Assembly (NCBI GenBank): GCA_937928765.1
Contig: CALFVX010000001.1
Location: 86,744-150,743 of the forward strand
DNA length: 64,000 bases
Direction of reading: 5' to 3'
Source of the DNA: an uncultured Endomicrobiia bacterium
GTDB taxonomy: Bacteria; Elusimicrobiota; Endomicrobiia; DTEH01
The translations under genes were made by a program, and so were the position numbers. Positions 1 through 64,000 of this stretch are shown here, one piece after another. The notes under the pieces were generated by a model. That model worked only from the letters and a program-made list of their open reading frames with translations. It was not told the DNA's origin and did not search any database. Each line of letters starts with the position of its first letter. Positions within the stretch are counted from its first letter, which is position 1.

Positions 1-1
1 G

Positions 2-3000
2 ACAAAGAAACCTGAATCTGTAGTTGCATTCTCGCCATATCCTGAAAATGTTAAATTGAACACATTGCCTGTGATAAGCGGTACTGCTGATGATTACCCT
101 GATTCGTCTGAAGCAATTTATGCAACAGGTGTATCAACATCTGAAGTAGCAGGCGGGTTCAACCAAGGTGTACAGATTGCGTTAAGACAACTTGCGTATC
201 CATCAACATACTATGGCAAGGCAGCACCTGCTGGATGGAATAAACAAGAACCTGAATGGATATATGTCCATTATTCGTCAATAACAAAGAGATGGTATAT
301 AGAAAACCAAGAACTTGGTACATTTACAGGTCCAGGTGACCCACCTGATGGCTGGTATCAAATAATACCGAGAGCAAACGATAAAGCAGGTAATTATGAG
401 ACACTGTTTAACACAAGAACTTTCTGCTGGGATACAACACCGCCAAGTTCGTTAACTACATATCCATCAAGTGGCTCATATGTTGCTTCAATCACACAAA
501 TCACAGGCACCGCAAATGAAAATGTTGCAGGTATTGATAAAGTATATTTATGGTTAATTCGTGGTAGTGATAACAATTACTGGACAGGTTCTAACTGGAG
601 CACGACTGAATCGTCATTCACAATACCGCTCTCAGGCGAAGTTGGTATCTCAACTTGGACTTTGAACACTTCACCTACACTAACAGACGGTGTAACATAT
701 TTCATAAGAACAGTTGGTAAAGACCTTGCCGGGAATATACAACAAACATATACAGAGATAAAATTTATTTGCGATTTACGTGGTCCTGACGTAGTTGTTC
801 GTACTCCTGACGATTCTACACCGAATGACCCTGTAACACCGAGGTTGTCAGTTTTAACAACAATCTCAGGGACTGCTTCTGATACAGGGATAGGGACAAT
901 TTCAGAAGTAAGATGGAGGATAAAACATCTACGGCTTGGTCAATACTGGGATGGCGATGGATATCTTATCACGGATTATAATATTCCAGAGACAAACAAA
1001 GAATCAGCATGGTTTGTTGTTAAGACAACAGTTACACCTGAATGGTCAGTTTGGTTTGGGACATTCTCTTTCCTTACTGATGAAAGATACCAAATAGAAT
1101 TTAGGGCAAAAGATACATTAGGCAACTACACTATTTCTTATGCTACAATTTCGTTCACATTTGATACAAATAGGCCGCAATCAGGTGTTTCATTCCCTGC
1201 TAATAATTCGTTCGTAAAAACGATTACTGGTGGAATCCAAGGCACAGCACAAGATATGGGTGTAAACTTCCCAGGTTCTGTGCCACAAGTAAGGCTTGCT
1301 ATAAAGAGATTATCAGATGGTTATTGGTGGAGCCATTTTGATTCTACATTCTCAGCGACACAACCGCCACCGCCTGATGGTTGGGTAGGCGTGATTCCTG
1401 TTGCTGGGCAATGGTCATATTCCACTATAACCGATGCACATCTCACAAGCGGTGTTTCGTATTACATTACAACATCTGCACAGGATGATGCAACACCGCC
1501 AAATTTTGAAGGTTATTACCATATACGTTCCTCAACATTTACTTTTGATAACACAGCACCACAAGTTGTAATAACAAGACCGCCAACTACCGCTGTATAT
1601 AATACTATTCCAACAATCTCAGGTACAGCAACTGATAACGCTGCAGGTGTGAACAGAGTAGAAATAAGAATACAGAGGACTTCAGACAATTATTACTGGA
1701 TAGACCCTGACGGTGATGGTGTAGGCAGTTGGGCTGTTTCAGGGACAACAGTGGTACCGTGTAATTTGAGTTTACCTTACTGGTGGTATTATCCTGTTTC
1801 AGGGTTTAACCCACAACATGGTGTGACTTACAAGATAGAAGCGCGCGGGTTTGATGTTGCGTTCAACACTTCAGCATGGACAACTGCAAACCAGTTCACT
1901 TATGATATTGATTACCCATCCGCTGCTGTTATTTCACCTGCGAACGAATCTTTTGTTAACATCTCGCCAGTGACAATCTCAGGAACTGCGTTTGATTCAA
2001 TCTCAGGTGATCCTTTAGCAAGTGTAGAAATTGCTATTGCATCTAATTCTGTTTCACCTGCGGGTTCGTGGTGGGATGGAACATCGTGGACAGCACAGTC
2101 AGAAGTATGGTTTTCAACTTTAACTTATAACTCATTACCTGAGCCGGATGAATGGACTTATCAAACACCGCCGCTGGAAAATGGTAAGAAATACTTCATA
2201 AGGTTAAAAGTAACAGACCGTGCCGGGAATCAAAGAGTTATTGATTCAATTAAGTTCACTTACGATGCTACTCCACCAACTATTGTCCTGCTAGAACCTC
2301 AAGGACACGGACCAAATAACAATTATGAAGGTCCTAATACTTTACCTTTAATCTCTGGTACTGCAACTGATACTTCACCAGGTGCTGTTAGTTCAGTCCG
2401 TGTATGGATAACAACAAACCCAGCTTCGCCATGGTACTGGAACGGTTCAGGCTGGCAAAATACTGAGTACTATTTCAATGCAGATATTTCAGCATTGCCA
2501 ACTTGGAAACTTACGAATTTTGGTACACCGTGGCAACATAATGTCACATTCAGGGTTATAGCAAAAGCGTATGATACAGCAGGTAACCCTTCAGGTGAAG
2601 CATCAAAAGATTTTGTATATGATTCCGTTGTTCCTGTTTCTACAATCACTTATCCAGCTGCAGGTATGAATATAAGAAGTTTGACAGTGATTTCAGGGAC
2701 AATGTCTGATGCTCAATCTGGTGTTTACAAAGTAAGATGTGCAATAAGACACCCTGCAGGAACGTTCTGGAACGGCAGTGCGTGGGTAAGTTATAACGAA
2801 TCAACTTGTTGGCTTGAAGCAACAGTTTATCCGTCAAGTTATGTGTTCACGAATTTACCTACGAGTTGGGATGATAGAACTGTATATAGATGTTATGTCC
2901 GTGCTGAAGATAATGTTAACAACAACGAACCTGCACCGTCAGACTGGCTTACTTCCGGTACACCGTTTAGAATAGATTATTCATCACCAACTTCAGTTGT

Positions 3001-6000
3001 CTCGGATACGGTCCTGCAATCCGGAACAACGGTATATTTACAAGGATATATAACCTCAGTTGCAGGTACTGCAAGCGATTTAACTGGTGGTTCAGGTGTT
3101 TCGGAAGTTAGAATTAGAGTAAAAAGAGATGACGGACTTTATATGAATGCTGCAGAGAACGACTGGACCACGGATAGTAGTTTCAACTTACTTGCTTCCG
3201 GTGCAGAAAGTTGGAATAAAGTGTTCACTTCGCCACAAATGTTTGAAGATGGGCATTGGTATGAGATAGAATCACAAGCAAAAGATAAAGTTGTGCCAAC
3301 AGCGAACACGCAAACTACATATACACCTGCACGGTTCTATGTAGATAAATCATCACCAATCGCAAGTATAACTTATCCCGGTAATACCACACCTAACGAT
3401 TTACATTACAACTGGACAAGTAATTTCACTATCTACGGACCACGACAGGATGTGTATCCATTCCCGAATGCTATACCGAGCGGTGTGAACAAAGCAGAAA
3501 TAGCAATAAGAAGGTTATCCGATGGTAAATATTTCACATCAGGCGGGTTCACAAGTGATATCTCAAGTTATCATGTATGCTCATTATGGGAATCATCCTG
3601 GACTTATACATTCAATTACACATATTTAACTGATAACACTTCTTATACAATCACAGCACGGACATATGACCGTGCAGGGAATACTACACAAAGTCAAGAC
3701 AATTATTTCGTTTATGATATATCAAGTCCAGTTTCAGTAACAGTTCTTCCTCAAGAAGGTGTTTTGTATGACAATAACACATTATCCACAATTTCAGGCA
3801 CAGCGGAAGATTTAGTTGTTGGCGGGTTAGGTAGAGTGGTTTCAGTTGAAATGAAACTCTGGCGTTCACCTTACGGTGCGAACGATTACTGGACTGGTAC
3901 AACCTGGGGTGCTGAGACATGGCTTAATACAACAGGTGGGTATAGTGGTACAACTTACTACTGGTATTATAATGTTACCAATGTCTTATGGAATGTTGAC
4001 GAAACTGAATACAAAGTTATCACGAGGGCAAAAGATAAAGCAGGTAATGTTGAAATTTCACTACCAACACGGACATTCAGGTTTAGGCCACTTTTGCCAA
4101 ATTCATATATAACAGTCCCATTAAACAACAAATATTATTCAACACTTACTGCTATTGCAGGTACAGCACAATATGCTGAATCTGTCCTTGTAGCAATAGT
4201 TCGTAAATCAGACGGATATTACTATAACGGAGCACAAACATCACCATATTGGACTGATACTGAAACCTGGCTTGTTCCTGAAGGGACATCAACATGGTCA
4301 TATAACATACCTGCTGGGGACAACTTATGGGTTTATGGTTCTTCATATACTGTAAGAAGCAAAGCAAAATCTTTATACGGTGACAGATGGCAAGGTGACC
4401 CTGGACAGTTGCCTATCACTGAATCTTTATTCTGGTTTGATAACCAGCCACCAACATCGGTAGTTAACTCGCCGTCTGCAGGTGTTCCACATTATAACGC
4501 TACTACATTGCCTACAATCTCAGGTACTGCAACTGATGAACTTGCAGGTGTGTCAAAAGTTGAATATTCTCTTCAAGATTTAACCCGAGGGACTACTTTC
4601 TGGAATGCTACAATTCAAGATTGGGTTTCAGTAGTAGAATACTGGAACCAAGCAAACTGGACACAGCCTGTCTGGAGCACATATATACCTGCAGGTTTCT
4701 TCACTGACGGCCATCGGTATCGTGTAAAATCTAAAGCATACGATAACACTTTGCCATCACCGGGAATAATTGAAGTGCCACAGGCAGGTAGAGATTTCAT
4801 ATTTGATATCTCAAAACCTACTGCTACTGTGACAAAACCGCCTGCTGGTGGTGTAGCGTCACCGTTTACCTATGATGGACAAACAGTTTACGCATATAAA
4901 TCATCGTTCACATTTACAGGTGATATGCTTGATCTCGCACCAGGTATACCTGAGAGAACACAGATTTATATCTATAATTTTGTTGATAATGTATATTACA
5001 CAGGTTCTGGCTGGCAAAGTGAGTTAGTATGGATAAGTACAGAAACTGCCGGGTTTACGATTTATACTTCATCTTGGGCATATGATACATCAGCATTATG
5101 GACAGGTGCAAGTGGTAAAAAGTTCTTAATAGTTTCAAAAGCAAAAGATAAAGCAGGCAACTGGCAAGAAAATTATGTTGTTGGAACTTCATCAGTACAG
5201 TTCATATTTGATACCCAACCACCACAGACAACTATCACATTACCATCACAACCTTCAGGTAGTGCTACAAACAATTTAGCCAATATCTCAGGTACTTCAA
5301 CTGATGCAACACAGGCATACTATGTAGGCACAAATTCGGTCAAACTCAAGATTTACGATGCTACAGCTGGGTTGTGGTACCAAGGTGGCGGTATCTGGGG
5401 GACAGAAGTAACAACACTTACAGCCTCAGGGATTGACCCGTGGAGTTATTCCGGTGTCAACTGGACAACTGATAGGAGATACTACATCTATCACTGGGCA
5501 ATAGATAAACTTTCTAACGAAGGTGTACCAAGTTCGTATGTTATCACTTACGATACCACACCACCAGTTTCACAAATTACATATCCGCAGGATGGCGGTA
5601 ATTACAAAAGTTTACAAGTTATCTCTGGGACAGCAAATGCTGAGTTAAGCGGGTTAAGTGAAGTAAGGATACAGGTATCATCATGGACTGGCAGTGGTTG
5701 GTATGTTTTAAGTGGCTATGATTTTGTTTCTGTGAACAATGTTTGGACATCTTCGTGGTCATGGACAAGCGGTTTACCTTTATGGGTTGATGGTGTAACT
5801 TATAGATTAATCTCGCGTGCAGTTGACCGTGCAGGGAATCAAGAAGTTGTGTTGTCCACTGTAACATTTAAGTACGACACAACTCCGCCAAGTATTGTAA
5901 TTTCCGTCCCTGAAAATAATAAATGGTACTCATCCAATTCTGGTGCGAACAATTTGGCAACAATATCAGGTACTTCATCTGATTTAACCAGCGGTACTAC

Positions 6001-9000
6001 TATGGTTTATATAAGAGTATTGAATATTACCGATAATGTTTGGGTAGTAGGTGATGCTAATAATTTCGTTGTTGCATCAGGAACAAATCCTTGGACTTAT
6101 CCATCACCTGCTTATGTTGACGGCTGTAAATATGTAGTTGAAGCAAAAGCAGTTGACAACGCAGGCAACTTTAGTAATGTTGTATCTTCAACATTTACCT
6201 GGGATACTACATTGCCAAAAATAACTTTGCAAAAACCTGATAGTGATTACCATAATTATTTACCTACGATTTCAGGTACTGCCTGGGAAGTATCTGCGTC
6301 CAATGGTAAACCTGAAAAATCGTATCTATACAAAGCACAATTTGCAATAAGACGTATAACCGAACCATCATACTGGTGGAACAATACTGTTAAAGATTTC
6401 AACCTTGATTCGGAGACATATTACGATGCTACAGTAAATGTTGTTCCCGGTAGTTTAGAAGGTAGTTGGTATGTAACAGGTGTTGATACACCAACTTGGA
6501 TTAACGGTTATGAATATCTTGTTAAAGTTCGTGTATTTGACCGTGCAATGAATGTTTCCACTGAGACAATAACTTTGAAACAGTTTATATACGATATCAC
6601 AAGACCGACTTCAAAACTCTTAGAACCACCGGAGTCAGCGTCTGTTTTAGCAAGAAGAAGTTTACCGACAATTTCAGGTACTGCTGAAGATACTTCACCT
6701 GGTAAAGTTGGACAAGTTGAACTGAGGATCCAGGATACGATTGATATCACTTACTGGTCACCTTCGGCTAATGATTTCATTAATTTCCCAAATCCAGAAG
6801 ATGCATGGTTTGTTGCGTTGACAACTTCGGCACAATGGACTGTCTGGGTTTCAACATTTAACGAACTCAAATGGACCGAAGGCAAGATTTATAGGATTGA
6901 ATGTCGTGCTCGTGATTTAGCAACAAATTATGACAATGTATATTCAACAACATATTTCAAATGGGATAAAACACCGCCTGATTCGGTTGTTAATTTCCCT
7001 GAGAATGGCAAATCATATCGTCAATTGACAATTATATCCGGCACAACGATAGACCGTGCAGGCGCAGCTGTAGGTGTTGGTATTTCAGATAATACAAAGG
7101 TTAAAGTTGCTATAAGGAATAATCAGACAGGTCTGTGGTGGGACGGGTTCTCATCGTTCAACCAGCCCGAGGCTAACAAATGGCGTAATTCAACAAGTTT
7201 AGTAGATTTAGGCGGTTCACAATATAGATGGGAATATACAGGACTAATAGATGCATACCTTACATCTGGTGTAAGTTATTATATCCAGGTATATGCTGAA
7301 GACCGTGCTGGTAATATTGAAACGCTTGTTGGTGAATGCACATTCTGGTTTGACAATGCAGAACCTGATTCGTTTATACAACTTCCTGAAGATGTGTCAC
7401 CACATAAGTTCTATACCGCACTACCGACAATCTCAGGTACATCTTATGATGCTACAGCAGGGGTTGAAAAAGTTGAACTACATATAAGAGATTTGTCAGC
7501 TGATAAACCATGGCTTGGGTCAGGTTCAGGCTGGGGTACTGCAGGAACTACAAGTTATGTATTAACAACTTTAAGTTCTGCAGGAACATTCTGGTATTAT
7601 GTTGATGTTCCGCAATGGGAACAAGGAAAACGGTATAGAATCTCATCTCGTGCAACAGATAAAGTTGTATATCCTTCAGGAAATGTTGAAACTACAGAAT
7701 CTATCCGCTATGTTGTTATAGAATCTTCAGCACCACGAACTTGGTTTGTGTTCCCATCGCCAAATTATGATACTAAATATAACTCATTACCAACCATAAC
7801 AGGTACCTGTGTTGATTACCCATTAAGTCCGTTATATAAATCCGATATACAGCGTGTTGAAGTTTTAATCCAGGATTTAACTTATCCTTCTACTTATTGG
7901 AACGGTACAGTATGGCAGGAAGGCGAACCTGCAGATTGGCCTGATGCAACTGTTAGCGGTGTAACAGAAGTAAAGAACTGGCAGTATCCATCACCCACAT
8001 GGACAACTGGTAAAAAATACAAAGTTACAGCACGGGCACAGGATAATTTAAATGTTTATCAAACACCTGTGAGTTCTACAACTTTCATATTTGATACCAC
8101 ACCACCGGTATCTTATGTTACAAGACCACAGGAAAATGTAGGGTATAATTCAACAACGAATATACTTTCTACAGTATCAGGCACAGCATGTGATATAGAT
8201 CCTATAGGTCAAGGTAATTATGCTGGGTTTGGCAGTGTTAGTATAGCAGTAAAAGTTATTGATTATCCTGCTGTAGGTCTTGTAAGATGGTGGGAATGGT
8301 ATGGCTCAAGTGGCGGGTTTACAGCAACAGTTGAGACCTGGCGTCCTTGCGAGATATATTCAGTTATAGGGAACACTGTGTCTTGGAGGTTCACAGAGAT
8401 TTCATCCACAGCATGGTTGTCACCATACAGTTATCAAATCAAGACACGTGCTGTTGATGCTCTCGGTAATACTGAGACACCACTGCCTGTAAGAAACTTC
8501 TCAGTTGATGCTACACCACCAACATCGGTTATTAACTTCCCAGTCAATGGGCAGAGTTATACAAATGTAACATCAATCTATGGTACAGCAGAAGATATAC
8601 CTTCAGGTATAAGTAAAGTAGAGATACAGATCTTGCGCGAGGATACGAACCAGCAATGGGCAGGTAGTGCTTACGGCTGGCTACCTGCAGGACAATCCAC
8701 ATGGGTTGTGACGAATTTAACTGCTGTATATCCAACATCAGCAACCTGGCAATACACAGATGTACCACTATGGCCAAGTGGTGTGTATTATCAAGTTCGT
8801 TCAAGAGCAACCGATACTGCAGGTAACCCTGAGACACCGTCAACCTATGTAAGGTTCTCAATTGATAATCTTGCACACCTGCCAGTTATCCAGAAACCTG
8901 AACATAACACAGGCTATACTGGCAATACAGGTGCAAAACCCTTAACTACAATTTCCGGTACTGCAACAGACGATTTCTCAGGTATTTACGAAGTAAGGAT

Positions 9001-12000
9001 AAGAATTCAAGATTTAGTTACTGGCAACTACTGGGATGGTCAATCGTTTGCAGGGACTGACCCTAACGCTTCAGCTGTATGGCGTGTAGTTTATTCAACT
9101 GACCAAGCAGGAGTTTTAGGTCCTGTTAACTGGCAACTACCACATCCTGTTGGCGGTTCAGTGCCAACTTGGACAAGTGGTAAAAATTACAATGTAGTAG
9201 CAAGAATCCAGGATTATGCTGGTAATATCTCAACATTCACTGTAGCTATTAATTCTAACACTTTCACAATAGATTCATCACCACCTGAGGTTGTTATCAT
9301 AAGACCGTTATCACAACCAACTACACCTGTTTATTCATCAATGGCAACAATTTCAGGTACTGCTGCTGACAAACCAGAAGCACCATTGTATAATTCAGGT
9401 GTAGCACAGGTATGGGTTAAGATCTATTATCTTTTAGACGGGAACACATACTACTGGAACGGGACAGAATTTTCTTCATGGACATATCCTACTGATGGTA
9501 TCCTTGCTACAGGGACAACTTCGTGGATATACACTGCAGGGTTCAGTTGGTCTGATGGAAGATTATATTATGTCCAAGCACGCTCTAAAGATAACGCTGA
9601 CAACTGGTCAAACTGGGTAACCAATACATTCATATTTGATTCTGTAGCACCACCAGCACCTGTGATAAATTATCCATTACAACTTAGAGCATATCGTGAT
9701 TTGCCACAGATAACAGGTACAGCAACTGATGAACATTCAAGAATTTATAAAATAGAGATCTATTTACAAGATGTTACTCGTGGGACAACTTACTGGGATA
9801 ACATACAAAGTACATGGGTTGCTTCAGTTACACCTGTATGGTTTGAAATCGGAACTTACGATTCACAGAATGTAGTTTGGCAATGGAATATACCATCTCC
9901 ACAGACAACTCTAACTGATGGTCATACTTATGATATCAAAGCACGTGCATACGATGCTGCTAACAATTTAAGTGGAGAATCAAACATACGAAGGTTCTTC
10001 CAGGATACTTCATATCCTTATTCAGCAGTTTTACCACCACCTGCAAACAATGCTTATTATCGTGAAATAACAACAATTTCAGGGACAAGTTATGATGATA
10101 CTGCAGGTGTAGAGACAGTAGAGATTGGTCTACAGCGGTTAGATAACAACCAATGGTGGAACAATACATTACAAGCATGGGATGTTAACCCGCAATGGAT
10201 ACCTGCAACTGTAGGAGGTAGTGTTGGTGATAAAGTTCGTAGCTGGAGTGTTTCCATAGCAACCTCAGCATGGGCACATGGGTTATCTTATAGATTAAGA
10301 ACACGGGCTAAAGATTATGTTGCTAACTTTACTCATTACGAAGGTGGCACTGCTGACGGCGTAATAAGAGTTGAACCTTTCTATTGTGATAAAGAAGCAC
10401 CACTGTTTGCTACCGTAGTGCCACAAAATAATACAAGGTATAGAGCATTACCTACAATCTCAGGTACTGCGACTGATACACCTGCAGGTGTTAACCTTGT
10501 TGAAATTGCAGTGTATCGGCTTGATTTTAATGATTACTGGGACGCTTCTGTAAACGACTGGAAGGGTGCACCTTCAAATATCTGGGATATAACTAATCTT
10601 ATTGGCTCAACCTGGACATATACAAAGATTGCTGATAACAACAAATGGACAAGCGGTGCAAGGTATCATATATATGTGCGGGCAATAGATAACGCAGGAA
10701 ACATCACACCACATACCACAACCTGGGTACAACTTGACTGGGCACCACCGGTGTCAAGAATTACCGAGCCAGGTCCGGGTGATGTGGTCTATAGAAATAT
10801 CGTAATACCTACAATCTCGGGTACAGCACAGGATATAACCCCTGGAACAGGAATATCAGAAGTAAGGATAAGAATACAACGTTCCGACGGTGCCTGGTTT
10901 GACGGTTTAGCATGGTCAGGGACTGAAAATACATGGTTGCTTGCTGATGAACTTATCCCAGGAACACCGTATCAATGGCGTAAACTAAATATGTCAGATA
11001 AATGGACTTCTGGGTACTCTTACAAGATAAACTCGCGTGCTAAAGATGCTGTCCAGGTACCACCAGATGAAAATAAAGAAATTAATTTCTCAACAGTAAC
11101 TTATTATTACGATACAACAGCACCAACTTCAAAAATAAACCTTCCTGAAAATAATGCCTGGAGAAATACTTTGACACAAATCACAGGTACTGCTACCGAC
11201 CCAACGATTATATTAGGTGGTGCGCCATCTAACATAGACAAAGTAGAAATTTCAATCCAGCGTCTATCCGACGGATATTATTGGTACGGCTCTTCGTTCT
11301 CTGCAGGAACAGTTCATTGGGCAACAACTACTATCACTGAAGTTCAACCAACTTCGTGGACTTTCACATATTCAATGCTTGATTCCTACTGGACTGATAA
11401 CACATCTTACACAATTGTATGTCGTGCGTATGACCGTGCAACGAACCTTGCCTGGGGGACAACGAATTATTTCATATTTGATACTTCAGCACCAACTTCA
11501 GCAATAACTTACGGTGGTCCTGTGGACGAAGTTAACAATCCAATTGGATACTTACCAAATTATCCTGTAAGAACAGTGCTTACAATTATCACAGGGACAG
11601 CTGCGGATTACGGTTTAGGTAAACCTGATAAAATACAACTACAGGTTCGTCGTATTAATCCTACACCGGTTAAATATCTTGCAAACGATTTAACATTTGT
11701 AGATTACACAACCTGGGTTGTTGTAAATGTAGGTCCTGACGGTATCTGGAATTTTAACACTTCAGCAGTAGGATGGTTATCGTTCTCAGATTACGAGATG
11801 CAATCCCGTGCTATAGATAAAGCAGGAAATGTTGAACCTGTATGGTCTACTGTTAGAACATTCAGGATGGAACCTGAACGTGCAAGGTCGGTCATTACAT
11901 CAGTTGAAAACGGTAAGTTCTATCAATCAGTTTCTGCTATTGGTGGAACAGCAACACAGAATCCTTTAACTGAACGGCTGGATTTAAGAATAAAACGTGA

Positions 12001-15000
12001 AACTGACGGATATTATTGGTCAGATTCTTTAGGCAGTTGGGTTAACTTCTCAACCTGGGTTGTAATTTTATCGCCTACATTACCTAACTGGTCATATTCA
12101 CATCCTAACTTACAATTTGTCCACGGGTCAAGTTATACCGTAGCATCAAAAGCATGGAGATTATCACCACTTGTTGCTGAATATGATACCGAACCGCCAG
12201 GACCACCACCGAATGTAATGCCAACATTCTGGATTGACAATGTTGCACCGTCTGCAGGTATCACTTTACCAAATAAAGCATATGTTAATAACTTACCGAC
12301 AATTTCAGGTACTGCAACAGACGGATTATCCGGTATAAACAGAGTAGAACTCTATATCCGTGACACATTACAAGGTCCTAATACTTATTGGTCTCAATAT
12401 TCACAACAATGGGTGAATTATACTACAGCATGTATACCTTCATATTCCGCAGGTGAATGGATATTCATAGGTTCAACACCAACATGGCAGAATTTAACAA
12501 CTTACGGGTTAAAAGTAAAAGCATACGATAACTCAATTCCTGCTAACACTTACGAAACTTCAGAATTTATCTTCACTTATGATTTAGTCCCTCCTACTGC
12601 AACAATAACTTCACCGGTACACGGCTCAACTATGTCTTTTGTTAATGTGATTTCAGGCAATTATTATGAACTACCGACACCACAAGTTAATTCAATTGAT
12701 AAAATAGAAATAAGGATACAAGCACTTGGTGGTTCACAAGCAGGCAGGTACTGGCGTGATTCACCAGCAGGATGGACTCTGTCAGAAACCTGGAACTCAA
12801 GCACAGAGACTGTAAAAATTTATCCCTCTTCATGGACATATATCAAGCCCACAGCACTTAACTGGGAACACAATGTTTGGTATTCAATAGTAGTCCGTGC
12901 TAAAGATATTGCAGGTAATCAGCAATCTATATTTAATCTCGGTATATCATCAATTACATTCCTATTTGATGCTCAACCGCCGATAACTAATGTCACAACG
13001 CCTGGACAGACATATCTTAATGCTCCACCAATCAACTTCACAGGTAATTTAACTGATGAACTCTCAGGTGCTGCAACCGTATATCTGAAGTTATATCTGT
13101 GGCTACCCGATGGAACAACATATTACTGGACAGGTGTTGCATGGTCTTCAACAGTTGTTGATGCTACAGCTATACCTACGGAAGAACTCGCACCAAAATA
13201 TTCACCACCGTCAGCTGTGTGGTCACATCCGTTCCCTGCCGGACTGACATTCGCTTCAATTGGCGGATATACAGATAAGAAATATAACCTCAAAGTCCAA
13301 GGTATAGACGGTGCACAACCTTATGGAAACATAGAACCCTGGGATGCAGGATTTGATTTCTATATAGACACAACACCTCCAAGGTCTTATATTGGATATC
13401 CACAAAATAATGCTAAGTTGAATTCATTAACTTTGATCTCAGGTACTGCTAACGGTTTCTATTCAGGATTACAAACTGTTGATATACAAATCTCTTCATG
13501 GACAGGTACAAGTTGGTCAATTGTACAAGATTGGACATCAGTAGATAACGATACTTCAACGCCGGGTGATATAACTGTTGTCTGGAGTAAAACATCAGGG
13601 TTACCAACATGGCAGGATGGTGTGAACTACAGAATAATTTCTCGGGCAAGAGATAATGCTGGGAATTACGAAGTTGTATTATCTACTGTAGAGTTCTTGT
13701 ACGATATCACACCGCCTGATGTTTATATCCAGAACCCGCCACAAGGTGTGTATTCATACCGTGGTCCTTCTACATCTTTAAATCCTTTGCCAACCATCTC
13801 AGGGACTGCAAGTGATACTTTGACTGATATTGTAAAAGTTGAGATAAGGATTAAAGATAACACTGACGGATTATATTACGATGGTTCAAACTGGGTGAAT
13901 AACCCGAGCACATGGGTTGTATGTACAGGAACTTCGCCATGGATATATGTTTCACCAGTATGGGAAAATGGTAAAGAATATATAATCAACGCGCGTGCAG
14001 TTGACAGCGCAGGGAACTTAACTCCAATGACAACGGCAACATTCTTGTTTGATTCAACATTGCCGACAATTTCATTAAAAGACCCGAACGCTGAGTTTGA
14101 ACGTTCATTACCTACAATTTCAGGTACTGCTCAAGATTCAGACCCTGACGGTGCTGGACCTTTGAAGAGGTCAGGGATTCAAACTGTCCAGGTAGCAATT
14201 TATAGTTATACTGATGGAAGTTGGTGGAACAATACTGCAAAAGTGTTCAATATTACAAACGAATCTGATGCTTATTATCCTGTCAGTGGCCCTTCACCAC
14301 TACCTGTTGACTTTGTCAACTGGTATGTAACAGATGTTGATACACCAACATGGATGAATAACCAGAGGTATAAAGTTAAATGTCGTGTTATAGACCGTTC
14401 AGGAAACATTTCTACAATGACTGTGCTTGAACAGATATTTGTATACGATATTTCGCCACCGGATTCTATTATCCGTTTACCTGAATTAAGTTATTACAAC
14501 TACTTACCAACAATCTCTGGTACATCGCAAGATACAAATTCAGAAGGTGAAATACAAAAAGTTGAAGTCCGTGTGTGGAATTATACATTAACACAATTTG
14601 TTAATCCTCAAGGTGAAGGGGTCGGAACAAATCCTGATACTTCATGGTTTGTCACACAGACAACAACATCATGGCAGATATGGTTTAATCCGTGGACGTT
14701 TACAAGCGGAACTAAATACAGAATAGAATCTCGTGCACAGGATAAAGCAGGAAATTATCAAGTGAATTATTCAACCAAATCCTTCAGATACGATACCGAG
14801 ATACCGAATTCATATGTCACATTCCCTGCTAATGCAACATTTAGAAGAACATTGCCAATTATCTCAGGTACAGCAATAGATATCCCACCTGTAGCAACAG
14901 GTGACGGTTATGGCGGTAGTGGTCTTGCACAAATACAGGTCGCTATACAGAATAAGATGACAGGTTTGTGGTGGGACGGTTCAGGATTTAACCTTTCAGG

Positions 15001-18000
15001 ACCTGCAGGGTTTAATTATAGTGGTTCATTATCACCTGAACCCGTAACTTGGGATTATACAGGACTTCCAGAAACTGCGTTACAAAGCGGTGCTTCATAT
15101 TATATCACTTCAAGAACAAGAGATAATGCTGCTAACCAAGAGGAATTCTTTAACATCCGTGGGTCAACATTTGTCTGGGACAATACTCCGCCAGTAGCTT
15201 CAATACTTATCCCTGCTACACCTGAACAGTTCTATTCATCATTACCAACTATAACAGGAACCTGTGCTGACTTACCGCCACAACAAGGGTTACTTTCAGC
15301 AGGAATAAGGACTGTTGAACTTACAATACAAGATATAACACCTTATGTACCTGAAACAGATAAATACTGGACAGGGAATAGTTGGACTGGTGTCACACCT
15401 ACTACATTTACTGCATTAACAACTGATAACTGGCAAACTTGGTACTCAACTGCTGTTCCGAATACTGCATGGATACAAGGGCATAGATACAAAATTAAAG
15501 CATGGGCATATGATAATTCATTGCCACTGCCAGGTAACCAGCAAACACCAACCGAATCGTATTTCAAATTTGAATCTTCAGCACCAGTAGTTTCGTTCAC
15601 TAATATCACACATAACAATTATTATAGAACATTACCACAGATTTCAGGGACAGCAGTTGATTACCCATTAACACCATTGTATCGTTCCGGAATGCAAAAA
15701 GTAGAAGTTTTGATAAAAGACAATCAAGCCAATAAATTCTGGGATGGCACATACTGGCAATCTTATGAACCTTTAGATTGGCCTGATGCAAGTTTTGTCT
15801 CAGGTTATAATCCACAAACTGTTGTAGATTGGTATTTTAACTCACCAAGTTATGAAAGTGGTAAGGATTATAACATCACAGCAAAACCTGTTGACCAACT
15901 CAATATTTCTGGTTTATCTATAACTTATACAATCACTTACGATACTCATCCACCAGTTTCAAATATTGTTCGTCCTGAAGAAAACAAAGGATACTCTACA
16001 GCTGACCCGTTAACAACAATAAGCGGTATTTCCGAAGATTATATGCCATATGTGGGATTTAAATATTCAAACATAACTTCTGCTAATGATATCCTTGTAA
16101 CACTTCGTCTTGATGAACCACCGTATGACCCGTTAACTCCAAGTTCACTTGATAAATGGTGGAAATGGTGGGGTTCTTCAGGTTCTTGGGTTTCGGCATC
16201 AAATTATTCCGAGTCAGATGTATGGTTCCCTGTGGATACAATTTATCAACAGATTGATAATGTCTCTTATTGGAGAATATACGAGAAAGTACCTGGTAAT
16301 AGCACAGGGTCGGATAACTGGGTTTCAGGCAAAATCTACCGTTTCCGTGTGAAATCACAGGATAGAGTGGGTAATGTTGAAACTGTAGTTTCAACACGCA
16401 CATTCTCAGTTGATATCCAACCGCCAGTATCACGTTCTGTAAGACCGCAAGATGGTGGGTTCTACAACGCCACTACAAATATATTGACTACATTGTCAGG
16501 TACAGCAATTGATGATTTGCCCGATAATGTGAAACGTACCGATATAAGGATAAGATATGAAGAAGGTGGTAATGTTTACTACTGGAACGGTTCAATCTGG
16601 CAGCTTGGTGTTTCAAGCTGGCTTGCATGTGTCAATTTAACACCTGGTGGTACTTGGTGGGCATATATACCAGGTGTTTCAGGTAGCACAGTCGCATGGG
16701 TCTCAGGTAAAACATACTATATGAACACAAAATCAATAGATAACGCCGATAACGTTGAGTTGGCATTTTCAACAATTTCATTCCAGGTAGATTCCTTACC
16801 GCCATCAACAACAATACAGCAACCTGTCCATTTAGCAGGTTATTCACCATCACAGCCATTGCCGAGGTTTGAAGGTATCTGTTCTGATGATTTCAGCGGT
16901 GTAAAGAATGTAAAGATAGCGCTTCAGAGGTTATCCGATGGTTTATGGTGGCAAGGTGGTGCTGCTTGGGGTTCACAGGTGTGGTTTGATCTAACAACTG
17001 CAAATGGTTATTTATCTTCAGGTGCCACATGGTGGTATTATCCTAAACCAACATTTACAAGTGGGCAACGATATATGTTAATAGCTTACGGGATTGATAA
17101 TGCTGACAATCCACAAACTGAATTCATAGTTGGTGTATCATCAAACATTTTCTCTTATGATGATATACCTCCAACAAGTGGTGTAGTGATACCTGCTAAT
17201 GACGAAGCGTATTCAACTAACAAACCGTTAACTACAATCTCAGGCACGGCTGAGGATGATTTTAGTGGCGTAACCGGTGGCAAGATTAAGATATGGTTCC
17301 TGGGAGATCAAAATGATTGGAGTTTACCCGGTGGTACCTCTTACTACTGGACAGGTGTAGTTTGGAGTTCAGTTCAGGTTTATGAATTGAATGTATCTTC
17401 ATTAACTTCTGACTGGTCCTGGTGGTATTATACAGCAGCATTTGATTGGAAGAATGGTAAAGAACATTATGTTAACATAAGAATGCGCGACCTTGCAGGT
17501 AACTGGCAGACAATAGGTGTAACTAATAAGTTCAAATATGATACAACATCTCCAGCTGTTACAATTTCAGTTCCACAGCCAGCTTCATTCTGGGGTCCTG
17601 CAAATAATTTGCCTACGCTCTCAGGTCAAGCAACAGATGAATTCTCAGGTGTATCCCGTGTATTGATACAGATTAAAAACGAAACCGATTCAACATACTG
17701 GAATGGTTCAGAGTTCACAGCACATTCTACAAATTATGTATTAGCAACCCTTGTCTCACCGGGTGCGTTATCTACAGAATGGCGTGTTATATTCCCAACA
17801 CAATCCTGGATAACTGATAAATATTATTCAGTTCTGGCTAAGTCCTATGATAAAGCAGAAAATGTTTCAACTGATGCACAGAATACATTCACTCATGATT
17901 CAACCTTACCGAGAACTGCGTTCTATATTCCATCACAACCATTCTATAATTACTTGACAACAATCTCAGGCACTGCATGGGAAGAAGGACCACCTGCACC

Positions 18001-21000
18001 CGCAAGGTCAAGATTAAAAGAAGTTCGTGTTGCTATACAAAATGACCCAACAATAAACAATCTCTGGTGGGATGGTTCAGGGTTCAATTCTGTCTCACCT
18101 GTATGGTTACTTTGTAGTGGCACAATTGAAGGTCAGGATTCGGCAAGCTTCTATTTCACAGGGTCAACACCTACCTGGGTTGATGGGAAAACATATCTGG
18201 TCCAAGCAAGAGCACAAGATAGAGCACTTAATTATCAATCTCCAATAACTACATTCTCGTTCACATACGATATTACAAAACCGACCGTGAGATTAAAGAT
18301 ACCTGATGAAGGTTCAGGATATAGATATAATTTATTACCTACAATTTCAGGTACTGCTTTTGATACTTCACCAGGACAATTAGCATCTGTTTATTTAAGA
18401 ATAAAAGAACAAACAGGACTTTATAGATATTGGAATAACAATACACAACAATTTGATAGTGACCTTCCTGCAGAATCAGCCTGGTTCTTAGCAGTTACAA
18501 CAGTTACACCTCAGTGGACAATATGGTTTGCTACATTTACAACATTACCATGGCAGGATGGTATTTCATACTCAGTTGAAGCAAAATCTTATGATATGGC
18601 AACTAACTTGTGTGTGAGTTATTCAACAAGTGTATTCACATACGATATATCTTACCCACACTCATATGTAGTACTTCCTCAAACAGGAACATATAGAAGA
18701 CAACTTACGCAACTAACAGGTACTGCAACGGATATCGCCGGTGGTACTGTTACAGATGTTAAAGTTTATGTCCAGAGATTAACCGATGGCAGATGGTGGG
18801 CAACTGCAGGTAACTGGGTAACAGTTGAGACAGCGCTGCCGATAACACAACTTGTGGTTATATCGCCTGGTGTATGGGAATGGCAACGAAACGATACTGA
18901 ATTAGCAAGTTATTTAACAAGCGGTACATCATATTATGTCTACACTCGGGCATTTGATAACGCAACAAACATAGAACCTTTACCCGGTGCTGGTCCTTCA
19001 GTGTTTGTCTGGGATGTGACATCACCAACTTCTACTGTTACATACCCACAAGATGGCGGATATTATAATACATTATCAGTGATCTCAGGAACACAGGTTG
19101 ATGTTGTCCCGTTTGCTGGTGCACGTGTAGCCGGAGTTCCTGCAATAACAGGTGCAGTAAAAGTTTCAATACAAGATTTAACTTATCCATCAACATACTG
19201 GAATGCTTCGTTATCGCAATGGGTAGAAACCGAAGTGTTTAATGATGCGGTTGTATATCCTTCATCCTGGGTATTCACTAACCTTCCAACATTTGAAACT
19301 GGAAAAAGATATAGAATAAGTTCTCGTGCTTATGATGCAGCGTTGCCTTCCGGTAATGACCAGTATACACAATTCCCACAAGCAGGGTACACAATTTTAT
19401 TTGATACTAATCCGCCAATAGCAACTGTGACCTATCCTCCAAATAATTCAATCATAAACTTTGTTCCAACGATTACAGGTCAGGCATCAGACCAACCAAC
19501 ATTGAATTCTGGTATAGATAAAGTATTTGTAGCAATCCGCGAGATAGAGCCTGTAGGTTTATGGTGGGATCCCGCAACTTCGTCATTCACTTCCACAGTA
19601 CCTATTTGGTCAACAGCAACTTGGATTTCAGGTCCACCAGCAAGATGGGAATGGCAAAATTCAGGATTAGTTTTAAGAGATGGATACAGATATTATGTAC
19701 AATGTTATTCAAGGGACAGAGCTGGCAATGACGGGCCAACTTCAACACCGTTACTATTTAGATACGATACCACACCACCATCTGTTGGCATCACATTACC
19801 TTACAAATCTTGGCATACTGCTTTAACCACTGTATCAGGTACTGCTGTTGATAGTGGTTATACAGGTGCTTCAATAAGCGAAGTTAAAGTAACATATCAA
19901 CATAATCCGCCTGGAGGTTTATGGTGGGACGGGACAACATTTAGTCAAGGTACAATAGAGAACGCATATTGGGAAACAGCAGATATTTCTTCACTACCTA
20001 CATGGTGGCGTAGTCCTACACCAAACTGGGCAACTGGTGAGACTTACAAAGTTGTAGCAAAGGCAAAAGATTTAGCAGGGAACTGGAGCACAATTTCGGA
20101 AAAAATATTCGCTATTGATGTAACGCCACCTTTGTCTGCTGTTACATTACCACAGTCTGGTAATTACTATAGCAGTGTCTCACAAATTAGTGGAACTTGT
20201 TACGATGCACACAGCGGAATTGAAAAAGTTGAAATAAGGTTAATAAATGTAACAGACAACTTAGGTTGGGATGGTAGTCAATGGGTTGTTGGGTTATCAA
20301 GTTGGGTTGCGGTTAACAATGTGTATCAATCAAGCTGGAGTTATACAATATCAGTACCATTTACAACTGGCAAGAGGTACGAAGTAACAAGCAGGGCATG
20401 GGATGTCGCAGGTTCATCTGAAACTGTAAGTGAGATACCTACATATGATATTTACTTTATGTACGACATAGACGCGCCAGTTTCACAAATTCAGCAACCA
20501 TATCAACCGTCAGGTTCTGAAGTTAAATACTATCGTTATCTACCAATAATCTCAGGAACAGCAGCTGATGTTCCAACAGAACCTGCAGGTTCAGGTATTG
20601 ATGAAGTTAAAATCGCTATTCAGGATAAAACCAGCGGTTTATGGTGGGGCGGTTCTGCGTTTGACCAAGAAACACCTTGGTGGGGTACAGTTGTTACCGG
20701 TTCAACTTCTTGGAACGCTTCGTTCAGTGATTCCAACTGGGTTGATGGTAAGACATATTTAGTTATAAGCAAAGCATATGACAAAGCAATACCTCGGAAT
20801 GAACAGACAACATTTAATGTTGTTGTTAATTCTGTGACATTTATTTGCGATAAATCCACTCCTACATCAAGAATCACATGGCCGATTGATTTCTTGGTAA
20901 CAAATAACCTCACTACAATTTCAGGAACTTCACAAGATGTTTTAGTTTTAGGTAATGCAAGCGGGATACAGAAGACGGAAGTTTCAATATATTGTGTTTC

Positions 21001-23560
21001 ACCTTCAACTGGCTGGTGGAATGGGACAGATTTTACGGGAACTTCACAACAATGGTTTGTAGCAACTAATCTAACACCTGCTAACACATCCTGGATATAC
21101 ACGGGCTTTGCAGGTGCACTTATAACTCATTCAACTTATGTTGTATATTCACGCACATTTGATAATTCACTTCCTACACCTGGGAATTACGAAACAACCT
21201 ATAGTTCAAAAACTTTTGTATACGATGTTACAAAACCTACTTCTGTGATTAACCTTCCAACTTTAGCATATTACACTAACAGGCCTGACGCATCGCCAAT
21301 GTATCAACTTCCGTTGATAAGCGGTACTGCGTTTGACCGGTTTGGTATTTCAAAAGTTGAAGTTTTGGTTCGTGATTTAACTTCAGGAACTACTTACTGG
21401 ACAGGGAACAGTTGGGTAGATTTTGTTCCTTCTGACTGGCCTGACGCTTCTGGAACAAGTTTGTGGCAGTTTACTTCAACACCTACCTGGCAGTCAGGTA
21501 GACAATATAGAGTTTATACAAAAGCAACTGACATTGCAGGAAATGTTGAAGACCGTGGTCCTGCGTTACCATCTGTTTATGACAAAACCTTTATATTTGA
21601 CAACACACCGCCTGTATCACGAGTAACATATCCTCAAAACGGTGGTTATTACAACTCACCGTCAGTACTTTCAGGTACTGCACAAGACCCAACACCGGAT
21701 ACTGGGAATAATAAATCTGGAATTATGTATGTGAAAGTGCTCATTAAACGGCTTGATACTAACCAGTACTGGGACGGGACAGGTTGGAGTTCTACAAAAC
21801 AAGAGTTAGATACTGTCTGGGTACAACAAGAAAGCAGGTGGTACAGGTCAACAGGGTTACCTAATTGGGAAGATGGTGTAAGTTATCAGATACAATCTCG
21901 TGCATATGACAACGCTACAAATCCTGAAGAAGAACCGTTACATCCGGGTTCTACTTGGACTTGTGATAAAACTTCGCCACTTGTATACTTACTTGCTCCA
22001 GTTCATAGTTTAACCATGCCACCGAATAAATATTACAATACCCTTGCTACAGTTTCAGGTACTGCTTCTGACCAAAACCCACTTTCACAAGTAGAAGTTA
22101 GAATTTACAGTTATATAGACGGTGGCTGGTGGGATGGTAGTTCTTGGAACATGGGTCTTTCGCCTGACGATGCATGGTTTGTTAGTTCATCAACTACGAA
22201 CTGGAGTTTATGGTATACAACATTTACAGCGTGGCAGTCAGGATATGTTTACAAAGTTGAATCCAGAGCTAAAGATGTTGCAAACAACTATTCTACTGAA
22301 TATTCTACATCTATCTTTAGATACGATACTACAAAACCTGAAACTTATGTTTCCTTCCCGCCGAATGGTGTGTATATTGCTGAGTTAACTACTATCTCAG
22401 GTACAGCAAAAGATTTACCTGAACCTTCTGGTGCGTATTATGGTCCATCAGGGCTTTATAATGTAAGGATTGCTGTAAGAAATAACCAGACAGGTTATTG
22501 GTGGTCAGGTACAGGATTTACTGCGGGAAGTTTAACTGAACGGCCAGTATCAGGTCTTGCAAGTTGGATATTTACAGAAATAAATACTCAATCGTTACAA
22601 TCAGGCGTGTCGTATTATATCACAGCACGGGCTGAAGATAACGCTGGTAACCCACAAGCAAGTATTACTTCACCTGGCAACCGTGAAGATTGGTACAACA
22701 TCCGCGGTTCTACATTTATTTTTGACAACACACCGCCTGTGTCAAGAATAGAATTTCCTGCTAACAACGGTGCATATAACACAGCGTTTACTATTATTTC
22801 AGGTACTTCAGTAGATTTAACTGCCGGGGTTAATAAAGTAGAAATTTCTATCCAGAACCTTACTGATTCAGGAACACCATATTGGAACCACAACTTAAAC
22901 ATCTGGGAATCAAACGCTCCTCAAGAAAGATGGATAACTATTTCAACCTCAGCCCCCGGTGGACAAATAGTCAACTGGGTGTACCAAAATGCGTCAATAT
23001 ACTGGACCGATGGCAGGATATATCGTGTGCGTGTCCGAGGATATGACAATGTTACAATACCGCAGGCAAATGTAGAAACTGAGCCAAATATATCATCTCA
23101 TACATTTATCTACGATATTACAAAACCTACTTCTACGGTGTTACAGGTTCGTGTAGGTGGCGAATGGAGAAACATTGAAGAGTTATATTTTGAAAATGTG
23201 GAATACATTGGCGGTTCTGCAGCAGACAATGCTCATCCGTTAAACAACAGTGGTATAGTGCCAAACAGCGGTGTAAAAATATGTCTTCTCCGTGACGAGA
23301 ACGAAAACGAAATAATTGATACTAACGGTGCTGACCTTATCTGGGACTTTGTAAACTCTACCTGGACTGCTTATTATGGTAGTGTAGGTATGAACAACTT
23401 AGGTGTGTGTACAGGCGGTGAACCCTCCTGGCAGTCACCTGCGTTCTCTACTGCTACTTGGAAATCAGGTAAACTTTATTTTGTAAGGTCGCAAGCTACT
23501 GACCGTGCAGGGAATGTTCAAGATTATGATGTTTCAAACTGGAAGAGATTTTATGTCACC
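2..23560 (+). repeat. Block A: about 63 tandem diverged Trp-rich Ig-like domains (~124 aa each)
   Basis: Manual count of the recurring motif L(P/T)TISGTAxD...VxxVxIxI...(Y/W)WxGxxW...W...GxxYxIxxRAxDxAGN...FxYDxTPPxSxIxxP. The DxAGN and DxTPP signatures are typical of bacterial Ig-like repeats. Confidence 0.9.
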
Positions 23561-26500
23561 CTTCCTGCAAATTCGTTTGTTGTCACACCACAGTTTAATA
23601 CAGTTTCTGCAGGGACAAAAATGCAAGTTACAGTAAAAGCCGTGGATATAAACGGTGATACTGCTAAGAATTATATCGGAAGAATAAGGTTCACAGTTGA
23701 CGGGTTATATCCTTCAGGTGCAGGACCTGAATATAAATGGACTAATAGAACATATCAACCAGAAGAAGGATGGTTGCCTGACGATTATACCTTTACTTTA
23801 CAGGACAAAGGTGTGAAAACTTTCTATTTAGTATCAGTTGATTCTGAAGCAGTTAATTTAGTGAAATCTGGTGTAAGAACACTAAGAGTTACAGATATTC
23901 CGGGAGATGGGATAGGTAGAGATAACATTACCGGTGTAGCAAATATAACAGTTCTTCCTGTGACACCTGAGAAGTTAAGAATAGTAGTTCCTGGTATGTC
24001 ACGTGCACCTGGTATAGTTGGCGGGTTAACTGGTGTACCAGATACACAAACTGCTGGTGTGAACTTTGAAGTGAAAGTTGACGCTTGTGATAGATACTGG
24101 AACATAGTTTCTACTTCTACCGAGGTAAGATTAAGGTCTACTGCTGGTTCTGACCCGTATACTACAGCGTTGCCACAACAAAAACAACTTTTAGACGGTT
24201 CAGGGTTACCTCAAGGGACTACTACTTTTATTATCCATTTTGTCCAACGAGGTAACCAACGGCTTACTGCTGAAGATTTAGGTCCTACTTCATGGTTATC
24301 TCATACTATACCATTACCTATCCCTGTGAACCCAGCAGTTGCAGTAAAACTTCAGGTTATACTTCCTGGCGAAACTGCAGAATGGGGTAAACCACCGTAT
24401 GACAGTCCTTCCGGCGGTAAACTTGGTAATCCACAAACACAAGTTGCAGGACAAAGTTTTGATGTTCAGGTTAACGCTTGTGACAATTTCTGGAACAGAA
24501 ATGATAATGTAAATCCTACAGTAAAAATTATCACTTCGGACAACTACGATGTTGAACCTGCAACACAAACTTTATCCGGTGGGACTGCAACTTTCCCTGT
24601 AACATTAATCACTGCAGCAACTGTTTACAACAACATAATGTATTCTGGGACAACACATTATATATATGCTACAGTTTATGAAGGCGTGAATTTGTCTACT
24701 GGAATTTCTTCTGGCGTATATGTAATTCCTACTTCAGCAGAAAAACTTTTAGTAATTTTACCTGGTGAAACACCACAACCTGGTTCTTCCACAGGTAAGA
24801 CAGGTTCACCACAGACACTTACCGCTGGTGTTACAGCATATGTAGATGTCTACCTTGTTGACCAGTACTGGAACAGACATTCTACAGCTACACAACCCGT
24901 GGTGTTGTTAGATATATCACCATATCCTAACCCTCAACAATCAATAGAAACAAACCCGGCTGAAGCACAACTTGTTACAGGGTATAGACAATATTCAGTA
25001 GTGTTCAAAGTTGCAACTGGACAAACTAACGGTCCATCACAAAGAAATATTTCCGCAACTGACACTGGTGGTTCAGGGACAAATTATACAGGATATACCA
25101 CAGCTGCAATATATGTTTCACCAGCAGAGATTGAAAAATTACAACTTGTAGTTCCTGGTGAAACGGTACAACCTGGTATACCTGAAGGTAAAACTGGTTC
25201 TCCAACAACACGTACTGCAGGTGTATCGTTTAATGTAATGGTACGTTCCTGTGACAGGTTCTGGAACCATAACACTTACGGGACAATGGAAGTAAAACTT
25301 CTAACTTCAGACCCGTACGATACAGAACCTACATTCAACCTTGTCTCAGGACAAAGGATACAATCGTTGACTTTAAGACAAGCACGGCCTACCGGGAATA
25401 CTTTAGGTAATGTTTATGTTTCAATTACAGCAGTTGAAACTTCAACTTCGCCTGTAACATCTTCGCAGACAGTTTCTGGCATTCTTGTTGTCCCGAACAA
25501 TGCTGTGAGGTTACAGTTAATCCTTCCTGGTGAGACAGCAGAACCTGGCCATCCTGAAGGTAAAACAGGCGAAATTTCGCCTATCACTGCAGGGACACCG
25601 TTTAGTGTAGTTGTAAACCTTACTGACAATTGGTACAACAGAGTTGCGTTAGACGAACCTGTGGTAAAAGTTCAAACTCCAAACGATCCTTACGATGTAG
25701 AACCTTCAACACAGGCATTAATTGCAGGACAGTATGTGTTCACAAACGCTTTATCTATAGTTCGTGCAGGGACACATACTGTTGTTGTAGAAGATGTTGA
25801 CGGTATACCTCCGTTGTATATCTCTACAACATCAAGAAGTTTCTATGTCTCAGCAAAACCTGCATCACAATTACAAGTTTTAGTTCCCAACCAGCAGAAC
25901 CTTGCAGGGAACTGGTCAGGTTCGCCTAACGGTCAAGTTCCTTACGGGAAAAATACTGCTGTCACACAGACACAAACTGCAGGTGTAGCGTTTACTGTAA
26001 CAGTTAACGCTTGTGATACATACTGGAACATCACTGCTACAAACACTGTAGTATGGATAAATGTTATGAAGACAGCAGTTGAAATTGACCCGTATGCTGA
26101 AGTTTATCCTTCTTCAACTACTTTAATAACAACTTCAACATTTACAGTTATAGTAAAAACAGCACAGGCACGAAGGATAAAAGTTTCCGATGGCGAATTT
26201 GGTCTTTTAGACCAGTTAGGCGAAGTGTTCAATGTTAACCCGAACATACCGTCAAAAATATTTGTAGTTTTACCTGGTGAGATAGCAGTTCCAGGTTCGC
26301 CTACAGGTAAAACTGGTACACCGTCGTGGCAAGAAGCAGGGTATTCGTTTATGCCTACTATAAGGTTAGTAGATGATTATTACAACCCAACACCTGCACC
26401 ACAGGATATAACAGTGAGACTTACAACTGAAGATCCGTATGATAGTTACACTTATGGTGAATACATTGATTATACAATTCCTGCAAACAACACTGACGGA

Positions 26501-29500
26501 ACTTCTTCTGAATATCCTACATTGATTACTGCAACAACTTCAGGTTGGAAATTAACTGCAGACGATGTTTCACCAAACATTTACGCTACTTATATTACTG
26601 ACGGTGTAAAAGTTAAACCTCGTAGGGATGAACCAGGGTATGAACGTAAACTTCTTGTAACTCTACCTGGTGAGACACATGTCTGGGGTAAACCACCATA
26701 TAACACTAATACTGGTGGGAAGCAAGGTGTAGCACAAATTATTACTGCAGGGTTAACTTTCCAAGTTACTGCTTATGCATGCGACTATTACTGGAACAGG
26801 ATTGATGATACACTTTTTGGTAACAATCCTCCTGAAGGCAACCCTCTGACAAAAATTGAAACTTCAGACCCGTATGATACAGAACCGTCACCAGAACAAC
26901 TTGTTGACGGAAGAAAAGTGTTTAATATAACACTTGTAAAAGCAGGAACGTTTACTATTACTGCTTCTGACATTGACGGTGTTGGTATTTATTACCAGCC
27001 GTATCAAACAATAGTTGCAACTTGTCAAGCAAATGTTGCAGTAAAACTTTTAGCAGTATTGCCCGGTGAGACATATCTTCCAGGTTCGTCTACAGGGAAA
27101 ACTGGTACACCACAACAGTTTGTTGCTGGTGTGCCGTTTAATATTACAGTTTATGGTTGTGATAATTACTGGAATTTACAACCTAAAGCTGTAGCGTTAG
27201 TAAGACTAACAGATTCTGATGTATACAACTCAACACCTACAGCAACATCTTTAGTCCAAGGACAGGCTACAATACAACATACTTTTGTAACTGCAACTAC
27301 ACATTATATAACTGTTGAAGATATAGACAGCGAGCCACTTTCAAGTTATACAGTTTATGGTGTAACAGTTACACCAAATGTGCCAACAAAACTTCTCGCA
27401 GTTCTTCCTGGTGAAACTTATGTACCTGGGAAATACAACATTGTTCCTTATGGTAAACAAGGAACACCACAAACACAAACTGCAGGTGTTCAGTTTAATG
27501 TTACAGTTTACGGTACTGACGAGTATTACAACCGTACATCTACATTTGTAGCTTGCTGGGTAACTTCACAGGATCCTTACGATGTAGAACCTTCCACACT
27601 TACACTTATTAACGGTAGCACTGTTTTTGTGTTAAATTTTGTTTCAGCAACTGACGGTTTAAACTGGAACAATTCTGGCTGGAGTATAAATGTTTATTCA
27701 CAAGGTAGTATGCAAACATACACTTCTGCAGGTGTCCCTGTACAACCTAACCCGTCTACTTTAAACGATAGAATACAACTTTTACTTCCTAACGAAGTAA
27801 GAAAACCCGGTAAACCACCGTATACAGATTCTACAGGTGGTAAAGAAGGTACGGTAGAAACAAAAATTGCTGGAGAGAATGTTTTAGCAAGAATATATAT
27901 CACAGATTATTATTGGAACAGAAGAACTGATAATGTTTCAAATATAAACTTATCCTGTATAGGATTCCAGGATTACGAAGGTGATGGGTTAACACCAAAA
28001 TTTGTTACACTTACTGCTGGTACATCGGATTATTATTTAACTTTCTATACTACCGGTAGTTGGAGTATAACTGCTACACATCCTGATTATCTTTCTTACA
28101 CTTCTTCGTTGATCACAATCCAGCCTGCATCGCCAGTAAAACTTTTAGTTGTTTTACCACAACAAGAAATTTCGCCGTTATCTGTTTCAGGCCGTAGTGG
28201 GACACCTGCAAACGCTACTGCTGGTGTAGGATATAATGTTACAGTTTACGCTTGTGACGCGTATTACAATTATCAACCTGTAGAAACTTCTTCTTCTACG
28301 GTCAAACTTACAACTTCGGACTTGTTTGACCAAGAACCTCAAAACCTCATTTTACAAAACGGTACTACAGTGTTTGTTATTGTCCCGGTTACTGCAGGGA
28401 CACAAACTGTTACAGCAGAAGATTTAACTCCGCCTATTATGGCTGCTAACACTTCTTCAGTGTTCACAGTTGTACCAAACAATCCTGCACGGTTGCTTGT
28501 CACAGTTCCCGGAGAGACAATATTACCCGGGTCACATAAAGGAAAACAAGGCACAGCACAAATACAAACCGCAGGTATATCTTTTGGTTGCACCGTTTAC
28601 GCTACAGATATGTATTTTAACCCAACAAATGATACATCTTTTGTAAGAATTGAAACTTCAGACAAATGGGATATCCATCCGTCAACACAACAACTTGTTT
28701 TTGGCACTACAGTGTTTTATGTCACACTTGTTACTGCAGGAGAACAATATATTTATGCAATTGACACTGACGCACCGTATTTATGGACTTCTACAAGTTC
28801 TGCAGTAACTGTACAACCTAAGATAGACGTGTTGTCCGAACTTAAACTGCATATAATAGTTCCGGGCGAAACTTACGAACCTGGTAAATGGAACAACGGT
28901 GTAAACCCAGCACCGTTTGGTAAACAAGGTTCACCACAAGCACAAACCGCAGGGAACAACTTTAATGTAGACGTCTACCTCGTGGACAAATTCTTTAACC
29001 GGGTATACACAGGTGTTTCTATGCCATGGGTACAACTTGTCAAAGTAGGCGATTACGACCCGTATGCAATCTATCCGTCGTCAGCACAACTTATCTTGGG
29101 TGCGACAAGTTTCGTAGTACAGTTTAGAACTTCAGGTTGGGCAATAAACCCGTCAAGTTGGACAATAACAGTCCGTGATGTTGACGGTATAGACCCGTTG
29201 TTCCCGGACGCTGTATCGCCAAAAATTACAGTGTTGCCTAATATAGCAAAGAAGTTGCAGATTATACTACCGGGTGAAACTTGGCTACCGGGTTCTTCTG
29301 AAGGTAAAACAGGTGTTCCTGAAAGTTGGGTTGTAGATTCTACACGAACTATTACAGTACAGGTTTGTGACGATTACTGGAATGTTACAAATACTACTAT
29401 AACTGCTACGCTTACTACTGAAGATCCGAACGATACACCAGACCCGCAATCGTTAGGTATCACTCAAGGTAGAATCTATGTTGACAGAAACTTAGTTACT

Positions 29501-32500
29501 GCTACAACTGATGGTTGGCGGATAACAGTCAGCGCTTCTGGTCTTATAGAATATGTATCACCTAAGATTGTAGTCAATCCTGGCCCACCAGTGAAACTTT
29601 TAGCATTAGTACCGAACGAGACTCATAACCCAGGTTCGTCAACAGGTAAGTCAGGAAGTGTTGTTTCACAACAAGCCGGTGTAGCGTTCACAGTTACAGT
29701 TTTGATCACAGACAGTAGATGGAACTTAGTAAGTTCAACTTCTGCATTACTCAGTGTTACAACTGAAGATCCATATGATGTCCATCCTGCAACAAAATCT
29801 ACTACGAACGGTGTGGCTACGTTTGATATAGAATTTCGTCGTGGAGTAGGCGAAGCTTACAGAATAACAGTTGCAACTGCTGCAGGGAACGAACTACAAC
29901 CGTATATCACACCAGCAATACAGTCAAACTATGGTAGTGCAACTAAATTACAGATACTTGTCCCGGGTGAAACTGCAGTACCTGGAAGATGGTATACAAA
30001 CGGTAAAGATGGTACACCTACAGCTTGGTATTCTGGCGATTTGTATCCCGTAGTAGTAAATGTAGTAGACAAATATTGGAACCCAGTACCTACGGTGAAC
30101 ACTACAGTCCGACTTTCTGCTACAGACCCGTATTACCAACCGCCACAGGATGCGCCAACTAATATGGGTACTGTGACAATTTATACAAGTTTAGTTACAG
30201 CAACTACTACAGGCTGGCGGATAACAGCTTCTACAGCGCCAGGTGCTGCAAACACCTATTTACAGTCAGATACTTCGCCTAATGTTAAAGTTTTACCTGG
30301 AAGACCAGTTAAACTTTTAGTTTTAGCCCCGGGTGAACAACCACTACCAGGTTCTTCTTCAGGTAAACAAGGTACAGCACAAACACAAGTTGCAGGTTCG
30401 TCGTTTACAATAACAGTTCATGCTACTGACGCTAACTGGAACATAGCAGAATCTTCACATGTTGTAAAAATCACAACTGATGATTTATACGATACAGAAC
30501 CCTCAACGAAAACTTTAATTAAAACACAAGAATATTTAAGTATTGCTACATTTACTTTAGTACTTATTACAGCAAACCAAGGTTCGCTTAACCCTGCCAA
30601 CAGAAATACTGTTGTTACAGCAGAAGATGTAACTTTAGATATTCCACCAAACGAAAAACTTGCCAATGGTCAAACTACAGTGCCTGTAACACCACAAACT
30701 GCACAGTATTTAATGTTATTAGTTCCTGGTGAGACACATGTTCCTGGTAAACCTCCGTATTATCCACAGGTTGGTGGTAAAACAGGTTCTCCACAAACAC
30801 TTACCGCGGGTGTTACATACTGGGTTACAGTAGCAGCATGCGATCTTTACTGGAATATAAATCCTAACCACAACCCTGTGGTAAAAGTTTGGACTTCAGA
30901 CCCGTACGATACTGATCCTACGCCGTTAGGTCTTGAAAACGGTATGAAATCTTTCCCGATAAACTTAAGACGAGCAACATTGTACCAAGGAATACAAGAA
31001 TCGCTTACTGTATACGCACAACACAATGCTGACCCGCAACAGTACACAGCAGCGTTTGTTGGTGGGATAACTGTTTCACCCGAACCTAATGCTATACAGT
31101 TGTTAATTTTGGTTCCTAACGAACAACATGTACCTGGTTCGCCTTCAGGAAAAGAAGGTACTGTTGCGCAACAAACTGCAGGGTTATGGTTTAATGTTAC
31201 AGTACATTGTGTTGACAGGTTTAACAACATAGTACCTACAGCACAGCCTGGTGTTACACTTACTTCTTCAGACCAGAATGATGCTGTTGATGCAGAGACA
31301 GGTATAGGTTGGGATCCTGCATACCAGCCGCTAATCAACGGAACTACGGTTTATAGAATCGCACTTGTTACAGCATCAACTTGGCATTATTTAACTGCAG
31401 AAGATACTGATGGTAACCCACCGTATTATGGTAGACGAGATTCTTCTTTAATCTGGGTAAACCCAGGTCCACCAGTAAAGTTACAATGTTTGCTTCCAGG
31501 TGAGATACCACGACCTAACACTACTAAAGGTAAAGAAGGAATGCCAGATACACAGGTTGCAGGACAAGTGTTTAATGTAAATGTTAAAATTACGGACATT
31601 TTATGGAACTTGGTTCCTACTGCAGGCGCTAATGTAAAACTTATCACTCCGTACGACGAATATGATACTGAACCTTTACAGTCAACAGTAAATGGCGAAG
31701 TTGTAATAGAAAAAACTATTTACACTGCCTCACAGGAACGAACTGATACTAACCCGCCATACTGGGAACCGTTTAAATATCATATAATAATTGCTTCTGA
31801 CACTGGCGGGTTGTATTTGTCAAATGTATCTTCAACTTTTACAGTAACTTCTTCTTCGTTTACAAGGTTGCATATAATACTTCCTGGCGAAAGTTATATC
31901 CCTGGCAAACCGCCATACGACGGTACAGGCGGCAAAGAAGGTACACCTATAATACAAACCGCAGGTATACCTATTTCCGGCGGTACAATAATTAAAATTG
32001 GAACCACAATATACTTCAATGTTGCAGTGTTTGCAGTAGACAATTATTACAACCTTGTATATTCAGGCCAACTTGTGACACTTACTACACAAGATCCATA
32101 TGATACACATCCTTCACCACAAGCGTTGAACCAAGGATATATAAACTTTACAAATGTAGCAATGGTTACTTCCTCTACCTGGACTATTACAGCACAAGCC
32201 TCGGGTGTCAATCCTGGCGTGTCATCTCCTGTATACATCAAACCAAACGTTCCTACACGGTTAGCAATTTATGCTCCTGGTGAAATACCTACACCAGGTT
32301 ATACTGCAGGACGGGGTAGGACAGGAATACCGCAAGTACAAACAGCAGGATTAAGTTTTGGCCTTACTGTATACGCTTGCGATGCTTACTATAACCAAAC
32401 CGTTGCATCACCTACGGTAACAGTTTTAATTGACGACTGGGATATAGATTACGAAGTCTACCGTATATCACGAACTAAAGAACTTATAAATGGTACGACT

Positions 32501-35500
32501 ATTTTCTTTGTACGATTTGCAGCAGCGAAAGTGTCTGTAGCATCTGCTACTGCCGCAGGGTATATTTCTGACTACACTGGCGGTATTTCTGTAAATCCTT
32601 CTACACCATATCGGCTTTTAATTTTACCTCCAGGTGTTGCTTCAGTACCTGGTAAACCACCGTATGTAAGTTCAGAAACTGTTACTACTGGTGGTATAAC
32701 AGGCACTCCAGCAGAACAAACAGCAGGTGTATCGTTCAATATTACAGTTCGTGCAGTAGATCAGTGGTGGAACAAAACTTCTGTTCAACCTATAGTGACA
32801 TTAGAATCTAACGACCCGTGGGATTATCCTGACCAAAAACAAGTTCAACTTTCAAACGGTGAATATACACTTTCTTGGACACTGGTTACACGGAATAATA
32901 CAGGATGGTATATTAGAACAGCAAACTCTGTTTCACCTACGCTTGTAAACTATAGAACTGCAAATATACCTGTTAATTCTAACATTGCAACTTCGCTTAA
33001 GATTTATCTTCTCGGAGAGACACCGGAATGGGGTGAAACTTCTCAACATCCAAACGCTACAGTTCCTTACGGTATAAATGGTAGTCCAACAAACTGGACT
33101 GCAGGTATACCTAACAGTATCATAGTTAACGCTGTGGATAATTACAACAACAGGCAGGATTCGGATGTTTCCCCAGTAAAAGTTACACCTACAGACATCT
33201 TTGTCTCAGCACAAACTTATGGGTTAGAAAACGGGTCTAAAACTTACACATTTACCTTAGTTACTGCAGGCACACATACTTTCTTAGCTGAAGACCAAGA
33301 AGCTCCGCTTTTAAGTTCTTACCGTTCTTCAGTGTTCACTGTAAATGTTTCCACCTGGGGAAAACAACTGCATATTACACTTCCTGGTGAAACTTATTTT
33401 CCTGGTCAACCACCGTACGATGTTGATGAAACAAGTGGTATAGGTGGTAGTGGTGGTAAAACAGGTGCACCTATAGTTCAAACCGCAGGTGTACCGTTTG
33501 TAATAACAGTACGTGCAGTAGATTCGTTCTACAACCTGTTGAATGACGAAGTTTCGTTGGTAAGAATTACACCGTCTATCACTGCATACAGTCCTGATAT
33601 AGGCCAACCGTATGAAGGATGGTTAGTAGAACCTTCTGAAGCATCGCTTGTAGGTGGTGTATCAACTTTCACAGTAACACTTTTAACTGCACATTCTACT
33701 TGGACACTTACTGCTGAAGATGTAGATGCTACACCTACGCTTATAAAAGGTAAAACAAAAGTTTATGTAAAACCTAACAATCCAACAAAACTTCAAGTTA
33801 TTGTACCAGACGAAGTTGAACACCCGGGTTCATCTTTCGGAAGGATAGGAAATGTTAAAACACAGACTGCAGGTGTAGGGTTTACAATAAAAGTTAATTT
33901 ATGTGACAACTATTGGAACCGAGTTAAAGAAGGTTCTATGCCGCTTGTTTCTGTTTGGACTTCGGATACCTACGATACCCATCCTACAGCGTTAACTTTG
34001 GTTAACGGACAAAGATTATTTAACTTAACTTTAGTGACAGCTTCGTCAGTAACAGTTACAGCATCAGGTGGTGGCTATAGTATAGGTGTATCTTCTGCAA
34101 TACCTGTTATACCGAATGTACCTACAAAACTTCTTGTAGTTGTCCCACCTCAACAACAAGTTAACGGTAAATGGAACATAGAACCTGTTGGTAGGACAAA
34201 TGTTGCTGTTACTACACAAACTGCTGGTGTGCCGTTGCAGGTTACGGTATACGCTGTAGACAACTGGTACAATTTTGTCTCAACTGTTACACAAACTATA
34301 ACTGTTACAACTTCTGACGATTACGATACAGACCCTGGTAATATTACAATGGTAGGCGGTGTTGCAAGTTGTAGCGTAGATTTCAGGACTGCAAAATTGC
34401 AAACAGTTACTGCGTTAGACAACGATCCTAACAGTCCAAGTTTGCAATCACATACTTCTTCGTTGATACCAGTACAAGCAAACGTTCCTAAGAAACTTCA
34501 CATTTGTGCTCCGGGCGAAATTTACGACCCTGGCAGACCACCGTATGTACCAGCATCGCCTATAGGTGGTAAACAGGGAACACCTGCTAACCAAACTGCA
34601 GGGACAAGTTTTAATGTTGTATTAAGGATTACTGACGATTATTGGAACTTAACTTCAATCTTACCTTATGGCGCTACTGTACAGGTTAACACAAATGATC
34701 CATATAGTCCATCAAATAACACACAACTTGTTGTTTATTCTTCAGCTGTAGTAAGTATAACTTTAGTTTCAGCATCTTCTGCTACTGCAGACAAAGTTGT
34801 TTATTTTGAAGACATAGACGCTGTAGAGCCAACCTTGTCTTTAGGTAGGACACAGAACATTTTCGTAGCTCCGGGGACACCTACTAAACTTTTACTTGTC
34901 TTACCTGGGCAGACGCTTGTAGGTGGACATCCACGAGGTAAAACTGGTATACCGAATGTAATGGTTGCAGGACAACAGTTTACAGTAACCTGTGCTATAA
35001 CTGACGCGTATTTCAACCCAACACCGAATGTTTCAGTAACATTGCAGGCAGATTCGCCATTGGATAGTTACGATACTGAACCTCAAGCAAGAGATGTAGA
35101 TTTACCTACAGGAAGACAATATTTTGATTTCACTTTGGTTACTGCAGCAACACATTATTTAAGAGTTCGTGATGTAGACGGTGTACCACCACTTTATCAA
35201 GAATATCCTGCAAATCCGCAAGACCTCGCTGTGACAACTTTCACAGTTACACATGCTAACCCAGTAAAGTTACAGTTGGTCCTTCCTGGTGAGACACCAG
35301 TTCCTGGGAAATACAATGTTTTACCTTATGGTAAAACAGGGTATCCTTTAAACCGTACAGCAGGCGAGTTGTGGTACGCTACAGTAAGGTTAGTAGACGC
35401 GTATTACAACCTTGTAGCTGATGTAAGTCCACAACCACAGGTTGCAATCTATACGGCTGACCCGTTTGATATTGAACCTTCAACAGAACCGTTAACTTAT

Positions 35501-38500
35501 GGTCAAGGTATATTCCCGATAGTTTTAAGGACAGCAGCTACCTGGCATTATCTTGTTGCTGAAGATGTGGATGGTATAGAGCCACAGTATAGTTCAGATA
35601 CTTCGCCAATGTTTACAGTTAATCCTTCCACACCTACAAGACTGCTTGTTGTAGTACCAAACGAAACTTTTGTCCAAGGTTCACCGTACGGTAAGACAGG
35701 GACAGTACAAGATTATATTGCAGGACAAAGTTTTGTTGCTTTAGTATATCTTGTAGATGATTACAACAACCGTGTAAGGTCAGGTTGGCCCATGCCAAAT
35801 GTAGCTGTTACAACTTGGGATCCGAAAGATTCAGAACCTGCAGCTAAAACTTTAATTGACGGAGCGAACAATTTTACTTTAGTACCGTTACATGCAACTT
35901 CTTCTTGGACATTGACTGCGATAGATGTTGACAGTGAATTGCCAGAATATTCTTCAGGAACATCTTCTTTAATTCGTATATGGCCGAATTTTGTACATCA
36001 TATGCATATTGTGGATTATCCTTCGCAAGTGGTTGCAGGGACAGGATTCTCATGTAAAGTACAACTTAGAGACCAGTATGACAATTTAGTTTCTACAGGG
36101 CCAAACTGGGATAATTATGCTAACGCTGGCTATAAAGTAAAATTTGAAGGTGAATACTTCCCGCCACCGCAAACGCCTGAATTACCTTCAGAATATGACT
36201 GGGTTATAACTGACTATGGTGAACGAGTGTTCACAGGTATTGTATTAAAGAAAGCAGGACAGAGATGGATCAAAGCTTATCAGACAAACCCTTTGAATAC
36301 AACTATTTCTTCTGAACGTTCTTGTGATCCTAATCCTAACTTGTCAGGTGAAGAAGGTGAACATGGGCCACTTTATACCTATATCAATGTTTTACCAGGC
36401 CCGCCTGCAAGTTTCTTTGTAGTAGAATCTACTGTTACTGCAGGAACTGAGTTTTATACATACGAAGTAAAAGTTCCCGCAGGAACACGATCTGACTGGG
36501 GGAAATTACAGGTAATTGCTTATCTATCAGACGCGTATGCGAACATTGTTCCGTCAAGCGGTGTTCCTGCAAGTATTGAAGTTGTAGAAGTTGTAGGTTC
36601 TACAGGTGTTGTATCTTACACATCACAAGCGTCAGATTCTACACCGCCAGAACCTGTATATTACGCAGTGACAGATTCTTCAGGTGCGATAGGGTTAACT
36701 TCGCCACTTTATTATTATGGTTCACGCACACTTGACGATTCTGCTAAGGTTAAATTTTCTACTGGAAGTATCGTAGGTGTGACAAGGAAAATTTCTACTA
36801 TAGGAGGTACACCTTACAGGTTAGTAGCACTTAACCCGCCTAACGAACTTGTTGCAGGTAATGAAACACCGTATATTGTTATCCAACGTAGGGACGAGTT
36901 TGACAATCCTACATACCAAGGTGATACTTGGGCACAACTTGTTAGCAACTCGCTTGCTAAAAATCAACAACCACAACGTCAATGGGATTTCAGGTCAGCA
37001 CCTGGTGCTGATAATACTTTAGGGCCTGACTATGTTATATGGTTTTACAACTCTATCAAATCAACTTCTGTTGCTATAATCTATTATGATGAAATGTCTT
37101 CTACACCAGAAGGTGAAGATGGCAGAACCTCTTCAGGGAAATGGATGATACAAGCACAAGCGTTTGGTAATGAACCTTCACGATGGGCACAGTTTGAGTT
37201 GTTGGTGAACCCTGACGAAATAACTAAAGCTGCGTTTGACAATCCACAACGACGTCTTACTGCAGGTTTGCCTAAGGAATATACATCTATTGGTCCCGGA
37301 CCGAACAGTTTAGAGTTTGAAGTTGAACTACAGGATAGATGGGACAATCCTGTAAGAACAACCTATCCTGTAGTAGTTTTACTTTCTGCTACTCGTCAAC
37401 CTTCAAGATATAACGATTCGTATTCGTTCTCGTTATCAAGCCGTGTTGTAGGCGGTCCTGCTTATGGTACACCACCTGTGTTTGAAACACCTATAACTTC
37501 TTTCACTATAGAAGCAAATGAGTATTATAAACAATTCTATTATCTTGATACAAACGCGTCTGAAAACTATGCTGTTCAACAGACAACTTATCCGATAATC
37601 ACTGCTACACCTTTAGGACAGAAAGGTGATGGTACACCATGGGCTGCTGCACAACAGTCGGTAATAATTATGCCAGACAGAATAAGAAGGTTAGGAGTTT
37701 ATGCTACATACTCAATCCCGCCACAACCTGAGTATTTGCAGACACTTACTGCAGGGGTAACATCACAAATATTTATGCTTACTACTGAAGATTTTTATGG
37801 CAACATTGCGCCTATACTTGAAGCAGACCTTTCAGGAGATAATCCAAGACGGATAAGGATTGTTTCCACATCCACTGGTAATGTAAAGTTTGCAATAGGT
37901 TCTACTACTACCTGGGCACAGAACGAAGGTATAGCATACTTTAGGTTAGGTGATAGAACTACTACATTTTATCTTATTGACACACTTGCTTCTGTAAGAT
38001 ACGGTGTGTACGATACTACACATACTTTGTATGCGAATACTATTGTAAACCCTGGCATGTGGACTGTAGGTGTCCGACCTTACAAGGTCTTGCCTAACAT
38101 ACCACACCATTTTGTTATAACCACACCGTCACGACGACTTATTGCAGGAACTACTATACAGTTTGACGGTTCAGGTAGTGATACTTCTACAACTACAGTT
38201 TCTGCCAAAGGTGGTCCTATGGTGATAACAAAAAATGGTGAACCTGTTTTTGCCGGTATAACCGTACAAATAAAAGACGAGTTTGAAAATGTAACAATTT
38301 CTACTGAAAATGTTATACTTTCTGTAGAAGTTATAGATTCACCACAGGCTTATGGGTCTATAGATCCATCAAAAGATCTTGACGGTGCCGGTTGGACACT
38401 TATGACTGGCGGTGGTAATATTTTAAGTGTGCTTATTCCTGCAAACAACGATTCAGGGACTTTCTATTATTTTGATACAATTACAGGGTCACATACGATG

Positions 38501-41500
38501 AAAGTTTCTGGTAGAACAGCTTCGGGTCAAGAAATACTTCCTATGTATCAACAACATTATATTACCCCAGCGCCTATACGATATTTCACAATACATCATC
38601 CGTTTAATATTTCTTCACCGTTGAGAGTACACGAACCTGGTCTTTTAGCCGTTAAAGCAAGAGATAGGTACGGAAATATTACTTCTGGTGATAGTGTTAA
38701 CGGCCAGTGGTATGAAGGAACAATCGTATTTTCACATTCTGGCACGCCGGATAAAGTGTCTCTAAAAGATGCAGTTGGTCTTACAACTTACTACACTTTT
38801 GTAAAACAAGATGCTGGTGTGTATAACAGGTTACAAATAATTGATCAAATACAGGAAACACTTAAAGTTTTTGTTACTGACTATGCAACAATAGAGTTGC
38901 CTGAGGAAGATCCGAACAAGATTTATGGTTACACTGGAGATACTTTTAGAGAAGTGCCGGTACATTCCGATGGTGATGTAGTCACCTGTGGTATAGTGGT
39001 AGAACCTGCAGATTTAGCGCCGGTGCCTTATGGTGATCCTGATAACCCAGAATCTACCTGTGACGATAGTTATACTAAAAAACAAGAGTTGCTTGAAGGA
39101 ACTATATACCAAGGTAAAACAGCACTTTTCCAAGGCGATGGTAACACTGTAGAAAAACCTGCCCCTGTTCCTATGTTGAGGTTAAACTTAAGAGTTCTGC
39201 CACAACAAGTTGCAGAAGCTGCTACTTGGACACAACTTAGAGTGGATAAAAAAGGCACTGCATTACCACAAGATGTATGGATTGGTCTTTATTATGATGC
39301 AAACGGTGATGGTAAATTCCAAGGTGAGACAGTTTTTGGTGGTAGTTCTCCTGACCCGTTAGTAAAAGTTGGCGAGTTTGATCCTATTTCAGGTGCGTGG
39401 AATTTTACTGGAATGAACGAGTATATATCCAATGTTTCTAAAAACTATTTCTTATGTGTCCGTATATCTACAGTAGCACAACACGGAACTTACTTAGGTT
39501 TAGAAATAAACAACCACAACTATTTTACAATGATAGGAGTAGCACGTGTTGCTGCAAACAATTTCAGAATCTTTACTGATACATCGGCTATCAAAAGAGA
39601 AGAAGCAAAAGTTTACTGTGTAGCAGAAGATATTGCATCGTCAGTAGAAACTACACGTTCTACCACGGTATACCAAGGCCAGCCTAATGCTGGAATGTTA
39701 AGAATTAAAATATGGACAAAAGAATACATTGCTTACCTTAACGGGTTCAAGATTACTCGTACAGGGACAGGGAATGATACTGATGTTCGTGGTGTAGCAT
39801 TGTTCTTAGATGACAACGGTACTGGTGATCCTAGACAAGGAGATGGTCTGTTCCAGCCAGCGTTGGATACAAGAGTTTCTGGCTGGGTTGTATTTTCCAC
39901 CCGTGCTGCAGTGGTGTATTTAAACTCGCCTGCGGAAATTTCTCCATCTACAAAGACATATTTTGTTTCTTACAAAATTGAAGATTCTGCGTATGTTGGT
40001 AAGACACACGGTGCTGCTATAATGGACGCTTCAGATATTCGTTTAGGTGAAGGTGTAGTTTTACCTATCCCTGGATATTACTCTACATTGGTAACAGTTA
40101 TACCTACTTCAGACGAAATGACACTTGTGGATTATAACAAAACACAACCTAATAACTTCTCAGTACCTAGTGCTGCAACACAAGGTGATAAAGATGTGGT
40201 TGTTGCAAGATTGACATTACAAACAATGCAACGTACTGCTATATGGACAGGACTTAAACTTGACCGTTACAATCCTAACAAAGTTAACCAACCTGAAGAT
40301 ATAGAAAACATAAAAGTATGGTATGATGCTAACAATAACGGGTTGTTTGACAAATCTTCAGATACACTTGTTTCACCTACAGATAAAAAATTTACCTTTC
40401 CTGTGACAACACTTCGAGTAGATGTTTCAACTACATCAGATGTTATATATGTTGAGGATGTATCTAAACTTGTTTTATCTCCACAGACAGATTTCTCGCC
40501 GTTTTCTGAAACACCAGGAAGAGTTGTGCTTTCTGACGGTTCTGAAAACCTTGAAGTTGTATATTTCACAGGTGTAGATAGACAACACAACGCGTTAACA
40601 GGATGTCTACGTGGTCAGGAAGGAACAACTGCAAGGTTCCATCCACAAGGTGCTAAAGTTTCAGGTCAAGCGATAATATGGATACTTGGAAACTATTACG
40701 ATTTAGGTCCGTACCGTGTAGGACAAGAAATTGTCTCTGAATATCCTAAAGATTATTTTGTTACTGTAGATTTAAACTATCTTGCAAAAGTTCATGAAGC
40801 GTCACAACTTGGGATTTCTATAAGAACTACTGATTATTTCAAAGTTGTAGAACCAGATTTTGTTTCAAACAGGTTCGGTATAATAGGACCAAAACCTCAA
40901 GGTAAGTCAGAGTCAGGTATTCCTACAATTATAGAATATCCAGATAAGGTGACATTTAGGTTTATTGATATTTCTACCGAAGTTGTTTCATATTTACAAC
41001 AAGGTAAAGAAAATCTGCCTGTTGCTTCATTGATAGTTTATACAGATCAGGCAGAAGCCTGGTGGCAACAGATAAATGTTTATGGCATAGGAAGTGCTGC
41101 TGATAACAATTTACTTTATGACGATATAAAATATGTTAAAATTTGGTATGATGTAAACAATAATGGTGCACTTAATGCTGATGTAGATATCTGTATTGCA
41201 ACAGTAACATTTGGAAATGTAGGTAGGCCTTTGATGGCACAAGTTGTACTACCTTCGCAACCAAAAATTATAACCCAATCTATGGCACAAACAGAAAAAG
41301 TTTCTCAAAGATATTTCATATCAGTAGATATACAAGAAGATGCATTTCCTGAACAAACATTTGGTGTTTCTATAAAATTGCCTACAGATTTGGTAGTTTC
41401 AGCGCCAAATACTGTGGACATTTCTTCTTCTACAATACCTTTTGATAGTGTATTAAGAACAATTATACCATCTCCGAGAAAAGTTACAGTAGATACTGAA

Positions 41501-44500
41501 ACTATGTTTTTAAATAACAATGGCGAGGTTGTTGTAGGAACTATAAAACTTGCAGATGCCATATCTTCAACTGATATGTTTATACCACTTAATATTTCAC
41601 CTATTTTATATAAACTTCCTACTGAGGGCTATGCAATTATTAACAACGAGATAATAAAATACACAGCTTTAACAACAAACGGCCTTGTAGTAGAGCAACG
41701 AGGTGCAGTTGGTTCTTTTGCTAGCGCGCATTCTTCAGGAAGTTTTGTAGGTTTTACTGCAACACAAGGATTAAAAAATTTGCCATTGTTAAAATTATCT
41801 ATGTATTGTAGCGGATTCCAAGTACAACTACCATCTATAAAAGTAGCAAGAACACAACCTTCACCTCTAAACGGTGATGATTCAGATATTTCTTTAATTA
41901 AAGTTTGGAAAGATAATGGTGATGGTGTACTTAACCGCGATCCACAAACAGGATATATATCTTCAGATGTAGAAGTTTTATTAGGACAAGCACGATTTGG
42001 TAGCGGTTTTGATCCTGCAAGTATTGCGACAATATTGCTTAATGATCCTTATTACAACAAAGGATATGCTTTAATTACTACAACTCCAACAATATATTGG
42101 ATTACTGCAGATATATCACCATCAGCAAAGTTTACCCATCCACAGATAATTAATTTAAACGAAGTTTTTGGCATAAATATCTCATTACCTTTAAACTTTA
42201 ATTTAGCACCAAAAGAAGCAGGGCATTGGGTTTCTACTTCTACTACACAAGGAACTCCAGCATTTCCAATAAATTCTTTAGTTTCAGTTATAACTCCAAC
42301 CGTTGATACTTTAATTGTGGAAGGTGAAAGTATTCTGCCACCAGGAGTTTACCAGAATCAACAGAATGTTGGTGTTCTAAGGTTAAACTTAAGGACCAAC
42401 AAAAATACTGTTACTGTAAAAAAGATAAAAATAGATATGACTGGCACAGCAGTTGATGGTGATATTGCATTAGTAAAGATATGGAAAGATTTAAACAATA
42501 ACGGAATTTTTGATGTATCAGATACAACAAGAACTTCAACTGGTGAATATCCAGGGCTTATTTCTTTTGGTACTGAGAGATTTTCTGACAAAACTGTAGA
42601 GATTCAGCTTAAAGAACCGCAAGTTATAGATGATAGAATTGGCGGAGTTAACATCTTTGTTTCTTTTGATATTGCAGAGTTTGCACAATTGTTTAAAAAA
42701 TTTGCTGCAGAAATTGTAGACGAAAGTTATATCACAGTAGAAGTGCCTGATAATGTTAATTTTAGTATAAAACCGATACAAAGTGCAGAATCTACAATTT
42801 ATGAAGCAACTTCAAAAGTTATAGCTAAAGTATACGATTACGCAAAAGATATAGCATTAGTTGGCGGTACATATCAATCAGAGAAAAATGTTCCTATTTT
42901 GAGATTAAGGTTAAGAACAGATTTTTCTCAGGCTAAATGGACAAAAATAAGGTTAGAAAAAACCGGTGCTTCAACAGATCCGAGTTATCCTTATGGAAGA
43001 AATTTTGATGTAGGATATATAAAGATATATAAAGATGTGAATTTCAATAATCAACTAGATTCAGCAGATGTACTATTAAACGAGATAGAGACAGAGTTAA
43101 TTTCTGAAATACCTTCAAATATAGCTGCACCATTTATTATGGTTATCAACTCTACAGTTTCTTCAGTTGGATATTTTCCACAGAACCAGCCACAGTTATG
43201 GCTAAAAGTTAACAATGAAATTTTTGAATACACACATATAACAACTGCTACTGTTGATGGGAAAATTTATCCTGCGTTGTATATAACAAGACGTGCACAT
43301 ATAGGCACCCAGCCAGCACATCATCCTAAAGGAAGTAAAGTTAGAAAGTGTGATATGTTTTATTTAAACGATGATTTAAATAGACAAAAAGAAATTTCTT
43401 TGATACAACCACAGCTTATTTCTCCAACACAACAAACATATTTTATTGCATACGATATTAGTGAGAAAGCTATTGCTGGTAATGCTTTAGGTTGTAAACT
43501 TATAGGTAAAGAAGCAATAACTATTGAATATCCAAACGAAAATTCTCAAGAATTAGAGATAGAACAAGATTTTCAAGGTGCAAATATCACATTAAGTTTT
43601 TATCCATATGAGTCATCTTTAATAAAAATAAATCCAGTAATACTTACAATTACTGCGCAGTCTGTTTCACCAGTACAAGTTCCACAAAGAACTGTAAATG
43701 TGCCATTACTTATGGTTTCTATGAAGACAAATAGAAACTATATATATGTTAGAGAAATTTATATTAAACAAACAGGAACAGTACAAACGCATGGTGCAAT
43801 AGGAGGATATGGCCAAGGAGATTTATCTGCAATTTCTATATGGTTAGATAACGGAGATGGTTTCTTCTCATCAGCATTAGATACTTTTATAAGTTCTGTA
43901 ACTCATCCTACAGTAAAATTTTCTGCAGGAGCTGCAAGAATTGAATTGCCAGGTTATGGGCTTTTTGTTTCAACCTCAACAGTGAGGTTCTTTATATTAG
44001 GTGATATTGGCAAGACAGATCTTGCAGGAATTTCTACAAAAGATCATTATGTTGGTGTGGAAATAACAAACTACAAATCCTTTGGTTTAACACCACAAAC
44101 TGCAGAATCAGATCTTACAAACCAGTTCCCGTTAAGGTCCTCGCTTGTTTTAATATTAGACGAATATGCACCTACTGTTATGCCTAAATGGGTTGTATTA
44201 GCTGATCGTAAAATATGGGCAAATCCGTTTGGGGATGGATATCCTGCAGTAGATATAGATGGTGATGGTTTGCCTGATAGAGTTATACGCGATGGAGTTG
44301 TTTTCGTAGATGTGGACAACGATGGTGAAAATGATTTAGAAGATTTAAATGGTGATGGTATAGCAAACGAGATAGATTTAGTAGGCGATGGCAAACCTGC
44401 TATAGATATTACTGCTGACGGATTTTTAGATGTAGACTTTAACTGTGACGGAAAACCTGACAGCGTTATACCTGATATCAATGGTGATGGTATACCAGAG

Positions 44501-53654: not shown

Positions 53655-54572
53655 ATGTTTAAAAAAGCTTTAAGATTAATAATTATCTTATCGATTTTTA
53701 TACTCTTTTGTGTATTATATGCAGATAAATTAGAATATTTGTTGCCAGAAGAATACAAGATATCTGATAAAGATCTAGAAATTATTTTTATAGATGTTGG
53801 TCAAGGAGATTCTACACTAGTTATTACTCCTAATAAGAAAACAATTTTAATAGATGCCCCAGGCATACCATATTGGTCAAAAATATATTCTTTAGAACCT
53901 GCTGAAAATATAGTTTTGGATTATTTATATTCAAGAAATATTAACAAATTAGATTTTATTATAGTTTCTCATCCACACGGAGATCATTTTGGTGGCATGT
54001 TTGATATCTTAAATTCTTTAAAAATAGAAAATTTTATTGATAACGGATATGTGGAAGGTGACCCTAACTATGTTAATTTGTTAGAGATAGTTGATAAAAA
54101 AGAAATTCCTTATGATCAGTTAAAAGAAGGTGATTTTTTAGAAATAGATAATGAAGTTTTTATTAAAGTATTTTTTCCACCTAAAAAAGGCTTTATCTTT
54201 GAAGGAGCAAATAATTCATCGTTAGTTTTTAAATTGTTGTATGGAAATTTTTCTATTTTGTTTACAGCAGATATTGAAGTAGAGGTTGAAAATTATCTTT
54301 GTTCAAAATATAAAAAAGAAATAAAAAGTGTAGTTTTAAAAGTACCACATCATGGTTCAAGAACTTCTTCAAGTAGTAGGTTTATTAAAACTGTATCTCC
54401 AGAAGCAGCAGTAATAATGTGTGCAAAAAACAATCCTTTTGGTCATCCACATCAGGAAGTAATAAGCAGATATTTGAAATTTAAAATAGAACTTTATAGA
54501 ACAGATATAGATGGTGATATAAAAATTTTGACTAACGGAAAACAATATACAATAATTCCAAATTTAAAGTGA
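53655..54572 (+). CDS. ComEC/Rec2-type metallo-beta-lactamase-fold hydrolase with N-terminal signal/anchor
   Basis: FIDVGQGDS, SHPHGDHFGG, NNSSLV, FTADIE, KVPHHGS, NPFGHPH and YRTD motifs; no multi-TM competence domain. Confidence 0.88.
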   Translation: MFKKALRLIIILSIFILFCVLYADKLEYLLPEEYKISDKDLEIIFIDVGQGDSTLVITPNKKTILIDAPGIPYWSKIYSLEPAENIVLDYLYSRNINKLDFIIVSHPHGDHFGGMFDILNSLKIENFIDNGYVEGDPNYVNLLEIVDKKEIPYDQLKEGDFLEIDNEVFIKVFFPPKKGFIFEGANNSSLVFKLLYGNFSILFTADIEVEVENYLCSKYKKEIKSVVLKVPHHGSRTSSSSRFIKTVSPEAAVIMCAKNNPFGHPHQEVISRYLKFKIELYRTDIDGDIKILTNGKQYTIIPNLK

Positions 54573-54673
54573 TTATTTTGTTTTTAAACTATTGAAATTT
54601 TTTTTAATAAATTATAAAAAATTAAAAATATAGTATTTTTTAATAACAAAAATTTTTCAACCAAATTTTTTAT

Positions 54674-54746
54674 GGGCCCGTAGCTCAGCTGGCAGAGCAC
54701 CGGCCTTTTAAGCCGGGTGTCGAGAGTTCGAATCTCTCCGGGCTCA
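54674..54746 (+). tRNA. tRNA-Lys (UUU)
   Basis: Acceptor GGGCCCG/CGGGCTC, anticodon arm CCGGC-CTTTTAA-GCCGG, T-arm GAGAG-TTCGAAT-CTCTC. Confidence 0.95.
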
Positions 54747-54762
54747 GTTTTTTGTAGAGCAT

Positions 54763-54837
54763 GGTGGTTGTAGCTCAACCGGATAGAGCACCTGGCTGTG
54801 GCCCAGGTTGTTGCGGGTTCGACTCCCGTCAACCACC
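54763..54837 (+). tRNA. tRNA-His (GUG) with encoded G-1
   Basis: Acceptor G-GTGGTTG/CAACCAC-C (G-1:C73), anticodon arm CCTGG-CTGTGGC-CCAGG, T-arm GCGGG-TTCGACT-CCCGT. Confidence 0.95.
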
Positions 54838-54861
54838 CAAAAAATTAAGCTTGCAATTAAT

Positions 54862-54933
54862 GGGCGGTTAGCTCAGCGGGAGAGCGCCCGGTTTACACCC
54901 GGAAGGTCAGAGGTTCAAATCCTCTACCGCCCA
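54862..54933 (+). tRNA. tRNA-Val (UAC)
   Basis: Acceptor GGGCGGT/ACCGCCC, anticodon arm CCCGG-TTTACAC-CCGGA (one C.A mismatch), T-arm AGAGG-TTCAAAT-CCTCT. Confidence 0.93.
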
Positions 54934-54964
54934 GATTTAAAATGCAAATTTTAAAAAATTATGT

Positions 54965-55040
54965 GGGCTCGTGGTGTAGCTTGGTTTAACACACTGGCCT
55001 GTCAAGCCAGAGATCGCGGGTTCAAATCCCGTCGGGCCCG
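54965..55040 (+). tRNA. tRNA-Asp (GUC)
   Basis: Acceptor GGGCTCG/CGGGCCC, anticodon arm CTGGC-CTGTCAA-GCCAG, T-arm GCGGG-TTCAAAT-CCCGT. Confidence 0.95.
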
Positions 55041-55062
55041 TATTTTATAAAGGAGAAGTTTT

Positions 55063-56166
55063 ATGGCAGAAGTAATTTTAGAAAATGTAGTAAAAAGATT
55101 TGACAATACCACTGTAGTAAAAAATATTAGTTTAGAGATAAAAGATAAAGAATTTGCTATTTTAGTAGGACCTTCTGGTTGTGGAAAAACTACTACATTG
55201 CGAATGATTGCTGGTCTTGAGTATATTACTGAAGGAAAGATTTATATTGATGGTAAACTTGTAAATAATGTCCCACCTAAAGATAGAGATATTGCTATGG
55301 TGTTTCAAAACTATGCTTTATATCCCCATATGAAAGTTTATGATAATATGGCATTTGGGCTGAAAATTCGTGGATATTCGAAGAAAGAAATTTATCAACG
55401 TGTTTGTGAAGCAGCAGAAATTTTGGGTATTACCCATCTTTTAAATAGATACCCAAAAGAACTTTCTGGTGGGCAAAGACAGAGAGTTGCTGTTGGACGT
55501 GCAATTGTAAGAAAACCTAAAGTTTTTTTATTTGACGAACCGTTGTCAAACTTAGACGCAAAACTTAGAGTACAAATGCGTGCTGAACTTAAAAAATTAC
55601 ACGAACGTCTACAAACTACAATAATCTATGTAACACATGATCAGATTGAAGCAATGACTATGGGAAGTAAAATTTGTGTTATGAAAGATGGAGTAATACA
55701 ACAAGTTGATTCTCCTATTAATTTATATGATTATCCTAAAAATAAATTTGTAGCTGGTTTTATAGGAACTCCACCAATGAATTTTGTTGAAGTTAATGTT
55801 GTTAAAGAAAACGGTGGCATTTATTTTGATGAAGGAAATTTTAAATTAAAGTGTCCACAAAATTATGAAAATAAATTACTAAATTATGTAGATAAAAAAA
55901 TAATTTTAGGTATAAGAGCCGAACATATATATGATAAACTTTTCTATAATAATCCAGTAAAAGAAGGCACTGTTGCGACATTAACTGTTGATCTTATTGA
56001 ACCTATGGGTTCAGAAACTTATCTTCATCTAAATAGCGGTAAAAATATTTTTGTTGTTAAGGCTGACCCACACAATACAGCAAAAACTAATCAAGTAATA
56101 GAGGTTGTCTTTAATATAGACAAAACACATTTATTTGATATAGAAACAGAACAAAGGATAAATTAG
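55063..56166 (+). CDS. Carbohydrate ABC transporter ATPase (MalK/MsmX/UgpC family)
   Basis: GPSGCGKTT Walker A, VFQNYALYPHM, LSGGQRQR, FLFDEPLSNLDAKLR, C-terminal TOBE region; RBS AGGAG at 55051-55055. Confidence 0.95.
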   Translation: MAEVILENVVKRFDNTTVVKNISLEIKDKEFAILVGPSGCGKTTTLRMIAGLEYITEGKIYIDGKLVNNVPPKDRDIAMVFQNYALYPHMKVYDNMAFGLKIRGYSKKEIYQRVCEAAEILGITHLLNRYPKELSGGQRQRVAVGRAIVRKPKVFLFDEPLSNLDAKLRVQMRAELKKLHERLQTTIIYVTHDQIEAMTMGSKICVMKDGVIQQVDSPINLYDYPKNKFVAGFIGTPPMNFVEVNVVKENGGIYFDEGNFKLKCPQNYENKLLNYVDKKIILGIRAEHIYDKLFYNNPVKEGTVATLTVDLIEPMGSETYLHLNSGKNIFVVKADPHNTAKTNQVIEVVFNIDKTHLFDIETEQRIN

Positions 56167-56169
56167 TTA

Positions 56170-56370
56170 TTATTTTTGTATAGAGATAAAATATTCTATA
56201 CTTCTGTTATATATCTTTTCTTTATCTTTTGAAAAAAAACATCCAGGCAGTTCATTGTTTTTTCTGTGATAAACTACACATTCACAACATTTACCTTTTC
56301 TTGTACAAGGTTCATAAGTACAACTACAAAAGTTTAAATTTTTTTGTATATTACAATTTTGTTGTAACAT
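56170..56370 (-). CDS. Small Cys-rich putative metal-binding protein (DUF6485-like)
   Basis: C..NL..CSCTYEPCTRKGKCCEC..YH....ELPGCFF...E..YNRS pattern; GAGGT RBS upstream on the minus strand. The family name is from recall. Confidence 0.75.
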   Translation of the reverse strand: MLQQNCNIQKNLNFCSCTYEPCTRKGKCCECVVYHRKNNELPGCFFSKDKEKIYNRSIEYFISIQK

Positions 56371-56476
56371 TTTTTATACCTCACATAATATAAGTTTTTT
56401 AAATTTTTTAGTTAATTTAATTATGTGTTAAGAAAAATTTATTTATTAATTATTTTTTATGACTTAAAAATTTTTG

Positions 56477-58630
56477 TTAATTTTGGTTTTCAAACAAATA
56501 CAAAATTATAAATAACAAAGATAATAATGTTAAAATACATCCAATTTTAAAACTTATAGGATCATAAAACAAATATATATAATTTTCACCTTGAGGAAGA
56601 TAAATACCGCTCATAAAAATGTTACAGTGAAAAATTTTTGTTTTTTTATTATTTATAAAACATTTCCATCCAGGATAATAATTTTGTGAAATAACTAAAA
56701 ATTGGGGATTAGAATTTGTAATCTTTGCAAAGATTTTGTTATAGACAAAACTTGAATAATGTATGATGAAATTATCTTTTTGACTTGAATTATTTTGTGA
56801 AAAAATAAGACTTTCTATTTTTTTCCCGTTATAAGAATGTATTATTGCTGTTTTCATAACTTCAAAATTTAAATTTTGAAGAATCTTTAAAGATTTTTCT
56901 ATATCAGATTCAAAAATTATTTTTTCTGCTGGATATAATCGTGGCAGTACATATAAGTTTTCATAAATTTTTATATCATTAGTTTCTTTTTCTAATTTCC
57001 AATATTTTGTTTTATATTTTATTGCTGAAAGAACATATTTTGTATTTGCAATAGCAAAAAACACTGCTGAATCATCTAAAGAATTTCTTTTATAAACGAA
57101 ATCCATAAATTTAAAAAAATTTCTTAATTCTATATCTTGACCTCTAAAATTAGGTATTTTGTATTCTAAATTTATGTTGGAAAGCATATTGTCACGAAAT
57201 TTAGTAAATCCGGAGTATAAATCTTTTCCTTTAAAAGCCATTGTTAGAATCTGTGTTAAAGGAGTATGAGCAATACGATAGCTGTAGTTATCTTCAAGAT
57301 TTTTCTTAATAATAAAATTTATTGTTTCTGATTTCTCATCTAATATAGATTTAGGTAGCAACATACTTATCTTTGTATTATAAAAATAAAGTTCTGAAAA
57401 ACAAATAAAAAATATAATATATGATATTTTTTTGTTGTGTTTTAAGGATTTTAAAAAAAAATGAACTCCATAAGAAGAAAACAAACTTAAGATGAAGACA
57501 TTTATGTAAACTATAGTAGATGGGAAACGAAAAATTCTTATTAATGGAAATATTTTATAAATCAATTTGTAAAAAAACGAGTTATCTCCCATCGCGAACA
57601 TTAAAACAAAAATAAAAGTTGTTAAGTAAAAAATTTTTTCTTTAAGGTTTTTGTTTGTAATTATTCCTAATGCTGATAGTAGCATTGCTACAAATCCAAT
57701 ATAAAAAGTATACAACCAATAATTAGTTAATGCAGGATATTTTTTAAAATCAAATTGCCAAAAATATGGATAAAAAAAGTTTAAAAAATCTTTGATATTT
57801 AAAGAACCTAAAATTGTTGTATCTTTGTATTTCATGCCAAATTGAGAAAAACTTTTTATTTCTTCTCCTGAACGAGTAGTGTTATAGATAAATTCTAATG
57901 TTGGCAAAAATTGTATTGCAGCAATAATTAGCGAAAATAAAATTGAAACTGAATATATTTTTATTGGCAAAAAAGATTTTTCTTCATACGATTTAAATAA
58001 TGAATAAAATAATAGAAATATTCCAGAATAAAACCACATTTGTGTATGCCCAGCAAGAAATTGTATTGCAATAGCTAAAGATAAAAAAATTATTTTTTTG
58101 TATTTAAAATTTTTAACAGCTAAGTGAAATAGAAGAAAGACAAATGGCAACCATATAATTGTAGCTAATACACTTAAAAATTCTACTCTACTTACCATAA
58201 ATCCGTTAAACGACCAAATAATACTTCCTAAAATAGAAGAGATTAAACTTAATTTTTTGGTTCTCAATAATAAAAACATAAATAGCATTGAAAGAAAAAA
58301 ATGTGTTATTATAAAAATTTTATATGCACAAGCAAAATCTTTTACAATAATAAATATTATACTAAAAGGATAAAATACCTGAGATTGTATATTAGCCATA
58401 AAAGGTGCTCCACAATGGTTATAATGATTCCATAGAGGTAAAAAATCTAAATAATAAGAACTGTTTTTAATGTTAGATAAAAAATAGTTAATAAAAAATT
58501 TCCATGGTTTAAACTGAAGTGTTATATCTCTTTGAAAATATGTGAGATTTGTAAAAACAATTTTGTTAAAAAAAGTTATAACTAAAAATAATAAAACGAA
58601 ATAGATAATTATATTACTTACTTTTTTCAT
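56477..58630 (-). CDS. YfhO-family multi-pass membrane protein (putative GT-C glycosyltransferase)
   Basis: PLWNHYNHCGAPFMANIQSQVFYP, LAGHTQ, AAIQFLPTLE, FRFPS, YENLYVLPR and C-terminal NYYPGWKCFIN...LPQGEN; many TM segments. Confidence 0.85.
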   Translation of the reverse strand: MKKVSNIIIYFVLLFLVITFFNKIVFTNLTYFQRDITLQFKPWKFFINYFLSNIKNSSYYLDFLPLWNHYNHCGAPFMANIQSQVFYPFSIIFIIVKDFACAYKIFIITHFFLSMLFMFLLLRTKKLSLISSILGSIIWSFNGFMVSRVEFLSVLATIIWLPFVFLLFHLAVKNFKYKKIIFLSLAIAIQFLAGHTQMWFYSGIFLLFYSLFKSYEEKSFLPIKIYSVSILFSLIIAAIQFLPTLEFIYNTTRSGEEIKSFSQFGMKYKDTTILGSLNIKDFLNFFYPYFWQFDFKKYPALTNYWLYTFYIGFVAMLLSALGIITNKNLKEKIFYLTTFIFVLMFAMGDNSFFYKLIYKIFPLIRIFRFPSTIVYINVFILSLFSSYGVHFFLKSLKHNKKISYIIFFICFSELYFYNTKISMLLPKSILDEKSETINFIIKKNLEDNYSYRIAHTPLTQILTMAFKGKDLYSGFTKFRDNMLSNINLEYKIPNFRGQDIELRNFFKFMDFVYKRNSLDDSAVFFAIANTKYVLSAIKYKTKYWKLEKETNDIKIYENLYVLPRLYPAEKIIFESDIEKSLKILQNLNFEVMKTAIIHSYNGKKIESLIFSQNNSSQKDNFIIHYSSFVYNKIFAKITNSNPQFLVISQNYYPGWKCFINNKKTKIFHCNIFMSGIYLPQGENYIYLFYDPISFKIGCILTLLSLLFIILYLFENQN

Positions 58631-59402
58631 TATTTTGAAAACTATCTTTTAAAAATAGCCTTATTGCATTTTTGTCTAAAATATCTTCTAAAACATTAAT
58701 ATCTATTTTTTTAATTTCAGAAATTTTTTCTAACACATAATATAAGTTCAAAGGAGTATTGATTTTACCTCTTAGAGGTTGTGGGGATAAGTAAGGAGTA
58801 TCTGTTTCTATTAAAATTTTTTCTACAGGAACATATTTTATAGTTTCCAAAATTACATTACTATTTTTAAAAGTTATTATACCAGTAAAACCCAAATACA
58901 AATCCAACTCTAAAATTTTATTTGCAAAATCATGTTTACTGCTAAAACAGTGAATTACGCCGTTTGAAACATTATTTTCTTTTAAAATGTTATAAATTTC
59001 TTCTTCGCTATTTCGTGAATGAATTATAAGTGGCAAATTTTTTTCTTTTGCAAAATATATATGAGTTAAAAAGCAATTTATCTGCTTGTCTTTTGGTGAT
59101 AAGTTATAATAGAAATCTAATCCTGTTTCTCCTATAGCTATTAACCTTCCTGTTAAATAAAGTTGATCATACATATCTATAAGATTTTTTTTACTGAAAT
59201 TTTTAGAATTATGTGGATGTGTCCCTAAGCAAGCATATAAAAAATCATAAAGTTTATAATATTTCAAAAATAGGTCTACTTCTTGTTGAGTTTCACATAT
59301 ACATAAAACACCTTTAAATCTATGATCTTTCAATTTTTCAAGTATATCCTTTATTTCAGGCAAAAGTCTTATATCAAAAAGATGAGTGTGCGTATCAAAC
59401 AT
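58614..59402 (-). CDS. tatD: TatD family metal-dependent DNase
   Basis: DTHTH, GTHPH, AIGETGLDF, IIHSR, VIHCF and IETDTPYL motifs. Confidence 0.94.
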   Translation of the reverse strand: MFDTHTHLFDIRLLPEIKDILEKLKDHRFKGVLCICETQQEVDLFLKYYKLYDFLYACLGTHPHNSKNFSKKNLIDMYDQLYLTGRLIAIGETGLDFYYNLSPKDKQINCFLTHIYFAKEKNLPLIIHSRNSEEEIYNILKENNVSNGVIHCFSSKHDFANKILELDLYLGFTGIITFKNSNVILETIKYVPVEKILIETDTPYLSPQPLRGKINTPLNLYYVLEKISEIKKIDINVLEDILDKNAIRLFLKDSFQNNEKSK

Positions 59403-60741
59403 GTTCCACCATCTTTTTTTTAGAATTTAATTCTCTTACATAATCTTTTAGTTTTACAAATTCATCATAGCTACACCAAGCAGGAATTTTGCCTGGTATA
59501 CCGTTAAATAAAAATATTGAATTGTTGTATAAAAGCGGGTCTATACTTTCATCCAATCCTAATTTGTAGAACAATTTAGTTTTTGGAACTATAGATAGTT
59601 CGCACAATCTTATTCTTAAATTGTATCTTGAAATATAGTTTATTGAATTGTAAACATCTTCAACAGTTTCTGTTGACAAACCAGCAAGAATATATACAGA
59701 GATTTCTTGTGGTTTATATCCTGCATATAATAAATTTTCTAAACCGTACTCAAATTCTTTTAGAGTTATTTTTTTATCAACTTTAGAATGTGTTAAATCT
59801 GAGATTGTTTCTAAGCTTAATCTTGGATCTAAAAAATTAAGTTCTTTCATTAAAATTGCTAATTCTCTGTCTATAAATTTTGGATTTATTCCATTTGGTG
59901 TGTAAAATTTAAGCTTTAGATCTAATTTTGATATTTCTTTAAACAATTTTTTTATTAAATCTATATTTTTATGGTTAAATAAAGCATCGTCATAAAAAAC
60001 GATATTTTTAGATCCAGTAGAAAAAGATAAAAATTTAATTTCTTCAATAAATTTATTTATCTCTTTATTTTCATATTTTGCTGTAATACTTTTAGATGCA
60101 CAATAATCACAGTTATAAAAACAACCGTAAGAGAATCTGGTTACAATGTAGTATACTTTTTTATAATAAGAATAATCAGGTGATGGAAAATTTTTAAAGT
60201 AATTATATTTTTTTATATTTTCAATATTTAAGTACTCTAATAATTCGTAAAAAAAACTTCTTTTAAATATCAAATCAACTTTATCAGCAAAAGTTTTTTC
60301 TGCATGCAGTGGAAGCAATATAGGGTAGTTTCCTCCAAGAAAAATTTTGCTTTTTGGTAAAATTTGTTTTACAAAATCCACAATTTCTTTAATGGCTTGG
60401 TACCAATATGTCATTGAAGATGTTATAACTACATAGTTAGCATCTTGATGGTTAAATAAAAAATTTTTTATTTTGTTTTCATCGATACCGTATCTTCTAT
60501 AATTTATTGGAATATTTTTTAAAATTTCAGGTTTAGGAATTATCTTTGATGGAAACTTGCCGGTTCCATCTTGTTTAGCAGGCAGTTCTTCAAAATAATT
60601 TCTGTCTAAACAATCAAGTAAAAAAACTTCAAAATTGTAATTTTTTAATATATTTGATAAATACAAAATTCCTAATGGTTTTAACCAAACATCGTATGCA
60701 CTAAAATCGTATATAGGAGGATTAATCAGAATAATTTTCAT
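59395..60741 (-). CDS. B12-binding-domain radical SAM protein
   Basis: N-terminal LINPPIYDFSAYDVWLKPLG...TSSMTYWY...LGGNY region; GCFYNCDYC (CxxxCxxC); FYDDAL; TPNG. Confidence 0.85.
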   Translation of the reverse strand: MKIILINPPIYDFSAYDVWLKPLGILYLSNILKNYNFEVFLLDCLDRNYFEELPAKQDGTGKFPSKIIPKPEILKNIPINYRRYGIDENKIKNFLFNHQDANYVVITSSMTYWYQAIKEIVDFVKQILPKSKIFLGGNYPILLPLHAEKTFADKVDLIFKRSFFYELLEYLNIENIKKYNYFKNFPSPDYSYYKKVYYIVTRFSYGCFYNCDYCASKSITAKYENKEINKFIEEIKFLSFSTGSKNIVFYDDALFNHKNIDLIKKLFKEISKLDLKLKFYTPNGINPKFIDRELAILMKELNFLDPRLSLETISDLTHSKVDKKITLKEFEYGLENLLYAGYKPQEISVYILAGLSTETVEDVYNSINYISRYNLRIRLCELSIVPKTKLFYKLGLDESIDPLLYNNSIFLFNGIPGKIPAWCSYDEFVKLKDYVRELNSKKKMVEHV

Positions 60742-60855
60742 AAAATGAAAATTTACAAAAAAACTTTGTTTATTTCAACATAATGATTACTCTTTAAATT
60801 TTTGTATAAATTTTGTAAAAATTAAAAAATTTTTATTTTTAGGAGAAAAGTTTTT

Positions 60856-61428
60856 ATGAAAGAAAAAATTATAAATTTGTTAAATGAAAGTATTAAAGTA
60901 AAACAACTCTATGTTCAAAATGAAATACAGCTTGATGTCCTTTTTAAAGTTATAGAAAAAATAATAGATTGTTATAAAAAAAATAAGAAACTTATAGTAT
61001 TTGGCAATGGTGGTTCTGCTGCAGACGCACAACATTTTGTTGCAGAACTTATAGGTAGATTTAAGAAAGAAAGAAAGCCTCTTAAAGCTATTTCTTTAAC
61101 AACAAATACTTCTACTATAACTGCTTTATCTAACGATTATGGTTATGATATTTCTTTTAGTAGACAACTAGAAGCCTTTGCTGAAGAAGGTGATGTAGTT
61201 GTTGGGATTTCAACAAGTGGTAATGCAATAAATGTTTTAAGAGCCATAGAATTAGCAAAAAGTTTAGGTTGTATAACAGTTGGGTTAACTGGTGAAAAAG
61301 GAGGAAAACTTAAAGATATTGTTGATTATTGTATTAATGTTCCAACAAATGATACTCCAAGGATACAGGAGCTACATATTACGATAATACATATAATATG
61401 TGATATAGTAGAACAAAAAATTTTTTGA
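60856..61428 (+). CDS. gmhA: D-sedoheptulose-7-phosphate isomerase
   Basis: GNGGSAADAQHFVAEL, NDYGY, FSRQ, GISTSGN and RIQELH motifs; RBS AGGAG at 60841-60845. Confidence 0.95.
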   Translation: MKEKIINLLNESIKVKQLYVQNEIQLDVLFKVIEKIIDCYKKNKKLIVFGNGGSAADAQHFVAELIGRFKKERKPLKAISLTTNTSTITALSNDYGYDISFSRQLEAFAEEGDVVVGISTSGNAINVLRAIELAKSLGCITVGLTGEKGGKLKDIVDYCINVPTNDTPRIQELHITIIHIICDIVEQKIF

Positions 61429-61437
61429 TAAATTATT

Positions 61438-61947
61438 ATGATTGTATCATTAAAAAAATTAAAAAAAATATTGTATAAATTAAAAAAAATAAAAAAGGAA
61501 ATAGTTTTTACTAACGGATGTTTTGACATAATTCATTTAGGCCACATTACTTTACTTAAAAAAGCAAAAAGTTGTGGTGATGTTTTAATAGTAGGACTAA
61601 ACAGTGATAGTTCTGTAAAAAAATTAAAAGGTAAAAAACGGCCTATACTTCCACAGTATGAACGAGCAAGAATTATTGATAGTATAAGATATGTTGACTA
61701 TGTTATTATTTTTGACGAATTAACTCCTTATAAATTAATAACAGAACTTAAACCAGATATTTTAGTAAAAGGTGGAGATTATAAATTAAAAGATATAGTA
61801 GGTTGGGGGATAGTTCCTAAAATTATAAGAGTAAAGTTAGTTAAGAACAAATCTACAACTAATATTTTAGAAAAAATTAAAAAAATGTATTTAAAAGGTA
61901 AGAAAAATGGAATATGTAAAAGAGAAATGGTCAACAGAAGTTTTTAG
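61438..61947 (+). CDS. rfaE2: D-glycero-beta-D-manno-heptose-1-phosphate adenylyltransferase (stand-alone HldE domain II)
   Basis: FTNGCFDIIHLGH, GLNSDSSVKKLKG..RP, PDILVKGGDY and STT motifs; adjacent to gmhA. Confidence 0.9.
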   Translation: MIVSLKKLKKILYKLKKIKKEIVFTNGCFDIIHLGHITLLKKAKSCGDVLIVGLNSDSSVKKLKGKKRPILPQYERARIIDSIRYVDYVIIFDELTPYKLITELKPDILVKGGDYKLKDIVGWGIVPKIIRVKLVKNKSTTNILEKIKKMYLKGKKNGICKREMVNRSF

Positions 61948-62854
61948 TCTAGTAATAGGTGCGACAAAAGATAATGGTGGAACAAGAAATAAAGTTTTAA
62001 AAATAGGTGGACAAAAAACACTAGCATTTTTAAAATTTGAAGGAGAAACACCAAATAAACCTATAGTTTTAGCTGAAGTTTTAGATTTTTTACCTGAAGA
62101 TTTGTGGCCTACTTTTTATAAAAAATTTGAAAATATAGTGAAAGAACCATTGTTGTGGATAAAAGAAATAGAAAGTTCAAATCCTGATGGTATATGTATT
62201 CGTCTTTTATCTTGTCATCCAGATATGAAGAATAATTCTAAAGAGTATCTAAAAAAATTTATTCCTGAAGTTTTAAAAACAACAAAGTTGCCACTTATAA
62301 TTTTAGGCAGCGGACATATTGAAAAAGATGCTGAAATTTTACCTTTTGTAGCTGAACTTACTAAAGGAGAAAAAATTCTTCTTGGCATGGCAGTAAAAGA
62401 AAATTATAAAACAATAATATCTTCATTAATTAATTTTGATCATTCAATTATTGTAGAGACACCACTTGATATAAATTTAGCTAAACAACTTAATATTCTG
62501 GTTACTGATTTAGGATTTCCATTAGATAGAATTGTTATGCATCATACTACTGGCGGGCTAGGATACGGATTTGAATATTGTTATTCTATAATTGAAAGAT
62601 GTCGCTTAGCTGCTTTACAAGGAGATAAAGTTATGTCAACACCTATAATAAATTTGATTTCAGAAGAAACATGGAAAACAAAAGAAGCAAAATCAGCTGA
62701 AGATCTCTCTTGGGGAGAAGATGAGATAAAAAGAGCAATAATATGGGAAATTACTACAGCATTAGGATATTTACATGCAGGGACCGATATTTTAGTTCTA
62801 GCTCATCCTGAGAGTATTAGAAAAGTTAAAAGTATAATAGATCAAATAGAATAA
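61907..62854 (+). CDS. acsD: Corrinoid iron-sulfur protein small subunit / acetyl-CoA decarbonylase-synthase delta subunit (AcsD/CdhD)
   Basis: IGAT..NGGTR...IGG...LAF..FEG..PN.P, ENYKTI, PLDINLAKQLNIL, TTGGLGYGFEY.YSIIER.RLAALQGD, WKTKEA, WE..TA and HPES motifs. Confidence 0.88.
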   Translation: MEYVKEKWSTEVFSLVIGATKDNGGTRNKVLKIGGQKTLAFLKFEGETPNKPIVLAEVLDFLPEDLWPTFYKKFENIVKEPLLWIKEIESSNPDGICIRLLSCHPDMKNNSKEYLKKFIPEVLKTTKLPLIILGSGHIEKDAEILPFVAELTKGEKILLGMAVKENYKTIISSLINFDHSIIVETPLDINLAKQLNILVTDLGFPLDRIVMHHTTGGLGYGFEYCYSIIERCRLAALQGDKVMSTPIINLISEETWKTKEAKSAEDLSWGEDEIKRAIIWEITTALGYLHAGTDILVLAHPESIRKVKSIIDQIE

Positions 62855-62925
62855 ATTTTTAACATATAAAAAAATATTGTGTTTTTGTTGAATTTAATGT
62901 TGTAAAGTTTATAAAAAACAAGTTT

Positions 62926-63558
62926 ATGGAACGAAGATATTTAAAAGGCATAATAGAAACCTTACTTTTTATCACAGACAAACCTTTAAGTAAACAAAAA
63001 ATTGTTGAACTAATAGATGACAAAGAAACTACAATAGAAGTTGTCTCTGAACTATTAGACGAACTTATTACAGATTATCTAAAATATTCTTCACTGGAAA
63101 TAAGACAAGTAGCTGAAGGATACCAGATTGCAACAAAACCAGAATTTGCAGAATATGTAAGAAAATTGTATAAAGAAAGAACATTATTAAAATTATCACC
63201 TGCTGCTGTTGAAACATTAGCTATTATAGCATATCGTCAACCTGTTACAAAAGCAGAGATTGAAGAAACACGCGGTGTTGACAGCACAGCTGTTATAGAA
63301 ACATTACTTGAAAGAAAACTTATAAAAATAGTAGGTAGAAAAGAAGTAATAGGAAGACCTCTTATTTATGCAACTACACAAGAATTTTTAAAATATTTCG
63401 GATTAAATTCATTGTCAGATCTTCCTCCTATAGATCAGTTTATAGAAGAAAATACAGAAAATGAACAACAGGAAAATTTTCAAGAAAGTATTTCTGAAGT
63501 TATTAATGATGAACAAATAACTAACCATGATATAGTTGAAAATAAAGAAAATAATTAA
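62926..63558 (+). CDS. scpB: SMC-Scp complex subunit ScpB
   Basis: IIETLLF, LSPAAVETLAIIAYRQPVTKAEIEETRGVDS and GRPLIYATTQEFLKYFGLNSLSDLP; acidic tail. Confidence 0.95.
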   Translation: MERRYLKGIIETLLFITDKPLSKQKIVELIDDKETTIEVVSELLDELITDYLKYSSLEIRQVAEGYQIATKPEFAEYVRKLYKERTLLKLSPAAVETLAIIAYRQPVTKAEIEETRGVDSTAVIETLLERKLIKIVGRKEVIGRPLIYATTQEFLKYFGLNSLSDLPPIDQFIEENTENEQQENFQESISEVINDEQITNHDIVENKENN

Positions 63559-63563
63559 AATTT

Positions 63564-64000
63564 ATGAATTTAGGAATATCTACTATATATTTTTCTAAAG
63601 ATATTATTAATAGAAAAATTTCATGGGATGTATTAATTGACAATTTGAAAAATTTAGAGATAAATTGTGTAGAACTAAATACAGATATTCCTGTTGATTG
63701 GATGAAATATATTTATAAAAGTGTAAAAAATAAAGAAGTAAAAGTTTTGTCTTTACACAATTTCTGTCCTGCTGTAGAAAATATTCCAAAAGGTAAGTTT
63801 GGATTTAATGTTTATTCTTTAACTTCTGATGACGAAAATGAAAGAAATCTTGCGTTAGAATACACTCTTAGAACTATTAGTTATGCTTTAGAACTTAATG
63901 CTGAAGTTGTAGTTTTACACTTAGGTGAAATTAAAACAGAACCATCAGCTGAAGAGTTTTATAAATTTGTATTAAATTTTGGGATAGGTTCAAAATTGTA
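63564..64000 (+). CDS. Sugar phosphate isomerase/epimerase-like TIM-barrel protein (3'-truncated)
   Basis: Not in the ORF track because it has no stop in the window. Own translation: MNLGISTIYF...CVELN...SLHNFCP...LTSDDENERNLALEYTLRTISYALELNAEVVVLHLG, a xylose-isomerase-like/AP endonuclease 2 pattern. Confidence 0.8.
   Translation, partial: MNLGISTIYFSKDIINRKISWDVLIDNLKNLEINCVELNTDIPVDWMKYIYKSVKNKEVKVLSLHNFCPAVENIPKGKFGFNVYSLTSDDENERNLALEYTLRTISYALELNAEVVVLHLGEIKTEPSAEEFYKFVLNFGIGSKL

Follow-up and report, generated by a model that had tools for sequence, protein, structure and literature searches.

An ancient intragenic duplication as the likely source of a 21-domain offset in a giant Ig-like repeat protein of an uncultured Endomicrobiia bacterium

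The locus described here raises the question of why distinctive domains of a giant bacterial repeat protein recur 21 units apart, and whether this spacing represents a functional period, comparable to the super-repeats of titin, or a trace of how the gene has grown. The window, i.e., the whole 64,000-nucleotide stretch of DNA that was analysed, opens inside a 5'-open reading frame (2..45724; 15,240 aa) that is the 3' part of a larger gene; this and all further features lie on the + strand. The complete ORF (G000:C1:74403-132467) encodes 19,354 aa, occupies 3.78% of the 1.54-Mb genome, and begins with a hydrophobic signal or anchor stretch that is visible in the sequence of the protein's N-terminus. 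By using an HMM built from the protein itself, 63 tandem domains of ~122 aa each were called in the window at aa 1-7851 (a stray weak match at aa 9950-10034 was left out of the domain set), and a further 25 lie upstream of the window, which brings the full gene to 88 Ig-like domains. Domains W1-W63 of the window, identical to the units of the preliminary description, correspond to F26-F88 of the full-gene series F1-F88 and constitute Block A (2..23554), with evidence from the HMM, Pfam, AF2, and Foldseek. Block B (23597..36337) contains tandem repeats of ~125 aa, 32 strong and 2 weaker, with a predicted beta-sandwich fold and the motif LPGET..PG..GKTG.P..QTAG..F.V.V...D.YWN, for which a Pfam scan matched no family. 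Block C (36338..45721) is a non-repetitive C-terminal region conserved in relatives, with which its last 900 aa share 77, 39, and 43% identity.

The recurrence at 21 domains is confirmed. All eight motif pairs quoted in the preliminary description were located where it had placed them, at offsets of 7764-7854 nt: TDNTSYTI (nt 3629 and 11393), GSSYTVxSKA (4337 and 12125), SGTAN (5624 and 13439), SSWTG (5678 and 13493), EVVLSTV (5843 and 13670), VDTPTW (6482 and 14336), DYPL[ST]PLY (7814 and 15659), and RP[QE]EN[VK]GY (8123 and 15971). The motif FWxDN has an extra, third site at nt 7343. The predicted off-diagonal at ~2,600 aa was present in a chunked self-BLAST, strongest at +2585 to +2617 aa, with aa ~1008-3000 aligned to 3593-5639 and a best match of 44.7% identity over 295 columns (E 1.5e-68). 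Across all pairs of the 63x63 domain matrix, identity averages 30.2% (sd 4.9). Offset 21 gave a mean score of 127.0, ahead, among the offsets listed, of offset 57 (122.7, from just 6 pairs) and offset 31 (103.2).

Self-BLAST, the domain matrix, and the domain tree together delimit two copies, namely copy 1, W9-W26 (F34-F51; 2966..9622), and copy 2, W30-W47 (F55-F72; 10733..17524). Fourteen of the 18 equivalent pairs reach z>=2.3, with pair identities of 31-59% against a background of 30%, and are closer to each other than background pairs, as had been expected; the four weak pairs are W11/32, W14/35, W15/36, and W24/45 (z 0.5-1.2), and beyond the block W5/W26 is the sole standout pair at this offset (z 2.5). 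The anticipated pairing of domain i with i+21 holds, although the range found is i=9-26 rather than i=8-27. Paired domains have a mean identity of 39.2%, as opposed to 29.1% for adjacent domains; likewise, 7 of the 17 reciprocal-best pairs among the 88 domains fall at offset 21, as do 7 of the 34 cherries in the 88-domain tree, six of these seven with SH-aLRT values of 86-97.

It is hardly credible that this pattern stems from chance resemblance or from faulty assembly of a repetitive gene. Repeats are easily mis-assembled, and the gene of one relative (G011) contains 296 N; nevertheless, the ORF of the present genome contains zero N and zero stops across 58 kb, and the same architecture occurs in four other assemblies. 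Moreover, the copies are too diverged in DNA for an assembler to have collapsed or doubled them, the best matches being 38 nt at 92% and 137 nt at 69%, and the longest exact word 23 nt. When the domain order was shuffled (n=5000), at most 5 reciprocal-best pairs fell at any one offset and the observed count of 7 was reached in 0/5000 shuffles, by which chance likeness is rejected; the mean-score statistic was equalled in 11/5000.

Alternatively, the 21-domain unit can be regarded as a functional super-repeat, i.e., a module whose length or register is under selection, with partners specific to each position or a period of the helical or ruler type, like that of the titin A-band. The super-repeats of the titin A-band comprise 7-domain and 11-domain patterns that run through many tandem iterations with an Ig/Fn3 pattern. 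The present protein is similar to titin in that domains at equivalent positions are closer than neighbours, and titin Fn3 tandems (8bxr, 8bnq) are among its fold matches; in addition, a T17-type domain stands in register three times, at F30, F51, and F72 (z 2.5 and 2.5), and 3 reciprocal-best pairs of one relative (G011a) lie at offset 42. However, the terms "periodicity" and "titin-like super-repeat", as used in the preliminary description, go beyond an array that has two clear copies only and not a series. As to the proposed check of whether the period continues upstream, the 25 extra upstream domains show no in-register repeat of the pattern; type profiles reveal short, out-of-register echoes, in which F14-16 resemble positions 5-7, F21 resembles position 1, and F28-29 resemble positions 10-11. 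Downstream of copy 2, the offset-21 signal is gone, with all pairs F52-F67 at z<=1.2. The three domains that separate the detectable copies, W27-W29 (F52-F54; 9623..10732), would be unit positions 19-21 if the duplication was strictly tandem; in pairwise domain scores, they have no specific likeness to their expected partners W48-W50 (z 0.9, 0.6, and -0.6), and these slots hold a cassette copy. Conservation at equivalent positions of copy 1 and copy 2 is uncorrelated (rho 0.26, p 0.30; rho 0.36, p 0.23). Unlike titin, furthermore, the array consists of one domain class, all 88 domains being recovered by one HMM with no Ig/Fn3-like pattern, and no periodic partner is known for this protein. Compared with a titin-type super-repeat, for which at least three iterations and mixed domain classes were looked for, the array displays the equivalent-position likeness and neither of the other two features. 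The kept domain order had been taken to suggest position-specific interfaces, a ruler, or a helical register, but by itself it is no pointer to any of these because any duplication keeps order unless rearranged, and that suggestion is left without support.

The same architecture in relatives bears on both the age of the duplication and its possible function. Both copies are found in G011 (family f3), G039 (f9), and G044, in which 6/14, 6/16, and 3/17 of the own reciprocal-best pairs, respectively, lie at offset 21; the domains of the present gene (G000) form 61 reciprocal-best pairs with those of G039, 48 with G011a, and 54 with G044. Orthologues are closer than cross-paralogues at 16/18 copy 1 and 15/18 copy 2 positions in the comparison with G011a (Wilcoxon p 3.6e-6) and at 10/13 and 9/13 positions in that with G039, the exceptions falling in the cassette region described below; therefore, the duplication predates the splits of those families. 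The earlier proposal of an old duplication of ~2,600 aa with its copied order kept was thus well founded, given that the DNA likeness is almost nil and both copies have the same order in relatives. The offset is exactly 21 in four of the five arrays examined (G000, G011a, G039, and G044), which represent at least three families, and G044 has retained it despite an internal replacement; between ~F39 and F88, neither a net gain nor a net loss of domains is seen in G039, G011a, and G044.

Such position-specific orthology across family-level divergence, together with the retained offset and unchanged domain number in distant relatives, speaks for a functional super-repeat, and the constant offset and stable F39-F88 count could reflect selection on length. 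A stable domain count is, however, expected anyway, because the repeats share no DNA identity. At the same time, the register is lost in the congener G002 (78 domains, best offset 11), which is 1:1 collinear over F1-F41 and then passes straight to F52, so that 10 copy 1 domains are absent; the domain counts in four complete genes are 88, 78, 80, and 83. Similarly, the start of copy 1 looks to be missing from the sequence of G039, in which F31-F35 and F37 have no reciprocal-best partner and the partner of F36, G039 domain 49, is out of line. A functional super-repeat is accordingly rated as very unlikely. A more specific version, in which the 21-domain block would be a module selected for its length in a bacterial surface fibre, kept in register for longer than at least three Endomicrobiia families have been diverging and even through the G044 replacement, is a long shot; if true, it would imply a defined higher-order fibre geometry, e.g., two paired or folded-back 21-domain segments, and a prokaryotic counterpart of the titin super-repeat logic. 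A titin-like ruler would be striking if true, but it is unsupported by the present data.

A four-domain cassette present in both copies also recurs elsewhere in the array. The cassette W17-W20 (F42-F45; 5864..7339) in copy 1, recognized from pairwise scores and type profiles, has a counterpart W38-W41 (F63-F66; 13691..15163; pairwise scores) in copy 2. Another copy, W48-W51 (F73-F76; 17525..19000; self-BLAST and pairwise scores), lies 31 domains away from W17-20 (z 2.2-4.9) and 10 away from W38-41, and a further one, W58-W62 (F83-F87; 21209..23101; self-BLAST), lies at offset 20 from W38-42 (z 1.6-5.6, except that W39/W59 is not >1.5) with three reciprocal-best pairs; a partial copy, W3-W4 (F28-F29; 761..1531), is assigned to type profiles T10 and T11 by margins of 29 and 18 bits. 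This multiply copied cassette with its own history lends some weight to a composite diagonal, in which several separate, smaller duplication or conversion events fall into line by coincidence, as does the uneven identity of the pairs. For instance, G039 domains 34-37, located in copy 1, are closest to copy 2 of the present gene (F63-66), and an 8-domain block tree, in which G039 copy 1 is not grouped with copy 1 of G000 and G011, shows a mosaic history; moreover, the F41/F62 pair is 59% identical versus 44-45% for F62 and its orthologues among the matches listed, which hints at later conversion. A composite origin nonetheless appears unlikely, since a constant offset over 18 consecutive positions in four genomes requires far fewer events under a single duplication, and conversion between already aligned copies explains the unevenness with the founding event kept. 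A single event is the simplest reading and not a proven one, with identities that are uneven and 4/18 pairs at background level.

The nature of the duplicated domains was approached through structure prediction and profile searches. An AF2 model of W16-W17 (pLDDT 96.1) contains two beta-sandwiches, and its top Foldseek match in the PDB is the SiiE adhesin (2yn5; E 2.8e-9, TM 0.57), with the Fn3-like modules of CbhA also near the top and RbmA, titin Fn3, and the ice-binding adhesin MpIBP among the other matches. In Pfam, the first 5,000 aa gave whole-protein scores of 65.2 (Big_3_2), 65.0 (Big_13), 44.2 (Big_3_3), and 32.6 bits (Big_3_4) for bacterial Ig-like group 3 families with gathering cut-offs of 23.3-27.3 bits; no single stretch exceeded a cut-off alone, and the second 5,000 aa yielded no family. 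The model points to Ig-like beta-sandwiches that are nearest to SiiE-type adhesin extenders. At the other end of the protein, a C-terminal beta-sandwich (45458..45673) has a weak likeness, below the cut-offs, to FlgD_ig (E 0.0052, 17.2 bits, cut-off 27) and to T9SS sorting domains, and it resembles the C-terminal part of PorU (E 2.8e-4). The protein was rejected as a T9SS cargo: its C-terminus scored 16.9 bits against TIGR04183, under the cut-off of 23, and the genome contains no PorU sortase above the cut-off (best 33.1 vs 420 bits). TIGR04183 matches 10 ORFs in the genome, five others being above the cut-off.

Comparison with giant adhesins places the array in context. SiiE of Salmonella enterica, a giant adhesin with a non-identical bacterial Ig array, is likewise a long rod of diverged beta-sandwiches; it is far shorter than the present protein and relies on a type I system for export. 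Here, unlike in SiiE, neither an RTX nor a T1SS family turned up when Block C was scanned with Pfam, and a scan of 8 downstream genes revealed mostly housekeeping functions and no secretion gene (DnaJ, an RNA methyltransferase, a radical-SAM enzyme, Obg, two GGDEF proteins, a metallo-beta-lactamase-fold protein, and an ABC ATPase). A T1SS-dependent RTX giant adhesin was rejected on these grounds, the extender being the one feature in common. RTX adhesins (MpIBP, 4p99/5irb; LapA-type, 6xi3) share the Ig-like extender fold and, by analogy, the presumed role of holding a distal part off the cell. Their extender repeats are nearly identical, from recent expansion, whereas neighbours in the present array are ~29% identical and the duplication is older than the family splits. 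Acinetobacter Bap and other variegated Ig-module arrays, according to the accessible part of their description, are also built of diverged Ig-like modules, with differences between strains in module type and number, and the authors argue that low inter-module identity limits slippage and misfolding (PMC4647330). Bap is an order of magnitude smaller, and a collinear internal duplication of ~20 modules is not described in that part of the source (PMC4647330). In the available portions of two preprints on giant genes, proteins of >=10,000 aa are reported as frequently detected in Elusimicrobiota in a study of Omnitrophota and other PVC-group phyla (bioRxiv 10.1101/2023.11.21.568195), and the repeat architectures of long proteins are attributed to ancient duplication followed by divergence (bioRxiv 10.64898/2026.06.07.730766). 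The same portions of both deal with other architectures (HEAT/TPR multi-enzyme and dockerin types) and describe neither this Elusimicrobiota family nor a multi-domain collinear duplication.

The "21-domain periodicity" is likely explained by a single ancient segmental duplication within the gene, in the part that encodes the Ig-like stalk, with the domains acting as a passive extender. At least 18 domains (F34-F51, W9-W26) were copied to a site 21 domains downstream (F55-F72, W30-W47), most likely by unequal recombination between repeat units; in a strictly tandem case, the unit would be 21 domains or ~7.8 kb. The stalk thereby gained ~2,600 aa, and the copies then drifted to 31-59% identity, while their order and spacing may have persisted because neighbours without DNA identity offer little drive for unequal exchange. 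As later overlays, the four-domain cassette was copied or converted several times, one congener lost 10 domains of copy 1, and another relative overwrote part of copy 1 by re-duplication. Judging from sequence features and predicted structures, the giant protein is probably a cell-surface fibre, in which the domains, comparable to those of giant adhesins, most likely serve as a passive extender of non-identical beta-sandwiches rather than as a periodic ruler.

The gene is remarkable, but the mechanism behind the pattern is read here as an ordinary one. Its order of 88 domains, traceable domain by domain across families, provides a clean record of how a giant repeat protein grows through the duplication of blocks both large and small, the copying of cassettes, and deletions, and it also shows how diverged repeats become stable. 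At 3.8% of a 1.5-Mb genome, the gene encodes a conserved and very costly putative surface fibre in uncultured Elusimicrobiota.

A single open frame on the forward strand extends over positions 2-45724 of the window (15,240 codons) and runs off its 5' end; in the source assembly (G000; 1,537,029 bases in 47 contigs), where the window covers C1:86744-150743, this giant frame starts at an ATG at C1:74403, and its 58,065 nt, free of any N or stop, represent 3.78% of the genome and encode a protein of 19,354 aa. The protein begins with a hydrophobic signal- or anchor-like start, seen in the sequence, after which ~910 aa (913 aa; locus L042 1-2739, i.e., G000:C1:74403-77141) precede block A, an Ig-like array in which an HMM run on the full gene delimits 88 tandem domains of ~122 aa (F1-F88, those inside the window being W1-W63, with Wk = F(k+25)). 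Pfam assigns block A, at whole-protein level only, to the bacterial Ig-like group 3 families. Block B (window 23597-36337) consists of 32 strong and two weaker repeats of ~125 aa with the motif LPGET..PG..GKTG.P..QTAG..D.YWN, and block C is non-repetitive, its terminal beta-sandwich resembling FlgD_ig and the T9SS sorting domain only weakly, at scores below cut-off. Block B, the 913-aa N-terminal region, and most of block C contain no Pfam or NCBIfam family scoring above its cut-off. The N-terminal region contains repeated W.G..W-like stretches, and a protein atlas returns for it weak leads only, to BNR/beta-propeller clusters at scores of 0.88-0.90, where recognition is below its usual level. 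Motifs rich in Asp, Asn, and Gly, WYDANNNGLFD and IWKDLNNNGIFD among them, recur in the translation of block C (window ~39000-44500), and they and a DGDG-rich stretch around aa 14740-14830 resemble putative calcium-binding loops. The G+C content of the giant gene is 39.7% vs. 26.8% for the remaining genome; amino-acid composition alone is not enough to explain this gap, because third-position G+C is also higher (0.21-0.27 vs. 0.10-0.19 across eight neighboring genes, window 45901-56166).

The preliminary description had read into block A an old duplication of ~2,600 aa with its domain order kept, and the full gene bears this out. The motif pairs quoted in its favor are all present where stated, at offsets of 7764-7854 nt, and self-BLAST run as 300-aa chunks (the whole protein yields the self match alone) places the strongest off-diagonal at +2585 to +2617 aa, joining aa ~1008-3000 to 3593-5639. 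Upon all-against-all global alignment of the 63 window domains, offset 21 reaches a mean score of 127.0, the next highest listed offsets being 57 (122.7, from six pairs only) and 31 (103.2); with all 88 domains, offset 21 averages 106.0 and the background 82.1. Seven of the 17 reciprocal-best pairs among the 88 domains lie at offset 21, a number not reached in any of 5000 shuffles of domain order, where no single offset gathered more than five; 11 of the 5000 attained the best-offset mean. The block pairs W9-W26 (F34-F51; nt 2966-9622), hereafter copy 1, with W30-W47 (F55-F72; nt 10733-17524), copy 2, which nearly coincides with the predicted range of i = 8-27, the measured limits being i = 9-26. 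Within it, 14 of 18 pairs stand out (z>=2.3, identity 34-59%), four are indistinguishable from background (W11/32, W14/35, W15/36, and W24/45), and W5/W26 is the sole outstanding offset-21 pair beyond it. Similarly, the anticipated pairing of unit i with i+21 appears in a maximum-likelihood tree of the 88 domains, where 7 of 34 cherries are at offset 21 (SH-aLRT 86-97 in six of the seven). Most probably, the offset-21 pattern reflects a single ancient segmental duplication.

The further proposal of a 21-domain periodicity fares less well, as two copies exist with no in-register continuation upstream or downstream. The 25 upstream domains do not carry on the period, their best partners being scattered, and the offset-21 pairs of F52-F67, beyond copy 2, all have z<=1.2. 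Position-specific profiles of the 21 places within the unit drew their training set from F34-F75 and the orthologues of these domains, where margins are circular, such that only F1-F33 and F76-F88 were used; profiles T18-T20, whose training pairs had no specific likeness, carry little meaning. The upstream echoes detected are short and out of register: F14, F15, and F16 resemble positions 5, 6, and 7 (margins of 20, 6, and 12 bits), F21 resembles position 1 (17 bits), and F28 and F29 resemble positions 10 and 11 (29 and 18 bits). An underlying 10- or 11-domain period within the unit was also considered and rejected, since F34-F54 hold no pairs of z>=1.5 at offsets 10 or 11 except for F40. Moreover, a cassette of four copy-1 domains (W17-W20) recurs at W38-W41 in copy 2, at W48-W51 (offset 31), and at W58-W62 (offset 20 from W38-W42), with a partial copy at W3-W4; these several offsets indicate that the array is made of nested block duplications of varied size and age, one of them very large.

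The large duplication is old. Between its copies, only scraps of DNA identity persist (the best being 38 nt at 92% and 137 nt at 69%, with a longest exact word of 23 nt), which excludes a duplication of recent date as well as one created by the assembler. A search with W16-W23 gave matches in 11 of 41 same-class genomes, G000 included. Among the relatives, the genes encode 18,177 aa with 78 domains in G002 (same genus), 17,343 aa with 80 domains in G039 (another family), 9,742 + 4,193 aa with 73 + 14 domains in G011 (a third family; interrupted by 296 N and truncated at a contig end), 12,270 aa with 37 domains in G010 (cut by a 5' contig end), and 17,970 aa with 83 domains in G044 (the genome with locus L037); weak stray HMM matches after the arrays (1, 1, 1 + 3, 3, and 1, respectively) were left out. 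Reciprocal-best domain pairs with G000 number 76 in G002, 61 in G039, 48 + 12 in G011, 24 in G010, and 54 in G044, and almost all are collinear. Offset 21 is itself the top offset in G039 and in G011a, the larger G011 gene part, and the second in G044 (6/16, 6/14, and 3/17 reciprocal-best pairs, respectively). For dating, a per-position comparison of orthologues with cross-paralogues replaced a concatenated tree of 8-domain blocks. Orthologues are closer at 16/18 (copy 1) and 15/18 (copy 2) positions against G011a, and at 10/13 and 9/13 positions against G039; hence, the duplication is older than the split of these families. The positions that break this rule are those of the cassette region, where the copy-1 cassette of G039 is closest to the copy-2 cassette of G000, and these exceptions account for the mosaic block tree, in which copy 1 of G000 and G011 forms a clade (100/100), copy 1 of G039 falls elsewhere, and each copy needs two changes. 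W16 and W37 (window 5543-5863 and 13355-13690) are 59% identical, vs. 44-45% among the values listed for W37 and its G011a or G039 orthologues, a sign of possible gene conversion between copies 1 and 2 once the families had separated.

It had also been proposed that offset 21 is a titin-like periodicity that suggests position-specific interfaces or a ruler or helical register. In favor of a constraint, the offset is exactly 21 in four of five arrays, the domain number of G039, G011a, and G044 has no net change over ~F39-F88, F30, F51, and F72 stand three in register (z 2.5 each), and G011a holds three reciprocal-best pairs at offset 42. However, the register is lost in the congener G002, which matches G000 one to one and collinearly over F1-F41 (60-92% identity for the most part) and resumes at F52, leaving about ten copy-1 domains absent and a best internal offset of 11; this gap is most simply a loss, because counterparts of F42-F51 exist in G011a and G039 and matches in the same-genus G001 cover the queried F41-F48. 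The start of copy 1 looks to be missing in G039, where F31-F35 and F37 have no reciprocal-best partner and F36 pairs out of line with domain 49. In G044, copy-1 positions 12-17 were overwritten by a younger, lineage-specific re-duplication of positions 4-7 (four domains, 33-36 and 43-46; loci L043-L045; 35-52% identity, offset 10), although the domain count stayed as before. The complete arrays differ in length (78, 80, 83, and 88 domains), and the correlation in conservation between copies that shared roles at equivalent positions should produce was not found (Spearman 0.26, p 0.30 in G011a; 0.36, p 0.23 in G039). We judge that the points favoring constraint have a simpler explanation: conversion-type replacement would keep length by its nature, and unequal exchange would find little to promote it among repeats without shared DNA identity. 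A titin-like ruler is thus unsupported, and one ancient duplication, later rearranged, is preferred.

Three short runs in G002 (domains 22-24, 42-45, and 53-56; loci L019-L021) are only 33-50% identical to F22-24, F52-55, and F63-66, against the 60-92% of most domains in this same-genus comparison, which suggests that one of three processes may have acted: diversifying selection, local replacement, or recombination with a divergent allele. The C-terminal 900 aa have relatives in 16 records, all titled as Elusimicrobia, Endomicrobia, or similar MAGs, which places the organism in the class Endomicrobiia of the Elusimicrobiota. At 75% identity, this region also occurs in close relatives on much shorter frames of 3,967, 6,718, and 1,514 aa (G041:C13, G042:C34, and G003:C170), with no block A match in G041 and G042 at E<=1e-40 or in G003 at E<=0.001; a conserved C-terminal module seems to be joined to very different stalks, or these frames are paralogues.

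An AlphaFold2 model of W16-W17, built on an alignment of the window's 62 consecutive domain pairs, shows two beta-sandwiches (pLDDT 96.1). Its Foldseek PDB list is headed by the giant adhesin SiiE (2yn5, E 2.8e-9) and CbhA Fn3-like modules, and also includes RbmA, titin Fn3 tandems, and the ice-binding adhesin MpIBP; block B is likewise modeled as beta-sandwiches (pLDDT 94.3), with generic Ig-like matches only. Pfam scans of the C-terminal region contain no RTX/T1SS family, the giant C-terminus falls below the cut-off of the T9SS sorting-domain model, and no PorU exceeds its cut-off in the G000 genome. Five other G000 ORFs score above the threshold of the T9SS sorting-domain model, and by these matches the genome would employ a sorting-domain-like tail although no T9SS is obvious in it. 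Of the eight downstream genes scanned, most have housekeeping roles (DnaJ, RNA methyltransferase, radical-SAM enzyme, and Obg), the others being a metallo-beta-lactamase-fold protein, an ABC ATPase, and two adjoining GGDEF diguanylate-cyclase genes (window 50971-53636), ~5 kb downstream of the giant gene.

Judging from sequence and predicted fold, the best-supported reading is that the giant protein would be a secreted or surface-anchored fiber. Its 88 + ~34 beta-sandwich domains may together make up a long extender whose units are non-identical, in the manner of giant adhesins, to which the old duplication would have added ~2,600 aa of stalk. Neighboring block A domains average 29% identity, which fits the known argument that diverged neighboring modules limit misfolding and slippage (PMC4647330). 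Proteins of at least 10,000 aa are reported to be frequent in Elusimicrobiota (bioRxiv 10.1101/2023.11.21.568195), the phyla prone to huge proteins include Elusimicrobia (PMC11573180), and the repeat architecture of Omnitrophota giants is ascribed to ancient duplication and divergence (bioRxiv 10.64898/2026.06.07.730766). In the literature searched, neither this giant-gene family nor any collinear duplication spanning ~20 domains of a bacterial Ig array is described, though supplements may contain such proteins. The mechanism is ordinary, and the giant gene is a striking instance of this known mechanism.
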